From a virus (lineage: Duplodnaviria > Heunggongvirae > Uroviricota > Caudoviricetes), in IMG/VR virus record IMGVR_UViG_2579779107_000005: DNA of 64,000 bases, one strand, 5' to 3'. The notes under the pieces are model-generated. The model had not been told where the DNA came from. It ran no database searches and saw only the letters and a program-made list of their open reading frames with translations. This document shows positions 1 to 64,000 of the stretch, piece by piece. Made by a program: the position numbers and the translations under genes. How positions within the stretch are numbered: position 1 is the first letter of the stretch; every line of letters begins with the position of its first letter.

Positions 1-425
1 AGCGAGCCCCAGCTCTCGATACCGAGGTGCTGGGGGTGGTGGATCGTCGTGGTGCTGACGACCGCGAAGCTGCCAGCCTCCTCGCGACCAGCCCGCGCTT
101 CTGCGACGTCCGCGCGAGCCTGATACCGAGCGGCTGCGTCCAGCAGGTCTCCGCCCTTGCCGAGGGTGTTGATCGAGAAGTCGTCAGCCTTGATCGACTG
201 ACCGGCGACCGTGAGCGCGACGGCGAGCTGTTCCACGAGTACGGCGCACGCGCGCAGGATGTTGCCGTCCTCGAGCACGAGGGCGACGTCGATCGAGTCG
301 TCGGACCAGTAGGCGTAGTCGCCTTTGCCGTCGACGACGCCGGTGGCCTCGGTGTCGCCGAGCACCAGGCGCACGCGGCCGACATCGGTCGCCTTGTCGA
401 GGGGGAAGGTTCCAGAGTTCGCCAC
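1..425 (-). CDS. head-tail connector-like structural protein (partial, 3' end beyond window start)
   Basis: Open minus-strand frame from GTG (about 425-423) running off the left edge. Protein-like translation (VANSGTFPLDKATDVGRVRLVLGDTEATGVVDGKGDYAYWSDDSIDVALVLEDGNIL...). Lies directly downstream of the capsid gene in the late operon. Absent from ORF track because there is no stop in window. Confidence 0.4.
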   Translation of the reverse strand, partial: MANSGTFPLDKATDVGRVRLVLGDTEATGVVDGKGDYAYWSDDSIDVALVLEDGNILRACAVLVEQLAVALTVAGQSIKADDFSINTLGKGGDLLDAAARYQARADVAEARAGREEAGSFAVVSTTTIHHPQHLGIESWGS

Positions 426-443
426 GGCCTCATTCTAGGCCAG

Positions 444-466
444 CTCCCAGCAATCTCCCAGAATGG
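444..466 (-). promoter_or_regulatory. late-gene upstream motif, two copies (plus-strand CTCCCAGCAATCTCCCAGAATGG)
   Basis: Same TCCCAG(N)AA(A/T)C family found upstream of six other minus-strand late genes. Lies 20-45 nt upstream of the GTG at 425. Confidence 0.4.
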
Positions 467-570
467 TCAGTCCCCCGGCGGAGCGGTTGCTCGACGCCGG
501 GGGACCATTGCAAGAGGAGGAGGGGCCTACTTGCTCTCTCAGGATACTCCCAGGTTCGCCGGAATAGCCA

Positions 571-615
571 GCAAAAGGGAGAGGCCCCCGGCGTGTTGCC
601 GAGGGCCTCTCTCTT
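571..615 (-). terminator. rho-independent terminator after major capsid gene
   Basis: Hairpin GAGAGGCCC-N15-GGGCCTCTC. On the minus strand it is followed by TTTTGCTGG. Sits right after the capsid TAA stop. Confidence 0.5.
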
Positions 616-624
616 AGGTGCTGG

Positions 625-1854
625 TTACGGGGCGTCCGTCCCGGCCGCGAGGGTCGGGAACTGGATCGGGCCGCCGGTGCCGTCCGACCAGATGATGAGG
701 TTCTCGTTCCAGAGGACCGCACCGTTGATGTCGCGCAGGCGGTAGGCCAGCGAGTCGTTCTCGAAGGAGCCCTCGAAGGGGCTGATCGAGCCGCCACCGA
801 CGTACGAGCCCTGCAGGTTCTGCACGCGCAGCTCCGGGGTCTCGTAGCCGCGCAGCTTGAGGAACTCGATGACCGGCCGGCGGGTCGAGCCCGGCGTCGG
901 CACGAGGAACCACGTGCCGTCCTCGATGCGCTCGTGCTCGATGAGCGTCACGTTCGAGAGCGAGGAGTGGTTGTAGCGGGCGCCGTCCTCGACGAAGCCG
1001 CCGTCGACGACGCGCAGCACCTTGCGCTGCATCTGGAAGTCCCAGAAGCGCTTGGTGCCGATCGGCACGAACAGGTTGTACGAGGACGCCTCGCCGATCC
1101 GGTTGCCCAGGACCTTGCGGCGCGAACGCTCGTAGATGGCCTGCTCGACGGCCTCCGGGGAGAGCTTCGCCTTCGCCGGGATGACGGTGCCGTCCGGTGC
1201 CGAGCCGCCGGCGAGCTGCGAGGCGTTGGTCACGGACAGGAGCGCGTCGAAGAACTCCGCGATCTTGCCGTCGACCGACACCGACATCAGCTCGCCCGGA
1301 ATCTGCTCGAAGAAGCCCACGGTGTCGTTGATCTGGGCTTCCCAGGTCCAGTCGAACCGCAGACCGCGCTTCGCGAGCTTCTGGTAGAAGCTCTCGAGGC
1401 CGCCCTTGAGCGAGACGAGCGGGTAGAGCCCGCCCTCGGGGATGATCGGGGCCTCACCGTGCTCGCCGAGCGCGGAACCGCGCAGGAGCGACTGGTTGTA
1501 CTCCGACCCCTCGGGGGTCTCGTCACCCTCGCCCCAGTAGAGCGAGTAGAGGTAGACCGGGCGGAAGTCCTTCACCGTGCGGGTGCCGGCCCAGGCGCCC
1601 AGCTCGTGCACCTCGCGGTCGTACTGGGGCACGAACTCCAGGTTGATTGCGTGGGTGAGGTTGACGGAGGCGTCGGTCGAGACGACAGCCTCGCGGAGCT
1701 TGGCGTCCGCGATGAAGTCGCCCTGCATGGCGGAGCGGAAGAGCTTCTGCGCCTCCTTGACCTTGGCCTTGGTGACGCCGGGCTGCGGGTGCAGACGACG
1801 GTCGAGCGTGAACGCGTTCTCGTACGTCCGCTCCTTGAACTGTGCGAGGGTCAC
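625..1854 (-). CDS. major capsid protein
   Basis: 409 aa ORF. Position in portal-protease-capsid order. Size and composition typical of HK97-fold actinophage capsid proteins. Followed by a strong terminator. Confidence 0.7.
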   Translation of the reverse strand: MTLAQFKERTYENAFTLDRRLHPQPGVTKAKVKEAQKLFRSAMQGDFIADAKLREAVVSTDASVNLTHAINLEFVPQYDREVHELGAWAGTRTVKDFRPVYLYSLYWGEGDETPEGSEYNQSLLRGSALGEHGEAPIIPEGGLYPLVSLKGGLESFYQKLAKRGLRFDWTWEAQINDTVGFFEQIPGELMSVSVDGKIAEFFDALLSVTNASQLAGGSAPDGTVIPAKAKLSPEAVEQAIYERSRRKVLGNRIGEASSYNLFVPIGTKRFWDFQMQRKVLRVVDGGFVEDGARYNHSSLSNVTLIEHERIEDGTWFLVPTPGSTRRPVIEFLKLRGYETPELRVQNLQGSYVGGGSISPFEGSFENDSLAYRLRDINGAVLWNENLIIWSDGTGGPIQFPTLAAGTDAP

Positions 1855-2279
1855 TTGACCACGACTCCGATCTTGACGGGGAGGACGCCGCGGTAGCGGA
1901 AGCCCTCGGGGAGGTTGACCACGCCGAAGCCCGGCGTGGTGGCGTCGTCGACCTTGGTCAGCGTCAGCGTCTCGTCGGCGACGACGAAGTAGACCGGGAC
2001 GCCGGTCTTCTCGGTGCCGGTGGCCCCCACGACCGCGAAGTCGAAGGTGCCGGTCGTCTCGACGGTCGATCGCAGCGCGCCCTGGCCGTTGTCCGGCTGG
2101 CGGATGCCCGAGATGGTCAGCCCGCCGACGAGCTGGACGCTCTTGGTCGAGCCGGGGGTGCCGGAGAGCACGACGCCCGCGCGGCCGTGGTTCATGGCGG
2201 CCTCGCCGGGCTTGACGGCCTTGGTGAAGTCCCAGATTTCCTGGGTGCCGGGGATGCTTGCGTAAACCTGTGCGCCCAT
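1851..2279 (-). CDS. head structural/decoration-like protein
   Basis: 142 aa ORF sandwiched between scaffold/protease and capsid genes with 4-nt overlaps. Gly/Thr/Val-rich beta-type composition. Confidence 0.4.
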   Translation of the reverse strand: MGAQVYASIPGTQEIWDFTKAVKPGEAAMNHGRAGVVLSGTPGSTKSVQLVGGLTISGIRQPDNGQGALRSTVETTGTFDFAVVGATGTEKTGVPVYFVVADETLTLTKVDDATTPGFGVVNLPEGFRYRGVLPVKIGVVVK

Positions 2280-2281
2280 GG

Positions 2282-3205
2282 TCAGAACCTCAGTCCCAGC
2301 GAGTAGCTGTCGTTGTCGGCGCCGGCGTCGAACCGGCGCCCGCTCGCGGCCGGCCGGGCCGCCTCGGTGACGTGCGCGATGGCCTCGTCCTTGATCTTCA
2401 CGGCCTCCGCCAGGTCAGCAGTGATGTCCGCGCCCTCTTCGGCGCGCGCGAGCAGCGCGGCCTCCTGGGCGGGGAGCAGCTCGGCGTCCTTGATCGCCTT
2501 GGACGCTGCGGCGAACGCCTGGACAGCCTCCTTGACGGTCGGGGCCTTGGGCTCGTCGCCCGCGGCAGCCGCTGCGGCCTCAGCCGCCTGCTTCTGGTCG
2601 GAGACGAACGCGAGGACCGGGGCGAGAACCTTGGCGACGGCCTTCTCGGCCGCCTCCTCAATCTGCTCGGGGGTCATGTCCTTCTCTCTCTCGTCTGCCG
2701 AGGCGGCAGTACGTCTGTGGTTCTCGAACAGCGCCAGGGCGCGCTCGGAAAGCTTGTCGGCGAGACCGGAGCCTTCGAGGCCCTCTTCGCTCACCAGGTC
2801 GACGGAGTTGGTGCGGTGGTAGACCAGCTCGGTGATGTTGCCCGCCTCGTCCATGCGCCCCATGGCGTAGATCGAGAGGCCCGCGAGCGGGGCCACCTCG
2901 TCGACGAGTTCCTGGTGGCGCGGGAGGACGTGCAGCTCGGCGACGAGTGCGCCGTTGGCGCCCTCCTCGGGGTCCCAGTACGCGCCCTCGGGGTAGTGGC
3001 CGAGGATGTCTCGCGGGTCGCGCTTCCAGTCGTGGTTGATGTACGCCTTGGTGCCGGCGGGGAACGCGAGCGGGCCGTACTGCTTGAGCATCTCGGCGCC
3101 GTAGAAGCCGCTCGAGCCCTGGCCGGGGACGGCGAGGACTGCGCGCCAGCGACCGTCAGCGGTCTTGGCCGCCTGGGCGGTCTCGCAGAGCAGAATGTCC
3201 TTCAC
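2282..3205 (-). CDS. scaffolding / prohead protease-like protein
   Basis: 307 aa, GTG start at 3205. C-terminal half is Ala/Glu-rich coiled-coil (AAEAAAAAAGDEPKAPTVKEAVQAFAAASKAIKDAELLPAQEAALLARAEE), typical of scaffold. Lies between portal and capsid. Confidence 0.5.
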   Translation of the reverse strand: MKDILLCETAQAAKTADGRWRAVLAVPGQGSSGFYGAEMLKQYGPLAFPAGTKAYINHDWKRDPRDILGHYPEGAYWDPEEGANGALVAELHVLPRHQELVDEVAPLAGLSIYAMGRMDEAGNITELVYHRTNSVDLVSEEGLEGSGLADKLSERALALFENHRRTAASADEREKDMTPEQIEEAAEKAVAKVLAPVLAFVSDQKQAAEAAAAAAGDEPKAPTVKEAVQAFAAASKAIKDAELLPAQEAALLARAEEGADITADLAEAVKIKDEAIAHVTEAARPAASGRRFDAGADNDSYSLGLRF

Positions 3206-3224
3206 GCAGCCAACTCTAAGGTAG

Positions 3225-3247
3225 CTCCCAGGAAACTTCCAGAAAAC
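3225..3247 (-). promoter_or_regulatory. late-gene upstream motif, two copies (CTCCCAGGAAACTTCCAGAAAAC)
   Basis: Tandem TCCCAGGAAAC / TCCAGAAAAC. Lies 20-45 nt upstream of the GTG start at 3205. Confidence 0.45.
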
Positions 3248-3256
3248 GCGAATCCG

Positions 3257-4810
3257 CTACTTCGAGACCTTGTCCGATCGCAGGTCGTTGCCCTTCGCGC
3301 CGTTGTCGCCGGTGCCCTTGTTCTTGCCCTGCTCGGGGTTGGCGGCCTGCTTGCCTGCGTCGCCTGAGGCGCCCTGGTCGGCGGGCGCGGCGGAGGCCTT
3401 CGCCTTGGCCTGGAGCTTGAGGCTCTTGAGGTTGTTCGGGCTCATCCAGCCGTCCGGGACTTCGTTGCCGGTGATTTCGAGCAGCTCCGAGATGCGGGCT
3501 TCGATCGGCTCGGGGTTGAACAGCCCGCTATTCAGCGCAAGGATCAGCGCCTGCAGCTCGCGGTACTGGTCCGCGGCGTCGTCGAGAGAGGAGAACGTGA
3601 CCTGCAGCTTCTCCGCGTCGGCACCCATCCAGAGGAGGATGCGACGGTCGAAGTCGATGTGGCGCTGGCGGCGAGCCTCCATGGCGAGTCGCGTGGGCAG
3701 GTCGAGGGTCGAGGCCGAGCCGTAGCTCGAGCCCGCGGAGCCGGGGTCGGACGACAGGGAGACGACGGAGACCTCGAGGGCGGCGGCGACGATCGCAAGG
3801 AGGCTGCGGCCGGAGTCGAAGTCGTAGCCCTTGCCGGCGGTCGGAAGTGGCACCAGCGCGTTCGCGCCGATGAGCGTGGAGCCCGCCTCGGAGGGCTGCG
3901 CGATGCGGGCGGCGACGTTCTCGGTCTCCTTCTTGGTGCCGGCGGCCACCTGGAAGGCGAACTGCGCCATGGCGTCGGACATGACCTTGCCCGACATGAT
4001 GAAGTCGCGGTAGACCTTCGCCCAGGCGAACGCGGTGAGCGCGTCGGGGACGCCGAACGCCCAGCCGACCTGCGAGTTGACGTGCATGTCGAAGATCACT
4101 CGGGCGTCGGGGGCCTTCTCACCCTCCTTGACGATGACCTGGAAGCCGGGCCTGTTCCGGCGGTCGTATGCGAGGTCGGTGTAGTGCCACTCCTTGACGG
4201 CCTTCGGGGCGCCGGTCTGGGCGTCGACGGTCGAGTAGTCGTCGTAGTCGATCCGGTAGGCGATGATTTCGTCGGGGCGTCGCGGGTTCACCTGGATCGC
4301 GCCAACGTACTCGAGCGACCAGGGCTCGAGGGAGTGGTCTGAGGGGTCGCCGAGCACGAGGTAGATGCTGTCGGTGTAGAGGGCGCTCTCACGCTCGTCA
4401 TGCGCCTGGGCGCCGAAGAAGGCGTGCTGGTTCAGGGGATCGCGGACGTACTTCGCCGTCTGCTTCTTGATGCCGGAGCCCTCGGGGAGCGCGTCGTCGT
4501 TGTAGTGGATGCCGCCGCGCCAGATGTTGTTGGTGCGAAGGCGGAGACCGCGCTGCATGTGGACGTTCCCGAGAGCGTTGCGCATCTTGCGCGACCATTC
4601 CTTGAGCTGGTCGAGGTCAGGCCCGGTGGACACCTCGGAGGTGCCGAAGACCTTGGACCAGCCGACGTCCTCCGCCTCGAGCATGGCGTTCCAGCGGAGC
4701 TGCTCGCGGAGGCCCTGCGATACCGCCTGCTCTCGGTCGAGCACCGCCTCGAGGGCGGCAAGGCGGTCTTCCTGGAGCACCAGCTCGGCTACAACGACTT
4801 CTTCACTCAC
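3257..4810 (-). CDS. portal protein
   Basis: Large ORF directly downstream of TerL. ORF track extends to 4984, but the likely start is the GTG (VSEEVVVAELV) at 4810 after the TerL stop at 4852. About 517 aa. Position and size fit a portal. Confidence 0.7.
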   Translation of the reverse strand: MSEEVVVAELVLQEDRLAALEAVLDREQAVSQGLREQLRWNAMLEAEDVGWSKVFGTSEVSTGPDLDQLKEWSRKMRNALGNVHMQRGLRLRTNNIWRGGIHYNDDALPEGSGIKKQTAKYVRDPLNQHAFFGAQAHDERESALYTDSIYLVLGDPSDHSLEPWSLEYVGAIQVNPRRPDEIIAYRIDYDDYSTVDAQTGAPKAVKEWHYTDLAYDRRNRPGFQVIVKEGEKAPDARVIFDMHVNSQVGWAFGVPDALTAFAWAKVYRDFIMSGKVMSDAMAQFAFQVAAGTKKETENVAARIAQPSEAGSTLIGANALVPLPTAGKGYDFDSGRSLLAIVAAALEVSVVSLSSDPGSAGSSYGSASTLDLPTRLAMEARRQRHIDFDRRILLWMGADAEKLQVTFSSLDDAADQYRELQALILALNSGLFNPEPIEARISELLEITGNEVPDGWMSPNNLKSLKLQAKAKASAAPADQGASGDAGKQAANPEQGKNKGTGDNGAKGNDLRSDKVSK

Positions 4811-4839
4811 GCCAGCGATCTTACAGTCAGTTCTCAGGG

Positions 4840-4852
4840 TTTTCCCAGAAAC
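4840..4852 (-). promoter_or_regulatory. late-gene upstream motif (TTTTCCCAGAAAC)
   Basis: Motif abuts the TerL stop and lies about 30 nt upstream of the portal GTG. Confidence 0.4.
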
Positions 4853-6669
4853 TAAAGAGGGGTTCCCACTGCGTTCCGTCGGATGTTGAGCATCTCGAAG
4901 GGGTCGCGCATCACCGTGGTGCCCTTCTTCATCTTGTTCACGGGGTCGTCGAGCCCGGGAAGGAGGGCTGAGGCGTAGATGCACGTGTCTGCCGCGTCGG
5001 GCGACTTGACGCCTCGCTTCTTCATTGACTCCTTGCTCTCGATGAGCATGGCGTTGTAGGGCGGCGCGACCTCGTAGAGGATGTCGCCGAGCTGCTCGAG
5101 GAGTAGCGCATCCTCGGGATCGAGGTCGATGAGCCCCTTCTCCATGCGGTCGCGCATCTTGTCGTACTGGAAGGCGCGATCGTTCTTGTGCACGTTGGGA
5201 TCGGGCGCCGAGCGCGAACCGAGCATCGAGATGATGGTGTACGGCGGATTGGCGCCGGCGACGGAGAACAGGGCGTCGATGAGGCCCTGGCCGATGCCCG
5301 AGCCGTCGATTCGGACCTGCTGGACGCCCAGGTTGACGGCGTGCTGATGGATGAGCGTGGCCTGGCCGACCGTGTGCAGGAGTCCGCCGTTGGGGTCGTT
5401 CTCCACGCGGTCGGTGAAGGGCTTGCCCCGGAAGCTGTCGACGTAGCGAATGCGCGCGCCTTCAACATCGGAGACGTTCCCCAGCTCGCTCGTGACGTGG
5501 CCGTCATCGTGGACGGTCTCGACCCACTCGTACATGAGGCCGGACTCGGAGAGGTAGAGGAAGGTCGAGTCGCCGGACTCTGCGCGGGCGACGTCGACGC
5601 CGAGGAAGCGCCGGCTATCGTCCGGGATGAAGCACTCGGCGTCCCGAGCCTTGCCGAGCGCGTACTCCGAGAAGAGGTTGTTGCCCTCGTCGTAGGCGAA
5701 CATGCCGAGCACCCGGGAGCGGAAGCGCGGGGAGTCGACACCGTACTCGAGGCGCTTCTCCTCGACGTAAGTGGGGCCGGAGAGCGAGCGCAGTGCCTCG
5801 GCGGAGAGCCCGAGGCCGAGCGGCAGGAGGTCGTGTTCGGCCTTGCGCGGGCAGTCGTCGGCGCAGAGCCCGCCTCCGTGGAAGTTGGGGGAGTCGAGCA
5901 CCGAGATAGCGTGCAAATCCCAGGAGACGCCGTAGGGTTCGCCGGTCTTCTCGTTGATCTTGCCGGAGAAGATGGCACCCAGTCGCGACGCTGGGTTCGT
6001 CGGGTTGGCGATCAGCAGACGGCGCGAGGTGTCGTTCGAGGTGATGTTGGAGAGCGAGTCGATCATCGCCTCGTTCAGGCCCACCGCCTCGTCGCCGATG
6101 GCGAGGACGTACTGGGCATGGATGCCCTGGAAGGCGTCCTCCTTATGGTCCGGCGGCTTGCGACCCTGGGCGATGAGCACGCCGAGCGAGGTCTTCCACT
6201 CGTCGTTGCCGGTGATGTAGCCGGGGAGCTGGTGGTCCGGGTAGCCGGCGGTGTCCTTGCCCTCGGCCTGCAGGCGCTTGAACTCCTTGTGGCGGTCGAT
6301 CGACTTCGCCATGAGTCCACGGATTTCGCGCCAGAGGATCGCCTTGACCTGTGCGGCTGATGGAGCGGTGGTCGCCACGAATGCGGAGCCGAGCGGGTGC
6401 ACGTCGATCCACCAGCACACAAGCACGGCGGAGAGGAACGACTTGCCGACACCGTGGCCGGCGCGCACGGCGACGGACTTCTTCTTGCCGATGGCGATGG
6501 CGTAGGCAATCTCCTGCTGCTTCCACCACAGGTCGACGTCGAGGATGTCCTTGGCCCACAGCACCGGGTCGGTGATGTACTTCGCCTTGCGTGCGTCGGC
6601 GCGCAGACCGTCCTCGACGTGGGGGAGGAGGTCTGTGAGCCAGCCGGCGTCGGCGACCGCCATGCTCAC
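4852..6669 (-). CDS. terminase large subunit
   Basis: 605 aa. Walker A (VRAGHGVGKS) and Walker B-like (VLAIGDEA) ATPase motifs, plus a C-terminal nuclease-type acidic region. Classic TerL position upstream of portal. Confidence 0.85.
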   Translation of the reverse strand: MSMAVADAGWLTDLLPHVEDGLRADARKAKYITDPVLWAKDILDVDLWWKQQEIAYAIAIGKKKSVAVRAGHGVGKSFLSAVLVCWWIDVHPLGSAFVATTAPSAAQVKAILWREIRGLMAKSIDRHKEFKRLQAEGKDTAGYPDHQLPGYITGNDEWKTSLGVLIAQGRKPPDHKEDAFQGIHAQYVLAIGDEAVGLNEAMIDSLSNITSNDTSRRLLIANPTNPASRLGAIFSGKINEKTGEPYGVSWDLHAISVLDSPNFHGGGLCADDCPRKAEHDLLPLGLGLSAEALRSLSGPTYVEEKRLEYGVDSPRFRSRVLGMFAYDEGNNLFSEYALGKARDAECFIPDDSRRFLGVDVARAESGDSTFLYLSESGLMYEWVETVHDDGHVTSELGNVSDVEGARIRYVDSFRGKPFTDRVENDPNGGLLHTVGQATLIHQHAVNLGVQQVRIDGSGIGQGLIDALFSVAGANPPYTIISMLGSRSAPDPNVHKNDRAFQYDKMRDRMEKGLIDLDPEDALLLEQLGDILYEVAPPYNAMLIESKESMKKRGVKSPDAADTCIYASALLPGLDDPVNKMKKGTTVMRDPFEMLNIRRNAVGTPL

Positions 6670-7196
6670 TGCTGCTCGATCCTCTTCTCGACCGTCTCGA
6701 CGGCGGCCGGGAGCTTGAGCAGGAAGACCTCCTGGACCTCGGCGGTCGGGACGTCGTGACGACGCGCCAGCTCGTCGGCGGCGGCGAGCATGGCGACCTG
6801 GATCGCCGCGAGCATGATCCGGGCCTGGCCTTCGCGGACCTGGTTGGCGAGCTTCTCCGGGTCGATGCGGTTCTTGTTGATCTGGTCCTGCTTCATCTTG
6901 AGCGCCTTGAGCGCCGTGTTGATGTGCTGGACGCTTCCGGCTTCGATTCCCGTGCGCAGGCTCGAGATGATGTCGTTGATCGACTCGAGGAGGAGCTGTT
7001 CCTGCTCGAAGTACGTGAGCCAGTTGCGATTCTCGAGCAGGTCTCGGACGCGCTGTGCGGCCTGCTCAGGCGACACCACGCCATTGACGGCCTGCGACAT
7101 CTCCTTGGGGCTGAGGCCGTCAGAGGCGGCGCGCAGGAGCTTCCGGTCGAGGGGACCGTTCGCGAGACCGCGCTCGTACTTCTGGACTTCTGCCAC
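6666..7196 (-). CDS. terminase small subunit (putative)
   Basis: 176 aa ORF overlapping the TerL start by 4 nt. First gene of the late operon. Helical composition. No specific motif, so called by position. Confidence 0.45.
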   Translation of the reverse strand: MAEVQKYERGLANGPLDRKLLRAASDGLSPKEMSQAVNGVVSPEQAAQRVRDLLENRNWLTYFEQEQLLLESINDIISSLRTGIEAGSVQHINTALKALKMKQDQINKNRIDPEKLANQVREGQARIMLAAIQVAMLAAADELARRHDVPTAEVQEVFLLKLPAAVETVEKRIEQQ

Positions 7197-7216
7197 GCGA
7201 CTACTCTAGGGTGGCT

Positions 7217-7237
7217 CTCGGGAAACTCCCAGGAAAC
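7217..7237 (-). promoter_or_regulatory. late-gene upstream motif, two copies (CTCGGGAAACTCCCAGGAAAC)
   Basis: Lies 20-40 nt upstream of the TerS start at 7196. Confidence 0.45.
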
Positions 7238-7245
7238 GGGTGGCG

Positions 7246-7290
7246 AGAGCCCCGGTCGACTTGAACTCGGCCGGGGCTCTCGTTTTGGGC
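7246..7290 (+). terminator. hairpin plus T-tract (terminator-like), T-tract used as IS target
   Basis: GAGCCCCGG-N15-CCGGGGCTC followed by TCGTTTTGGG. The T-tract is duplicated at 10152-10166 as the IS target-site duplication. Confidence 0.35.
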
Positions 7291-7293
7291 TTG
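7279..7293. repeat. target-site duplication, left copy (CTCGTTTTGGGCTTG)
   Basis: Identical 15-mer at 10152-10166. Each copy directly abuts a terminal inverted repeat of the IS481-like element. Confidence 0.6.
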
Positions 7294-7487
7294 TGTCATG
7301 TCGCAGGAGATGGGTGACGGTTCTGTATCAGGACATCGGTGACAGTTTGGGTGGTCTTGGTGGTGACACTTCATGGCGGGGGCGCTGGTTGTTCTCGTGA
7401 CTCCGGCATTGCAGCGGCCATGAGGGAGGGGTGCGAGCAAAGGCTCGCACCCCTCCGGAATCGTCTATTCGGTTTTCACCGTCTTGG

Positions 7488-7715
7488 TTAGGTCGGGTGG
7501 TTGATGCGTGCTGGGGCCTGCTTGCGAGAACGCAGCCGCCGGTATCTCTGTCCGAGGAAGTAGAGGCCTGGTGCTCCGAGCGCGGTCGCGAGGATTGCCT
7601 GCATCGTGGCGTTGAGCATCACCAGGACGGCGGCCATGGCCGCGCCGACGAGCAACGACACGAAGAAGTCCTCTACGAGGTAGTAAAGCGACTTCGGTTC
7701 TTTAGCACTTGACAT
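7488..7715 (-). CDS. small membrane protein (IS passenger)
   Basis: 75 aa ORF with one strongly hydrophobic segment (FFVSLLVGAAMAAVLVMLNATMQAILATALGAPGLYFLG). Inside the IS, upstream of the secreted-protein gene. Confidence 0.3.
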   Translation of the reverse strand: MSSAKEPKSLYYLVEDFFVSLLVGAAMAAVLVMLNATMQAILATALGAPGLYFLGQRYRRLRSRKQAPARINHPT

Positions 7716-8634
7716 CGTAGATCAGCCCCGGTCCGACGTATGGAATGTTCAACTGGATGCAACGTCCTGCCTTGAGGGCGTTGGTGGCGGCGTTCTTGAC
7801 GATCTGGAAACCCAGGTTTGCCACAGTAGTACAGGCCGCACCAGCAAGCCCGCCGATGATGCAGAGATAGGAGAACATCTGCCCGGCGCTGGCGAAGTCG
7901 GCGGCCTGTTTCGTCTCTGCCTTAGTGAATTTCGCCGTCCTACCCCACCACAGCCAGGTAACCGACGGATCTGCGACCACCGGGAACGCTGTCGTGGCGG
8001 TGAAGTCTACGACCTGGGTGAGCGTGTTGCCATTCAGCTCGTAGTGCGTGGGGACGGCTACGCCGTTAGCGTCTTTCGCCCACGGTGCAGCGATGTAGGC
8101 GAGGGTAGCGCCGTCACCGTTCACGACGAAGTAGGCCTCGCCCGCCTGAAGTATCTGGCCCCCGTCTGGAACGGTGAGTGCGTAATCATACCGTTTCGGG
8201 GCGATTGCAGCGGTGATGACCGTGTTGATTTGAATCGAGCCGTCGGTTGTGACTACGGGGACCGAGCTGGAGCCGTTGTTGTTGTCGTAGGAGACGACAC
8301 CGTCTTTCTCGACGTTTACGTTGCTGGCGCCGCCGGCGTAAGGCAGCCCCACCGACAGCACGCCCGCCGCGGTGCCGAGCGTGATGCCCGAAACCGGGTC
8401 AATCGGGACAGTGACATCCGCCCCCGACACCTGCGCATCGATCGCGTTCTCACCCGAATCTGTCGTCGCGACTGCCGCAGCGTTGTTTGCAGTCTCCGGC
8501 GTCGCGCTCGTCACCGTGCCGAGGACGTCACCTGCGCCGTTGTCTGCAAGCGCGGGTGCAGCGCCCAACAGTGCTAGCGACATGATCACTGTCGTTACGA
8601 TCGCCGCTTCCCCCAGATATTTCCTGATCCGCAT
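7702..8634 (-). CDS. secreted protein of unknown function (IS passenger)
   Basis: 310 aa. N-terminal signal peptide (MRIRKYLGEAAIVTTVIMSLALLGAAPALA). Gly/Thr/Val-rich beta composition with a C-terminal Cys pair. Locally lower GC. Confidence 0.5.
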   Translation of the reverse strand: MRIRKYLGEAAIVTTVIMSLALLGAAPALADNGAGDVLGTVTSATPETANNAAAVATTDSGENAIDAQVSGADVTVPIDPVSGITLGTAAGVLSVGLPYAGGASNVNVEKDGVVSYDNNNGSSSVPVVTTDGSIQINTVITAAIAPKRYDYALTVPDGGQILQAGEAYFVVNGDGATLAYIAAPWAKDANGVAVPTHYELNGNTLTQVVDFTATTAFPVVADPSVTWLWWGRTAKFTKAETKQAADFASAGQMFSYLCIIGGLAGAACTTVANLGFQIVKNAATNALKAGRCIQLNIPYVGPGLIYDVKC

Positions 8635-8811
8635 TGTGTTTCAACTTTCTTGTCGAGACCAATGGAACTGACAGTGCTCGCCACCCGCCCTGCGGAGCGA
8701 TCGGATCAGCTACCCCCTGGATGGCGAACGTAACAGCCGCCGACCACGGCCCGCAATCCCGCGGCTCCAGCGGACGCAAACGGCCAGGAGCGTTTGGTTG
8801 GGAGGCTCATC

Positions 8812-10091
8812 GAGTGACAGCGAATGAACCTATCGATCCCCGAATCCGTCTCGCGATCGCACAGTGGCCCGACGATGCGCCGCATGGTGCCATCTCGACG
8901 TTCTGCATTGAGCACAGCATCTCACGCAAGTCGTTCTACGAGTTACGAAAACGCGCGCAGACGGAGGGGCCGGCGGCAGTGCTCGAGCCGCGGTCCAGAC
9001 GTCCGAAGTCAAGTCCAGCGCGGATTCAGGACAACATGAAGTCTCAGGCGCTACAGGTGAGAGCCGCCTTGGAATTGTCCGGTCTGGACCACGGGCCCAT
9101 CAGCGTGCACGACAGGATGCGCTCGATGGGAATCGACAGTGTGCCCTCGATCGCATCGCTGGCCCGAATTTTCCGGGAAGCGGGAGTGGCCAAACTTGAG
9201 CCAAAGAAGAAACCTCGATCGGCATGGCGGCGGTTCGTCTATCCAGCACCGAATGCGTGCTGGCAACTCGACGCCACCGAGTACGTCCTCACCGGTGGCC
9301 GTAAGTGCGTCATCTTCCAACTGATTGACGATCACTCCCGCTTCGCAGTCGCTTCTCATGTCGCATGGGGTGAAACTTCCGAGGCCGCCGTGGCGATATT
9401 CGACAAGGGGGTTCGTGCGCATGGAGTGCCCCAACGGCTCCTGTCCGATAACGGGGCAGCGCTGAACCCCTCGCGTCGTGGGATCCTGGGCCAACTAGTG
9501 AAACACGCCTCCGCCCTAGGAACCGAGGCCATCACCGGCAAACCCTACAAGCCGACCACTCAGGGCAAGAACGAACGTTTTCACCAAACCCTGTTCCGCT
9601 ACCTCGACAAGCAACCCCTGGCAACCACCCTGGCAGAGCTCCAGGGTCAGGTTGACACGTTCGACCGCATCTACAACACCCAGCGTCCCCACCAGGGACT
9701 CCCCGGACGCGCGACGCCCCAAACAGCGTGGGATGCCACCCCGAAGGCGGACGCACCCCGACCCAAACCAGAACAGCCCCTCTTCGCCCGAACGGCCAGC
9801 AAACGCTTCCACCGCGCGCCCGCACCGACCGAACTGCCAGACGGCGTCGTCCTCAGAAACCTGAGCAGCGCCGGCACGTTCACACTCGGACGAGTCACCT
9901 ACATCGTCGGCGGCCAGTACCGCTTCCAGCAGGTCCTAGCCATCGTTGACGGCGACACGATCACCGTCTCCAACCTCGACGGCGAGATCCTTATCGAGCA
10001 CACCCGCCCACCCGCCGGGGTGACCTACGTCGGCAACGGCAGACCCAGCGGCCCACGCCCCAAAAACTCCACAACGTCACCGAAGTCCTGA
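8812..10091 (+). CDS. IS481-family DDE transposase
   Basis: N-terminal HTH region then an rve-type DDE core (WQLDATE, LLSDNGAA, KNERFHQTL). ORF track starts at 8634, but GTG 8812 (VTANEPIDPRIRLAIAQW) is the likely start. Confidence 0.8.
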
Positions 10092-10151
10092 GACACCAAC
10101 TGTCGCCGGTCTCCTGATACAGAACTGTCACCGATGTCGCGAGACAAGACA

Positions 10152-10166
10152 CTCGTTTTGGGCTTG
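10152..10166. repeat. target-site duplication, right copy (CTCGTTTTGGGCTTG)
   Basis: See left copy at 7279-7293. Confidence 0.6.
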
Positions 10167-10179
10167 CGCTCGGCCCCAA

Positions 10180-10195
10180 TCGAACATATGTTCGA
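10180..10195. promoter_or_regulatory. perfect 16-bp palindrome TCGAACATATGTTCGA
   Basis: Perfect dyad in an AT-richer stretch between the DGQHR gene 3' end and the original TerS upstream region. Candidate operator/late-promoter element. Confidence 0.35.
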
Positions 10196-10371
10196 TACAT
10201 GGGATGGGGAAGGTCGAACGAAGAAGGTTTCCGGGGTCAGTACCCGGCGCCGCTGGATTGGGATGCGATCGAGCAGGAGTTACTCGCAAAGGCGGCAGGA
10301 GACAGCGAACCGCCCCAGCGCGGTCGGGATACGCCGGGGCGGCCGGTGAGCGACGAGCAGGACTAGGGGGC

Positions 10372-11808
10372 CTACAGGTCGCCCGTCTCGCGAGCTGCTC
10401 GCGCAGCCGCGGTCTCGGGGCGAAGGAGGGCGTCGGCCTCCTCCTCGGTCAGGCTGTCGAAGTCGAACTCCGCCTCTGCCGGCCGCGGGGTGGGCGCAGC
10501 GTTCAGGAAGTCCGGCTTGTCGATAGCCCAACCGACGAATGCGTCAACGACGGCGACCGCATCCTGGCGGCGGCTCGAGGGAGCGCTCATGCCGGGAATG
10601 AAGCTCGGCATGCCGATCTGCTCGAACAGCATCGAGCCCTCCCAGATGGGCACCTCGAGGTGCGGAGCGAGCTTCTTGAAGAACTCCTCGACCATGGCCG
10701 TCGAGAAGGCGTGGTCAGTCACCAGCTCGTAGCGCGTTGCGGCGAGGATGCGCAGGAAGACCGGAGCGCCAAGGAGCGAGTGGGCGCGCAGGTCGTCGGC
10801 CGTGATCTGCCCATGCTGGAGCTGGTAGAGCGGCGGGAAGGCGCGAACGAGCGAATCGAAGAAGTCCTTGGCGTTCTTCTCGATTTCCTTGTCGTTGAGC
10901 TGTGCCTCCACGCGCTTGCCGACTCGGCCTTCGTAGCCGACCGTGAGGGCGCGCACGGTCTCGATGACGTACTTGGCGGTGGTGAAGTACGGGGACTTCT
11001 GCGGTAGCCGGTCGGTCTCGGTCTCGACGCGATTCGCGAGCAGCGGGTGGCTCAGGATGTCCTCGAGCGCACGGTTGACCGCCTTGCGGGAGTCGAAGCG
11101 TGCGCGGACGGACGCCGTGATGCCCTTCGCGTTCTCGGCAATGTCGTAGAACGCCTGACGGTAGTTCTGGGGGTCGGCCTCCACCATGATCTGCACGGGG
11201 ATGCGCTCGCGGGTGAATCGCGCCGCCTGGGTCTCGAGCGCCGCCTTCTGGCGCTCGAACTCGGCGACAGCATTTCCATCCTCAATGCGGCGCGCCTTCT
11301 TGATTAGCTCGCTGATCTTCGCTACGTCGGCGTTTATCCCGTCGAGGGCCTCGTACAGACCGAGGATTCGGTGCTGACCGTCGAGGATGTGGACCTCGCC
11401 AACCGCGGAGCGCTGGAAGGAGACGGCGCCGAAGGCCACGCCGTGTGCCTCATCGGTTGCGGCCTCGAACTCGAAGGGGCGCTCGGTGCGCAGAATGATG
11501 CCGGGCACGACCCACTCGGGGGTGGCGCGCAGGTATGTGGCGAAGTCGCTCGCGTGCTTGGGGTTGATGCGGCGGTTCCCCACAGTGGGGACCTCGGGGT
11601 TCGGCCGCGGGACGAGGGACATGATCTGCAGCAGCGACAGGTCCAAGAGGTAGTTCGTACGACCGCCCTGGACGAACCGAGTGCCGTAGTAGGTCTCCTT
11701 GGTGTTGTAGCCCGTGGCCGCGGGCAGTGTGGACAGATTCAGTGACATATTCATCCCGTCAAGGGTGGTGGGGTGCGCGGGCTGCGCGTTTTGCGGTCTA
11801 TATATCAT
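10372..11808 (-). CDS. DGQHR-domain protein (DndB-like, ParB/Srx-fold)
   Basis: 478 aa with the signature ILDGQHRILG and surrounding DndB-type conserved blocks. No dndACDE or dpdA partners visible in the window. Confidence 0.7.
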   Translation of the reverse strand: MIYRPQNAQPAHPTTLDGMNMSLNLSTLPAATGYNTKETYYGTRFVQGGRTNYLLDLSLLQIMSLVPRPNPEVPTVGNRRINPKHASDFATYLRATPEWVVPGIILRTERPFEFEAATDEAHGVAFGAVSFQRSAVGEVHILDGQHRILGLYEALDGINADVAKISELIKKARRIEDGNAVAEFERQKAALETQAARFTRERIPVQIMVEADPQNYRQAFYDIAENAKGITASVRARFDSRKAVNRALEDILSHPLLANRVETETDRLPQKSPYFTTAKYVIETVRALTVGYEGRVGKRVEAQLNDKEIEKNAKDFFDSLVRAFPPLYQLQHGQITADDLRAHSLLGAPVFLRILAATRYELVTDHAFSTAMVEEFFKKLAPHLEVPIWEGSMLFEQIGMPSFIPGMSAPSSRRQDAVAVVDAFVGWAIDKPDFLNAAPTPRPAEAEFDFDSLTEEEADALLRPETAAARAARETGDL

Positions 11809-11963
11809 CCCGCTGACACCTGAGTGTTCGCGGTGTGACTAATCGAACCACGGTTCTTTAAGTGAGTCAATTCCCTGTCTGAGGATGTGCCTATGCTCAG
11901 ATAGCCGGCTCCTCGGGGGGCCAGGAGCACCCGCAGTCTCACCAAATATTCGGAGCGTCACGC

Positions 11964-12203
11964 ATGCAAACCCGCAACACCCAGATCGTGTCCCTTCACA
12001 CCACCGACGGGCAGGAGGTTCTGCTCTATCCGGGCCGCGATGGCAGTCTCTTCGTGGAGCGGGTCAGGCCGAACGGCCGCCGCGATGCCCAGTCGATCAT
12101 GCAGTTCGACCCATCCGAGCTGCTCAGTGCCGTGAGTACCGTCTCTACGCGGACGCAGCCGATCTTCACCGTCGAAGGGCTCGCGCAGAACCTCTCTGCC
12201 TAA
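11964..12203 (+). CDS. hypothetical protein (isolated plus-strand gene)
   Basis: 79 aa ORF with ATG start and protein-like composition. Followed by a perfect hairpin terminator. Divergent from the DGQHR gene. Confidence 0.35.
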   Translation: MQTRNTQIVSLHTTDGQEVLLYPGRDGSLFVERVRPNGRRDAQSIMQFDPSELLSAVSTVSTRTQPIFTVEGLAQNLSA

Positions 12204-12224
12204 CCGAACCGTTCTACGTAGACA

Positions 12225-12263
12225 CGAAACGGCCCCCCAGTTTTGGGGGGCCGTTCGTTTTGT
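12225..12263 (+). terminator. rho-independent terminator
   Basis: AACGGCCCCCC-AGTTTT-GGGGGGCCGTT hairpin followed by CGTTTTG. Confidence 0.6.
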
Positions 12264-12361
12264 CATTAGTGAGCAGATCGGCGTGTCTACGGCCGCACGG
12301 GATGGGTCTCGGCCGACGTCGTGTTCCGCCGGCTACCGCAGCCCTGGCGTCAATTAGCCAC

Positions 12362-13006
12362 CTATCCGATCAGGTACGGCGGTGCGGGGTCGGTGTGCGC
12401 GAAGGCGTTGTGCTGGGGCTCTCTCAAGGTGAAGGAGACGAGGCGACGCAAGTCGTCAAGGCTGCCGTCGTTGCGGATCAGTCGGTGGAAGTGTGCTGCG
12501 CTGATCGACTCGGAGGAGTGCCCCTTCCCTCCGCCGGACCCGTCATGGCCCGGGCGATTGACGTACCAGGTCTCGCCGATGCTGTTCGCCATGTCGACTT
12601 CGTTCGGGAAGCGGACGCCGGTGAGCACGACGTTCTGGCCGTCGTCGAGCAGTGCCCTGATGTCCTTGGCGATCAGGTCGACCCAGACGTTCTCGCCGTG
12701 GACGTCGCGGCCCGCCTCGGTGCCGAACTTCTGCATGAAGTGCCGGAAGTCCTTGACGGTCTTCGCGTCGACGTAGCCGACCGCGCTCACGAGGGTGCGC
12801 GCCCGCGCGAACCCGGGCCAGACGTAGAAGCGCAGGCGAAGCGCTTCACGCAGGGTCACCCGGATGTACGGGTTGGCGGCGAGAGTTGCGACGAGAAGCC
12901 TGTCGCTCATGCCGATCTTGGTGAAGTCGTGGTACTGGACGAGGTAGTCCGCCACGGCGTCCTTGCCGGCGCCGAGGTGGCCGCCGAGTCCAATGAATCG
13001 AGTCAC
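12362..13006 (-). CDS. deoxynucleoside monophosphate kinase-like P-loop kinase
   Basis: GTG start at 13006 with a 4-nt overlap onto the upstream stop. P-loop GLGGHLGAGKDAVADYL resembles T4 gp1-type dNMP kinase (SGKDTTADFI). The upstream PR-rich part of the 462-aa ORF in the track is an artefact frame. Confidence 0.55.
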   Translation of the reverse strand: MTRFIGLGGHLGAGKDAVADYLVQYHDFTKIGMSDRLLVATLAANPYIRVTLREALRLRFYVWPGFARARTLVSAVGYVDAKTVKDFRHFMQKFGTEAGRDVHGENVWVDLIAKDIRALLDDGQNVVLTGVRFPNEVDMANSIGETWYVNRPGHDGSGGGKGHSSESISAAHFHRLIRNDGSLDDLRRLVSFTLREPQHNAFAHTDPAPPYLIG

Positions 13007-13560
13007 AGTCCGAAGACCTCCAGGATCGCGAGGCGCCAGTCGCGCCAGTTCGTGAGCCGCACCAGGTCGGTGCGGTGCTGGTTGTGGGGCTGGTCGAAGA
13101 TGACTTGCTGCCACGAGGGGGTGGCGTAGCCGGTGATCTTCGGCTTGTCGTCGATGAGGATGTCCCCGGCGACGATGGTCTTGTCGTGGGTGATGACGGT
13201 GCGCGCCGCCCAGTCGTCGCCGAGGAAGTTGCGCACCCAGTGCAGCTTGTCGCTGGCGCAGGTCGGGTTGGAGAGCCAAGGAGAGGTGACGAGGAAGACC
13301 TCGAGGCCGGTGTCGTGCATCTCCCAGAGTGCGTCGTAGGCGCCGTCGACGGGCTCGAGGTCGCGGTAGAAGCCGGGCTCGTTCATCACTGCGGAGATGA
13401 TGAGCTGCTCGGTCTCGCTGCGGCCCTCGTAGAGGTTGAACTGCTTCATGTCGCCGGCGCGGGGGATGGCGCCTGCGCGGTCGTACTTCTCGAGGCCCTG
13501 GTCGTAGCGGAGGTTCCAGTGGGCGATGGTGTCGTCGAGGTCGACGAGGACGCGGGTCAC
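13003..13560 (-). CDS. HAD-family 5'(3')-deoxyribonucleotidase-like phosphatase
   Basis: 185 aa. HAD motif I VLVDLDDTIA. NT5C-like length and architecture. Confidence 0.65.
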   Translation of the reverse strand: MTRVLVDLDDTIAHWNLRYDQGLEKYDRAGAIPRAGDMKQFNLYEGRSETEQLIISAVMNEPGFYRDLEPVDGAYDALWEMHDTGLEVFLVTSPWLSNPTCASDKLHWVRNFLGDDWAARTVITHDKTIVAGDILIDDKPKITGYATPSWQQVIFDQPHNQHRTDLVRLTNWRDWRLAILEVFGL

Positions 13561-13790
13561 AGCTCGGCTCCTGTCCTGCTCTTGAGCACGTACAGGACGG
13601 TGTTGCGCACGGTCGCCCCGACGTTCTCGGCGAACGCTTCGTACCCTGCGGGGTCATTCGGGAGCTTGGTGGTGATGCTGCGACGGTCCATCGGCAGTCC
13701 GAGGTCGTCGAGCGCGCAGAGAGAGACGCGAAGGCCCTCCGGCGTGCCATCCCAGGAGGGCGGCATGACCTCCGGCATCTCGGCGCTCAC
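13557..13790 (-). CDS. hypothetical protein
   Basis: About 77 aa ORF filling the gap with 4-nt overlaps at both ends. GTG start. Confidence 0.3.
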   Translation of the reverse strand: MSAEMPEVMPPSWDGTPEGLRVSLCALDDLGLPMDRRSITTKLPNDPAGYEAFAENVGATVRNTVLYVLKSRTGAEL

Positions 13791-14281
13791 GCGATCACCC
13801 ACTCGAGGGTCTCGCGCAGCCATGCCTCGTTGGCGCCGTTGAAGGTGCCCTGCTCGCGCGCCCGGTCGATGATGTCTCGTTGCGCCTGCGCGAGGGCGGC
13901 GTAGATCGCGCGGTCGTCGATGCGGTGGATGACCTTGGCCCCGGTGAGCGTGTCCGGGTGGGTCGGGTCGAGGGGAGTCGTCTCGAACACGGGAACCGTG
14001 AAGTCGACGAGGTGGTTCGGCACTCCGTCGCGGACCTGCACGAGGATGCGCGCCGGCAGGGTGGTGACCGGCTCCTCCATCGCGACATCGGCGACGAGGC
14101 GGAAGCCCGTGCTGGTCGGCCGCATTCTGTCGAGGCGGACCTTGGTGCGGTGGCCGGCGCTCCACTCCATGATGGCGTGCGTCTCGGTGATGTCGACGAC
14201 CTTGCCTCGGCGGCCCTTCTGGCGCTTGTCGCAGTCCTCCCAGGTCTGGCCGACGACGGCACGGGGCTCGGCGGCGGTCAC
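13787..14281 (-). CDS. hypothetical protein
   Basis: 164 aa ORF. Operon-packed. Protein-like composition. Confidence 0.45.
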   Translation of the reverse strand: MTAAEPRAVVGQTWEDCDKRQKGRRGKVVDITETHAIMEWSAGHRTKVRLDRMRPTSTGFRLVADVAMEEPVTTLPARILVQVRDGVPNHLVDFTVPVFETTPLDPTHPDTLTGAKVIHRIDDRAIYAALAQAQRDIIDRAREQGTFNGANEAWLRETLEWVIA

Positions 14282-14979
14282 GCGGCGCGCTCCTCGTCCT
14301 TGGCGTGGCCGGCGGGACCCTTCGGTGCTTCGTCGCCCTTGAGGGTCACCTTGTACGACTCGCGCGATGCGGTGTGGAAGACGACGATGCCCTCGGGCCG
14401 GTCAAATCGGGCGGCCAGGGAGCCGTGCGTGCGCAGGTTCTCGAGCGCCTCCTGGATCGCGGCCTCGCTGAACGGGCCTTCGTAGAGTACGGGCACGACG
14501 CCGAGGCCGGGCACGTCGTCGTTCCAGAGGTCGGTGCCGTCCCACGGGTGGTCGAAGTCAGCCCAGCGACCAGTGTTGAACAGCGAGAAGTGCCTCTCGC
14601 CGCCCTTGAGGCCGTAGCCCGACTGGATGCCGGAGCCCCACCACTCGCCGTAGTGGGCGCCCTCGCCGAGCAGCTCGACGAGCGCCTGCGCGTTCTTCTC
14701 GACCCAGGCGGCGAACCCATAGTTGTCGGTCTGCTTGCCGGGGGTGATGAAGCGAGTGCGGGACTGGGCGTAGACGTGGTACTCGGTGTTGGGGAAGCCG
14801 TCTTCGGCGAAGTCGGTGCCGAGGATGACGGCGACGCAGTTCGGGTCTTCCTTGACGGATGTGCCGAAGGTCTCCGCGACGATGACGACGGCCGCATTGG
14901 TGCCGTCGATCTTCTCGGTGACGATGATGTTGCGGTTGAGTCTGGCGATCTTGGGCCAGGGCTTGAACTCGATGGTCAC
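14278..14979 (-). CDS. RNA ligase-family nucleotidyltransferase
   Basis: 233 aa. Motif I KIDGTN (KxDG) near the N-terminus plus downstream EG/IVVFH and K-rich motifs typical of small ATP-dependent RNA/DNA ligase-type enzymes. Confidence 0.6.
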   Translation of the reverse strand: MTIEFKPWPKIARLNRNIIVTEKIDGTNAAVVIVAETFGTSVKEDPNCVAVILGTDFAEDGFPNTEYHVYAQSRTRFITPGKQTDNYGFAAWVEKNAQALVELLGEGAHYGEWWGSGIQSGYGLKGGERHFSLFNTGRWADFDHPWDGTDLWNDDVPGLGVVPVLYEGPFSEAAIQEALENLRTHGSLAARFDRPEGIVVFHTASRESYKVTLKGDEAPKGPAGHAKDEERAA

Positions 14980-15176
14980 GATGTCACTCTCCGGTAGGGG
15001 CTGATCTGGTCTTCGGTGGCGTAGCGGCGGCGGCCGGACTGGCCGGAGCGCAGGGTGTAGAGCGGCCCGTAGGCGCTCCCGTCTGGGTTGATGTCGATGA
15101 CCTCCCAGGTGAGCGGGTGGGCATCGTCGGCGATCGTCACGACGTCGCCGAGCTGGATGTCAGAGGTCTCGGCCAT
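14976..15176 (-). CDS. hypothetical protein
   Basis: 66 aa ORF. 4-nt overlap with the downstream gene. Confidence 0.35.
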   Translation of the reverse strand: MAETSDIQLGDVVTIADDAHPLTWEVIDINPDGSAYGPLYTLRSGQSGRRRYATEDQISPYRRVTS

Positions 15177-15272
15177 CGCGCCACTCCTTGAAGACCCAGC
15201 CGCCGAGGAAGCCGGAGCCGAGGCCGATGAGGCAGAAGACGAAGGCGATGCCGGCGGCGGCGGATTCGGCGA

Positions 15273-15503
15273 TCATGCGGCATCTCCCGCCCGCTCGGCG
15301 AGGATCGCCTTGCGCTCTCCCATGGGGAGAGTGATGTCGTGGGTGCGCGTCTGGCGGGTGCCGTCTTCGAGTCGCTGGTGCACGACGACCTCGGACGTAC
15401 GGAAGTCGATGCGCGTGACGCTCCCGATGTTCTCGACGCCGAGAGCGGCGGCGAGGTCAACAGCGGCCGAGAAGGCGGCGAGACGGACTGTGTGGAGGGT
15501 CAT
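15273..15503 (-). CDS. hypothetical protein
   Basis: 76 aa ORF. Protein-like composition. Confidence 0.35.
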   Translation of the reverse strand: MTLHTVRLAAFSAAVDLAAALGVENIGSVTRIDFRTSEVVVHQRLEDGTRQTRTHDITLPMGERKAILAERAGDAA

Positions 15504-15770
15504 GCGGCTTCGGTTCCTTCCTACTGCGTGGGGTGCAGCTCGATGACGCCGGACTCGGGGTTGCGGTACACGAGGTACAAGCCGGGCGCCGGCGGGAGGT
15601 ACTTCGTGAGCGAGACGCGCCCGCGGCTGTCGGGGAGGACGGAGCCGAGGGGCTGGCGGCCGGCCATCAGCGTGCCGTCCCGTGGGCTGTGGTCTGGATG
15701 CCGGAGGTGACGCGGGCGTCTCCGAGGCGGTTGGCTTCGGCGATCAGCTCGTCGAAGGTGGGCTGGGGGG

Positions 15771-16553
15771 TCATGCGGCGTTCCTTTCGAGGCTGGCGAG
15801 GTAGTGGGTGGGCCATTCGGGCTCGCAGACGGCGGTGGGCTCGTTACCCTTCGTGCGGAGCCAGTTCTGGAGGCTGGCCTGATCCTCGGCGCGCCAGCCG
15901 ATCTGCTGGCCGTGGAGGGCGCTGAGGCTGGTGCGGAGGTCGGGCGCTCCGGCGAGGTGAGGGAGGTGCTTGCGGATGATGGCCTGGGTGATCCGGCCGG
16001 AGGCGATCGCGTCGAAGTTGGCGGCGTGAGCCTCCTCCTCCGAGAGCTGGATGCCGTAGCGCGCCGCGGTGGCGACGAGCTTGCGCTGGCCGGAGCCCTT
16101 GATGTACTTGGCGAAGTGCCTGTCGAGGACGATGGAGTCGAGGACGTTGATGCCGCTGCCGCCGAAATGGGGGCCATAGGGGAGCGGCGAGGAGCCCGCG
16201 CGGACGAGGTGGGCGTCGAGCATCGTGCAGTCGTAGGCGAGGTTGTGGCCGGCGAGCGGGGTGGTGACGAGGGCGCCGCCGCAGATGGCGTAGATCAGGT
16301 GCCCGATTTCGGTCACTACCGCGTCGATGTCGCGGCGGGTGCGCGGGTCGGCATCGAGGCGCTCCTTGGTCCAGCCGTGCACCTCGGCGGCGCCGTCCGG
16401 GATCGGGATGCCGGGGTCGACGATCCACTCCTGCTCGCGGATGATGTTGCCGTCGGGGCCGAGGAGACCGAAGTAGGCGGTGACGATGCGGTCGTTGAGC
16501 GGGTCAGTGCCGGTGGTTTCGAGGTCGAATACGCCGAGGTCGAAGTCGATCAT
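15771..16553 (-). CDS. DnaQ-like 3'-5' exonuclease (DEDDh)
   Basis: Exo I FDLETTG, Exo II HNLAYD and Exo III HAANFDAIASG motifs. Confidence 0.8.
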   Translation of the reverse strand: MIDFDLGVFDLETTGTDPLNDRIVTAYFGLLGPDGNIIREQEWIVDPGIPIPDGAAEVHGWTKERLDADPRTRRDIDAVVTEIGHLIYAICGGALVTTPLAGHNLAYDCTMLDAHLVRAGSSPLPYGPHFGGSGINVLDSIVLDRHFAKYIKGSGQRKLVATAARYGIQLSEEEAHAANFDAIASGRITQAIIRKHLPHLAGAPDLRTSLSALHGQQIGWRAEDQASLQNWLRTKGNEPTAVCEPEWPTHYLASLERNAA

Positions 16554-17023
16554 CGGCGGGCCTCCGTGTCCTTCTCGATCTGGGCGGTGGCCTGGGCGCC
16601 GAGAGCGCGGGCGATCGACGGCGGGATCGGGTAGCTCGTCGGCTCGGCGAAGCTTCGGTCGGCCACCAGGTCGACGTCGTGCACATCGCCGGGGCGCTGG
16701 GTGCTCAGCTTGTCGAGGAGCGGTCCGCCGATGGCTGCGACTTCCTCCTTGGTGAGGACTCGCTCGGGGCGCTTCGTGGGCTGCGGCGTGAGAACGTACC
16801 GGTTGCTCTGGGGGCGAAGCAGCGCGACCGCCACCATGACCAGGTATGCGACCAGGAAGACGACGCTGAGGTTGAGGCGGAAGTTGAAGAAGAGGTCGAG
16901 GACGAGCACGACGACGAAGAAGGCGGCGTAGGCGACCAGGAGGGCGTACTCGGCGACCCAGGCGGGGTTGTTCCTGGCCGTATAGCCGGGGAGCGGGCGG
17001 TTGGAGGTGAGCTTGGTGGTCAC
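16550..17023 (-). CDS. membrane protein
   Basis: 157 aa. Two strongly hydrophobic helices (WVAEYALLVAYAAFFVVVLVLDLFF, LSVVFLVAYLVMVAVALL). Confidence 0.5.
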   Translation of the reverse strand: MTTKLTSNRPLPGYTARNNPAWVAEYALLVAYAAFFVVVLVLDLFFNFRLNLSVVFLVAYLVMVAVALLRPQSNRYVLTPQPTKRPERVLTKEEVAAIGGPLLDKLSTQRPGDVHDVDLVADRSFAEPTSYPIPPSIARALGAQATAQIEKDTEARR

Positions 17024-17034
17024 GGTGTCTCCTA

Positions 17035-17169
17035 GACGATGGGTGAGTCGAGCGGGGGAACGAAGTCGCAGTGCGTGCAGGCCACGACGTCGGTGCCGGG
17101 GCGGAAGGGGAGCATGACGCGCCCGCAGTACCGGCAGCCGACGGGGAGCCTGGCGCCGGCGGGGATCAC
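17035..17169 (-). CDS. small zinc-ribbon protein (not in ORF track)
   Basis: About 44 aa. GTG start overlaps the upstream stop (GTGA). Two CxxC pairs (VGCRYCG ... CTHCDF). Confidence 0.3.
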
Positions 17170-17501
17170 TCGTCGACGTGGCCGGCGGCGGCCTGGTTCA
17201 GCTCGTCGTGGATGGGCTGGTTCAGGAGCTGGCGGATGTGCTCGCTCTTGACGAGCTGCACGGTGCGGAAGTAGGTGCGGGCGTCGGCCTTGAGGCCGCG
17301 CTCCTGTGCGTACTTGTCGGCGAGGGCCTTGCGGGCCTGCTCGCGGGTCGAGGCGCCGGAGGCATAGACGGTGCGGCGGTCTGCGCGGTGGGCGGCGGCC
17401 TGGGCTTCGTTGTTCACGGGTTCTCCTTGCTGCGGGTTGTCGAGTTGGGGGTGGTGTCCCAGTCGCCGGGTCCGAATAGCTGGCAGATTCGCCAGACCCA
17501 C
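17166..17501 (-). CDS. hypothetical protein
   Basis: 111 aa ORF. The start may lie internally. Confidence 0.35.
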   Translation of the reverse strand: MGLANLPAIRTRRLGHHPQLDNPQQGEPVNNEAQAAAHRADRRTVYASGASTREQARKALADKYAQERGLKADARTYFRTVQLVKSEHIRQLLNQPIHDELNQAAAGHVDE

Positions 17502-17556
17502 CAGGCCGTGGCGAATGCGACGCCGGCGATGACGAAGCCGATGGCGAGGACTGCGG

Positions 17557-17769
17557 CTACCACCGGACCAGCTCCCAGACCCAGCCGCAGAGGGCGCAGG
17601 CTCCCCAGGCGATCACGGCGAGGAACCACGAGAGGAGGAGGTGGCGGCCGATGGTGAGCATGTTCTGGAACCACGTGAGCCACCCGAGCCACGAGAGGAC
17701 GCCGCTGATCGATCCGACGAAGGTGGCGACGATGAGGAAGGTGATGAGGAGCGCGAGCGGCCAGTCCAT
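17557..17769 (-). CDS. small membrane protein
   Basis: 70 aa. Two hydrophobic helices. Trp-rich. Confidence 0.4.
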   Translation of the reverse strand: MDWPLALLITFLIVATFVGSISGVLSWLGWLTWFQNMLTIGRHLLLSWFLAVIAWGACALCGWVWELVRW

Positions 17770-18029
17770 CAGGCTGCCACCTCCTCGGTGCCGCTGAGGC
17801 GAGCGCGCACGGCGGCGATGAACGCCTCCTGGGTGACCCCGGCGCGATGGAGGGCGTCGTCGATAGGGTGGCCCCAGCGCGGGCTGCCGAGCGGGCGCTT
17901 GACGTCGAAGTCTTCGCCGAACTTGAGGTACTGGGCGAGGATCGCGCCGGCGTAGTCGCCGAGGGTGGCCTCGTCGTCGACCCTGTGCAGGGCGGGGTCG
18001 ATCGGGAGGGCGAGGATGTCGGCGGTCAC
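17769..18029 (-). CDS. hypothetical protein
   Basis: 86 aa ORF. Overlaps its neighbours. Confidence 0.4.
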   Translation of the reverse strand: MTADILALPIDPALHRVDDEATLGDYAGAILAQYLKFGEDFDVKRPLGSPRWGHPIDDALHRAGVTQEAFIAAVRARLSGTEEVAA

Positions 18030-18451
18030 GCGGTCAGCTCCTTGGGGGCTGCGGCCGGGGTGGCCTCGGTGTCGGGGATTCGGGTGGCCTCGAAGATGAC
18101 GATGGCCTCCTGGTAGTCGCGGATGGCGGCGAGGGCTCGAGCGCGCTCCTCAACCGTGAAGTCGGCATAGCGGCCGTCGACGCGGAGGTAGCCCTCGGCG
18201 GCGCGGAGCATGTCGGCGCGGGAGCCGTTGGAGAAGTCCTCGATACTGCTGGCGCTGTCGCCGAAGCCGTTGCAGGAGCAGCCGGAGTCCTCGAGCCAGA
18301 AGTAGCGGTCGCGGCTCGGGGAGTACCAGCCGGCGATGCCGGACCACTCGTAGCCACCGGTCTCCTCGTGGAAGACCTCCTGCCAGTCCTCGAAGCCGGA
18401 GCGGGCGACGTACGTGCCGGCCTCGTAGTCGTAGCGGTCGATGGCGCTCAT
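18026..18451 (-). CDS. hypothetical protein
   Basis: 141 aa ORF. Protein-like, acidic. Confidence 0.45.
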   Translation of the reverse strand: MSAIDRYDYEAGTYVARSGFEDWQEVFHEETGGYEWSGIAGWYSPSRDRYFWLEDSGCSCNGFGDSASSIEDFSNGSRADMLRAAEGYLRVDGRYADFTVEERARALAAIRDYQEAIVIFEATRIPDTEATPAAAPKELTA

Positions 18452-18951
18452 GCGGTGGCCCCGAGGGTCTTGGCGGCCTCGAGGAGGTCGGTGAAGGTGT
18501 AGCCGTGCTCCTCGAGCACGTCTTCCAGCTCGCCGGTCCAGCCGGAGTTGCCGAAGGGGCGCTTGCCGGAGAAGCCCTCGTCCTCGTAGAGGACGGTCCA
18601 GAGCAGCTTGCCGAGGTACTCGCGGATCGACGAGGCGTTGGCGTCGTTCTCGTCCGGGTTCATGGGGAGGTCGAGGATCGGGTGCTTGTCGGCCACGGGG
18701 GACTCCTTCGTGTTCGGGGCGCCGTCGGGGACGGTCTGCCAGGCGGGGACGCAGCGCTGGACGGCGCTGGTGTAGAGGACGCCCTTGCGGCCGTATCGGC
18801 GGGCGCTGTTGAGGCGGTCGGTGCGCATGCCGCGGGCAGCGCCGAGCGTTCCGTAAGGGCCGTAGATGTCGGTCTCGACGGTGCCGTCCGGCAGGGTCTT
18901 GTAGATGACGGCGCGGAAGCTCTCGCCGTCGGCGGCTTGGCGGCGGGCCAT
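18448..18951 (-). CDS. hypothetical protein
   Basis: 167 aa starting at MARRQAADGESFRAV. The upstream S/T/P/R-rich part of the 308-aa ORF in the track is an artefact frame. Confidence 0.45.
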   Translation of the reverse strand: MARRQAADGESFRAVIYKTLPDGTVETDIYGPYGTLGAARGMRTDRLNSARRYGRKGVLYTSAVQRCVPAWQTVPDGAPNTKESPVADKHPILDLPMNPDENDANASSIREYLGKLLWTVLYEDEGFSGKRPFGNSGWTGELEDVLEEHGYTFTDLLEAAKTLGATA

Positions 18952-19130
18952 CAGGCGTTCGCCTCTCGGACGAGCTGGTCGAGCCAGAGCTGGGCCTCGT
19001 CGAGCTTGGTGAAGACGAGCGCCTTCTCGCGCGAGACGGGGAGCTGGGCGACCTGGGCGCGCGCGGTGTTGAGGCCGCTGTGTGCGCGTTCGACGGCGGC
19101 CAGTTCGCGGCCGTTGAGAGCCACGGTCAC
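18951..19130 (-). CDS. small hypothetical protein
   Basis: 59 aa. GTG start overlapping the upstream stop. Confidence 0.3.
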   Translation of the reverse strand: MTVALNGRELAAVERAHSGLNTARAQVAQLPVSREKALVFTKLDEAQLWLDQLVREANA

Positions 19131-19486
19131 TCGCCCGTCTGGGTGACGTCGATGGCCTCGGTGATGTTCGGGAACGTCGAGAGGAAGCCGTTGCGGTGGC
19201 CGTACGTCGTGAAGAGGTAGGCGTGGTGGGGCTGGATGCTGGCGTAGATGTCGGCGGAGTTGTAGCGGCCGAGGAAGGGCGCGTCCTCGACGTTGAGGAT
19301 GCCGCAGTCGGAGGTGTAGACGCGGTAGACGCCGTTGCCGTCCTTGTCGATCGTGTGATCCTTGGAGTCGACATGGCACGCCTGGCCGTGGGTCACCTCG
19401 TCGGTGGTCGGGGCGCAACCGGCGAGAGTTGCGACGAGCGCGGCGCCGGCGAGGGCGACGGCTGCGATGCGGGTCCTGAGCTTCAC
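19127..19486 (-). CDS. lipoprotein
   Basis: 119 aa. Signal peptide ending in lipobox LAGC (MKLRTRIAAVALAGAALVATLAGC). Confidence 0.55.
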   Translation of the reverse strand: MKLRTRIAAVALAGAALVATLAGCAPTTDEVTHGQACHVDSKDHTIDKDGNGVYRVYTSDCGILNVEDAPFLGRYNSADIYASIQPHHAYLFTTYGHRNGFLSTFPNITEAIDVTQTGE

Positions 19487-19494
19487 GGGGTCTC

Positions 19495-19599
19495 CTAGTT
19501 GACGAGCAGGTACAGGGTGATGAGGTCGGCCAGGGCGAGTGCCCCGGCCACAGCCAGGAGGATCGAGTTGACCCTCCTGGCGCGGCGGGGGGTGGTCAC
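19495..19599 (-). CDS. small membrane peptide
   Basis: About 34 aa (VTTPRRARRVNSILLAVAGALALADLITLYLLVN). GTG start overlapping the SPFH gene stop. Confidence 0.25.
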   Translation of the reverse strand: MTTPRRARRVNSILLAVAGALALADLITLYLLVN

Positions 19600-20591
19600 T
19601 ACTTGGCCGGCGTCTGGATCAGCGGGTTCGAGCCCTGGGGGACGACGAACACGGTGCCGGCCTTGAGGGCGTCGATGTAGTGCTGCTGCAGCACCTCGGG
19701 GGTCAGCGACTGCGTGAGGAGCTGGTTGGCCTTGGCGTCGGCCTCGGCCTTGGTGACGGCCTGCTGCGAGGAGACCTTGGCGGCGTCGAGCTTGGCCTGC
19801 TCCTTGGTGACGTCGATCTGAGCCTGCTGGGCGGCGGCGTAGCTGTCGGTGACCGCCTGGGGAGCGCGAATCTCCTGCAGCGAGATGCTGTCGACCGTGA
19901 CGCCGGCCTTGGCCCAGCGGGTCTCGAGCGCGTTCTTGATCTTGGCCTCGACGTCGGCACGCTTGGTGAGCAGGTCGATCGTGGAGAAGGCGTTCGGCAC
20001 CTCGCGGACGACGGCGCGGATGTCCTGCTCGATGAACGACTTCTTGAAGTTGTCCTCGGTCTTGAACTGCTTGTAGATGTCCGTGACGGCGGAGGCGACG
20101 ACCGAGTAGCGGACGGCCACGTCGATGTTGGAGGTCACGCCGTCCTGGTCCTGGACGGTGATCTGGGGGCCGGCCGCCTGGCCGCCGTTGTTGTCGTTCT
20201 GGTTGCCGCTGGCGCCGGCGAAGACGATCTGCTGGGTGCCGGTGCTGAACGAGATGGTGTCGACCCACGGCGCCTTGGTGTGGAGGCCGGATTCGGTGGT
20301 GGAGCCGACGAGGTTGCCGGTCCAGTCCTTGAGCTGCACCGACTCGCGCGTCTCCTGCGTGTAGAAGAGCTGCGGGACGCTGGCGCCGAGCCCGCCGATG
20401 ATGGCTGCGACGGTCAGGCCGAGGGCGACCCACTTGGCGACGGCGCTGGGGCCGTACTGGATGTAGTAGCGCTCCTCCGCCTTCTTCTGCCTGTGGATCG
20501 CCAGGGCCTTCTTGTAGGCGCGGGTGAGGGCGATGGTGACGACGATGCCGACCAGGCCCAGGATGAGCAAGATGAGTCCGAAAACGAACAC
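19599..20591 (-). CDS. SPFH/band-7 (prohibitin/HflK-like) domain membrane protein
   Basis: 330 aa. N-terminal TM helix, then an SPFH-type core (IDVAVRYSVVASAVTDIYKQF...), then a C-terminal coiled-coil (QQAQIDVTKEQAKLDAAKVSSQQAVTKAEADAKANQLL). Confidence 0.65.
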   Translation of the reverse strand: MFVFGLILLILGLVGIVVTIALTRAYKKALAIHRQKKAEERYYIQYGPSAVAKWVALGLTVAAIIGGLGASVPQLFYTQETRESVQLKDWTGNLVGSTTESGLHTKAPWVDTISFSTGTQQIVFAGASGNQNDNNGGQAAGPQITVQDQDGVTSNIDVAVRYSVVASAVTDIYKQFKTEDNFKKSFIEQDIRAVVREVPNAFSTIDLLTKRADVEAKIKNALETRWAKAGVTVDSISLQEIRAPQAVTDSYAAAQQAQIDVTKEQAKLDAAKVSSQQAVTKAEADAKANQLLTQSLTPEVLQQHYIDALKAGTVFVVPQGSNPLIQTPAK

Positions 20592-22049
20592 GTATCCTCC
20601 AGGTGATTTAGCGGGCTATTTGCCCTCTGGAATCCCACTATGGGGCAAGTGCGGCACTAGTTCAAGAAATTTAGCGGGCAATTTTCGGCGGTCCCCGCGG
20701 GGAGCTGGAAGGAGTGGCCGGCGAGGGGTTTCGTCGAAGCGGTGCAACTGGGGCAATCGCACCGCTCGGGCGCCGGCGAGGCGCACACCCGCCCCCGGCC
20801 TTTCGCGCGCGTCCCCCTGTCTTAAAATCTGAGGGCTTTCAGGTGGTTCCCAGGTTCGCGTTCGCGGAAAAAAAGATTCGCTGTTTCTGGAGCGTGATCT
20901 ATACCCCCCTCTGTGCGCGCGCGTGTGTGTTCTCTTTTCGATCATGGGGTGCATCAATCGTAAGTTGTTTCTTGATTCGGCTAGTGGTGTGTTAGTGTCT
21001 CTCTTGTCAGCGCGAAAGGCCCCCGGGCCGGAGGTGCTAGCGATCGAATCTTGAGAATTGAATATCGACCTAGCGGGGGAGCGATCCCCATACGCAATAG
21101 CTACAGGCGCTAACCAGAATCCGGCATGCGGGGATATGAAAGGGCAATGCGAGCAATCGCAGAGCTGCAAAGAATGCGCTTGAGAATCAGCAGACTGGAC
21201 AGAGCACGCCCCCGGGCCGCTACTCACGTACTTGCATACTTAGTCGCCACGCTGAATCACTAGCTAAAGTGCAAAACAGATAGCGACCTGCTAGAGTCGG
21301 TATCACGCCGAACGGGGCAAACCGGGAAACCGGTCACACCCCGCGAGACGCATCAAGATACGCAAACGCGAAACCAGCAACGTGCGGGCTGCAACCCAAT
21401 CCGACCTGGTTGAGCACCCGTCCTGGGCCACGGGCCTAGCCGAGACAGGGATTCACGTAGAGCGCCATGCGCACGGTTGTCCGTGCTCAGTCCGGTGGGC
21501 TTGACCCACACGGCCATGCTGCTCCACGCCCGAAATAGGCAGGGATGCGGAATCGCAACTTGGGAATTCAATAGTGGACTCTTAGCGCGCTAATGCCATA
21601 GCGCTCGCCCCTCGACACTGGGCGGCCTAGGCGCGTAGAGCATCATCCGATCGGCCATAGTGCCGCGCATCGGATCGCGCTTGGTAAGCGCGTGTCGTAC
21701 TAGCTCGACCTGTGCGAGCAAGTAGCCGAACAACCTCTCAGCTACAGAGGCACCAGTACGAGTGTGCCTAGGCGGAATTGCAGCCCGTCACCCCACAGTG
21801 GAACCGACCGAACGCCCTCTCCTGGGCGTGCACACCAGCGGGTCGGGAACCGTGACAGGACCACGGAACGAATTGAGTACCAAGATTTGCACCACCCCTA
21901 GCGCTGTCAGCCCGGGTATCCATCCCCGGCATGCGAACCACGCCGCAGGGTCACGCGGCAGCCCCGTGCTCCCACTACAGGTGGGCGCGGTCAGACCGGG
22001 CACGGGGCACGCATCATCCACCATCCGCACACACCAGACAGGGGACCAC
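20592..22049. other. long non-coding, lower-GC divergent switch region
   Basis: About 1.46 kb with no convincing ORF (the listed ORFs are low-complexity artefacts). Two TTAGCGGGC(T/A)A motif copies at 20607-20618 and 20671-20682. A duplicated module, CTTGAGAATTGAATATCGACCTAGCG at about 21047 and CTTGGGAATTCAATAGTGGACTCTTAGCG at about 21566. GC-rich hairpins (GGCCCCCGGGCC). Confidence 0.5.
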
Positions 22050-22329
22050 CATGTCCAAATCCGCCACCCTCGACCGGCCCACCATCACCCACGCGATCGA
22101 CACGGCGGGGCGCGACCTGGGTCCCGTGTCCAAGCGCACGGCCGAGTACCTGTACCTCGCCGACGGATCGCGCATCGCCCTCCACCGTGTGCAGAAGCTC
22201 GCGGCCACCCCCATGCCCACCCAGCAGAAGACCGTCCAGCCGGGCGTCACCCTGCACCAGTTCCCGGACGGCCAGTACCACGTGTCCACCACGGACCAGT
22301 GGCTCGCCGCCTGGGGTGAGGAGCTGTAG
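22050..22329 (+). CDS. hypothetical protein
   Basis: 93 aa from ATG 22050 (MSKSATLDRPTITHAI...). The longer upstream frames are artefacts. Confidence 0.45.
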
Positions 22330-22470
22330 AACCATGCCCAACCGCGACCACAAGCGCACCCCCGAATCCAAGGCCCGCACCCGCCAGCGTCAGCAGGCCC
22401 GCGCCCTCAAGTACGGCAAGACCCGCAAGCTGCGCTAGATTAGCCAGCAATTCATCAACCGGAGGCATTC

Positions 22471-22839
22471 GTGACCGCACCCATCCTCAGCACCAAAGGC
22501 ACGCCCATCACGTCCCGCGACGCTCTCGCCCAGTCGGCAGAGCGCGCCCGCCGCAGGCTCGCGGCCCACTCCCACGCCCCCGCCGGCGTCCTGTGGGACA
22601 GGCTCGCCGACCGCACCGACCTCGACCGAAAGCACGCCAAGAGCGTCGTGCTCTCGCCCGCGTACCACCTCGGCATCGCCCGTGCCTTCAACCGGGTCTC
22701 CCGCCACGCAGCGCTGCGCGGCACTCCCGGCGCGACCATCGGCAAGATCCTGCGCCCCTACGGCGAAGACGCCCGCGCCATCAGCCAGCTAATCCCGCAG
22801 GCGTACCGCGCCCCGCGCCCTCTGGAGGCCCGCGCATGA
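22471..22839 (+). CDS. hypothetical protein
   Basis: 122 aa ORF. GTG start after a TTAGC-motif gap. Confidence 0.45.
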   Translation: MTAPILSTKGTPITSRDALAQSAERARRRLAAHSHAPAGVLWDRLADRTDLDRKHAKSVVLSPAYHLGIARAFNRVSRHAALRGTPGATIGKILRPYGEDARAISQLIPQAYRAPRPLEARA

Positions 22840-22942
22840 GCTGGCTCGACATCATCCGCGCCCTGCTCAACCGCGGCGCCTGCTGGTACGGCCAGCACAC
22901 CACCCACTCGACGCGCTGCACCCTCAACTGAGAGGCACACCC

Positions 22943-23320
22943 ATGCGCTACTTCGGAGTCCTCAACGGCTCGGCCCTCGCCCCGTCGGGCATCCATGACC
23001 GTGAGGCCGTGGTCGTGCTCGATTCGATCCGCCACGCAGAGGACCACCTCTCGTTCGCCCATGTTGGCGCGAACCTCGCCCTGCGCAGCCACGGCGGCAA
23101 GACGCTCGACGGCGAGTACCCCGGCGACATTCCCGGCGGAGTGGGAGACGGGTCTCGCATCACGCTCTTTCAGGTGCCCCGCAGCTCTGTCTACGAGACG
23201 GACGACATGGACGCGGGGGAGCTGTATGACCTGCTGCTCCGCTGCTACGGCCCGGACCTCCACCCGGACTACGAACTGACCGTCGGCCCCCGTGGGGGCG
23301 TCAAGATCGAGAGGCTCTGA
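22943..23320 (+). CDS. hypothetical protein
   Basis: 125 aa ORF. Confidence 0.45.
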   Translation: MRYFGVLNGSALAPSGIHDREAVVVLDSIRHAEDHLSFAHVGANLALRSHGGKTLDGEYPGDIPGGVGDGSRITLFQVPRSSVYETDDMDAGELYDLLLRCYGPDLHPDYELTVGPRGGVKIERL

Positions 23321-23322
23321 CC

Positions 23323-23814
23323 ATGAGCACCCACGACAAGAACTGCGCCATGAGCGGGGCCGAACTCCGCCATGCCACCGACTCTGCACTGGAGACCCTC
23401 GCCTGGTCCGAGCACACAGGCTGCGACGCCCGCTCCACCTCGCTCGGCGGCGGCTTCATCTGCTACCAGTGTGGCTACCACTGCGAGTGCATCGTCTGCC
23501 GCGGTGGCAGCGACGACCGCGAACCCCTGCCCGAGTTCCTCGACGGCCTGGACTTCGACCAGTGGGCACCCGACGCGATCGAGAAGATGAGCGCCGAACT
23601 GTCGGACTTCATCGAGTCCAACTCCGCCGACCTCGACGGGCTCGACTACGGGCAGATCGCCCACGACTTCATCCTCACCCGCAACGCCTCCGGCATCGGC
23701 TTCTGGGACCGCGGCTTGGGGGAGCGTGGCACCCGCCTCACTGCCGCCACCAAGCCCTACGGCGAGATTCACGCCTGGGCCAACCACGAGACCCGCACCC
23801 TCGACTTCGAGTAG
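23323..23814 (+). CDS. hypothetical Cys-rich protein
   Basis: 163 aa with a Cys cluster (CYQCGYHCECIVC). Confidence 0.45.
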   Translation: MSTHDKNCAMSGAELRHATDSALETLAWSEHTGCDARSTSLGGGFICYQCGYHCECIVCRGGSDDREPLPEFLDGLDFDQWAPDAIEKMSAELSDFIESNSADLDGLDYGQIAHDFILTRNASGIGFWDRGLGERGTRLTAATKPYGEIHAWANHETRTLDFE

Positions 23815-23823
23815 GAGACCACC

Positions 23824-24600
23824 GTGACCACCGAAGACACCACCCCCGACGACGGCCGCAGCGTCGTCGCCTACGACAACCTCGACCGTGCGCTCACCAT
23901 CTGGGGAGCCACGTTCTACGACCAGACCTGGACCGCCCAGGAGAAGCGTTACCTGCTCGATGAGGCCGAGGCTGGCTTCGACGCCACGAACGAAGACCCC
24001 GACGGCTTCCGAGTCTGGGTCTCCACCTTCGGCCTCTACAACGCCGGGAGTCTCGCGGGCTACTGGGTCGCCGCCGAGCACGCCCCGACCACCGTGCCCG
24101 AGTTCATCGCTGGCATGGTCATCCGCAACCACAGCGTCGGCAAGAGCTTCCTGCAGAACGTGGGGGAGGAGCTGAACTGCTTCGACATCGAGAACAGCCC
24201 CGTCGACGCCGAGATGCACCCGAGCGCCGCGAAGGCATGGGCAGAGGCCATCAACGCGACCATCGCTGACCAGGGCGATCAGGTCACCACCTCGCTCATT
24301 GTCACCTTCATCCGCGACCACACCGGGGGCATCTGGCCCGACGACCTCACCAGCACCTTCGACGACCGCTTCCACGGCTTCTGGGAAGACGGCATCGCCT
24401 CCTGGTGGGTTGAGAACGTCTGGGAGACCTGGGTCGCCGAGTACAAGCAGCTCGCCGAGCACTCCTACCCGCGAGTCACGCTCCCCGACTGGCTGGAGTA
24501 CGCCGCATGGGGGATCGCCAAGAGCCAGGCCGAGGACTACCGCCTCTCCGGGTGGGCCGAGATTCACACCAACGACGGTGTGGCGGTGTTCAGCGAGTGA
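23824..24600 (+). CDS. hypothetical protein
   Basis: 258 aa ORF. Trp-rich, acidic. Confidence 0.5.
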   Translation: MTTEDTTPDDGRSVVAYDNLDRALTIWGATFYDQTWTAQEKRYLLDEAEAGFDATNEDPDGFRVWVSTFGLYNAGSLAGYWVAAEHAPTTVPEFIAGMVIRNHSVGKSFLQNVGEELNCFDIENSPVDAEMHPSAAKAWAEAINATIADQGDQVTTSLIVTFIRDHTGGIWPDDLTSTFDDRFHGFWEDGIASWWVENVWETWVAEYKQLAEHSYPRVTLPDWLEYAAWGIAKSQAEDYRLSGWAEIHTNDGVAVFSE

Positions 24601-24866
24601 CCATCCCCATCACCGCCGATCACCTCCGCCAAGCCGCACTCCGCTCGATCAAGTCCCCGCCCAACCCGCAGAGCGGCAAGCGAGAGGGCGACCCGCTGCC
24701 CATCCTCGTCAACGCCAACAACGCGCCGAGCCTCTACGGCATGGTCGAGAGCATCACGGGGGAGCTTCCCCCCGACGCCCCGAGCTACCAGCCCGAACCT
24801 CTCGCCGCCTACCTGCGCTCGATGCTGCGCCGGTGGGCCATGAAGCACGAACAGGAGAACCCGTGA
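24597..24866 (+). CDS. hypothetical protein
   Basis: 89 aa. GTG start with a GTGA overlap. Confidence 0.35.
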   Translation: MTIPITADHLRQAALRSIKSPPNPQSGKREGDPLPILVNANNAPSLYGMVESITGELPPDAPSYQPEPLAAYLRSMLRRWAMKHEQENP

Positions 24867-25174
24867 CCACCATCCCCACCTTCCCCGAGCACGCCATGAC
24901 CGCGGGGGAGCGCAGGGCTCTGCGCACCCAGGCCGACCTCGAGCGCCAGGCCAACCTCGTCACCCGCATCAGCGCCGCCACGCTCGGCATCACCACCGAG
25001 CCCACCCGCAAGCGCAAGCCCGCCGGCGAGTACCGCAAGCGCATCCGCCGGCGCCGCGTGCACGCCGCCCTCTACCTCACCAAGCAGCTCGTCATCGGCT
25101 GCATCCAGGGCTTCATCGCCGCCATGTTCGCCATCGGCCTCGCCACCACCGTCGTCGCCATCCTCACCCACTAG
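24863..25174 (+). CDS. hypothetical protein with C-terminal TM helix
   Basis: 103 aa. Hydrophobic C-terminus (LVIGCIQGFIAAMFAIGLATTVVAIL). Confidence 0.4.
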   Translation: MTTIPTFPEHAMTAGERRALRTQADLERQANLVTRISAATLGITTEPTRKRKPAGEYRKRIRRRRVHAALYLTKQLVIGCIQGFIAAMFAIGLATTVVAILTH

Positions 25175-25182
25175 GAGACCCC

Positions 25183-25650
25183 ATGACCAACCGCATCGAT
25201 GACACGGCCACCGCCGAATACACCGTCACCGTCCCCACCACCGTCAGCCGAGCCACCCTGGAGGAAATCCTCGACGGCCTCGGCTTCGACTGGTACTGGG
25301 CCTACGAGGTCACCCACCACGACGACCTGACCGACGTCGAGCGCACCGAGGGCCTCGCCTTCAAGGTCGGCTACTGGGACGACGGCGAGCAGTGGCAGCC
25401 CAGCAACGCACCCCGCGACGGCGCGATCTTCACCCACAAGTACGGCATCGTCGAGTACCACGAGGTCAAGGTCACCTGGCAGCAGCTCGCAGACGGCCTC
25501 GCCCTCATCGCCTCTGGCAAGCTCGCCAACGTCGAGCTGACCAAGGCCGCGTCCACCTACCTCCACGCCCCCAACGAGGCCGACGGCGACTTCTGGCTCG
25601 CCGACGTCGTGGTGCAGGCCGCCGCCTTCGGAAAGCTGGTGTTCGGATGA
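25183..25650 (+). CDS. hypothetical protein
   Basis: 155 aa ORF. Confidence 0.45.
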   Translation: MTNRIDDTATAEYTVTVPTTVSRATLEEILDGLGFDWYWAYEVTHHDDLTDVERTEGLAFKVGYWDDGEQWQPSNAPRDGAIFTHKYGIVEYHEVKVTWQQLADGLALIASGKLANVELTKAASTYLHAPNEADGDFWLADVVVQAAAFGKLVFG

Positions 25651-25937
25651 CCCTCACCGCACCCGCCGCCACGGCACACCACCCGTCGACCCTCCACAAG
25701 GTCCACGCGGCAGGCGACGCCAGCCGCAACCGCGTCGTCATCCGCGACGACGAGACCCACGAGGAGAAGCTCCAGCTCACCCCCTCGGCAGCCGAGAAGC
25801 TCATCCGCGACCTGCAAGGCGCGCTCGCCCTGCTCGACGTCTTCGCCCGCGCTCGATCGCAGCACGCCGGAGACCTCTACGAGGCCATGCGCGACGCCAA
25901 CGAGCACGACCCGGAGCACGACCCGAACGTCCCCTGA
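25647..25937 (+). CDS. hypothetical protein
   Basis: 96 aa. ATGA overlap. Confidence 0.4.
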   Translation: MTLTAPAATAHHPSTLHKVHAAGDASRNRVVIRDDETHEEKLQLTPSAAEKLIRDLQGALALLDVFARARSQHAGDLYEAMRDANEHDPEHDPNVP

Positions 25938-25945
25938 CTCGAATC

Positions 25946-25990
25946 TGGGAGGGGTTCGCAGACACCCGTCGCGGACCCCTCCCCGCATTT
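25946..25990 (+). terminator. terminator-like hairpin
   Basis: GGGAGGGGTTCGC-N10-GCGGACCCCTCCC followed by GCATTTACC. Confidence 0.45.
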
Positions 25991-26290
25991 ACCAGCTATC
26001 TCACTATGTAGCTAATATATTCATATAGTTAGTTGTATTAAGAGCATAGAGATAGTGTCACTACAACTCCCTGGTCAGGCCCCATTTCGCCCGCCCCGGA
26101 AAATCAACAACAACGGTCACATAGCGGGCTAATTCGCACTACATCGTGGACATACGCTATAAAGAAGCTGCACGCATCTTCATCAGGGTGCATAGCGGAT
26201 CGATATAGCGCATGTCGGCGATATAGCGGGAAATCCGCAGCAATGTGACCGGTATAGCCGATCCTGAACTTAGCTGGCTATTCGAACATC
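25990..26290. repeat. AT-rich segment plus iteron-like (T)ATAGCGG repeats (putative origin/regulatory region)
   Basis: AT-rich 25990-26060 (CTAATATATTCATATAGTTAGTTGTATTAAGAGCATAGAGATAG). Six (T)ATAGC(G/C)(G) repeats at about 26121, 26192, 26205, 26222, 26253 and 26270. Largest gap in the early plus block. Confidence 0.45.
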
Positions 26291-26332
26291 AACCCCTCAC
26301 GAACACTCGAACATTCATTCGATTGGAGCATC

Positions 26333-26719
26333 ATGACGAACACCGCGGAGAGAGAGACGCACGCCGATGCGAGCGCACCTGTGACCCTTCCGGCGCGGAA
26401 GTTCTTCGCGCTCGGCACCGAGGACCTGCTGGGCGGCGAGCACATCGGCCGGGTCATCTACCTCGAGCACTTCATGCGGATCGACCGGTTCGGCAGCCGC
26501 AACAGCAAGGAGCTGCGCGTCCGCAGCAAGACCCACATCGGGACCGTCGCGGCGGTCGTCGAGCACCGCGGCACCCGTGAGTACGGCGACATCGAGAGCC
26601 TGCGCCAGGCCGACAACTCGGACTTCCCCGACTACCACGTCGAGGTCATCTTCGCCGACGGCACCCACATCTTCATCCACGAGCGGGACACCGCGAACGT
26701 CACGGTGGTCGAGGCGTGA
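26333..26719 (+). CDS. hypothetical protein
   Basis: 128 aa ORF. Confidence 0.45.
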   Translation: MTNTAERETHADASAPVTLPARKFFALGTEDLLGGEHIGRVIYLEHFMRIDRFGSRNSKELRVRSKTHIGTVAAVVEHRGTREYGDIESLRQADNSDFPDYHVEVIFADGTHIFIHERDTANVTVVEA

Positions 26720-27003
26720 GCGTCCTCGAAGTCGGCGACGGCAACCGCGCCGACACCGTGCGCATCGCCGACACCCGATGGGACAGCAACGGCACGCAGT
26801 TCGTGACGGTCAGGGAGATGATCGGCGGCTACAACTCCTGGACGGGTGGCCGCAAGGTCGCCCTCCGAGCGATGCGAGCCACCGCCCGTCGCGCCATCCA
26901 CTACCCGGAGAAGACCCGCAGCGCACGCCTGGTGCGCGAGCACCACGACGGCGCTCAGGTCTACGCCACCTTCGCCGTCAGCCGCCTGGAGCCGACCCGA
27001 TGA
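26716..27003 (+). CDS. hypothetical protein
   Basis: 95 aa ORF. Confidence 0.4.
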   Translation: MSVLEVGDGNRADTVRIADTRWDSNGTQFVTVREMIGGYNSWTGGRKVALRAMRATARRAIHYPEKTRSARLVREHHDGAQVYATFAVSRLEPTR

Positions 27004-27449
27004 GCGCCGAACCGAAGAGCGCCGACCAGATCGCGAAGGAGCTGGGCGACCAGCGATTCGTCAGCGACGGCACGACGATGTACGGCGGCCTCACCGACAA
27101 CACCCGCCGCATCGTGCGGGTCGCCGCCCGGTCGGCAGCACGCCGGGCGCTTGAGTCCGCCGCGCTCCTCGCCGAGCAGCGGGGCATGACCGAGTACGGC
27201 CTCCCCGAGGCGATCCGTGCGCTCAAGCAGCCCACCGAGGGCGCGGTCGTCGAGGTCTGGTCCGCCCACACGTACGGCGGCTACTCGTGCGCCGTCGTCA
27301 GCGGGGACTGGGATACGGCAGAGAAGGCAGCGCGGTCATTCGCGGAGGCTCGCCTCGGCGCACCTGTGACCGTTGAGCGAAGCCACATCGGCCTTTCCGA
27401 GGGAATCGCCATCCACTACTTCACGATCAAGGAGACCGCCGGAGCATGA
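27000..27449 (+). CDS. hypothetical protein
   Basis: 149 aa from ATG 27000 (ATGA overlap). Confidence 0.45.
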   Translation: MSAEPKSADQIAKELGDQRFVSDGTTMYGGLTDNTRRIVRVAARSAARRALESAALLAEQRGMTEYGLPEAIRALKQPTEGAVVEVWSAHTYGGYSCAVVSGDWDTAEKAARSFAEARLGAPVTVERSHIGLSEGIAIHYFTIKETAGA

Positions 27450-27835
27450 CCCAGCACACCATCACCATCGACCGAGACCGAGCCATCGAGCTGATGGAGA
27501 GGGCCGTCGCCGAGAAGGGCGCGGACTACGTCTACGACCTCTCCGACGAGTACGGCACCGGCATCGCATGCTTCTACGTCCGCGGCGGCAAGCCCTCGTG
27601 CATCGTCGGCCACGCTCTGCACTACGCCGGTGTGGACATCGAGACCCTCGTCGAGCTGGACAGCCCTGCCGGCTACTCGTCCACCAGCATCGAGTCGATC
27701 ATCGAGAACGACCGAGTGCCCGGCCTCTCCTTCACGGCCGAAGCGCGCGCCGCCCTCCGCACGGCCCAGTCAGCTCAGGATCTCCGAGAGACCTGGGGCC
27801 ACTCGCTCGACCTGGCGAAGGAGGCGTCGCAGTGA
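27446..27835 (+). CDS. hypothetical protein
   Basis: 129 aa ORF. Confidence 0.45.
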   Translation: MTQHTITIDRDRAIELMERAVAEKGADYVYDLSDEYGTGIACFYVRGGKPSCIVGHALHYAGVDIETLVELDSPAGYSSTSIESIIENDRVPGLSFTAEARAALRTAQSAQDLRETWGHSLDLAKEASQ

Positions 27836-27978
27836 ACCCCGACCCGATCGCCATGGACATCTGGGAGTCCATCCACCGCAAGGAGCGGGAGCGCAAGGAG
27901 CGCCACCGCCGCGAGCTGCACCAGCGCGCCGTCGCCCGACGCCGCATCGAGAAGAAGAACAGGAGGCACCACCGATGA
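27832..27978 (+). CDS. small basic protein
   Basis: 48 aa. GTG start preceded by GAAGGAGG. Arg/Lys/Glu-rich. Confidence 0.35.
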   Translation: MNPDPIAMDIWESIHRKERERKERHRRELHQRAVARRRIEKKNRRHHR

Positions 27979-28484
27979 CCACCACTGCAACCGAGCTGCT
28001 CGACCACATCCGCTCCGCCGCCAACGGCCTGCTGGAGAACGACAACGACGAGACCTGGGGCGGCTTCACCTGTGGCGAGCTGGACCCGCTGCTCGACCTG
28101 CTCCGCTTCGCCGGGATGGAGGGCGAGGCTGCCGCCATCGAGCAGATGCACGCCGCTGGAGACGACGACCCGTGCGACCGGCACCACGGTCTCTACCTGG
28201 CGATCACGCAGCAGGGCTGGGGCTGGTACGGCGTCGGCGACTTCGAGGAGCGCCCCGAGCTGCTCGCCGAGATGCGCAAGATCATCGACGACTGGGACCC
28301 GGACGCCGACCAGACGACCGACCCCGAGCCGTGGCTCTACACCGCGCCGAACTACCCCGAGGGGCACCGCCTCCACGGCCGCCGCGTCCCCACCCCCACC
28401 ACCCACGTCGGCCCGCGCTATCACGCCCCGGAGTGGAAGCCCCGCACCGAGGACGAGCTGCGCGCCGAGGGGGTGCTTGCCTGA
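27975..28484 (+). CDS. hypothetical protein
   Basis: 169 aa. ATG preceded by AGGAGG. Confidence 0.5.
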   Translation: MTTTATELLDHIRSAANGLLENDNDETWGGFTCGELDPLLDLLRFAGMEGEAAAIEQMHAAGDDDPCDRHHGLYLAITQQGWGWYGVGDFEERPELLAEMRKIIDDWDPDADQTTDPEPWLYTAPNYPEGHRLHGRRVPTPTTHVGPRYHAPEWKPRTEDELRAEGVLA

Positions 28485-28849
28485 TGGCTACGACTGACGA
28501 CGCCTACTTCGACCTCCGCCTCCAGGTGCAGGTCACGCTCGACGAGGGCGAGCCCGCCGACCGCGAGAAGCTCTACGAAGCAGTCAAGGAGCTGGTCGTG
28601 GACGCGAACCCGCTCAGCCTGGAGACGTACGACCCCGAGGGCGAGGGCTGCGAGTACAGCATCGACGTCTGGGAACTCGAAGAGCGGAAGGTCCCCGAGG
28701 AGCAGCTCCGTGAGCTGGCCGATCTGGCCGAGGCCCACGCGAACGCTCTCGACGAGAACTGGGAGCACGGCGACCTCGCCGGGGCCGTCCGCGACGCCAT
28801 CGGGGACCTCCGGGTGATCGCCGCCACGCTGCGCGGGGAGGACGCATGA
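28484..28849 (+). CDS. hypothetical acidic protein
   Basis: 121 aa ORF. Confidence 0.45.
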   Translation: MATTDDAYFDLRLQVQVTLDEGEPADREKLYEAVKELVVDANPLSLETYDPEGEGCEYSIDVWELEERKVPEEQLRELADLAEAHANALDENWEHGDLAGAVRDAIGDLRVIAATLRGEDA

Positions 28850-29529
28850 CCGGCTACACCAGCGGCAAGACGACGCACGACCCGTTCCCCTGGGTCGGAG
28901 AGCCGGGCCACGCGAACACCCCCAACCGCTACGGATTCCGCGAGACGGGCGAGGGCGCACCGTTCTGGGATGACGTGCGTTTCGACCCTCGCCCCGAGTA
29001 CGACAACCACAACCCGATCCTCGTCGCCTTCCGCGAGTACGCCGCGCTCGACAACTTCGGCCACGTCAGCCACCTCATCGTTCATCAGGTGCGCGAGCAC
29101 CTCATCGTCGGCGTGGCGCGGGCCGGCTTCTACGAGGGATTCCTCGCCGTCGAGCGCGCTCGCCAGAACAGTAGCGCAGAGCAGCTCGAACACGCCCGCC
29201 GCGTCATCGACCCGCTCTGGCGGTTCACCTACCCGGACGACGGCTACGAGGAGCCCGCCCCCGAGGAGAACTTCTGGGACGACCGCACCACGCCGCTCGC
29301 CTACAGCGAGGGCGACAGCAAGCGGGACACCCTGGCGCGCCGCAAGGACATCGCCGGGCAGCTCCTTCCAGAGCGCTACCGCTTCCACTGGGACACCTGG
29401 AACGACGAGCTTGATCTGGTCTGCATCGAGCACGGCAACGTGCGCCACCTCAACACCGGCGGCGAGGAGGACTCCCTGCGGGCGGTCGTCGAGAGCGCGC
29501 TCGAGCACGAAGTGCAGGCCCACTGGTGA
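28846..29529 (+). CDS. hypothetical protein (paralogue A)
   Basis: 227 aa. N-terminal 60 aa paralogous to the next gene (MTGYTSGKTTHDPFPWVGEPG ... FDPRPEYDNHNPILVAF). Confidence 0.5.
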   Translation: MTGYTSGKTTHDPFPWVGEPGHANTPNRYGFRETGEGAPFWDDVRFDPRPEYDNHNPILVAFREYAALDNFGHVSHLIVHQVREHLIVGVARAGFYEGFLAVERARQNSSAEQLEHARRVIDPLWRFTYPDDGYEEPAPEENFWDDRTTPLAYSEGDSKRDTLARRKDIAGQLLPERYRFHWDTWNDELDLVCIEHGNVRHLNTGGEEDSLRAVVESALEHEVQAHW

Positions 29530-29876
29530 CCGGCTTCACGAGCGGGAAGGGCTCCAAGGACCCCGAGCCGTACGTCGGAATCCCCACCCCCGGCGGCGAG
29601 GGCATCCGGCTCGAACGGCCGCCGGTCACCGAGGGCTGGGAGGTCTTCCTGGACCCTCGCCCCGAGTACGACAACCACAACCCGGTGCTCGTCGAGCTGC
29701 GCTGGGACATCAGCGTGATCGGCGACCCGCGCTGGGCCGTCAAGAACCAGCTCGACGCACTGGCCTGGGGTGAGTGGAACACGCAGGCCACCTGGGAGCA
29801 ACGCCAGCACGCCCGCCGCGTGCTGGAGAAGCTCGAAGCCTTCTACGCCGAGACCAAGGAGCAGACGACATGGTGA
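29526..29876 (+). CDS. hypothetical protein (paralogue B)
   Basis: 116 aa (MTGFTSGKGSKDPEPYVGIPTPG ... LDPRPEYDNHNPVLVEL). Confidence 0.5.
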   Translation: MTGFTSGKGSKDPEPYVGIPTPGGEGIRLERPPVTEGWEVFLDPRPEYDNHNPVLVELRWDISVIGDPRWAVKNQLDALAWGEWNTQATWEQRQHARRVLEKLEAFYAETKEQTTW

Positions 29877-30289
29877 ACGACACCGACACCGACACCGAGC
29901 CCGAGACCCCGCTCGACGAGCTGTGGGCGGACATCGAAGACCTCCGCAACATGATCGGCGACAACGAGCACCCTGACGACTACGTGTCGGAGCGCGAGGA
30001 CCTCGCCGAGCTGGAGAAGGAGTGGGAGCGCCGCACGACTCCCTCCCAGCGCGCCGCCATGGAGGGGGAGGGCGGCATGTTCGTGCCACGCATCGAGGAC
30101 GGCCACGTTCTCTTCCGCGACGAGGACGGCAACGAAATCGCCATCGAAATCAGCGCCGGATGGTCGAGCCTCACGCCCGGCCTGCCCATCGTCCAGATCG
30201 ACACCACGACCGACCTCGGGCCGAACGAGCCGGAGGTTCGCATCTTCCTCAACGACAGCACCATCCACCAGCCCAAGGAGAACGCATGA
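29870..30289 (+). CDS. hypothetical acidic protein
   Basis: About 139 aa. ATG 29870 overlapping the upstream stop. Confidence 0.45.
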   Translation: MVNDTDTDTEPETPLDELWADIEDLRNMIGDNEHPDDYVSEREDLAELEKEWERRTTPSQRAAMEGEGGMFVPRIEDGHVLFRDEDGNEIAIEISAGWSSLTPGLPIVQIDTTTDLGPNEPEVRIFLNDSTIHQPKENA

Positions 30290-30843
30290 GCGACATGTGG
30301 ACCAGCATCAACCTCGACGACTTTGAGGTCCGCCCGATCGCCGAGTGGCCCGCGCAGGACGCCCTCAGCATCTTCGACCGCGGGGCGGCGCAGGAGTTCC
30401 TCGACGACGGGGACGAGCTGCGCGACTACATCGTGCGGGCCATGTCCGACACGCTGGAGGCCGACGTCGTGTTCTTCGAGTTCAACGACAACGGCGACAA
30501 TCTGTACGCGGCCGGCGGCAGCAACTACGAGACCGACAGCGGGAAGACGCTCGCCTGCGAGCTGACCGAGGTCACCACTGGGACTGCCCGCATCCGTGAG
30601 GAGTGGACGGGCATGGACCCGAACACCACCGAAACCGTCTACCGCGACGGCAAGGAGGTCGAGGAGGAGGGGGTCACGAGCGTCGAAGTGCCGAAGAACC
30701 TCCCGGAGCTGGTCGCCGCCGGACGCAAGGCCCTGGCCGACAAGGTGCTCGTGGTCAACGAGACCGGCAAGCCCCACGTCTACCCCGTCAGCGACGCGCT
30801 CCAGGCCCTCGTCGACGCGCTCGACCCGCAGGGAGCCCAGTGA
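30286..30843 (+). CDS. hypothetical protein
   Basis: 185 aa from ATG 30286. Confidence 0.45.
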   Translation: MSDMWTSINLDDFEVRPIAEWPAQDALSIFDRGAAQEFLDDGDELRDYIVRAMSDTLEADVVFFEFNDNGDNLYAAGGSNYETDSGKTLACELTEVTTGTARIREEWTGMDPNTTETVYRDGKEVEEEGVTSVEVPKNLPELVAAGRKALADKVLVVNETGKPHVYPVSDALQALVDALDPQGAQ

Positions 30844-30902
30844 AGCTCACCTGCCACCACATCACTCACCGCACCACCCCGCAGGACTAGGAGGTCTGCA
30901 CC

Positions 30903-31196
30903 ATGACGAACGACAGCCCGACCGTGAAGGCGGTCATCCACCTCGAGCACAACGACCCGCACGACCGCGCGCCGTGGCCCATCGGCATCGACGAGAACAA
31001 GCGCGTCACCAGCGGGCTCGGCCCCGACGACGGCGCGAGCCTGATCGGCTTCGGGCCGGCCGGGTCGTACGACGTCACGGTGTTCGCCGAGGCGGCTCTC
31101 GCCAACCCCGAGTCCGTCGTCGGCCTCGTCGCGACCTTCGGCAACGGCGGCATGTTCTCCTGGAACGTGCCCGTCGCCCGGCTGGAGGTCCGTTGA
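30903..31196 (+). CDS. hypothetical protein
   Basis: 97 aa. GGAGG RBS. Confidence 0.45.
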   Translation: MTNDSPTVKAVIHLEHNDPHDRAPWPIGIDENKRVTSGLGPDDGASLIGFGPAGSYDVTVFAEAALANPESVVGLVATFGNGGMFSWNVPVARLEVR

Positions 31197-31197
31197 C

Positions 31198-31497
31198 ATG
31201 GCCGGGGAGTCGGTCATGCTGATGGGCCGCGCAGACGTGACCCCCGAGTTCATGCCCCAGTGGGGCGTGCGCTTCGAAGACCCGATCGCCGAGCAGCTCC
31301 TGGAGCGCGGAGATGCGACGCCCGTCGCTCCGGTCTGCGTCCACGTCTACCGTCAGACGGACGGCGCCATCGTCGTCCAGATCGACCACGAGCCGCTCGA
31401 CAACGCCGACGCCCGCATCCGCGTCAACGTCAACGACGGCACCATCTTCGACCAGAACATCGAGACGGGTGAGTACTACGGCACCGACCCTGAATAG
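31198..31497 (+). CDS. hypothetical protein
   Basis: 99 aa ORF. Confidence 0.45.
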   Translation: MAGESVMLMGRADVTPEFMPQWGVRFEDPIAEQLLERGDATPVAPVCVHVYRQTDGAIVVQIDHEPLDNADARIRVNVNDGTIFDQNIETGEYYGTDPE

Positions 31498-31837
31498 CCC
31501 GCAGACCGAGCGCATCACCGTCTACTCGTACCGGCCGATCCCCGGCCTCGCCACCATCGGGGGGTTCGAGTTTGCCCGGGAGGGCACGCTTGAAGAGGCC
31601 GGGGTCATCACCCAGTACGGGCTTGACACCGACGTCTGGCATCACGACTGGGTGCAGACGCACGACCGCCGACTCCTCAGCATCGACGCACCCGCCGGCA
31701 TGACCGACGACGCCGTGCGCAGCTACATCCACCACCGCCACCTCGACGACATCGAGGCCGGTGTCCACGACGACACCGACGACTGCATCGGCCACCAGCT
31801 CCACACGGCCGCCATCACGGAAGGACACCGCCCATGA
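31497..31837 (+). CDS. hypothetical protein (start uncertain)
   Basis: Protein-like frame (LNSPQTERITVYSYRPIPGLATIGGFEFAREG...). No ATG or GTG near its 5' end. Overlaps the previous gene in another frame. Confidence 0.3.
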
Positions 31838-32136
31838 GCCTCGACGGCTACTGGAAGAAGTACGACGAGACCCTCGCCCGCGTCAAGGACGAGAAGCCCG
31901 ACACGTTCGACAAGCTCAAGGTCATCCTGGACGACTTCGAGCCGCCGTCGAGCGGCGAGGCGTTCTTCCCGGGCGGCGCCGACGAGAACCTCGGCGAGGC
32001 CCTCGGGGAGTCCGGCTGGGACGTGCGGTGGATCGAGGGCGACTACCTCTGGACCGCGCTGCACCCCGAGACCAAGGAGGAGCTGCACTACGTCGAGGGT
32101 GACCTCTATCGCGGGCGCTGGCTGCCCGTCCGATGA
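31834..32136 (+). CDS. hypothetical protein
   Basis: 100 aa ORF. Confidence 0.45.
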   Translation: MSLDGYWKKYDETLARVKDEKPDTFDKLKVILDDFEPPSSGEAFFPGGADENLGEALGESGWDVRWIEGDYLWTALHPETKEELHYVEGDLYRGRWLPVR

Positions 32137-32384
32137 GCTACGCCACCAAGGCCCACCCCAAGCTGGTCACACTCGACGAGGAGGTGCGTCGCCGCCACCG
32201 CGAGATGGATGGCGACCACTTCCCCGACCGCCCCGCCTACGGCCGCCCCGGCGGCACGAGCGTCGCCAAGTGGGCGTGCGGCAACGAGGAGTGCGACTAC
32301 TGGACCGGGTACGCGACCCGTGCCAAGGCGAACCGCATGATCCTGCAGCACTGCGACGCCAAGAACACCTCACCGCGAATTTAG
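32133..32384 (+). CDS. hypothetical protein
   Basis: 83 aa ORF with Cys residues. Confidence 0.4.
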   Translation: MSYATKAHPKLVTLDEEVRRRHREMDGDHFPDRPAYGRPGGTSVAKWACGNEECDYWTGYATRAKANRMILQHCDAKNTSPRI

Positions 32385-32433
32385 CCAGCAAAATCGTGTA
32401 CGCTGTTCCCATTCCAACACTCAAGGAGACCCC

Positions 32434-33006
32434 GTGAGGAAGCTCACACCCGAAGCCGAGGCCGCCGTCGAGCTGGCCGGCAAGAAGTGGCTCAAGCACA
32501 AGACCGCCCGCGAGACGCTCGAGGCGACGATCGCCAAGCGCGTCAAGACGGAGCTGGAGAGCGAAATGCTGGCTATCCGGCTGGAGTTCGCGACCGCCGC
32601 CCAGGCGGCGCTCGACGCCGGCGCGACCAAGATGGCTCTGCGCCGCGTCAGCAGCAAGAACCCCGGCACGCTCGAGGACTACCTCCTGCTGCTCGCCCCA
32701 GCCGAGACGCCCGAGACCGAAGCCGAAGCACAGGCCGCCGCGGTCGACGTCCAGATCGAGTGGATCGCTGGTGACCTGCTCATCAAGCTCGACCCGCAGC
32801 AGATCGCCGAGACCGACATCGACCGGCTCGATCCCGAGCTGTGGAGCGGCCTCTACGAGACGTTCCACCGAGTCGAAGACGACTCCTGGTTCATCGACCC
32901 GACGCCGATGGTCCCCGCCATCCACGGAGTCACCCAGTGGCTCTTCGCGGACACCGCCAACCACGACCGCGTGGTCGCCTGGGTGAAGGCGAACCCGAAG
33001 CCGTGA
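32434..33006 (+). CDS. hypothetical protein
   Basis: 190 aa. Shares a segment (ALDAGATKMALRRVSSK) with the 33647 gene. Confidence 0.45.
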   Translation: MRKLTPEAEAAVELAGKKWLKHKTARETLEATIAKRVKTELESEMLAIRLEFATAAQAALDAGATKMALRRVSSKNPGTLEDYLLLLAPAETPETEAEAQAAAVDVQIEWIAGDLLIKLDPQQIAETDIDRLDPELWSGLYETFHRVEDDSWFIDPTPMVPAIHGVTQWLFADTANHDRVVAWVKANPKP

Positions 33007-33218
33007 GCATCTTCGAGAGCGAGCACGCCTACAAGAAGCCCGGCCTGACCCTCGCCGAGTCGCTCGGGCTGGACATCCCCGACAACGCACCCGGCGGGCA
33101 GCCCCTCCGATCGCCGAATGGCACGGGGCTCAACCGGCTCTCGGAGCGCGCCCGCCGCGCCTCCGCGATCATGGAGAGCGGCTTCTACGACCTGGACGCC
33201 TACCAGAGGAGCGCGTAG
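33003..33218 (+). CDS. hypothetical protein
   Basis: 71 aa. GTG start. Confidence 0.35.
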   Translation: MSIFESEHAYKKPGLTLAESLGLDIPDNAPGGQPLRSPNGTGLNRLSERARRASAIMESGFYDLDAYQRSA

Positions 33219-33499
33219 TGACGGCCGCTCAAGACCGCTGGAGGCTCAAACCCTGGTACTGCGGAATCTGCTGCGTGAAGAGCACGCAGGGCCACCGCAA
33301 GCGCCACGAGGCTTCCGCCTCCCACCGCCGACTCGCCGCTCTCGACTACGGCGCGCCGGTGCCCCCGGCGGTGAAGCAGTCGGATCAGGACTTCGCCGAC
33401 TTCATCGCCCTCTTCCGCCCGCAGCGGCTCACCGGCTACGAGCTGGAGCTGTACCTGCGAGCCAAGACCCCTGACCACTTCGAGATGGAGGCCGCGTAG
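33218..33499 (+). CDS. hypothetical protein
   Basis: 93 aa ORF. Confidence 0.4.
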   Translation: MTAAQDRWRLKPWYCGICCVKSTQGHRKRHEASASHRRLAALDYGAPVPPAVKQSDQDFADFIALFRPQRLTGYELELYLRAKTPDHFEMEAA

Positions 33500-33622
33500 A
33501 TGGACTTCGATGACATCGACGACAGCGCGTACGACGCCTGGCTGGACGAGCAGGCTGACAAGTACGGACTCGACCCCGAGCCCGAATACGACCGCAGCGC
33601 CGAGATGGCCTGGCGCGAATAG
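33500..33622 (+). CDS. small acidic protein
   Basis: 40 aa (MDFDDIDDSAYDAWLDEQ...). Not in ORF track. Confidence 0.25.
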   Translation: MDFDDIDDSAYDAWLDEQADKYGLDPEPEYDRSAEMAWRE

Positions 33623-33646
33623 CCCGCAAACGAGAGGGGGATCGCC

Positions 33647-33958
33647 GTGACGATGGCGACAGTAGAATCTGTCCTCATGGACAAGGAACAGGCGATCGAC
33701 GAGGCCGGCCGAGTGTGGCGCAACAGCGTGGCGGAGCTGCCGGCCCTCAAGAAGCGCATCCGCGCCGAAGCCGAGGCGCGCATCGCCGAGGAGACCGAGG
33801 CCCGCCGCAAGGAGGCCGCCATCGCCATCCAGTTCGCTCTCGACGCTGGGGCCTCCAAGGCCGCACTGCGCCGGGTCACCACCAAGGACTACCGCGACTT
33901 CGAGGGCTACGTCGAGCTGGCCCAGCAGGTCACCGCTGAGGGGGCCGTCAGTGAGTGA
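33647..33958 (+). CDS. hypothetical protein
   Basis: 103 aa. Coiled-coil-like. Confidence 0.45.
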   Translation: MTMATVESVLMDKEQAIDEAGRVWRNSVAELPALKKRIRAEAEARIAEETEARRKEAAIAIQFALDAGASKAALRRVTTKDYRDFEGYVELAQQVTAEGAVSE

Positions 33959-33968
33959 CCCGAAGGGC

Positions 33969-34079
33969 ATGTCCCAGCAGGAGCTGGACGACTACCTCGA
34001 TGAGCTGGTGAAGCACGGCAAGGAAGACACGCCTGAGTTCGCTCGGGCCTACAACGAATGGGAGAGGCGAGATGCCTGA
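33969..34079 (+). CDS. small hypothetical protein
   Basis: 36 aa (MSQQELDDYLDELVKHGKEDTPEFARAYNEWERRDA). Not in ORF track. Confidence 0.25.
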   Translation: MSQQELDDYLDELVKHGKEDTPEFARAYNEWERRDA

Positions 34080-34317
34080 CCTCCTGGAGCGCGCCGACGA
34101 GGACACGCGCACCATCGACACCGAGGGCGGCGACCACGACCGCTTCGCGCACTACTACCGCAAGACCGACATCGAGCGGGCCTTCTTCGAGGGCGCGACG
34201 ATCCAGGCGGCGTGCGGCAAGTGGGACTGCCCGACACGCGACTTCCAGAAGTACCCGGTCTGCCCGGAGTGCAAGGAGCTGTTCGACGCCGCGCCGGACG
34301 AGAACCCGGAGGCGTAG
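34072..34317 (+). CDS. hypothetical Cys-containing protein
   Basis: 81 aa with CGKWDCP ... CPEC. Confidence 0.4.
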   Translation: MPDLLERADEDTRTIDTEGGDHDRFAHYYRKTDIERAFFEGATIQAACGKWDCPTRDFQKYPVCPECKELFDAAPDENPEA

Positions 34318-35886
34318 GTGGCGAGAGCGAAGAAGCCCACCCCGGTCCCGCGTCGCCTCGAGCCGCGCGAGGACCAGGCGTGGAAGATCGAGCGAGTTCT
34401 CAACGAGCCCACACAGGCCGCCCTCATCGCCGACGACATGGGCAAGGGCAAGACGCTCATGGGCACGGAAATCGTGCTGCGCTCGGACTGGAAGCGCACC
34501 CTCATCGTCGGCATCCGCGACACCGGCAAGCAGTGGGCCGAGTCCTTCTTCAACCAGTCCGGCGGCGCCGTCGAGGTCAAGCTGATGAACTCGAAGACCG
34601 TCGACGGCGAGAAGAACTGGGACGACTTCATGGCCGGGAAGCCGGGCGTGTACTTCGCGGGCATCCAGTGGCTCGTCAGCAAGGACTGGGAGGTCGTCAC
34701 CGAGCTGGACGAACACGACCAGCCGATCAAGGTGCAGGACAAGAAGACGGGGGAGTGGAAGGACAAGACGTTCTCCCAGCACACCGAGTTCATCGGCCGC
34801 CGCCTCAACACGAAGGGCCGCCACATCGACGCGGTGATCTTCGACGAGGTGCACAAGATGCAGAACCGGAAGTCGCAGACCTCACGCACCATCTACTCGA
34901 TCAAGTCCGACTGGCGCATCGGCCTGTCCGGCACGTTCGCCGGCAACAGCTTCACCGGCGCGTGGCGCGTCTGCAAGTGGCTGTGGCCCAAGCTGATCGA
35001 CGGCTCCTTCGTGCGCTGGAAGGGCGTGTGGTGCAAGACCGAGCCGATCACTCGCAAGGATGGCTCGATCATCAAGAGCGACAACCCCTACGCCGACAAC
35101 GAGAAGGTCGTGGGGGAGAAGCAGGAGGGCGCGTTCGTGAAGACGCTGCCCTGCTACATCCGCGACGAGCCGGACCCCGTGCCGGCTCCGCGCATCCTCA
35201 CGGTCCAGCTCACCGAGCGGCAGCGCGAGCAGTACGAATCGCTGCAGGAGACGTCAATGGCGTGGCTGGACGCCCACACGCCGTTCGGGAAGGAGCCGCT
35301 GATCGCGGACCTGCCGATCACTCAGCGGCAGCGCCTCCGCACGGCGACGCTCGGCGAGATGCGCTTCCTCGAGGACGGGCGGATCGGCTTCGATCCGATG
35401 TGCGAGAGCGCCAAGCTCAACGTCACCAAGCACATCGTCGACAACATCTGGGCCAACATGCCCATCGTCATCGGCGCGGTCTCGATCGAGTTCGTGATGA
35501 TGGCCGCCGAGCGCTTCCGCAAGTTCGGGTACGGCGCGGTCGAGTGGCACGGCAAGAAGTCGTCGAACGAGCGCGCGAAGGTCAAGGAGGCGTTCATCGC
35601 CCGCGATCCCGCCGCCCGCTACCTCTTCTGCACGATCCCCTCGATCGGCACTGGAACCGACGGCCTGCAGCGGGCCTGCTCCAAGATGATCTGGCTCGAG
35701 GAGAGCGAGAACAACCTCGAGAATGCGCAGTTCGTGAAGCGCTGCGCCCGGCCCGGGATGACGCTCGACTATGGGCCGTTCGAACACGTCAAGCTCCTCG
35801 CCGACGGCACCATCGACTTCGGCATCATGTACCGCCACGACGCCAACCAGGCGTCGATCAACGCCTCAATGCGCCGGGCTGCTTAG
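34318..35886 (+). CDS. SNF2-family helicase/ATPase
   Basis: Motif I DDMGKGKT (SNF2-type DEMGLGKT) and motif II IFDEVH, with a C-terminal helicase domain. Confidence 0.8.
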   Translation: MARAKKPTPVPRRLEPREDQAWKIERVLNEPTQAALIADDMGKGKTLMGTEIVLRSDWKRTLIVGIRDTGKQWAESFFNQSGGAVEVKLMNSKTVDGEKNWDDFMAGKPGVYFAGIQWLVSKDWEVVTELDEHDQPIKVQDKKTGEWKDKTFSQHTEFIGRRLNTKGRHIDAVIFDEVHKMQNRKSQTSRTIYSIKSDWRIGLSGTFAGNSFTGAWRVCKWLWPKLIDGSFVRWKGVWCKTEPITRKDGSIIKSDNPYADNEKVVGEKQEGAFVKTLPCYIRDEPDPVPAPRILTVQLTERQREQYESLQETSMAWLDAHTPFGKEPLIADLPITQRQRLRTATLGEMRFLEDGRIGFDPMCESAKLNVTKHIVDNIWANMPIVIGAVSIEFVMMAAERFRKFGYGAVEWHGKKSSNERAKVKEAFIARDPAARYLFCTIPSIGTGTDGLQRACSKMIWLEESENNLENAQFVKRCARPGMTLDYGPFEHVKLLADGTIDFGIMYRHDANQASINASMRRAA

Positions 35887-35909
35887 CCCGCTATCTGGAA
35901 GGAGAACCA

Positions 35910-36565
35910 TGAGCAGCGCCACCGCAACGCTCACCCCGGTCGTCGCGCCGTCGACCGCCACTGCGTCCCCGACGCCGATCACCCTGGCCCCTGAGCCGAC
36001 CACGCCGCCGGCGACCCGCCGCGCGGCCAAGAAGAAGCCCGCCCCCGGCCGGACGGCACTCGAGCGAGCCGAGCGCGCCGTGCGCCTCGAGCAGCTCCGA
36101 CGCGAGCAGGTCGACGAGTCCAAGAAGTTCCGCCGCTTCTCGGCCCAGCACATCTTCGTGCTCGTCACGCTCCTCGTGCTCGCCGCGTTCATGGCGGCCG
36201 CGTCGTTCCTCACCAGCTTCACCGGTCTCTACGGTGCCGCCTCGTGGGCGATCGGCGACGAGAACCCTTGGCTCAAGGCCGCCGCGCCGCTGATGTACGA
36301 CGGCGCGATCATCGCCTTCACCGTGAAGCTCTTCATGGACAAGGAGGAGGGTGAGAAGGTGCTCTGGACCTGGGTCTGGATCGCCGTGCTCGCCTCGATC
36401 AGCTCGGTCGTGAACATCTTCCACACGGTCGGCGTCTCGACGGCCACCAACTTCCCTCAGCTCATCGTCGGATGCGTCATCTCGGGCTCCGCGCCGTTCC
36501 TGCTCGCGCTCGTCGTCGACGTCGCCGCCAGCAAGGTGTTTCGGAAGCCCGAGGCGAGAACGTGA
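35910..36565 (+). CDS. integral membrane protein
   Basis: 218 aa. Ala/Pro-rich N-terminus then four hydrophobic helices. GGAGAA RBS. Confidence 0.5.
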
Positions 36566-36795
36566 GCGCCACCGCGCGCCGCGCCCGCCGCCTCGACAAG
36601 CGCCTCCTGCGCAGCATCGACCATCGCCTCGCGACGGCGCGAACCAACAAGCTTCGCCACATCGACATGGGGCACTCGCGGTTGAGCGAGAAGGAGCAGA
36701 CGCGAATCGCCCAGCTCGAGGCCGAGCGTCGAGCCGTGCTGGAGCGACTAAATCCACCGAGAGTGCCGGATTCCACGGCCGACTGGGCGGGGTGA
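36562..36795 (+). CDS. hypothetical basic protein
   Basis: 77 aa. GTG start. Confidence 0.35.
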   Translation: MSATARRARRLDKRLLRSIDHRLATARTNKLRHIDMGHSRLSEKEQTRIAQLEAERRAVLERLNPPRVPDSTADWAG

Positions 36796-36932
36796 AGTCA
36801 TCCGCCTGAGACTGTCCTTCGAGCTGCGCATCGAGCGCAGCCCGACCGCAACACCGGAGGAGGCCCCCGACCCACAGGGGGCCGAGTCTGTGACTGAGCG
36901 GGCACCGAGCCCGCGATACGTCGGTTTCCAGA

Positions 36933-37214
36933 TTGAAGAGGAAGGCTACCCACTTGACCGACGATGAAGCCATCGACCTGATCGAGGGCTACGAGGACTG
37001 GCGGAAGAAGCGCGCCAGCTCCGAGCCTGACCTGTCCGCCCGCGCCTACCTCGAGGAGCGGCAGGCAGGCAGGCGGCTCGAGCGCATCGAGTCGCTCGAG
37101 ACCACCGTACGATCCGCCGCCGGCTACACCTCGAAGATCGTCGAGGGGTACGCCGACGTGGTTCCGCTGCACCTGGTGCAGACGGTCCACGACGTCCTGA
37201 CCCGGGAGCCCTGA
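36933..37214 (+). CDS. hypothetical protein
   Basis: TTG start at 36933 or 36954 (GAGGAAGG RBS upstream). Confidence 0.35.
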   Translation: MKRKATHLTDDEAIDLIEGYEDWRKKRASSEPDLSARAYLEERQAGRRLERIESLETTVRSAAGYTSKIVEGYADVVPLHLVQTVHDVLTREP

Positions 37215-37540
37215 TGGGTGCCGGTACGGGGGTCGCGAGGCGAAAGGCCCGCGACTACGTGAGGAACGAGGCAGACCGGGAGTTCCAGCAGGCACACGAG
37301 GAGAGCGTCGACTTGAAGTGCCGGAAGCCCGGAGCTTGGAGGTACTACATCGGCTTCAAGCCGAGCCAGCGGCCCACCGCGGAGGGCGCGAAGCGCCTCT
37401 GCGCTGGTGTGGCCGGCGTCTCCGAGTCCTGCCCGCTGCTCGAAGCGTGTCGGGCCTTCGCCCACAATCTGCCGCCCGGAGTGGCGGACGGAGTGTGGGG
37501 CGGCCAGGTCTGGATCGACGGCGTTCTGCAGGCTGAATGA
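37214..37540 (+). CDS. WhiB-like (Wbl) transcription factor
   Basis: 108 aa. Four Cys including C-X9-C-X5-C (CAGVAGVSESCPLLEAC) followed by the Wbl-type G[VI]WGG turn (GVWGG). Confidence 0.6.
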   Translation: MGAGTGVARRKARDYVRNEADREFQQAHEESVDLKCRKPGAWRYYIGFKPSQRPTAEGAKRLCAGVAGVSESCPLLEACRAFAHNLPPGVADGVWGGQVWIDGVLQAE

Positions 37541-37804
37541 AATTAGTGGGCAATTGCCCCTTGCGTTAGCCCGCTAAACGGCATACCTTGATAGTCACAG
37601 GCAGTCACACAATGACCGCCCCGACCGGAGAGGAGGACCCGTGTTCTGGCAAAACTCGCGTAGGAGGTGAGTTGCTCCCCAGTGAACCCAATCGAACTGA
37701 GGAGCGACCACCATCAGAAGGCGCAGAAGGAATCGGCCGGGCGAGGCAGCTCTCCCTACGAGCTGCCTCCCCGGCCCCACCCATTAGAACAGGAGTTTCA
37801 CCGC

Positions 37805-38833
37805 GTGTCACACGACGACATGACCGAAGACGAGATGAGGGACCTGATGGTCCTGGCGCTCAACCCGACCACCGAGCGCGACCTCCAGATCGAGGTCGGC
37901 GCATCCAACCTGTCCAACCCGTGCGAGCGGTGCCAGGCATTCGAGCTGGTCGGCGTCGACCGCAGCGACCCGATCCTCGACAACGCCTGGGGCGGCCGAG
38001 TGATCGGCACCGCCATCCACAAGCACGCCCAGGGCAACCTCGACAAGGCGGCCGAGACCGCCAACCAGTTCGGCGACGACCTGGCGAAGCTCGGCTGGAT
38101 GTACCCGGGCATGGCACCCGAGAAGCCGGTGTGCCTCGGTGAGCTTCTGCCCGGCCGCACCATCACCTCGACTACCGACCTCTGGCTCCCCAGCCGTCGC
38201 ACCGTCGCCGACATCAAGAACACCGACCTGCGCCACCTCGCCTACTTCCGCGACGCGCTCTCGATCATGCGCGGCGATGGCCCCATCTTCGGGCGCGACC
38301 ACGAGTTCGTCGTGGTCTACGAGCTGACCACCGTCAAGTCCGGCCCGAGCAAGGGTCAGGAGGTCTACCGCAAGGCCAGCAAGGGCGTCTCCGAGCGCGC
38401 CTACGCCGAAGGCATCGCCATGGCGCAGTACAAGATCACCCAGTACCTCCGCCAGCTCCACCTCTACGGGTACGCCCTCGAGCTGGGCGGCGAGACGGTC
38501 AAGCTGCTCTTCATCAACTTCGTGGCCCGCGACTCCGCCATGACCGTCGACAACATCGGAACAGCCCGCTATTTCGAGGTCAACGCGCCCCGCGGCATCT
38601 CCGCCCACCGCTTCGTCTACAGCCGCGACTACGCCGCAGGCATCTGGAAGGAGGCGCAGGCCAAGGCCAAGGCGCTCGACGACGGCAGCAAGGAGCCGCT
38701 CGACTACATGGCACACCCGCTGTGCCTCGTCTGCTCCAGCGAGGAGACCCGCCTCTCCCGCGCGTCGGTCACGGTCGAGGCCCCGACCATCACCGCGGTC
38801 GATGAGTGGGCTGTCCCGGCGGTGGCCGCGTGA
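37805..38833 (+). CDS. RecB/Cas4-like nuclease (PD-(D/E)XK fold with Cys cluster)
   Basis: N-terminal CERC and C-terminal CLVC Cys pairs flank a core with nuclease-like acidic/lys motifs. Start GTG 37805 (AGGAG 9 nt upstream) or ATG 37820. Confidence 0.45.
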   Translation: MSHDDMTEDEMRDLMVLALNPTTERDLQIEVGASNLSNPCERCQAFELVGVDRSDPILDNAWGGRVIGTAIHKHAQGNLDKAAETANQFGDDLAKLGWMYPGMAPEKPVCLGELLPGRTITSTTDLWLPSRRTVADIKNTDLRHLAYFRDALSIMRGDGPIFGRDHEFVVVYELTTVKSGPSKGQEVYRKASKGVSERAYAEGIAMAQYKITQYLRQLHLYGYALELGGETVKLLFINFVARDSAMTVDNIGTARYFEVNAPRGISAHRFVYSRDYAAGIWKEAQAKAKALDDGSKEPLDYMAHPLCLVCSSEETRLSRASVTVEAPTITAVDEWAVPAVAA

Positions 38834-39705
38834 TCGAACTCAGGACAATCATCGGGACGGGCTTCGTCACGACTCCGACGTTCGAGGCGATGCGCTTCCC
38901 GGCAGGGGAGTCGCACGTCAAGATCGCTAACGAGAACGCCGGCAAGGGGTCGCTCACCGAGGTGGCGCGGCTCTACGGTCACGACCCGGCCGACCTGTTC
39001 ACCTTGGCGATGTGGGCGGACGCCGTGCACCAGCGTGGTTCTCGCGCCGTCGCCCAGATTCCCTACCTGCCGGGCGCCCGCGCCGACCGCGGGCTCCCGT
39101 TCGGAGCCAAGGTCTACGCGAAGTTCCTCAACGAGCTGCAGCTCGACAAGGTGGTCGCCGTCGACGTGCATTCGCCCGTCATGGAGAACCTCGTCGAGCG
39201 GCTCGCCGTCGTCGACTCTGCCCCCATCATCCGCCGGCAGGTCGTCGGACGCCCCGACCGCGACGAGCACGCCCAGCGCCACACCGGCATCATCGCCCCC
39301 GACAAGGGAGCGCGCCGCCGTGCCGAAGCGGTCGCCGCCATCTGTGGGCTCCCGGTCTATCAAGCCGAGAAGCACCGCGACGAGGCCACCGGCAAGCTCT
39401 CCGGCTTCTCATGCGAGCCTCTTCCCGAGGACGGCAAGTTCCTCGTCGTCGACGACATTTGCGACGGCGGCGGGACCTTCATGGGGCTCGCTGCCGCCAC
39501 CGGGGTGCCCAGAGAGCGACTCGACCTCTGGGTGACGCATGGCGTCTTCACCGGCGCCGCACCCGCCCTGCGCCACCGCTTCGGCCACCTCTGGACCACC
39601 GACTCGTTCTCGAGCCCGCTGCTCAAGGAGGACTGGCTGCCGGTCCCCGCCAACTTCCTCACCCGCATCTCCCTCGCCCCCTACATGAACGGAGCCCTTC
39701 TGTGA
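38830..39705 (+). CDS. Prs-like phosphoribosyltransferase (ribose-phosphate pyrophosphokinase / possible ADPR-PP synthetase)
   Basis: PRPP-binding loop FLVVDDICDGGGT. Prs-like length (about 291 aa). GTGA-overlapped with the upstream gene and overlaps the NAMPT-like gene. Confidence 0.65.
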   Translation: MIELRTIIGTGFVTTPTFEAMRFPAGESHVKIANENAGKGSLTEVARLYGHDPADLFTLAMWADAVHQRGSRAVAQIPYLPGARADRGLPFGAKVYAKFLNELQLDKVVAVDVHSPVMENLVERLAVVDSAPIIRRQVVGRPDRDEHAQRHTGIIAPDKGARRRAEAVAAICGLPVYQAEKHRDEATGKLSGFSCEPLPEDGKFLVVDDICDGGGTFMGLAAATGVPRERLDLWVTHGVFTGAAPALRHRFGHLWTTDSFSSPLLKEDWLPVPANFLTRISLAPYMNGALL

Positions 39706-41222
39706 GCGCCATTGCGCCCCTCCTCGAGACCGACGCCTACAAGCTCGACCACCGGCGGCAGTACCCCGCCGGGACCAGCAGGGTGTACTCGAACTTCACC
39801 AACCGCGGCAGCCGCATCCCCGGTGTGACGCACGTCGTCCACTTCGGCCTGCAGGCGTTCCTGCAGCGCTACCTCATGGACGGCTTCAAGGCGTTCTTCG
39901 CCGCCGACGAGGACGCTGTGGCCCTGGCCTACGAGCGCGCCGTCGCGTCGATCCTCGGCCCGAACGACGTCGGCTCCGACCATATCCGCGCACTCCACCA
40001 GCTCGGTCACATCCCGCTCCGCTTCGCCGCGGTGCCCGAGGGCACGCCTGTCCCGCTGCGCGTCCCGTCGTTCACCGTCGAGAACACCCACCCGGACTTC
40101 TTCTGGCTCACCAACTACATCGAGACCGTGCTCAGCGCGTCCGTGTGGGGGCCGTCGACGAGCGCCACGATCGCCCGCGAGTACCGCAAGGTGCTCGACG
40201 ACGCGGCCGAGCGCACGGGTGGCAGCAAGGAGGCGGTGGACTTCCAGCTCCACGACTTCTCCTACCGCGGGATGCCCGGCACCGAGGCGGCAGCCGCATC
40301 CGGCGCCGGCCACCTCCTGAGCTTCAAGGGCAGCGACTCCCTCGCCTCCCTCGAGTGGATCGACACCTACTACGGCGACAACCCGTGGCGCACGGACCTC
40401 TACCCGTCGCACACCGGCCTGCCGAACGGCCTCATCCTCGGCAGCGTGCCGGCCACTGAGCACAGCGTGATGTGCGCTGGCGGACAGGACGACGAGGAAG
40501 AGACGTACGAGCGCCTGCTCGAGCTGTACCCCAGCGGCATCGTCTCGATCGTCTCCGACACCTGGGACCTCTGGCACGTCGTCATGAGTATCCTCCCGCG
40601 GCTCCGCCACGACATCATGCAGCGCGACGGCAAGGTTGTGATCCGCCCCGACTCCGGCGATCCCGCGGACATCATCTGCGGCACGCGGCGCACGAAGCGC
40701 GGCTACAACGACGCGGCGGGCACCCCAGAAGAGGCCGGCCTGATCGAGCTGCTGTGGGAGATTTTCGGCGGTACGACGGTCAAGGGCCTCAAGGTGCTGG
40801 ACCCGCACATCGGTGCGATCTACGGCGACAGCATCACCATCGACCGGGCGCGCGACATCATCGAGCGTCTCGAGGCGAAGGGATTCGCGCCGAGCAACAT
40901 TGTCTTCGGTGTCGGCTCGTACACCTACCAGTACGTCACCCGCGACACCTTCGGGTCCGCGATCAAGGCGACGTACGTCGTGGTGGATGGCGAGGGTCGC
41001 AACATCCAGAAGGCGCCCAAGACCGACAACGGCCTCAAGAAGAGCGCCACGGGCCGCCTGGCGGTGGTGCGCTCCAACGGCGAGCTGACGCTTATCCAGG
41101 AGGCTTCGCCGGCCCTGGAGGCCGTCTCGGAGCTGCAGCCGGTCTGGGAGGACGGGCAGTTCATCACCTACCAGTCCTTCGCCGACGTGCGGCGCCAGCT
41201 CGCGCTCTCGACGGATGGCTAG
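39701..41222 (+). CDS. nadV: nicotinamide phosphoribosyltransferase-like (NAMPT/NadV family, possible Namat)
   Basis: About 506 aa. N-terminal TDAYKLDHRRQYP signature of NAMPT and conserved downstream blocks. Confidence 0.8.
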
Positions 41223-41340
41223 GAAGCACTACACCGGCGACTGCCCCCGCTGCGGCCAGTCGACCAAGGACCGGACGTGCCCTGTGTGCACAGATTGCCG
41301 GCAAACCATGAGCGCACTCGAGTTGGACGCCTGGCGATGA
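41215..41340 (+). CDS. small zinc-ribbon protein (not in ORF track)
   Basis: 41 aa (MARKHYTGDCPRCGQSTKDRTCPVCTDCRQTMSALELDAWR). Overlaps the NadV stop. Confidence 0.3.
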   Translation: MARKHYTGDCPRCGQSTKDRTCPVCTDCRQTMSALELDAWR

Positions 41341-41578
41341 CCACTCGAGACGCCCTGCCCCAGCCGGGGGACCCGGAGTACGGATTCCGGTGCCCCCGGG
41401 TGTCGGGCAGCCTGCACCATGCCCAACACGCAAGTCATCGAGTGCATCAGTCCCTACTGCGACTGGATCGGCGGCTCGCCCTGAGCTTGACCACAACATC
41501 TTGTGGTGCTGTATGGTCGCCAGCAGACCAACTTGAAATTGCTGGCTAAATCGCTATCGTCAAAGACCTGGAGGAAAT

Positions 41579-42568
41579 GTGACTGACACCATGACGACCA
41601 CCGCCCCCGCCCCGGCTCCCGAGGCTCCCGCCCCGGCCGCCCCGGAGCCCACGCCCGCCGCCGAGGCGCCCGCCGCAGTCATGCAGCGCTCGCTCGGAGA
41701 CCTGGCCGACCTGATCGGTCTCGAGGTCGAGGACTCGGTGGAGCTGGGCCTGCCCTCCTGCATCGCCATCATCGCCGACGCCGGCGCGGGCAAGACCACG
41801 CTCGCCGGCGGCATCATCAAGGTCCCGCTCTTCCGCAACGCGAAGATCGCCTACATCGACGTCGAGAAGGGCACGAGCGTCTGGGCTCAGGACCCGCAGA
41901 TCATGCACGCCGTGCAGAGCGGACAGATCACGCGGTTCTCGATCGACAAGACAGACCCGATCAAGGCGAAGGGGCAGCTCGACAAGCTCCTCGGCTACAA
42001 GGACGACAACGGCCAGAAGCACGTCGGCGCGCTCTTCTCCCCGGCCTTCGGCGTCGACGTCATCATCATCGACACGTTCGACACCCTGCAGGAAATCGGC
42101 AAGGACTTCTTCATGGCGACGACCCGCACCCAGGACGGCCGCCAGGACACCCAGGGCGCCTACGGCAAGCTCGCGCCGTGGACCACGGACATCCTGTGGG
42201 AGCTGCAGCACGGCAAGCCGTTCGGCCTCGTCCTCTCGCACGGCATGGAGAAGAAGGACAAGAAGACCGGCATCGACAAGCTCTCGATGAAGCTCGCGGG
42301 CTCGGCCAAGGAGTCGGTCGCCTCGATCCCGGACCTCGTGGCGTACATGACCTGGCAGGAGAAGGAGGACGAGGAGCCGCGCCAGACCCACCTCGTCGCT
42401 CACATGAGCCAGTCGGCCGAGGTCACGGTGAAGAACCGGTACGGCTTCGACGGCCCGATGTGGGACTTCTCGCTCCCCGTGCTCTTCGCCGCGATCGACC
42501 AGAAGATCGCCGCCAGCCAGGGCGTCATCGACGCCTTCACCCAGGCCAACACCCCGGCCGTCGCCTAA
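41579..42568 (+). CDS. RecA-like AAA ATPase (Sak4-like recombination/replication ATPase)
   Basis: Walker A IIADAGAGKT and Walker B VIIIDTFD. Ala/Pro-rich N-terminal linker. GGAGGA RBS. Confidence 0.65.
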   Translation: MTDTMTTTAPAPAPEAPAPAAPEPTPAAEAPAAVMQRSLGDLADLIGLEVEDSVELGLPSCIAIIADAGAGKTTLAGGIIKVPLFRNAKIAYIDVEKGTSVWAQDPQIMHAVQSGQITRFSIDKTDPIKAKGQLDKLLGYKDDNGQKHVGALFSPAFGVDVIIIDTFDTLQEIGKDFFMATTRTQDGRQDTQGAYGKLAPWTTDILWELQHGKPFGLVLSHGMEKKDKKTGIDKLSMKLAGSAKESVASIPDLVAYMTWQEKEDEEPRQTHLVAHMSQSAEVTVKNRYGFDGPMWDFSLPVLFAAIDQKIAASQGVIDAFTQANTPAVA

Positions 42569-42597
42569 CCACCAACAGCGAAAGAGAGAACACCACC

Positions 42598-43305
42598 ATG
42601 GCACTGTCCCAGGCAGTTATGGACGCCTTCAACAAGGGCGGCAACGGAGGAGGGCGTCAGCCGGCGCTCCCCGACAACAGCAGGGTCAACGTCACCATCG
42701 TCCCGAGCAAGAAGGACATCGGCTACATCGAGCGCGAGCCGATGACCGAGAAGGACTCCCCGAACGCCCGCATCCGCGTCCTCCGCATGCGCTTCGTGAT
42801 CCCGGAAGGCGAGCAGCACGCCAACCGGAACTTCTTCGCGAACATCCCCGAGGAGTTCGAGGTCTGGTCGGACAAGAACGGCGGCCTCGTCCCGTCGTAC
42901 CTGACCATCGGCCTGATGAAGGCCCTCGGCTACTCCCTCGAGCAGCTCGACGACGACACCGTGAAGAAGATCACCGACCGGGAGCTGCTGAACAAGCGCC
43001 TGCAGCTCGTGCTCGGCGTCGAGGCGGACACCCGCTTCGACGCGGCGGACGCCGACGAGGCCGCGAAGGCCGCCCAGAACCCGCTCTACGCGATGCGCAA
43101 CACGGTGAAGTTCATCAACGCGCCGTCCGCGTCGTCGAGCGCGCCGCGGGCGAGCGCTCCGGCCGCCGGTGGCATCCAGGGCGGCGTGCCGCGCGCCACC
43201 GCCCCCGCCGCTGGCGCCCCGCAGGCCGCGGTCGACCCGTGGGCCGCCGCCGGCGCGCCGGGTGCCGCCACCGACCCCTGGGCCGCCGCCACCCAGACGG
43301 TCTAG
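42598..43305 (+). CDS. hypothetical protein (ATPase partner)
   Basis: 235 aa. C-terminal Ala/Pro-rich tail with repeated DPWAAA. Confidence 0.45.
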   Translation: MALSQAVMDAFNKGGNGGGRQPALPDNSRVNVTIVPSKKDIGYIEREPMTEKDSPNARIRVLRMRFVIPEGEQHANRNFFANIPEEFEVWSDKNGGLVPSYLTIGLMKALGYSLEQLDDDTVKKITDRELLNKRLQLVLGVEADTRFDAADADEAAKAAQNPLYAMRNTVKFINAPSASSSAPRASAPAAGGIQGGVPRATAPAAGAPQAAVDPWAAAGAPGAATDPWAAATQTV

Positions 43306-43396
43306 CAGTAGCCAGCTAAATCGGGCCGCTGCGCACCGATCATCACTCCCCATGTGGGTAAAGACGATCCGGTCGAGATGCGCAGCGGTCCCATCG

Positions 43397-43484
43397 TCCT
43401 CGTAGCTCAGCAGGCAGAGCACTGAGTCGCCGGCGCCGGCGCGAACGAGACAGAGGCCGCGGGTTCGAACCCCGCCGAGGACGC
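43397..43484 (+). tRNA. tRNA-like element (atypical or degenerate; anticodon arm not canonical)
   Basis: Canonical acceptor pair GTCCTCG/CGAGGAC, D-arm TAGCTCAGCAGGCAGAGC and T-arm GCGGG-TTCGAAC-CCCGC. The 37-nt middle is a GC palindrome (GCCGGCGCCGGC) with no 5-7-5 anticodon stem-loop that I could find. Confidence 0.35.
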
Positions 43485-43556
43485 TCACCAAGCCGCCACA
43501 CCCCTGCCTGACCCGAACGGGTGGGGGTGTGGCCTCATCGAGAGGAACCCCCAGTA

Positions 43557-46052
43557 GTGCAGAGGAAGAGCCTCGCGATCGTCGACTATGCAGCCCTGGC
43601 AGCAGAGTCGGGGCTCAAGGTCGTACCGCTCACCCCGGTCGGCAAGATTCCCTGGGTCCAGAACTGGACCGAGGCCGCATCCACCGACGTCGACCAGGTG
43701 TACGCCTGGTTCCAGCAGAAGCCCCAGTCCAACTACGGCATCTGCACGGGCTACGACGGCCTCTTCGTCATCGACCTCGACGGACCAGAGGCGATCGCCT
43801 GGTGGCGCGAGCAAGGCTTCCAGCCCGGCGTCGAAGTGATGACGCCCAACGGCGGCATGCACGTCTACTACCGCGCCCCCGAGGGCTTCGAGGTGCAGAC
43901 GAACCAGAAGAAGCTCCACCACAAGGTCGACGTGCGCGGCGTCGGCGGACAGGCCGCCGGCCCGGGCTCCGTGCTCGGCACCGGGACGTACCGCGGCGAC
44001 GTCGAGGCGATCGCCGAGGCCCCCGAGGCTCCGCCAGAACTCATGGCGATCATCCCGGAAAAGCAGAGCTACACGCAGGTCGCCCCGACCCGTGAGGAGA
44101 AGGTCGAGGAGGCGCACGAGCGAGAGCGCGCAGGCGTCGCCTACATCATCCAGAAGCTCCAGAGCCTCCCCTCCGTCTGGGCCAGCGGCGCCGGATGGCA
44201 CGACACCGTGCGCGACCAGGCGATGTGGCTCTCCCGCATGGTCAACTCCAACGACTACGCCATGACCGAGGACGCCGCCCTCACGATCCTGCTCACCCAC
44301 ACGCCGACCTACCCGAGCTGGGGCGAGGACAAGGTCATCCTCTACTGGGAGGACGCCAAGAAGCGCACCATCGGCCAGTTCGCGCCGCCGCCCGGCGAGG
44401 AAGACGACATCCCCGGCCTGCTGCCGCTCTTCAAGGCGCAGGAAGGAGTGCCGACGACCGATTCCCGTGGGCGCGACTTCATGGACCTCGTGTGGACGCC
44501 GCCGGCAAGCGACACGGACGGCGCCTTCTGGGATCGACGCAGACAGATCATGCTCGAGTCGCTGCGCGCCGGCCTCGACATCCAGCAGGCGTTCTCCCTG
44601 ACCGCAGGCTCGGTCGCCGCCGAGATGCTGATGCGCGAGCACGATGGTCGCCTCACGCTGTGGAAGGAAGCCAAGAAGCACATCCGCGACTTCCAGAACG
44701 AGCAGGTCACGGGGCTCCCGACTCAGGAGCCCGACACGCTCGACGTGCCCGTCGAGCTGGGAGATGTCGACCGCCTCGAACTGCTCACCCGACTCGAGCG
44801 CGAGGCGATGTTCGCCGACCCCGACAAGTACCGGTGGATCGGCACCCGCTACCTCGAGTGGGTACGCGACTCCGTGAAGCTCGCCAACATGCCCTACCAC
44901 CGCCTGCACGTCTGGATGAACCTGTCCGTCGTCTTCGGCATGCTCGCGTACATCCCACGCGAGGGCAAGAAGCTCGGCGTCAACCTCTGGGGCTTCATCA
45001 TCGGCGACTCGTCGACCGGAAAGACCGAGGCTCTCGAGAAGGCCGAGAGCGTGATCGACGCCTACTTCAAAGACGACGACGTGAACCTCGGCGCAGACGC
45101 CACCACAGAGGCCCTGCACGACGCCCTGATCGGCCGCGACGGCAAGCCGAGCTACCAGGTCATCGACGAGGCTCACGGCCTCCTGGGCGACCTCAGCGGC
45201 TCCAAGGGATTCCGCGGCGACCTCATCACCCGATGGACCGAGTTCTACGAGGGCAAGGTCCGCGCCTCGCTGCGCAGCACGAAGAAGGAAATCAGCGGCA
45301 AGGCCGCCACCACCTCCTTCTCGCTCCTCATGCAGGGCACCTCGGAGAAGATGCGGAAGGCCATGAACACCTCGCTGTGGGAGTCCGGCTTCCTGGTGCG
45401 CGCGCTCTTCGTCATCGGCGAGAACATCGAGCCCTCCGAAGAGGACCTCGACGTCCGCCTGATCGAGGGCGACGCCGACGCGGCGTACAACGCCATGCCG
45501 CGTCAGTTCGCCGCCGAATGGCAGAACACCCGCAGAAGGCTCCAGGGCCGCTATGGCGACGACCCGATCAAGATGGAGTTCGAGGCGGACGCCCTCGCCC
45601 GGCTCAACGCCGCGATGAGGCGCATGCGCGCGGACCTCAAGACCAGGCCGAACCAGGTGGCCCTCAAGCCGTACGCGGCCCGATTCCCGAACCAGGTACT
45701 CAAGATGGCGGCGCTCGTAGCGCTCTCCGAAGCCCGTGTCACCGTGAGCGAGAGAGACGTTCTCATCGCCCTGCACGCGAGCGAGGAGTTCCTCACCGCC
45801 GCGATCATCATGGCGAAGCTCACCACCGACACCGACTTCGCGCAGAAGGTCGACGCCGTGGAGAAGCTCGTCGCCGAGCGCGGCGGAAAGCTCGAGCTGA
45901 ACAAGGTCTACAGGCACTTCTCGGAGCCCGTCTTCGAGGTCAACAAGTGGATCGACCAGCTCGTCGCCGAGAGGCGCGTCACCAAGACCAGGCCGATCAC
46001 CGGCGACTTCACCATCAACCTCATCAGAGACACGGAAAGGATGGCGGCATGA
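43557..46052 (+). CDS. bifunctional primase-polymerase (PrimPol) with C-terminal D5-like helicase/ATPase
   Basis: N-terminal Prim-Pol motifs (LFVIDLDG, GGMHVYY). C-terminal Walker A GDSSTGKT. About 830 aa. GTG start with GAGAGGAA RBS. Confidence 0.7.
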   Translation: MQRKSLAIVDYAALAAESGLKVVPLTPVGKIPWVQNWTEAASTDVDQVYAWFQQKPQSNYGICTGYDGLFVIDLDGPEAIAWWREQGFQPGVEVMTPNGGMHVYYRAPEGFEVQTNQKKLHHKVDVRGVGGQAAGPGSVLGTGTYRGDVEAIAEAPEAPPELMAIIPEKQSYTQVAPTREEKVEEAHERERAGVAYIIQKLQSLPSVWASGAGWHDTVRDQAMWLSRMVNSNDYAMTEDAALTILLTHTPTYPSWGEDKVILYWEDAKKRTIGQFAPPPGEEDDIPGLLPLFKAQEGVPTTDSRGRDFMDLVWTPPASDTDGAFWDRRRQIMLESLRAGLDIQQAFSLTAGSVAAEMLMREHDGRLTLWKEAKKHIRDFQNEQVTGLPTQEPDTLDVPVELGDVDRLELLTRLEREAMFADPDKYRWIGTRYLEWVRDSVKLANMPYHRLHVWMNLSVVFGMLAYIPREGKKLGVNLWGFIIGDSSTGKTEALEKAESVIDAYFKDDDVNLGADATTEALHDALIGRDGKPSYQVIDEAHGLLGDLSGSKGFRGDLITRWTEFYEGKVRASLRSTKKEISGKAATTSFSLLMQGTSEKMRKAMNTSLWESGFLVRALFVIGENIEPSEEDLDVRLIEGDADAAYNAMPRQFAAEWQNTRRRLQGRYGDDPIKMEFEADALARLNAAMRRMRADLKTRPNQVALKPYAARFPNQVLKMAALVALSEARVTVSERDVLIALHASEEFLTAAIIMAKLTTDTDFAQKVDAVEKLVAERGGKLELNKVYRHFSEPVFEVNKWIDQLVAERRVTKTRPITGDFTINLIRDTERMAA

Positions 46053-46498
46053 CCGCGAAGTACAAGGTCGACGAGGCGGTGCGCCGCACGAGGCTCCGCG
46101 CGCTGGAGACCGCGCTGCAGCACGTCCGCGCCGACTACACGGAGCGGGGCGACAAGATCACGGCCGCCGAGGAGCTGCTCGGCTATCGGGTGTTCACCAC
46201 CGCGCAGGTCGCAGGCTGGCTGGGACTCACAACCTACGCGCTCGAGGGGCGTGCGCAGGAGTTCGAGGACGCCGGCCGCGCCGAAGGCTGGGGATGCCGC
46301 CAGCTCGAGGTCGACCAGCTCCCGACGGCAATCCAGCTCGCCAAGGCCGGACTCTCCGAGTCCAAGCCGAAGACGCTGATCTTCGACGCCCACACCAAGC
46401 ACGGGATGACGTTCGACATGATCGGCGGCCTGCTCTGCCAGCACAAGAACACCGTCCGCCGCATCGTCAGAAGGATCGAAGGCGAGCCCTGGACGTGA
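46049..46498 (+). CDS. HTH DNA-binding protein
   Basis: 150 aa. Probable helix-turn-helix (FTTAQVAGWLGLTTYALEGRAQ). Basic C-terminus. Confidence 0.45.
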   Translation: MTAKYKVDEAVRRTRLRALETALQHVRADYTERGDKITAAEELLGYRVFTTAQVAGWLGLTTYALEGRAQEFEDAGRAEGWGCRQLEVDQLPTAIQLAKAGLSESKPKTLIFDAHTKHGMTFDMIGGLLCQHKNTVRRIVRRIEGEPWT

Positions 46499-46628
46499 GC
46501 GCGATGGGCGCCCACCCCGCCGGCGCCGACCTCGTGACCAGGCTCAGCCGAAGATGCCGCGAATACGAAGAGACGATCGCCGATTTGCGAGAGCGGATCG
46601 ACGAACTCGAGAACAGATAGGAGGCCCC

Positions 46629-47066
46629 ATGTCGAATGCCGTACCCGTCCTCCCGCTCGCCTGCCACCCGTACCCAGTGCCGCCCATCGTCGTCCAGGCG
46701 ATCAAGGAGGCGAAGGAGTACCTCTGCGCGCGAGACGGGCTCCAGTTCAAGGTCCAGATCAGCGAAGGAGTGCAGGCCAACCCCACGCGAGTCCTCGCAC
46801 TCAACGGGCCGCCGCCGTTCCTCTGCGACGCGGCGAAGGTGCGCAACTGGCGCGACAAGGAGGAGCTGGCGTTCTGGATCGAGTGGGTGCTCGACGAGGC
46901 CCGACCGGTCGAGGAGGGCTTCACACAAGTCGAGTGGCTCGGCCAGTACCTCCCCGGCATCCGGGACATCACCGACGAGGTAAACGGATGGGACCTCATG
47001 GTCCAGACCGAGACGTTCCTCGAGAAGGAGAGGGAGAGGGAGCGCCGTGGCGTGGGATTCCGCTGA
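46629..47066 (+). CDS. hypothetical protein
   Basis: 145 aa. GGAGG RBS. Confidence 0.45.
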   Translation: MSNAVPVLPLACHPYPVPPIVVQAIKEAKEYLCARDGLQFKVQISEGVQANPTRVLALNGPPPFLCDAAKVRNWRDKEELAFWIEWVLDEARPVEEGFTQVEWLGQYLPGIRDITDEVNGWDLMVQTETFLEKERERERRGVGFR

Positions 47067-47721
47067 TGAGGTCAATGACCTCGAGCCCATCTTCGACGTT
47101 GCCGTCCTCGAAGAGGAAGACGACGAGGAGCCGATCGCCAGGACCGAGCCCGCCGAGGTCCCCGAGAAGCTCCCGCAGTCCCCGAACTGGATGGTCAACG
47201 CCGCCCGCTCAATGAGCTGGGACGTGCGGATCGACGCCTACATGCTCTACATCCCGGCCGTCCTGTTCAAGCACGCCAACGACAACCACGCGGCCGGCGA
47301 CGTCCGCTACGCAGCGAAGGAGCACCTCGTCCTCGAAATCGGGGCTCGCCTGCCTGACCGGCGCGCGCGGCTCGGCTTCAAGGCCGTCTACTACGACGGA
47401 AAGTACCAGTGGAGCGAGGTCGCCGATCCCGTCGGCATCTTCCGCGAGCTGCGGTACGACTACACCCCGAGCGCGAACGAGTTGAAGCGCGTGAAGGACG
47501 AGCCCGAGTGGGCATGGAAGGCGCGCGTGAAGCGCATGGAAATCATCGCGGGCCAGCAGGAATACGACTACAACGACGGCGCAGAGCAGAGGCTCCATCG
47601 AGCAGAGATGAAGAACGCCACCGAACTCAAGACGTGGATGAACCAATGGGTTGCGCAGCTCGCGAAGCCCGTGGAGAAGCCCAAGCGCACCACCAAGAAG
47701 AAGGAGAACGAAGCAGCATGA
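47047..47721 (+). CDS. hypothetical protein
   Basis: 224 aa. Acidic N-terminus, basic C-terminus. Confidence 0.45.
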   Translation: MAWDSADEVNDLEPIFDVAVLEEEDDEEPIARTEPAEVPEKLPQSPNWMVNAARSMSWDVRIDAYMLYIPAVLFKHANDNHAAGDVRYAAKEHLVLEIGARLPDRRARLGFKAVYYDGKYQWSEVADPVGIFRELRYDYTPSANELKRVKDEPEWAWKARVKRMEIIAGQQEYDYNDGAEQRLHRAEMKNATELKTWMNQWVAQLAKPVEKPKRTTKKKENEAA

Positions 47722-48197
47722 TCCAGGCCATCAACATCGAGGCCGCCGACCTCGACGGCGCCGACGACAGAAGGTATCAGGACATCCTCACGAAGGTCGC
47801 CTTGCACGACGGCCGCGTGTGGACCCTGATGCTCGAACCCGAGCGCATCGACCGGACCAACGAGCAGCTCCGCGCCCTCAAGTCGTCGCTCGAGCGGCAG
47901 CTCGGATACGCGAAGCGATTCCAGAAGGGCGGCGTCCCCGAGTGGCGTAAGAAGGTCACCAACCTGCTCGCGCACGTCGAGACCTACCTGGCCGACATCT
48001 CCGGCGAGATGAAGCGGCTGGACCGTGAGGAGCTGCAGGAGTCCGCGGTCGGCGAGCTGGAGGAGTGGAAGGGAATCGCCGAGAAGCTCGCTGAGCTCCT
48101 GGTCGACGACCCGATGCTCGAGACCATCCGCCTGCCCCGCGGCCGCATGACCGTGGCCGAGTGGGTCGAGCTGCGCGCAGAGCGGCGGGCGGCATGA
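47718..48197 (+). CDS. hypothetical coiled-coil protein
   Basis: 159 aa ORF. Confidence 0.45.
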   Translation: MIQAINIEAADLDGADDRRYQDILTKVALHDGRVWTLMLEPERIDRTNEQLRALKSSLERQLGYAKRFQKGGVPEWRKKVTNLLAHVETYLADISGEMKRLDREELQESAVGELEEWKGIAEKLAELLVDDPMLETIRLPRGRMTVAEWVELRAERRAA

Positions 48198-48427
48198 GCG
48201 AGCGGATGACCACCGTGCGTCTGCGCACCGACCACCCCGCGTCCGGCGCGGGGCTGATGGACTACGGCCGCAAGACACGCGCCGAAATGATCGCCGCCCT
48301 TCGCAAGGGCGCTGAGCGCGACAAGGCGCGAGCGGACGCGATCCTCGCCGCCTCGGACGAGGAGTTCGTCGTCGAGACCCACACGGGCGTCCTCGTCCGC
48401 CGCAACGTGCAGGAGGTGGTCGACTGA
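48194..48427 (+). CDS. hypothetical protein
   Basis: 77 aa ORF. Confidence 0.35.
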   Translation: MSERMTTVRLRTDHPASGAGLMDYGRKTRAEMIAALRKGAERDKARADAILAASDEEFVVETHTGVLVRRNVQEVVD

Positions 48428-48675
48428 TGGCCTGGTGGAGAAGGCGCGCGCTGAACCGCGCCGAGATGGACCTGTACGCCAAGCTGCAGCGCGTGGCGGC
48501 CACCGATAGCCCGCTGATCGAGACGGGCGGCCGAGGCGACAAGACCCTGCGCGTCGGCCGCTCCCTCGCCAAGCGACGGCTCGCCCTCGTCGACGGCCAC
48601 GTGATCCGGCCGACGCCGGCAGCAATCGAGTTCCGCCGCCTTATCGCGGCCCGACAGAAGATGGGAGTGGCCTGA
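48427..48675 (+). CDS. hypothetical basic protein
   Basis: 82 aa ORF. Confidence 0.35.
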   Translation: MAWWRRRALNRAEMDLYAKLQRVAATDSPLIETGGRGDKTLRVGRSLAKRRLALVDGHVIRPTPAAIEFRRLIAARQKMGVA

Positions 48676-49601
48676 TGCCCTACATCGCCTACCAGGACTA
48701 CAACCCGAAGCCCGAGACGGCAGCGCTGATCCGATGGGCCGACGCGGTGGCGCGCGACTACAAGAGTCGCGGGCTCGACCTCACGCTGCGACAGCTCTAC
48801 TACCAGGGCGTGTCGCAGAACCTCTTCCCGAACAGCGAACGGTCCTACAAGAACCTCGGCAATGCGATCACCATGGGGCGACTCGGGGGCCGATTCGACT
48901 GGGACCTGCTGGAGGACCGTACCCGCAACGCGGGCAACACAGCCTGGTTCGGTCGCGAGATTCCGACGATCCAGTCCCTCATCGAGAAGACCCGCTGGCA
49001 GCGGACCCTCGACCCGTGGGCCGGACAGGAACGCCGCATCGAGGTCTGGGTCGAGAAGCAGGCGCTCGAGCAGGTCGCTCAACGCGCCGCGCAGGAGTGG
49101 CGCGTCCCCTACCTCGCATGCAAGGGGTATATGAGCGCGTCCGAGATGTGGGACGCGGGCTACAACCGTCTCGGCGACTACATCGCCGAGGGGCACAGCC
49201 CGCTCATTCTCCACATCGGCGACCACGACCCGTCCGGCATCGACATGACCCGAGATATCGAGGAGCGCCTCAGCCTCTTCGCGGGCGGCAGCGTCGAGGT
49301 GCGTCGCCTCGCGCTGAACTGGGACCAGATCGAGGCTTACAACCCGCCGCCGAACCCCGCGAAGCTCAGCGACTCGCGCGCCAAGGGCTACATCCAGGAG
49401 TACGGCAGCAGTTCTTGGGAGCTGGACGCTCTCCGGCCGGAGCTGCTCATTCAGATCCTCCAGGACGAGATTCGGGGCGAGGTCGATCAGGAGATGTGGG
49501 ACGCGAGGATGGCCGAGGAGGACGCTGCAATCGCCGAGATGAAGCACGTCGCCGATCGCTGGGATGACATCGCCGAGTTCCTCGCCGGAGGTGCCGAATG
49601 A
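48675..49601 (+). CDS. Toprim-domain protein (putative primase/nuclease-type)
   Basis: Conserved Glu in IEVWVEKQA and a DxD motif LILHIGDHDPSGIDM about 75 aa later. Spacing fits a Toprim fold. Confidence 0.4.
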   Translation: MPYIAYQDYNPKPETAALIRWADAVARDYKSRGLDLTLRQLYYQGVSQNLFPNSERSYKNLGNAITMGRLGGRFDWDLLEDRTRNAGNTAWFGREIPTIQSLIEKTRWQRTLDPWAGQERRIEVWVEKQALEQVAQRAAQEWRVPYLACKGYMSASEMWDAGYNRLGDYIAEGHSPLILHIGDHDPSGIDMTRDIEERLSLFAGGSVEVRRLALNWDQIEAYNPPPNPAKLSDSRAKGYIQEYGSSSWELDALRPELLIQILQDEIRGEVDQEMWDARMAEEDAAIAEMKHVADRWDDIAEFLAGGAE

Positions 49602-49852
49602 AGGACATGAGAGGTGCGGACGTGGAGGTCGGCGACAAGCTCGTCGTTGCGATGCGCGAGGGCAACCTCGCACACCTCCGCATTGCGCGGGTGACGGGCT
49701 TCGGTTCGCGCGGATCGTACGGCACGCCGGACCCGACGGTGCTCGTCGACTGGCTGGAGGTCGACGGCTGGCGGCCGGCCGGTGGCAGCGGCTACATTTT
49801 CGCGAAGCGCATGGGCTCCGTGCTCATCCTCGAGAAGGGAGGGGCGGTATGA
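49598..49852 (+). CDS. hypothetical protein
   Basis: 84 aa ORF. Confidence 0.35.
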   Translation: MKDMRGADVEVGDKLVVAMREGNLAHLRIARVTGFGSRGSYGTPDPTVLVDWLEVDGWRPAGGSGYIFAKRMGSVLILEKGGAV

Positions 49853-50115
49853 GCCTCGTCGACCGCACCAATGAGACCATCGCGCTCAGCTTGCATCGGC
49901 CGATGCTCGATGACTTCCCGCCCTACGCTCCCGTACATCCGGCGTCCCTCGACGTGGACGCCGACAGCGACTCCAGCTTCGACCCGAGTCACTGGGTGCA
50001 TGTCGCATTGACGGACGAGGATCACGACAGCGACCGGATCAAGCTCACCTACGAGGAGGCCGGCCTGCTTCACGACCGCCTCGGGCTGATCCTTGGGCGG
50101 GAGGCCGTATCGTGA
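49849..50115 (+). CDS. hypothetical acidic protein
   Basis: 88 aa ORF. Confidence 0.35.
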   Translation: MSLVDRTNETIALSLHRPMLDDFPPYAPVHPASLDVDADSDSSFDPSHWVHVALTDEDHDSDRIKLTYEEAGLLHDRLGLILGREAVS

Positions 50116-50534
50116 GCGCTTGGCACTACGGCCGCTCCTTCGAGGGTCACTGGATGGAGGACGACTGCCCGTGCCCGCAAGAGCCGTGTGGACTCGTCTC
50201 GAAGCCCGTGGAGGAGTGCGACCAGCACCCGCTCGGTCGATTCAAGACGATCCGCCAGTCTCACCCCGCGGAGCGCTGCCCCGCGCGCTTCGACGGCGCG
50301 ATCGAGTCCTTCGTCAGGTCCGTGCTCGAGAACGAGTACGCGCAGATCGAAGCAGACTTGCTCGCGATCCCCGGCGTGCACCGTGAGATGACCCAGGCCG
50401 AGGCGCTCGAGTTGGGGCTCGAGGTCTGCTTCCAGCGCTCCAGGGAGCCGTTCCGCTCCGAGTACCGAGGCATCCGCCGGCGCGGCGAGTGGGTCGTCGA
50501 CCATCACCCCGAGTGGGGGCCGGTGCGCGGATGA
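50112..50534 (+). CDS. hypothetical Cys-rich protein
   Basis: 140 aa with DDCPCPQEPCG ... ECDQHP ... ERCP. Confidence 0.4.
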   Translation: MSAWHYGRSFEGHWMEDDCPCPQEPCGLVSKPVEECDQHPLGRFKTIRQSHPAERCPARFDGAIESFVRSVLENEYAQIEADLLAIPGVHREMTQAEALELGLEVCFQRSREPFRSEYRGIRRRGEWVVDHHPEWGPVRG

Positions 50535-51001
50535 GCGGCAGGCTTGAGACCTTCCTCGTGCTCGACCCTGGCGGGACGACGGGCTGGTCCACCTGGCTCC
50601 TGCCGGCGGACGGCCCGCTCGAGCCGATCGACCACGGAATGATCCCCGGCGGCCTGCACGGGTTCATCCGGTGGTGGCGAGACATCCACGACTCGGACCC
50701 CGGGTTCGACTTCGTGGTGTCGGAGTCGTTCATCCTCGACGGCCGCACAGCGAAGCCGGACATCACCCCGCTGCACATCGAAGGAGCGCTGGCCGTGTTC
50801 TGCTCGGAGCTGGGGCTGCCGCTCTACTACCAGCGTAACGTCTACAAGGCCCACGCGCCGGACGAGCTGCTCCGACGGCTCGGTTACTACTGGCCGGGCG
50901 CCGGTCATGACCGCGACAGCGCCCGCCACGCCATCGCGTACGCCCTGACCCAGCGGCACATGCCGACCCTCATGGCGATCCACCCGCCGCCTGCGCGATA
51001 G
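50531..51001 (+). CDS. RuvC-like Holliday junction resolvase
   Basis: 156 aa. N-terminal LVLDPGGTTGWS (RuvC-type first Asp motif) and C-terminal DSARHAIAYAL. Confidence 0.5.
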   Translation: MSGRLETFLVLDPGGTTGWSTWLLPADGPLEPIDHGMIPGGLHGFIRWWRDIHDSDPGFDFVVSESFILDGRTAKPDITPLHIEGALAVFCSELGLPLYYQRNVYKAHAPDELLRRLGYYWPGAGHDRDSARHAIAYALTQRHMPTLMAIHPPPAR

Positions 51002-51010
51002 CTGGCAAAC

Positions 51011-51048
51011 GAGAAGCCCCCGGCATTGTGCCGGGGGCTTCTTCGTGT
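51011..51048. terminator. bidirectional rho-independent terminator at convergent junction
   Basis: GAAGCCCCCGG-CATTGTG-CCGGGGGCTTC with T-rich flanks on both strands. Lies between the plus early block and the minus late/lysis block. Confidence 0.6.
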
Positions 51049-51059
51049 TGGTCGGGCGG

Positions 51060-51380
51060 TCAGGCGGACAGGTGCCTCTTGGCGATGAAGCTGCTGATCG
51101 CCAGCAGCAGGGACGCGACGGACGCGACGTACAGCGCCGGCTGGCCGTCGAGGAAGCCGGCGGCGGTCGCGCCGACCGTGCCCACGGCGCCGAGCCACTT
51201 GCCGGTCTCGTAGATCGCGGCGCGGGCCTTCGCGGGGAGCTTCGACTCCACGACGTCGGCCACCGCATCGACGGTGCCGTTCTCGCTGGCGCCCTCCACG
51301 ATGTCCTTGAGCTTGTCGATGCCGTCAGGGGTGATTTCGTGCTTGCCCACGCGCTCTCTTTCTACTGGCAGGAATCGCAC
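51060..51380 (-). CDS. small membrane protein (holin-like)
   Basis: 106 aa. C-terminal TM segment (LYVASVASLLLAISSFIA). Last gene of the minus late block. Confidence 0.4.
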   Translation of the reverse strand: MRFLPVERERVGKHEITPDGIDKLKDIVEGASENGTVDAVADVVESKLPAKARAAIYETGKWLGAVGTVGATAAGFLDGQPALYVASVASLLLAISSFIAKRHLSA

Positions 51381-51478
51381 TGCAGTGCGTCCATCGGGTC
51401 GGTCGGGACGAAGTAACCGCCCGCGGTCTCGTTGCTGTTCTCGTTCATGGCCTCGTAATTCTCTCGCGGTTCTGCCCG

Positions 51479-52846
51479 CTAATCCAGAAATTCAGCGCTC
51501 GCGCGGAACTGCTGGCCCTGGTGGATCGTGAAGCCGTCGATGATCTGCGGCAGCTCGAAGTGGAACTCGCCCGACTCCTTGAAGCGGATCACGGCGACGC
51601 CCTGCTGCCAGTTCTCGAAGACCTCGGCCGAGCGCCCGTCGGCACCGATCGCACCGTTGACGCTGGGGACCGCGCCGTCGACACGGCAGAGGCAGCCGGG
51701 GTTGATCGCCACCGAGCGAATCGGGCCGAGACGGTCGTAGGTCGTCTTGGACTGCGCCTCGAGGCGGTGAGTGTGGCCGAACGCACGCGAGAAGTGCGGC
51801 GTCTCGTTCGTGTACTTCTCGGCCGTCGACCCGGAACTGCGGACCTTCGTGCCGTGCTCACAGCGGAGCTGGTCGTTGACCCACCAGTGCGACGTCGGGT
51901 AGGCGTCCTTGTAGATGACGTCGAACTCATCCAGGCGCAGCAGGTTCGGCAGACTCATCACCGGCCAGGACTCCGGCATGTTGCCCTTGCGGAGGCCGAA
52001 CGCGGAGACGGCGTTGGTTTCGACGAAGTTCTGCATCCGCTTGTCGTGGTTGCCCTCGATCCAGACGACCTTGCCGGGGGTGGCGGAGCGCAGTTCGGCG
52101 GCAAGGAGGGTGGTGCGGTCGATGGCCGGCTGCGTGGTGAGAGCGAATCCGGCCTCCTGTGCCCAGCGTGACTGCGAGGCAAGGTCGATGATGTCGCCCA
52201 TGACGACAGTCTGTGCCGGCCGCTCGGCAGCGACGATCTGCAGGAAGATGTCGATGGCCGCCTCGTCGTGGAACGGCTCCAGGGAGCCGTCGTCGAGCCG
52301 ACGGAAGCCGATCTGCGTGTCGGCCGCGAGCACCGCGGTCTTCCACTGTCCCCCGAGCGCCGTCGACCGCGGCTTGGGTGCCTTCACCTTGAGCGCAGGA
52401 CCGCGGTCGATCGGCTGCCAGGCAGGGCCTGCCGTGGCCTCCGGCTTGCGGGTGGCCGAGAAGCGATTGGCGTACAGCGTCTTGGTCACCTGGTTCTTGG
52501 TGTGCTGATTCCACACCGAGTGCCCGAACGAGTAGGTGAACTGCTCCGGGTCGTGGCCGTCCTTGCGGAGCTTGTCGAGCCACCAGCTCAGCGGCAGGAT
52601 GCGGTTGTAGACGACCTCGTAGGTGAGGTTGCCCTTCTCGTCCTGCCCGAACACGTCGCGCACCGGCTGGTCGTCGGCAGCTTCGGCGGCCTCCGCTTCC
52701 TGCGCCCGGAGCCGGTTGCGGTACTTCGAGATGGTGGCCTGGGCCACGTCCCACTTGAGTGCGAGGGCGGCCTGGGGGGCGTCTCCGCGCAGGTCGTCCA
52801 GGAACTCCTGGTTGTTGAGCAGGTCGATGGCCCTGGGGTCGTGCAA
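51479..52846 (-). CDS. calcineurin-like metallophosphoesterase with N-terminal HTH
   Basis: GDIIDL and GNHD metallophosphatase motifs. N-terminal helix-turn-helix-like segment. Confidence 0.65.
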   Translation of the reverse strand: MHDPRAIDLLNNQEFLDDLRGDAPQAALALKWDVAQATISKYRNRLRAQEAEAAEAADDQPVRDVFGQDEKGNLTYEVVYNRILPLSWWLDKLRKDGHDPEQFTYSFGHSVWNQHTKNQVTKTLYANRFSATRKPEATAGPAWQPIDRGPALKVKAPKPRSTALGGQWKTAVLAADTQIGFRRLDDGSLEPFHDEAAIDIFLQIVAAERPAQTVVMGDIIDLASQSRWAQEAGFALTTQPAIDRTTLLAAELRSATPGKVVWIEGNHDKRMQNFVETNAVSAFGLRKGNMPESWPVMSLPNLLRLDEFDVIYKDAYPTSHWWVNDQLRCEHGTKVRSSGSTAEKYTNETPHFSRAFGHTHRLEAQSKTTYDRLGPIRSVAINPGCLCRVDGAVPSVNGAIGADGRSAEVFENWQQGVAVIRFKESGEFHFELPQIIDGFTIHQGQQFRASAEFLD

Positions 52847-52869
52847 GCTGGTCCTCCTGAGTTAGCCGG

Positions 52870-53196
52870 CTACTTGGCGATCGCGGATGCGAGCTGCGAC
52901 AGCGTGACGAACAGGCCGACGCCGGTTCCGCACGCGGCGAGGATCGCGGCGATGCCGCCTACGACGACGTACCAGGGAGCGCGTGGGCGCTCCCTGGACT
53001 CGATGACGGTGAGGCGCGTCTTCACGCCCTCGATTTCGGTGCGGTTGGTGACGTTCTCGGCGCGCACGTCGTCGACGGCCTTGACCTGCTCGGCCTTGAA
53101 GTCGGTGAACGCCTGCAAGATGTTGCGCTGCCCTTCCTGAACCACGCCGATTGCGACGGCGAGGCCGGTGAAGTCCTTGGGAGTCTCGTCGCCCAC
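52870..53196 (-). CDS. holin-like membrane protein
   Basis: About 108 aa. C-terminal TM helix (WYVVVGGIAAILAACGTGVGLFVTL). Immediately downstream of the endolysin. The PRS-rich upstream part of the ORF-track frame is an artefact. Confidence 0.45.
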   Translation of the reverse strand: MGDETPKDFTGLAVAIGVVQEGQRNILQAFTDFKAEQVKAVDDVRAENVTNRTEIEGVKTRLTVIESRERPRAPWYVVVGGIAAILAACGTGVGLFVTLSQLASAIAK

Positions 53197-53197
53197 G

Positions 53198-54037
53198 TCA
53201 GAGACCGAGGGCCTTCCAGGTCTTGTCGCCCACGATCCCGTCGACGTAGAGGCCGGCGCGACGCTGGAACTCCCGCACCGCGGCGTCCGTGTTCGAGCCG
53301 AAGTCACCGTCGAGCACGAGGTTGCCAGCGTAGAGCGGGTAGACGGTCTTGAGTCGGGTCTGCAGGTCCTTGACGTCCTGACCCTTCGAGCCCTTCTTGA
53401 TCTGCGGGCGACCAGAGGCGGTGGGCGCGGGGTTCGCGACCGCCGGTGCACCGCCGAGGGCGGCCTCGGACTTCGGGCCAAAGAGGCCGTCGACCGTGAG
53501 GCCGTTCTTGCTCTGGAAGTCGCGTAGGGCGGCAACCGTGGTGGCGCCGATCTTGTCGTCGACGGCGAGCTTGTAGCCCTTGGCGTTGAGCTTGGTCTGC
53601 ACCCCGGCGCCGTAGCCGGGCGTGATGGTGGAGCCAACGATGACCGTGCGGACCCAGTGCCAGCTCTCGCCGGACGACTTGCCCTGCACGTTGTCGAAGC
53701 CGAAGCGGGCGGCGTTCTTGTCGAGCCACGCTTTGACGCCGGCGCCCATGTAGACGTCGACGGCGCAGCCGAGGCCGTGGTTGGAGAAGCCGGGGGTCGC
53801 GGCGACGGGGCCGCCCGCCTTCGCGCGACGGTCGGCCTCCCGCTGTCCGGCGAGGTCGCGGTAGCAGGACGGTACGCCGTCGTCTGCCGCGGGGCGGAGC
53901 GTGATGCCGTCCGAGGCTGCAGCCGCCACCATCGCGGCCCACTGGGCAGCCGTCTGCCGCTCGAGCACCTGCCCGGGTGCGCCGTTAGCCGCCTGCACCA
54001 GTTCGGATGCGGGAATCTGTCCGTTCGCGTACGTCAC
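53198..54037 (-). CDS. endolysin: M15 (VanY-like) peptidase with two peptidoglycan-binding domains
   Basis: SNHGLGCAVDV zinc-binding motif plus downstream His. Two PG_binding_1-like repeats (TVAALRDFQSKNGLTVDGLFGPKSEAAL; DAAVREFQRRAGLYVDGIVGDKTWKAL). GTG start at 54037 with GGAAGGA RBS. The N-terminal half of the 438-aa track ORF is an artefact. Confidence 0.75.
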   Translation of the reverse strand: MTYANGQIPASELVQAANGAPGQVLERQTAAQWAAMVAAAASDGITLRPAADDGVPSCYRDLAGQREADRRAKAGGPVAATPGFSNHGLGCAVDVYMGAGVKAWLDKNAARFGFDNVQGKSSGESWHWVRTVIVGSTITPGYGAGVQTKLNAKGYKLAVDDKIGATTVAALRDFQSKNGLTVDGLFGPKSEAALGGAPAVANPAPTASGRPQIKKGSKGQDVKDLQTRLKTVYPLYAGNLVLDGDFGSNTDAAVREFQRRAGLYVDGIVGDKTWKALGL

Positions 54038-54072
54038 GAGTATCCTTCCGTCACCAGGGAGTCTACAGCGCA

Positions 54073-54096
54073 CTCCCAGGAAACGCCCAGAATCAG
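54073..54096 (-). promoter_or_regulatory. late-gene upstream motif (CTCCCAGGAAACGCCCAGAATCAG)
   Basis: Lies 35-55 nt upstream of the endolysin GTG and abuts the upstream gene's stop. Confidence 0.4.
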
Positions 54097-54641
54097 AGCT
54101 TGACGATGTACGAGACGGTCGCGTAGGGCGGCATGTTGTTGTGTGCCTTGCCGCCGCCGGCCGCATCCGTGGAGATGCCCTGTGGGTAGGCACTGGAGCC
54201 GCCGTCGCTCGAGTAGTCCCGCCGGATGCCGGGGGAGCCGTTGTTGGCGGACACGTTCTGCTTGTGTGCGTGGGAGGGCATCTCGTCGACAGTGAGGACG
54301 TGACTCTCCTCGCCGCCCGTGAGCCCGGGCTTGTTGTAGGTGAGGTTGTTGACGTCGATGCCGAGCGGGAAGCGCTTGACGAGGTTCGGTACCCGGAAGG
54401 AGGCGCCGGAGCCGCCGTGCGCGTATCCGATCGCGGCGAAAAGCTTCGGGTAGTCGGCGGTGGCGTACTGCTTCCCGTCGCAGAGGAGGTAGCCGACAGG
54501 CGCGGTCGCGCCACCGTACGCCAGGACGGAGCCGGAGGGGACGGCGGCCGAATCGATGGCGGCCTGGACAGACTGCGCGAAGACCGAGAAGAGGTCCTTG
54601 AGCTTGCCGATGCGACCGGAGGTGGGTACTGCGATGCCCAT
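54093..54641 (-). CDS. phage tail collar domain protein (tail fibre-associated)
   Basis: Tail-collar signature GYLLCDGKQYATADYPKLFAAIG ... FRVPNLVKRFPLG. Confidence 0.65.
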   Translation of the reverse strand: MGIAVPTSGRIGKLKDLFSVFAQSVQAAIDSAAVPSGSVLAYGGATAPVGYLLCDGKQYATADYPKLFAAIGYAHGGSGASFRVPNLVKRFPLGIDVNNLTYNKPGLTGGEESHVLTVDEMPSHAHKQNVSANNGSPGIRRDYSSDGGSSAYPQGISTDAAGGGKAHNNMPPYATVSYIVKL

Positions 54642-54667
54642 TTAGCGGGCTCCTTTCGTGGCGTTGA

Positions 54668-57358
54668 TTACTGTTCGGCTGCGTACACGCCGCCGTCGAG
54701 GGAGAACCACACGCCTGCTGCGGCGTTGCGGCTAATGACATTGCCGTCAGGGCCGACATCGACGCGCGCGATCGTCCCATTCGAGAATCGCGGGAGAATG
54801 GGGCCGCCGGCGCCTCCAGACAGGGCACCCTTGGGCCGATTGCCGACCTTCGCGGTGTAGAGCGCCGTGGCGGCTGTGCCGACCTTGAGCAGGCCGCGCG
54901 TGTGCACTCGGCCGTTGACGTTGACGTACGCGCCCTGAGTGAAGAGCGTGCCGTAGTTGGATGCGCCATTGAGGAATGCCACCGTGTTCCACGGGAGCGA
55001 GTCAGTCGCGGCCGTCGCGACGACGAGCCCGCCCAGTGAGTAGACGATTCCAGCGGCGCGGCCACCGATCGACGTGATCTTCCAGTTGAGCTGGTTGTTC
55101 GACGCCGGCGCGATGCCCCACCCCGCGATACCGCCACCAGAGCTGGTAGCGAGGTGGTGGATTTGCAAGCTCGGCTTCAATGGGGCGGAGCCAAGGTCGA
55201 TTACTGGAGTGTTGTCGGCGGAGACGGCAGGACCCACGACGGCGCCGCGCCACCAGGCGAAGCCGTACGGGTCGATCCAGTACGCGGCGGTGGCATCCTG
55301 TCCCTCGGTGCCCGCATTCGACGGGTTACTCCACCCGGTCATGAACTTGGCGCCAGTGCCGGTCGATCCCGCGGGGAGAATTTCTGTCCAGGTGGCGACA
55401 CCGGCGGCGGGAAACGCGATTCCGCTGAGGCTGACGTATTGACCAGCGGTGATACTTCCCGAGCTGATCCACCACACCTCGCCGTTCGGGTAGACCTTGA
55501 TCCGACCTAGCGCGTCGTTCCATGCAATAGGAGCGGTAAGGGTGAAGTCCGGCCGGAAGCCGTCTGGCAGCGTGAAAATGCGGTAGTCGCCGGCGGTGCT
55601 CGTGGCAAAACCAACCAACCCCTCGAGGATTACGATGCCGTCGGGGGTCTTGGTGAAGCACGCCTCCTTCCATGTGTTGCCGTAAGAGCCGAACTGGCTG
55701 CTGAGAAGACCCATCGCAGACAGCGTGATCTGCGTGGAGGTTGACTGGATGAGCATGCCTTGAATGAGAAGGTCACCGCCGCTGGTGCGTGCAACGACCA
55801 CGCGGTCGCCGGGCTGTGGCGAGTAGGGGAACATCCAGGGGATGCCGTAGCTGGTGAAGGTACTGGTGCCATCGAACTTCACGCGCGGCAGTCCGGCAGT
55901 GTAAAAGGGGTCGATGGTGGCGAACCGGAGGTCGGCGAAGTCGTGCACGCTCACCTCGTCGAGCACCTTCTTGCCGTCGTTCTGGAACATCTGTCCCTTG
56001 ACGTCGACCATGCCCTGCTCGCGGTACTTGCCGATGCCGAGGCCGAGGGAGGCGTCCCAGTGCATGAAGATGGCCCCGGTGGCGACGGTCGACGAGAGCG
56101 CCGTCGTGGCGAAGATGTCGATGACCTCGATCAGCACGTCCCACGAGTGGGTGATGTCGTACGTGCCGACGATCTTCGTGACGGCGAGGGCGATACCCGT
56201 GCCGGAGCCGGATGCGACCTGAGTCCAGACGCTCGTCCCGTGCTGCCGGGTCGAGAGTCGGTAGGTGACGGAGTTCTTCTCCGTGCTCGAAGGCTTGAGC
56301 GATGTGGCGCTCGCCTTGAGGATGGCCTTGATGTACGTGCCGTCATCGTTTGGGGTGCCGTCGACCAAGACCCGGGTGAGGCTGAGCGCGGTTGTGTCGA
56401 TGGAGGGAGGGGCGTATGGCAGCACCGTGACGGTCGTCGAGGTGCTGCCGGTGCGACCGCGGGAGTCGGTGACGGTTGCGATGACGGTGACGGTGCCTGA
56501 GCTGTTGATGATGCCGGTGGTGCCGGTGGCGGCGTTGATGGTCTGTCCATCGACGGTGATCTTGTAGGCGGTGATCGTCGATCCGTATGCGCCGGCCGCC
56601 CCCTGGATGCCCAGGTTGAGCCTGGAGGCGCCCTGAACGTATCCGCCGACCGCGTTTGCTACGGCCGCGACCGCTTCTGAGGCGCTCACTGACCCGATCG
56701 TGGGTGCGACAGTGGCGGGAGCAGTGAGGGTGAAGTTGATCGCCGTGGTGCCGATCAAGGTGCCGCCGTTGTAGGTGTAGGTGGTGATGGTGCCGACACC
56801 GCTGGTGGCGTTGGGGATGGCGGTCAAGAGGTCGAGCGGGGGAGTCCAGGACACCGACGCACCCACCCCACCGGCGATGGTGCCCGACTTGCTGCCGAAG
56901 GCGTAGTTGATCGTGTGGGTGAAGGAGGCGCTGGCCCGGTTGGTGTTGATCGTGACCGCGGAGCCCGCCGCGATCGGATTCGCCGAGAGCGTTGAGTTCG
57001 AGGCGCGCGGGATCGTGGGGATGCCGAGCCCCTGTGAGATATCGACCGGGCCGCCGTAGGTGCTGGTGCCGGTCGCATTGGTGTGCGCGCTCACGTTCAG
57101 GGTCCCGTAGGACCCGTCCGCGTTGTGGTAGACGTTGAGCGTCTGGTTCAGGATGTCGATGCTCGTCCCGTTGAACGAGAACGAGCCGGAGCCGTAGGTG
57201 CTGACAGAGAAGCCGATGCCGGAGGCGTTGCCGCTCCAGCCGCTGTCCGAGTAGGCGTACAGGTGCACGTTGACGGTCGAGAAGTTGCCCGAGACGTTCT
57301 GCGAGATGAGCGAGACGTCGAGCTGGTATGTCGCGTGCGCGGTCTTGATGATCGCCAT
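54668..57358 (-). CDS. minor tail / tail fibre protein
   Basis: 896 aa. Gly/Thr/Ser/Ala-rich beta-repeat protein in the tail module. Confidence 0.55.
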   Translation of the reverse strand: MAIIKTAHATYQLDVSLISQNVSGNFSTVNVHLYAYSDSGWSGNASGIGFSVSTYGSGSFSFNGTSIDILNQTLNVYHNADGSYGTLNVSAHTNATGTSTYGGPVDISQGLGIPTIPRASNSTLSANPIAAGSAVTINTNRASASFTHTINYAFGSKSGTIAGGVGASVSWTPPLDLLTAIPNATSGVGTITTYTYNGGTLIGTTAINFTLTAPATVAPTIGSVSASEAVAAVANAVGGYVQGASRLNLGIQGAAGAYGSTITAYKITVDGQTINAATGTTGIINSSGTVTVIATVTDSRGRTGSTSTTVTVLPYAPPSIDTTALSLTRVLVDGTPNDDGTYIKAILKASATSLKPSSTEKNSVTYRLSTRQHGTSVWTQVASGSGTGIALAVTKIVGTYDITHSWDVLIEVIDIFATTALSSTVATGAIFMHWDASLGLGIGKYREQGMVDVKGQMFQNDGKKVLDEVSVHDFADLRFATIDPFYTAGLPRVKFDGTSTFTSYGIPWMFPYSPQPGDRVVVARTSGGDLLIQGMLIQSTSTQITLSAMGLLSSQFGSYGNTWKEACFTKTPDGIVILEGLVGFATSTAGDYRIFTLPDGFRPDFTLTAPIAWNDALGRIKVYPNGEVWWISSGSITAGQYVSLSGIAFPAAGVATWTEILPAGSTGTGAKFMTGWSNPSNAGTEGQDATAAYWIDPYGFAWWRGAVVGPAVSADNTPVIDLGSAPLKPSLQIHHLATSSGGGIAGWGIAPASNNQLNWKITSIGGRAAGIVYSLGGLVVATAATDSLPWNTVAFLNGASNYGTLFTQGAYVNVNGRVHTRGLLKVGTAATALYTAKVGNRPKGALSGGAGGPILPRFSNGTIARVDVGPDGNVISRNAAAGVWFSLDGGVYAAEQ

Positions 57359-58914
57359 TAGAGGGCCTTCACCACCGTTCCAGTGCCGTATCGCTCAAGC
57401 TTGTGGTTGCCCAGGATGACCTCCTCGCCGACGAACGACCGCACGAACATCTGCCCGGAGTTCCAGTACGAGACGGCGGAGCCGTTCTCGAGCATCTCGA
57501 TGCGGTCGTTGCGGAGCGCGAGCTGGAAGCGGGAGTTGGGATTGCTGATGACGGCGCCCTGGGGGCCGAAGGCGTAGACCGTCTGCATGTCTGCGAGCGT
57601 GCCGGCGGTGGCGTTCGCGTCGTCGGCGACGTCCTGCACGCGGCCGGCGATGATGGTCACGGTGTCGTTTGCGGAGATGTCGAGGTCGTTGCCGATGGTC
57701 GGCGACAGCTCGTTGACGGTGATAGTGCCCGCGATGAGCTGGTCGGCTCCGAGAGTGTGGGCCGTGATGAGGCCGCCGTCGAGAGTTCCGACCGTCGCCT
57801 TGCCGAGGTCGATCGACGCGATGACCTCATGGGAGACGGTCTGCGGAACCCATGTGGCGCCGTCCCACTGCCACTGTCCGATGATCGCCAGGGTCGAGTC
57901 GCGCTGGAACCAGAGGTCGCCCTCGTTCGTGCCATCTCGGTCGGGGGAGGTGATGGCGGTGGTCAGATGGTTCCCGCCCAGCGTGATGACGTCGGGCGCC
58001 AGGTCGGCGGCGGTGACGCCCATGACCGTGACGATGCCCGGCGCGCTCGGTGCCGTCTCGGTTCCGAGGCTGTCGACGGCGATGAAGCGGACCTCATAGT
58101 CCTCGCCGACGGTGAGGCCGCCGATCTGGATGCTGCCGCCCCCGCGCATGAGCACGCCGCCCATGCGCGTCCAGTCGTCGGCGCCGCGGGGCGAGACCTC
58201 GGCGTAGATGTAGCGGAACTGCGAGGGGGGCAGCACACCGTTGAATGAGCCGTACCATCCTGCGACCACGACGCCGGCCGCCGAACTCAGCACGGGGCCG
58301 GGCGGAGTCGCCATGTCCTCGAGGGTGGCCGGAATTGTGACGCGCCAGTCCGTGCTCAGCGCGCTCGAGACGCCGTAGGCCGAGATGGAGGCGACCTTGA
58401 CCTGGTAGTCGACACCCGGCTGCAGGCCGTTGACCTGAATCTGTCCGTTCGGAGAGTTCCCCAGCATGAGGTACGACGGGCCGGGGTCGACCGTGGTGCC
58501 GTCGCCGGGGTCCACGACGTCCTGGTGGTACACGCGCACCCACGCCTGGTAGTTCGTCGGGATGAGCGGGTTGCCGTCGACGTCGAGGTCGTTCGGCATG
58601 ATCGAGACGTCGAGGCGACCGTGGGGCGCGCCCTGCTGGTCGAAGTACGTCGACGGGGCGGCGACGAAGCTGTCATGGTCGATCGCCAGCGGGATGCGGT
58701 TCTTCTCGTACTCCGCGGCGAGCTGCGCTGCCGCCGAGTTGGCGGCGGCGGTGATGGCGTTTCCCGACGAGCGGAGCGCGGTCTGCGAGTTGTTCGCGAG
58801 CTGCTGCCGGTACGTGTCCTCGTCGCGCATGAAGCGCTCGACCCTGCGCACCCACGGCTGCGCGGAAACCGGCAGGCCGTTGTCTGTGAGCACCTCGGAG
58901 GACATGCTCAACAT
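57358..58914 (-). CDS. minor tail protein with FN3-like repeats
   Basis: About 518 aa from ATG 58914 (MLSMSSEVLT). The ORF track extends to 59028, through the upstream motif. Repeats of the type VDYQVKVASISAYGVSS / EDYEVRFIAVDSLGTE. Confidence 0.5.
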   Translation of the reverse strand: MLSMSSEVLTDNGLPVSAQPWVRRVERFMRDEDTYRQQLANNSQTALRSSGNAITAAANSAAAQLAAEYEKNRIPLAIDHDSFVAAPSTYFDQQGAPHGRLDVSIMPNDLDVDGNPLIPTNYQAWVRVYHQDVVDPGDGTTVDPGPSYLMLGNSPNGQIQVNGLQPGVDYQVKVASISAYGVSSALSTDWRVTIPATLEDMATPPGPVLSSAAGVVVAGWYGSFNGVLPPSQFRYIYAEVSPRGADDWTRMGGVLMRGGGSIQIGGLTVGEDYEVRFIAVDSLGTETAPSAPGIVTVMGVTAADLAPDVITLGGNHLTTAITSPDRDGTNEGDLWFQRDSTLAIIGQWQWDGATWVPQTVSHEVIASIDLGKATVGTLDGGLITAHTLGADQLIAGTITVNELSPTIGNDLDISANDTVTIIAGRVQDVADDANATAGTLADMQTVYAFGPQGAVISNPNSRFQLALRNDRIEMLENGSAVSYWNSGQMFVRSFVGEEVILGNHKLERYGTGTVVKAL

Positions 58915-58921
58915 TCTGTCA

Positions 58922-58937
58922 GGGAATTCCCAGAAAC
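58922..58937 (-). promoter_or_regulatory. late-gene upstream motif (GGGAATTCCCAGAAAC)
   Basis: Lies 10-25 nt upstream of ATG 58914. Contains the GGGAATTCCC palindrome. Confidence 0.4.
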
Positions 58938-61037
58938 CTAATGGGTACGCAGCGGCGAGGAGGCGAACTGCACGTCGGTGCGCGCCTCCCACACAGCATC
59001 GAAGGCTTCGAATGTGAGGTCTTGCCACACGGCGTCGAAGTCGTCCATGGTCGTGTCGCCGGTTGCCGTGACCTGGACGCCACCCTGCGAGCTGGCTGCG
59101 CTGGTGATCCGGTAGAAGGCGTCGCCGTGTCGGAATCGGGCACCGGCGAGTTCGCCGATGGGCAGGCCGGGGTCGGCGAAGTTCCCGCTGAGGGTGACGA
59201 CCGGCTCGGCGATGGTGGGGATCGTCTCGCTGGCGACACGATCGGCAGTTGCGCGACTCTGGACGTGCTTCGAGTCGATCGAGACCGTCTCATTGGGGGC
59301 GTCACCCTCCGCGAGCCCGGTGTCGTAGGTCAGCTTCGACGGGTGATCGATGATGCCGCTCGCGCGGATGCGCAGGCTTGAGTAGAAGGTGTTGTCGCCA
59401 GACTGCATCGAGATGGCGAACGGGGCGAGGCTCTTCTCGTTCTGGCCGGAGGTGATGGTGATGATGAGTGTGTCGGCGTTCTCGCCGATCGCCACCGTCA
59501 CCGAGCCGCCGAGGCGTTCCCAGGCTGCGGGGTCAAGGGTCTCGACGCTGCCCGTGTTCTGCGTGGTGGTGGTGTCGTTCGTCCCCTGCCCGACGACGGT
59601 GTAGACCGAGCCGTTCGCGCCGTCGCGCGGGCCAACCTCCTTCATGCACTTGGGCTGCTCGACAGACGTGAGGGAGCCGAGGATGGGGACCTCGATCTTG
59701 GTGATGGCGTTGGCGTCGACCGTCAGAATCGGAGCATCCTCGTTCCATCCGGCAGGGGTGAGAATGTCGAGCGTGTCGTCGTACGAGGCGGGAGGGTAGA
59801 CGAGCGCGTTGGTCTCGTGAGTGGAGCCGTAGTTGCGGACCTCGAGGGTCTCGGCGAGCTGAGACTCGTCGCTGGTGATGCTGGGGCGCTCCAGGTTGTC
59901 GCTGTCGATGAAGCGCTCGCGCGGCGGCCGAAGGAACACTGCGTCGCCTCGATCGCTCATCTCGACGCCCTGGACGGCGAGGAACTCCTTGAGCACGGTG
60001 AGCAGGTTGTCCTTGAAGCCGTGGACGAGGACGGGTCGCTCGGCGATCGAGAGGTCGACATTCAGTGGCCGGGACACTCCAACGGCGGCGAAGAGCATGG
60101 CGACGAAGCCGTCGAGGCTTCCGGTGAAGGGGTCGACGCGGCGCACTACGTTCAGTCGGGCAGCGACCGAGTAGCTCGTGATCGAGACGGTGGTGCCGTC
60201 GCTCGAGGGGCTGTCGATGCGTCCCTGGACAACCGGAGCACCCGCGTCGAACACGGTCAGCTCTCCGCCGCCGAGCAGCATGGATTCGTCGAATTCGGCC
60301 ACGCCGACCTGGACCGTGGTCGCGCCACCCGAGGTGTCGTTGGGGGTGAGTGGGGTCACGTTCTCCGTGATGGCGTAGGTGGTGAGGTTCTCCACCGTGT
60401 AGTACGGGCCGGGCTCGTTCGTGAGCGTGCGATTGGTGCGGATGGAGCGGGAGGCGTTCGTGGCACCCTCCCAGTAGTAGAACGCGCCCTCGGTCGCGGC
60501 TGAGGGGCTGTCTCCGTAGAACGGTGGCATCCCTGCGCCCATGATCGAGCCGAGCTTGACGTCGATCTTGTCGTCGACGGCACCTCCGTCAACGCGGAGC
60601 AGGAGGCCGTAGTTCGGCGCCGCGCCGATCGTCAGGGTGGAGACGCGCTCGACCCAGCCGCCGCTCGCCGTCGCGAACGAGGCGCCGGTGGGATTGTCGG
60701 CCGCGAGTTGGCTGGTGCCCTTGCGGAGGCCAAGCGTGCAGCCGGCCTGCGGGGCACTGGTACGCACCCAGAGGCGGATGTCGAAGGTCCCAGCGGGGAG
60801 GTCAACTCCCGTGAGGTTCACACCGATGAGGGCGGGGCCGGCGGCTGCCCGGATGAAGCGCAGGTAACGCTCTTCTTCGTCTTGCGCGAGCGACGGCGCG
60901 CCGAGTGTGGAGCTGAGTGTCACCCAGAGTCCTGCTCGGTCGGTGGCGTGAGGTGTGGGGAGGTAGTTGAGGGCAAGGGGCGCGCTAAGTGCGTAGAGCG
61001 GCAGGGGCGGCTGCTGAATGCCGAGAGTGACGGTCAT
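58938..61037 (-). CDS. minor tail protein (Tal-like position)
   Basis: 699 aa ORF directly downstream of the Dit-like gene. Confidence 0.5.
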   Translation of the reverse strand: MTVTLGIQQPPLPLYALSAPLALNYLPTPHATDRAGLWVTLSSTLGAPSLAQDEEERYLRFIRAAAGPALIGVNLTGVDLPAGTFDIRLWVRTSAPQAGCTLGLRKGTSQLAADNPTGASFATASGGWVERVSTLTIGAAPNYGLLLRVDGGAVDDKIDVKLGSIMGAGMPPFYGDSPSAATEGAFYYWEGATNASRSIRTNRTLTNEPGPYYTVENLTTYAITENVTPLTPNDTSGGATTVQVGVAEFDESMLLGGGELTVFDAGAPVVQGRIDSPSSDGTTVSITSYSVAARLNVVRRVDPFTGSLDGFVAMLFAAVGVSRPLNVDLSIAERPVLVHGFKDNLLTVLKEFLAVQGVEMSDRGDAVFLRPPRERFIDSDNLERPSITSDESQLAETLEVRNYGSTHETNALVYPPASYDDTLDILTPAGWNEDAPILTVDANAITKIEVPILGSLTSVEQPKCMKEVGPRDGANGSVYTVVGQGTNDTTTTQNTGSVETLDPAAWERLGGSVTVAIGENADTLIITITSGQNEKSLAPFAISMQSGDNTFYSSLRIRASGIIDHPSKLTYDTGLAEGDAPNETVSIDSKHVQSRATADRVASETIPTIAEPVVTLSGNFADPGLPIGELAGARFRHGDAFYRITSAASSQGGVQVTATGDTTMDDFDAVWQDLTFEAFDAVWEARTDVQFASSPLRTH

Positions 61038-61038
61038 G

Positions 61039-61059
61039 TCCAGAATTCTCCCATGAAAC
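61039..61059 (-). promoter_or_regulatory. late-gene upstream motif variant (TCCAGAATTCTCCCATGAAAC)
   Basis: Directly upstream of ATG 61037. Reverse-strand GGGAGAA lies 9 nt from the start. Confidence 0.35.
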
Positions 61060-61953
61060 TCACAGCTTCAACCAGGCGCCGACCTCGACCAGCTTGGCGG
61101 CGACGGACACCTCGGCGCGCTCGTTCACGCTGGAGAGCGCGGTGACCGTGGGTTCGTCTGCGAACGCGCAGCCAGAGTGTCCGCGCCCAGAGATGTACTC
61201 GCCGCCCTGGGGGGCGCGGTCGCTCCGGACGATCTGGAGGATCAGGGCCGACAGGGTGAGAGTGTCGCCCGGGGAGCCGTCGAGCTGGATGTCGACGCCG
61301 GTGGCGCCCTGGAACGACTCCTTGACGCGCTGCCCCGTGAGCCCGAGGGGCGTGAGGTATCGACCGGCGCTGCCGACGGGGGAGACCTTCACTCCGGCGT
61401 CGCCCGTAGCGCTCCCGTGGAATCCGGCCCAGAGGGTGTGCCCGGGCGGGATCGGCAGGTAGAAGGAGCGGGGGACCGACGTGTCCGTCAGCGTGTAGCG
61501 AGCCGAGAACGTGGGGTAACGCATGGTGTTCGCCGACGTTCGCACGGCTTCGGGCCGCGGTGCTGCGACCCCTGAGCGGACGTCGTTCAGGAGGGAGGGG
61601 GCGTCGCTGCAGGCGAGCACCGGGTTGCCCCAGTTGATCGGAGCGAGGTTGAGGTCCATCTCCATCGGGTCGATGAAGTAGACGAGGTTCTCGGGGACGA
61701 CGAACTTCGCCAGGGGGTCGTTGTCGTAGATGCCGGCGGCGAAGTCCAGCACCGGTCGCATCTCGAGTCGGCCGGCGACGGGCCAGCTCATGTTGTACTC
61801 GGCGTGCGACGTGCGCGATCCGAGCACGGCGGAGCCGCCGTTCACGAAGCTGAGCTGGGTGGGCAGCTTCTTCCGAGAGAAGTCGGCGCTGCTCGCCGGT
61901 GCCTTCACCCACGTCTCATTGCCGCGGGTGCCCATCCACATCACCTGTGCCAC
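61060..61953 (-). CDS. distal tail protein (Dit)-like
   Basis: About 297 aa. GTG start overlapping the TMP stop. Position directly after the tape measure gene. Confidence 0.45.
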   Translation of the reverse strand: MAQVMWMGTRGNETWVKAPASSADFSRKKLPTQLSFVNGGSAVLGSRTSHAEYNMSWPVAGRLEMRPVLDFAAGIYDNDPLAKFVVPENLVYFIDPMEMDLNLAPINWGNPVLACSDAPSLLNDVRSGVAAPRPEAVRTSANTMRYPTFSARYTLTDTSVPRSFYLPIPPGHTLWAGFHGSATGDAGVKVSPVGSAGRYLTPLGLTGQRVKESFQGATGVDIQLDGSPGDTLTLSALILQIVRSDRAPQGGEYISGRGHSGCAFADEPTVTALSSVNERAEVSVAAKLVEVGAWLKL

Positions 61954-64000
61954 TACCTGACTCCTGCCTTGACGAGACGGGCGTTCGCGCCGGACGCTGC
62001 GGTCGCGAGCACGCCGTCGTTGATGGTGAGCGAGTCCGCGAATTCCTGGAAGAGTCCGCGGAGGAACATGCGGTCGGCGGCCGACCACTGCGAGACGGTC
62101 GCCTGGGCACCGAGGTTCGGCATGGATCGGCCGACGGGACCGCCCGAGGCGTAGCCGCGGAGCGCGCGCTGGTGCATGTACGCGAGGTTCTCGACGCCGT
62201 AGTAGCGCACCGCTTCCTTCGGGAAGACGTACTCGTCGCGGTGGACGTATCCCGCGATGTCGTACTTCGCGCCGGACCCGGTGTAGCCACCGACGTCGTA
62301 GAAGTTCATGCCGCCCGAGGAATAGGTGATGCCGCCGGGGCCGGAGACCTTCGCAGTGATCGGGTGGCCGTTGAAGTAGCCCACGATGCCTGAGCGCATG
62401 CCGGCGGCCATCATGGCACCGATGCTCGTCACCTGGCCGTAGCTGTAGGTGGCGTTGACGTTCACTGCGGCGCTCGAGGCGTTGATCGTCTGCAGCACGC
62501 TGGTGAGGGTCGATCGCGCCGGATAGTCCTGGCCGCCGATGGTGACGTTCTGCTTGCCCTGGGCGATGGCCGCCAGGGTGGCGCTGAGCACCTGCTGGGC
62601 GGGGATGTTCTGGCCGCCGATGGTCACCGTCGCGTTCGACGTGTTGACGTCCTCGAGGATGGTGCGCAGCGCGTTGCCCGCGGGGACGTTGTTGCCGTTG
62701 ACTTCGACGTAGCCGACCGACTTGTTGATCGAGTTCACGATCTGGTCGAGGGCGGTCTGCGCCTTGACCTGGTGGCCGTTGATTTCGACGTAGGCGGCGC
62801 CCTTGTTGATGTCGTCGAGGACGTTCTGCAGCGCCGTGTACGCCGGCATGTCTTCGCCGTAGATGTTCACGGTCGGAGTCGAGTTGTCGATGAGCTGGAA
62901 GAGGCTCTCGAGCGCGTCGCCGACGGGCTTCGTGTCGCCCTGGAAGTGGATGGTCTTGGTGGTGCTGTCGGAGCCTGCGTCGTCGCCGAGCAGCCCGTCG
63001 AGCAGGCTGTCCCAGTCGAGGCCGCCGCCACCTCCGCCGCCGCCGCCGCCACCTCCGCCGCCCGAGGAGTTCGCGGCATCGAGCTTCGCCTGGAACTCGG
63101 CCAGGGCGATGTTGGCGGCGTCGAGGCCGTCGACCGAGATGGTGATGTTGCGGGGGATGCGACTGATCGCAAGGCCCATGTCGTCGAAGGAGCTGGCGTA
63201 GCCCATGATGGCGTCGCTGGAGTAGCCGGCCTGGGTTGCCTGCTGGATGAACTCGGCCTTGAGCTGCGCAGTCTTGGCGCGAAGCTGGTCGGCGGGCATG
63301 CCGCTCGAGGCGAGGGCCGTGATGTAGTCCTGGTACTTCGACACGAGGTCGGTGAGCGCCTTGCGGTTCTCGATCGCCGCCGAGCTGTTCCCGACGAGGG
63401 TCTTCGAGGCGGAATCCTGCGCGTCGTTGAGGTCCTTCTGCGCGTCGGCGGCGTCCTTGTTGGCCTCGTTGAGGTCACCCTGGGCGTCGGCGGTGTCGGC
63501 CGCGTTCTTGGCGAGTTCCGCCTGAATCTTCTTGACGCGCTCGGCATCGCCGTACATCTGAGCGACGCGGAGCCAATACTCCAGGTTGCTCTTGTCGGCC
63601 GCCAGCTCCATCAGGGTCGCGTTGGCGTCCTTCGCCTTCTGATTGGCGTCGTCGATCGCCTTGGCGGCGTCCTCGATCTTGCCCTGAGCATCGTCGGCCT
63701 TCTGGGCGATGTCGTTCCACGCCGAGGAGATGTTGTCGAGCGCGGTCTGTGGGCCGAACTTGATGTCGGCGATCCGCTTGAAAACGCCGGAGAGGTCGTT
63801 GCCGTAGTCCACGAGAGTGCGAACCTGCTTGGCTGCGCCGCCGGCAGCGCCGCCGAGTCCGCCTCCGCCGCCACCGACGCTCTTGGCGGCGCTGGCCGCA
63901 CCGTTCTTGAGCTTGGCGAGCATGGTCGTGACGGCGTTGCCGGTCTTGTTCGTGGTGACTGCGGCGCCGGTGAGCGAGCTGAGCACGCCAAGGAGCGGGG
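61953..64000 (-). CDS. tape measure protein (partial; 5' end beyond window end)
   Basis: At least 680 aa in the window. Ala/Gln/Lys-rich coiled-coil, poly-Gly tracts and a C-terminal Gly-rich region. Runs off the right edge. Upstream of Dit. Confidence 0.7.
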   Translation of the reverse strand, partial: PLLGVLSSLTGAAVTTNKTGNAVTTMLAKLKNGAASAAKSVGGGGGGLGGAAGGAAKQVRTLVDYGNDLSGVFKRIADIKFGPQTALDNISSAWNDIAQKADDAQGKIEDAAKAIDDANQKAKDANATLMELAADKSNLEYWLRVAQMYGDAERVKKIQAELAKNAADTADAQGDLNEANKDAADAQKDLNDAQDSASKTLVGNSSAAIENRKALTDLVSKYQDYITALASSGMPADQLRAKTAQLKAEFIQQATQAGYSSDAIMGYASSFDDMGLAISRIPRNITISVDGLDAANIALAEFQAKLDAANSSGGGGGGGGGGGGGGLDWDSLLDGLLGDDAGSDSTTKTIHFQGDTKPVGDALESLFQLIDNSTPTVNIYGEDMPAYTALQNVLDDINKGAAYVEINGHQVKAQTALDQIVNSINKSVGYVEVNGNNVPAGNALRTILEDVNTSNATVTIGGQNIPAQQVLSATLAAIAQGKQNVTIGGQDYPARSTLTSVLQTINASSAAVNVNATYSYGQVTSIGAMMAAGMRSGIVGYFNGHPITAKVSGPGGITYSSGGMNFYDVGGYTGSGAKYDIAGYVHRDEYVFPKEAVRYYGVENLAYMHQRALRGYASGGPVGRSMPNLGAQATVSQWSAADRMFLRGLFQEFADSLTINDGVLATAASGANARLVKAGVR

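Follow-up and report, generated by a model that had tools for sequence, protein, structure and literature searches.

A probable minimal two-gene NARP1 module among replication and recombination genes of a Leifsonia aquatica prophage

The window analysed here, a 64,000-nucleotide stretch of DNA with a GC content of 67%, contains two overlapping genes whose products are homologous to ADPR-pyrophosphate synthetase (Adps) and nicotinamide ADPR-transferase (Namat), respectively (Table 1). A sequence-only reading had picked out this overlapping Prs-like and NAMPT-like pair, and its coordinates, motifs and GTGA overlap were confirmed to the base. The 4-nt overlap of stop and start codons implies that the two genes are translationally coupled, and the same overlap was found in Wigglewiggle, SpeedDemon, L025, L026, L027, L028 and L030; a GGAG lies 8 nt 5′ of the Namat-like GTG start. 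Both ORFs can be taken as real genes rather than chance ORFs because their third-codon-position GC (0.89 and 0.94) resembles that of other called genes, their family matches are strong (PF04095, 3.5e-37; NF006629, 2e-156; phrog_619, 1e-66), and their products are identical to annotated NCBI proteins of Leifsonia aquatica: WP_162819128.1, labelled 'phosphoribosyltransferase family protein', for the Adps-like protein and WP_240183669.1, labelled 'nicotinate phosphoribosyltransferase', for the Namat-like protein.

Table 1. Features of the locus, in window coordinates.
Feature	Position	Strand	Description
Upstream exonuclease-like gene	37805..38833	+	342 aa; phrog_1674 'exonuclease', E 2e-18
Adps-like gene	38830..39705	+	ADPR-pyrophosphate synthetase homologue, divergent Prs family member, 291 aa; GTG start 38830, TGA stop 39703-39705 (read from sequence)
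Lys181 codon, Adps-like protein	39370..39372	+	Flexible catalytic loop EKHRDEATGK
Ribose-phosphate binding loop VVDDICDGGGT, aa 206-216	39445..39477	+	GKFLVVDDICDGGGTF, read from sequence
GTGA start/stop overlap, Adps-like/Namat-like genes	39702..39705	+	4 nt, read from sequence
Namat-like gene	39702..41222	+	Nicotinamide ADPR-transferase homologue, NAMPT family, 506 aa; GTG start 39702, TAG stop 41220-41222 (read from sequence)
Arg38 codon, Namat-like protein	39813..39815	+	Putative selectivity-clamp loop (SCL) residue
His254 codon, Namat-like protein	40461..40463	+	Catalytic histidine in PATEHSVMC
Selectivity-clamp helix motif GSYTYQYVTRD, aa 405-415	40914..40946	+	Exact match to published consensus
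Cys-rich zinc-ribbon-like ORF	41215..41340	+	41 aa, ATG start, CxxC...CxxCxxC, overlaps Namat stop by 8 nt

The DNA had previously been read as that of a phage, but it proved to be a resident prophage-like region, not a free phage genome, within a 638-kb contig of an L. aquatica bacterial assembly. The prophage continues past both window ends and carries an IS-type transposase insertion. It is a siphovirus-like region in which the pair is co-transcribed with replication and recombination genes, those on the same strand around it comprising SNF2 helicase, exonuclease, AAA_24 and Prim-Pol genes. The neighbours of the pair are the exonuclease-like gene, two small ORFs upstream, the zinc-ribbon ORF and the AAA_24 gene, and the same synteny was found in one 80-kb phage contig and one other prophage. 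The exonuclease-like gene, which had no Pfam match, overlaps the Adps-like start by a further GTGA at its stop codon (38831-38833); it is context within the same transcription unit and lies outside NARP1 (NAD+ reconstitution pathway 1). The zinc-ribbon ORF noted earlier at the stop of the NAMPT-like gene was indeed present with its 8-nt overlap, but its membership of the module did not stand, as it is unconserved in relatives: it was found beside Namat in no relative examined, and unrelated small ORFs occupy that position instead. It was absent from a collection of 15 billion proteins, had no tblastn match at E≤1 in 50,697 phage records, and gave only Pfam and NCBIfam matches below threshold (DUF7559, 18 bits where the cut-off is 27; YacG, 16 where it is 79). 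Its third-position GC of 0.81 is below that of the pair, and we regard it as a putative gene of doubtful status outside the module.

The Adps-like protein stands apart from housekeeping Prs, as the sequence-only reading required, in that it falls below all curated Prs cut-offs and within a clade of Namat-associated proteins. It scored 80.1 bits on TIGR01251, against a cut-off of 113, where validated Adps proteins score 96-139 bits and E. coli Prs scores 423; on all 11 NCBIfam Prs models it was far below the cut-offs, with E. coli Prs at 423-533. On phrog_619 it scored 226 bits, and an Adps HMM from which actinobacterial sequences were left out gave 143 bits versus 44 bits for a cellular Prs HMM. 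In a neighbour-joining tree with 300 bootstraps (the trees of this study cover 15-20 sequences, a small sample, and are not maximum likelihood) the protein grouped at 100% bootstrap with Namat-linked phage proteins, namely those of actinophages, SPbetaL1 and FADO (the last two with validated Adps), Staphylococcus, Felixounavirus, PAK_P1 and ICP1, and nine cellular or plasmid Prs fell outside this clade. It has the Adps state at six of eight clade-diagnostic columns and shares the N-terminal deletion, the loss of DLHAxQIQGFF, a K-x-R-(D/N)-x-x-T-G flexible loop and a DDICDG loop with the clade. The Prs motifs DLHAxQIQGFF, RQDR(K/R) and DD(M/I)IDT(G/A)GT are replaced by DVHSPVMENLV, by ARADR followed by a shortened loop, and by DDICDGGGT, respectively, and the N-terminal and C-terminal helices of cellular Prs are missing.

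Within the flexible loop, K181 aligns with K162 of SPbetaL1 Adps in a column that is invariant in 20/20 aligned sequences, and the K162A substitution in the SPbetaL1 enzyme abolished NAD+ production (preprint 10.1101/2024.02.11.579819). The DDICDG form of the ribose-phosphate loop is common to Felixounavirus, PAK_P1, ICP1 and actinophage members of the Adps clade, and its cellular Prs counterpart is DDM/IIDTG/AGT. Validated Adps also retain a DD...GGT loop in the alignment, since a ribose-5-phosphate moiety likewise forms the end of ADPR; the ribose-5-phosphate contacts named as a criterion in the sequence-only reading therefore cannot separate Adps from Prs. An AF2 model of the protein (pLDDT 89.7) retained the two-domain Prs fold with TM scores of 0.70-0.74; no Adps structure and no defined set of ADPR-binding residues was found to compare it with. 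Identity to SPbetaL1 Adps, the first to be validated, is 25%, barely above that to true Prs (20-24%), so that it is tree topology, shared indels and linkage that carry the Adps assignment.

The Namat-like protein, which carries LETDAYKLDHRRQYP near its N-terminus, had its best match among solved structures to 9w5x/9w5w (515 bits, E 1e-153), compared with 247 bits for the human NAMPT structure. The 9w5x/9w5w chain matches the SPbetaL1 gene product at 100% identity, and its residues are numbered as expected for the Namat of PMC12774641. Identities to the window protein were 52% for SPbetaL1 Namat and 60% for DyoEdafos Namat against 30% for the KVP40-like Nampt of nt-1, and the Namat clade that contains it received 100% bootstrap in the neighbour-joining tree without the nt-1, Klebsiella T4-like and Caulobacter Nampts. 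The phylogenetic check proposed for the NAMPT-like protein thus came out in favour of Namat rather than KVP40-type Nampt, and the protein also carries the clamp signature. Its GSYTYQYVTRD helix conforms exactly to the Namat consensus GS-X-phi1-X-phi2-X-phi3-TRD, in which X is aromatic, phi1 is T/S, phi2 is Q/N and phi3 is N/V (PMC12774641); Nampts outside the clade have GGGLLQ..(D/T)RD at the aligned position, and nt-1 Nampt has GGGLLQQLDRD.

The clamp loop is also recognisable, in that R38 aligns with R40 of SPbetaL1 Namat, the alignment being the sole basis for this equivalence. In the SPbetaL1 enzyme the adenine of NAD+ is stacked by R40, and an R40A/F392G double mutant of SPbetaL1 Namat lost its ADPR-PP-dependent activity (PMC12774641). 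More generally, an Arg, Lys or Tyr at the third position of the loop stacks the adenine (PMC12774641), and by alignment R38 is the Arg at this position in the window protein. The His254 column was conserved in 15/15 aligned Namat and Nampt sequences, and the catalytic core residues F186, R189, D212, R315 and D317 correspond to F189, R192, D215, R306 and D308 of SPbetaL1.

Among the 85 window genes of at least 60 aa we found no NMN adenylyltransferase (NMNAT; CTP_transf_like, PF01467) or Nudix domain at E≤0.001, and no Macro or RyR (PF02026) domain by Pfam. An NMNAT gene elsewhere would have favoured classical salvage according to the sequence-only reading; none was present among these genes, the prophage itself running on beyond them at both window ends. 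NARP1 is recognised by a Namat homologue no more than 10 genes from Adps, and here the two genes are adjacent. NARP1-AP is recognised by a Macro-domain gene no more than two genes from the operon, and none was detected by hmmscan over the window (PF14519, PF01661 and PF20016); the method of the source study was HHpred, which is more sensitive. RyDEP is recognised by a PF02026 gene inside or beside the operon; no such gene was found, and the two genes overlap directly. Judged by its gene content, the window module is best described as minimal NARP1, not NARP2 or NARP1-AP.

The NARP1 of the Bacillus phage SPbetaL1 (Osterman et al., preprint 10.1101/2024.02.11.579819; Namat crystal structures 9w5w/9w5x, PMC12774641) likewise consists of adjacent genes in the order Adps then Namat, has no NMNAT, where none was found among the 85 window genes, and shares the clamp motif class, the clamp Arg, the catalytic His, the F/D/R core and the Adps catalytic Lys. 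It differs in having DDLSSFGGT where the window Adps has DDICDGGGT; in the window Adps the loop that follows ARADR is also shorter and the C-terminus differs, two short insertions set the window Namat apart (around aa 226-240 and 333-345), and the window host is a high-GC actinobacterium. The Mycobacterium phage DyoEdafos (MN234187.1 gp77/gp79) belongs to the same actinophage subclade at 100% bootstrap in both trees, with 39% (Adps) and 60% (Namat) identity to the window proteins, and its module also lies among replication genes. In vitro, the two purified DyoEdafos enzymes turned ADPR into NAD+ (preprint 10.64898/2026.05.28.727677). In contrast to the overlapping window genes, those of DyoEdafos are separated by the RyR-domain glycosidase RyDEP (gp78), which feeds cADPR immune signals into NARP1 (preprint 10.64898/2026.05.28.727677).

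The closest sequenced phage relatives of the pair are Pumpernickel, Bantam, OneUp and cluster L mycobacteriophages, and the NARP1 preprint (10.1101/2024.02.11.579819) enters all of them as Adps/Namat in its supplementary tables. Microbacterium phage Pumpernickel (gp208/gp211) was the closest sequenced phage in the collection, with 44-45% identity for Adps, 64-65% for Namat and an identical GSYTYQYVTRD motif; its gp211 appears in those tables as an Adps-associated Namat. It differs in being a 186-kb lytic phage with two small ORFs between the genes and metallophosphoesterase genes after them, and it showed no similarity to other parts of the window at the nucleotide level.

Taken together, the placement of both proteins in the Adps and Namat clades, the clamp signature and the lack of a window NMNAT support the NARP1-like reading originally proposed, and the pair is very probably a minimal two-gene NARP1 module of an L. 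aquatica prophage. By homology to the validated systems of SPbetaL1, Bas63, FADO and DyoEdafos, we infer both the ADPR-PP and NAD+ chemistry and a counter-defence role. A host NADase effector of the SIR2, TIR or SEFIR type would cut NAD+ into ADP-ribose and nicotinamide; the Adps-like enzyme would then, with ATP, pyrophosphorylate ADP-ribose at its terminal ribose, yielding ADPR-PP. The predicted clamp of the Namat-like enzyme (R38, Y407, Y411, T413 and D415) would grip the adenine of ADPR-PP, and the enzyme would swap pyrophosphate for nicotinamide to give NAD+ directly, without NMN or NMN adenylyltransferase.

In the older database reading of prs-nadV pairs, a true PRPP synthetase and a true Nampt (NadV) produce NMN, from which host enzymes finish NAD+. 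Both window proteins do belong to the Prs and NAMPT superfamilies, their relatives are annotated as 'phosphoribosyl pyrophosphate transferase' and 'nicotinate ribosyltransferase', and Namat enzymes can still make NMN from PRPP in vitro (PMC12774641; preprint 10.1101/2024.02.11.579819). Such classical salvage is nevertheless highly improbable here: the first protein failed every curated Prs cut-off, lacks DLHAxQIQGFF and both terminal Prs helices and clusters with proteins shown not to make PRPP, and the second has the adenine clamp, which Nampt lacks and which is required specifically when ADPR-PP is the substrate. NARP2, in which a KVP40-type Nampt and a phage NMN adenylyltransferase make NAD+ from PRPP, nicotinamide and ATP, shares a NAMPT-family enzyme and the NAD+ end product with the window module, and phrog_448 and NF006629 are blind to the Namat/Nampt split. 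We consider the chance that the Vibrio phage KVP40 pathway is represented here negligible, as neither an Nmnat nor a Nudix domain was found among the 85 window genes, the NAMPT-family protein is only 30% identical to nt-1 Nampt and branches apart from that group, its partner is of the Adps type, and no phage with both NARP1 and NARP2 is reported in the preprint describing the two pathways (10.1101/2024.02.11.579819).

A further alternative keeps the NARP1 chemistry and places its main role in the lysogen, as ADPR recycling or NAD+ homeostasis rather than lytic counter-defence. It draws on the bacterial contig and transposase insertion described above, and on chromosomal pairs of Microbacteriaceae that are 61-64% (Adps-like) and 55-58% (Namat-like) identical to those of the window; they too overlap by 4 nt, and two of the three examined share the window's clamp motif class. 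The window Adps groups at 99% bootstrap with the chromosomal copies of Frondihabitans, Leifsonia and Curtobacterium, which are Nudix/NrtR-linked. These chromosomal operons have housekeeping neighbours and end in a Nudix-like gene with a winged-helix domain of NrtR, a family of ADPR-sensing regulators, whereas the window pair has phage neighbours and no NrtR gene. Rodionov et al. 2008 (PMC2330246) described operons of this prs-nadV-nrtR type, and the literature recognises that bacteria can carry NARP1 outside mobile elements, with Paenibacillus foliorum as an example (PMC12774641). Since close homologues sit in such operons, the pair can, by analogy, serve housekeeping ADPR recycling. A mainly lysogenic role is distinctly unlikely all the same, given that the pair is translationally coupled among same-strand replication and recombination genes, that its synteny recurs in the 80-kb phage contig and another prophage, and that the window Namat groups with phage Namats, not chromosomal ones.

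Minimal NARP1 remains our assignment, and the L. aquatica pair is a further, ordinary example of a known pathway and a known subclade: about 4% of sequenced phages carry NARP1, and this actinophage subclade is already within the catalogue of Osterman et al., who first described the pathway (preprint 10.1101/2024.02.11.579819). The different groupings of the window Adps and Namat lead to the idea, which we consider unlikely, that the NARP1 pair moves between Microbacteriaceae chromosomes and temperate phages as two genes with different histories, and, as a consequence, that the copy in the prophage could be active in the lysogen. If this were true, the pair would not be purely a lytic-cycle counter-defence, and in the lysogen it might shield the host from its own or a competitor's NADase effectors or blunt abortive infection.

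The Prs-like and NAMPT-like genes share the tetranucleotide GTGA, and the start of the former overlaps in turn the stop of an upstream gene for a 342-aa exonuclease-like protein (phrog_1674). The overlapping ORFs had been read directly from the sequence, at positions that proved exact to the base. Third-position GC is 0.89 in the Prs-like and 0.94 in the NAMPT-like gene, resembling the other 91 genes called in the window, where GC content is 62-69%. Exact copies of both proteins were found at NCBI on a Leifsonia aquatica contig of 638,457 bp, namely WP_162819128.1 ('phosphoribosyltransferase family protein') and WP_240183669.1 ('nicotinate phosphoribosyltransferase').

Features of the window and chromosomal gene pairs in related loci
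Feature	Position	Strand	Details
Prs-like ORF, 291 aa	38830-39705	+	GTG start, TGA stop; contains GKFLVVDDICDGGGTF
NAMPT-like ORF, 506 aa	39702-41222	+	GTG start, TAG stop; starts with MSAIAPLLETDAYKLDHRRQYP
Cys-rich zinc-ribbon-like ORF, 41 aa	41215-41340	+	8-nt overlap with NAMPT-like stop
Capsid protein; further large ORFs without assigned function	1-7196	minus	left end
310-aa protein	7702-8634	minus	hydrophobic signal-peptide-like N-terminus; inside lower-GC gap
ORF of at most 485 aa, putative IS-element DDE transposase	8634-10091	+	read by eye
Candidate anti-restriction or modification gene, DndB/DGQHR-like	somewhere in 1-23814		PF14072, E 4e-34 (Pfam survey)
Candidate anti-restriction or modification gene, ArdA-like	23824-24600	+	PF07275, E 6e-5, below cut-off
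tRNA-Ala(GGC)	43396-43484	+	ARAGORN and Rfam, 49.7 bits
Tail, baseplate and lysin genes	51479-63986	minus	right end
Adps-like/Namat-like pair, Frondihabitans sucicola	L026:10001-13051		chromosomal
Adps-like/Namat-like pair, Leifsonia aquatica	L027:8001-11067		chromosomal
Adps-like/Namat-like pair, Curtobacterium sp. TC1	L028:8001-11100		chromosomal

Phage 'Prs' enzymes encoded beside 'Nampt' genes have been reported to make no PRPP and to pyrophosphorylate ADP-ribose (Adps), with Namat converting ADPR-PP and nicotinamide to NAD+ (Osterman et al., 10.1101/2024.02.11.579819). According to the same study Adps proteins form a clade of their own in which 97% of members are linked to Namat, the mutants Adps K162A and Namat R306G are inactive, NARP1 is present in 4.3% of phages, and NARP2, which requires Nmnat, was never found to co-occur with it. 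The structure of SPbetaL1 Namat has since defined an adenine 'selectivity clamp', composed of loop residue R40 and the helix motif GS-X-phi-X-phi-X-phi-TRD (X aromatic), that is absent in Nampt and is required for use of ADPR-PP but dispensable for use of PRPP (Lan et al., PMC12774641). Bacterial NARP1 is mentioned in both papers (10.1101/2024.02.11.579819; PMC12774641).

The best solved-structure match of the NAMPT-like protein was 9w5x/9w5w (515 bits, E 1e-153; human NAMPT, 247 bits), a chain 100% identical to the SPbetaL1 gene whose D13, Y15 and R40 numbering agrees with PMC12774641. Identity is 52% to SPbetaL1 Namat, 60-65% to actinophage Namats and 30% to the Nampt of Vibrio phage nt-1, which is KVP40-like. 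A phylogeny separating Namat from NadV had been proposed as a check in the sequence-only reading, and in neighbour-joining (NJ) trees (own implementation, Kimura distances, 300 bootstraps, small samples) the protein fell in the Namat clade with the validated ones of SPbetaL1 and FADO at 100% bootstrap, the nt-1, Klebsiella T4-like and Caulobacter Nampts lying outside. Residues 405-415, GSYTYQYVTRD, are an exact instance of the clamp motif, at the position where the excluded Nampts have GGGLLQ...RD, and R38 aligns with the clamp residue R40 of SPbetaL1. The catalytic core is also reproduced (F186, R189, D212, H254, R315 and D317).

Whether the Prs-like protein is an Adps or a true Prs could not be read from pairwise identity, which is uninformative because 25% to SPbetaL1 Adps hardly differs from the 20-24% to real Prs. 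PHROG families were likewise dropped as membership tests because they separate neither Adps from Prs (phrog_619 gives E. coli Prs 193 bits as well) nor Namat from Nampt (phrog_448 gives a KVP40-like Nampt 548 bits). The fold is that of a Prs: an AlphaFold2 model (pLDDT 89.7) has the two-domain architecture and matches the E. coli and human Prs structures at TM 0.70-0.74. Both sequence and fold searches of the PDB return true Prs only; no Adps structure exists. The DD...GGT ribose-phosphate loop is also present in validated Adps, so that retained ribose-5-phosphate contacts, which the sequence-only reading had listed among the refuting signs, do not tell Adps from Prs. On TIGR01251 the protein scored 80 bits, beneath the cut-off of 113, compared with 96-139 bits for validated or Bas63-type Adps and 423 bits for E. 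coli Prs; ten further Prs models likewise gave scores far under their cut-offs. Clustering with housekeeping Prs had been named in advance as one part of the outcome that would speak against NARP1; instead, all Namat-linked proteins including that of the window formed one NJ clade with 100% bootstrap, outside which lay the cellular Prs (six, representing four phyla) and three divergent prs paralogues encoded on plasmids. A profile HMM built solely from non-actinobacterial Namat-linked proteins gave 143 bits, against 44 bits for a cellular Prs HMM; in a leave-group-out control SPbetaL1 Adps scored 119 and 59 bits, respectively. In alignments the N-terminal and C-terminal helices are both lost, DVHSPVMENLV stands in place of DLHAxQIQGFF, the flexible loop KHRDEATGK has the clade form K-x-R-(D/N)-x-x-T-G, and a DDICDG loop occurs here as it does in the members from Felixounavirus, PAK_P1 and ICP1. 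The Adps state is found at six of eight diagnostic columns, and the essential K162 of SPbetaL1 aligns with K181. Curated models, tree, profile test and shared derived characters thus agree on assigning the protein as a predicted Adps.

Other NAD+ pathways would require further partners. Among the 85 window genes of at least 60 aa, in a prophage that extends past the window, Pfam detected no NMNAT, Nudix, Macro or RyR domain. The lack of NMNAT in these genes argues against NARP2, and the lack of Macro and RyR domains argues against the NARP1-AP (Macro phosphatase) and RyDEP variants. An NMNAT gene elsewhere in the genome had been anticipated as the mark of classical salvage; none occurs among the 85 genes scanned, and both window ends cut through the prophage. 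The overlapping zinc-ribbon ORF was correctly recognised by the sequence-only reading, as was its overlap with the NAMPT-like stop. Its family matches were all sub-threshold, it has no homologue in phage records, neither the protein collection nor public annotation contains it, and unrelated small ORFs occupy its position in SpeedDemon, Pumpernickel, PAK_P1 and the related locus L025; we therefore rejected it as a third component. With the Adps clade, the Namat clade and clamp motif, and no NMNAT in the window genes scanned, the NARP1 interpretation is supported, and these comparisons point to a minimal NARP1 module in a Leifsonia prophage-like region. By homology, the pair would be expected to carry out NARP1 chemistry and to act in counter-defence.

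The entire window is phage-like. Mid-window genes encode an SNF2 helicase, AAA_24 ATPase, Prim-Pol, RNA ligase, dNMP kinase and numerous small ORFs, and the genes for replication and recombination share their strand with the NAD pair. From 33000 to 44000 the + strand has no terminator-like site, and the sole promoter-like site (41533-41560) is downstream of the pair. Structural genes exit both window ends on the same strand, which means either a prophage of more than 64 kb or a permuted stretch; neither integrase nor attachment site was seen in the window. At 7702-10091 the gene map has a gap of lower GC, and an IS insertion here fits a resident prophage. The tRNA-Ala(GGC), between the 42619-43305 gene and the Prim-Pol gene, has 89 nt against a 71-position model, indicating an insertion. 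A nucleotide search of 50,697 phage records with the locus and 25 kb of the window found no close DNA relative, the only matches being short (73-77%) and inside the Namat gene.

At the protein level, homologues (52-71% identity) are abundant in Microbacteriaceae, in phage or prophage and chromosomal settings, and a Logan contig of 80 kb and a Microbacterium sp. M prophage both have window-like synteny. The NARP1 preprint supplement lists Pumpernickel (Microbacterium), Bantam and OneUp (Gordonia) and many mycobacteriophages as Adps/Namat (10.1101/2024.02.11.579819), and for mycobacteriophage DyoEdafos the purified Adps and Namat enzymes convert ADPR to NAD+ (2026 preprint, 10.64898/2026.05.28.727677). 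The window proteins are 39% (Adps) and 60% (Namat) identical to those of DyoEdafos, in a joint actinobacterial clade with 100% bootstrap. In DyoEdafos gp78 (L031:2664-3080), a RyR-domain cADPR glycosidase, is inserted between Adps and Namat, whereas the window genes overlap directly; accessory genes evidently have a hot spot at this junction.

The three chromosomal pairs lie in plainly chromosomal three-gene operons neighboured by flagellar, ABC-transporter and siderophore genes. Their conserved third gene (208-220 aa) encodes a Nudix-like domain, to which one of the three adds a weak match to the NrtR winged helix, and the arrangement looks like an ADPR-sensing-regulator type operon, recalling the prs-nadV-nrtR operons in which NrtR is released from DNA by ADPR (Rodionov et al. 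2008, PMC2330246). A tblastn search of the window with these third-gene proteins returned nothing. In small NJ trees (loci L025, L026, L027, L028 and L030 compared) the window Adps grouped with chromosomal Microbacteriaceae copies (99% bootstrap), while the window Namat grouped with actinophage Namats (72%), apart from the chromosomal ones (100%), a discordance that hints at mosaic ancestry at the gene level. An extended NAD/ADPR cluster was also observed on the 545 kb megaplasmid pS16 of Curtobacterium sp. MCSS17_016 (L020:5839-10231), in the order Adps-like, TerD, Namat-like, NADAR family protein and NUDIX protein.

The literature already covers the NARP1 pathway, a structure-based signature for it and an example from an actinophage, and the window pair opens no new question; what stays mildly interesting is gene traffic in Microbacteriaceae between prophages and NrtR-linked operons on the chromosome. 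Public annotation still names these genes by phosphoribosyltransferase family or as nicotinate phosphoribosyltransferase, and the published Namat clamp motif together with a sub-threshold Prs score suffices to re-annotate such pairs. The finding extends a known counter-defence pathway, in host range, to a Leifsonia prophage, and predicts that NAD+-depleting immunity of the Thoeris, SIR2 or DSR type is relevant in Microbacteriaceae.
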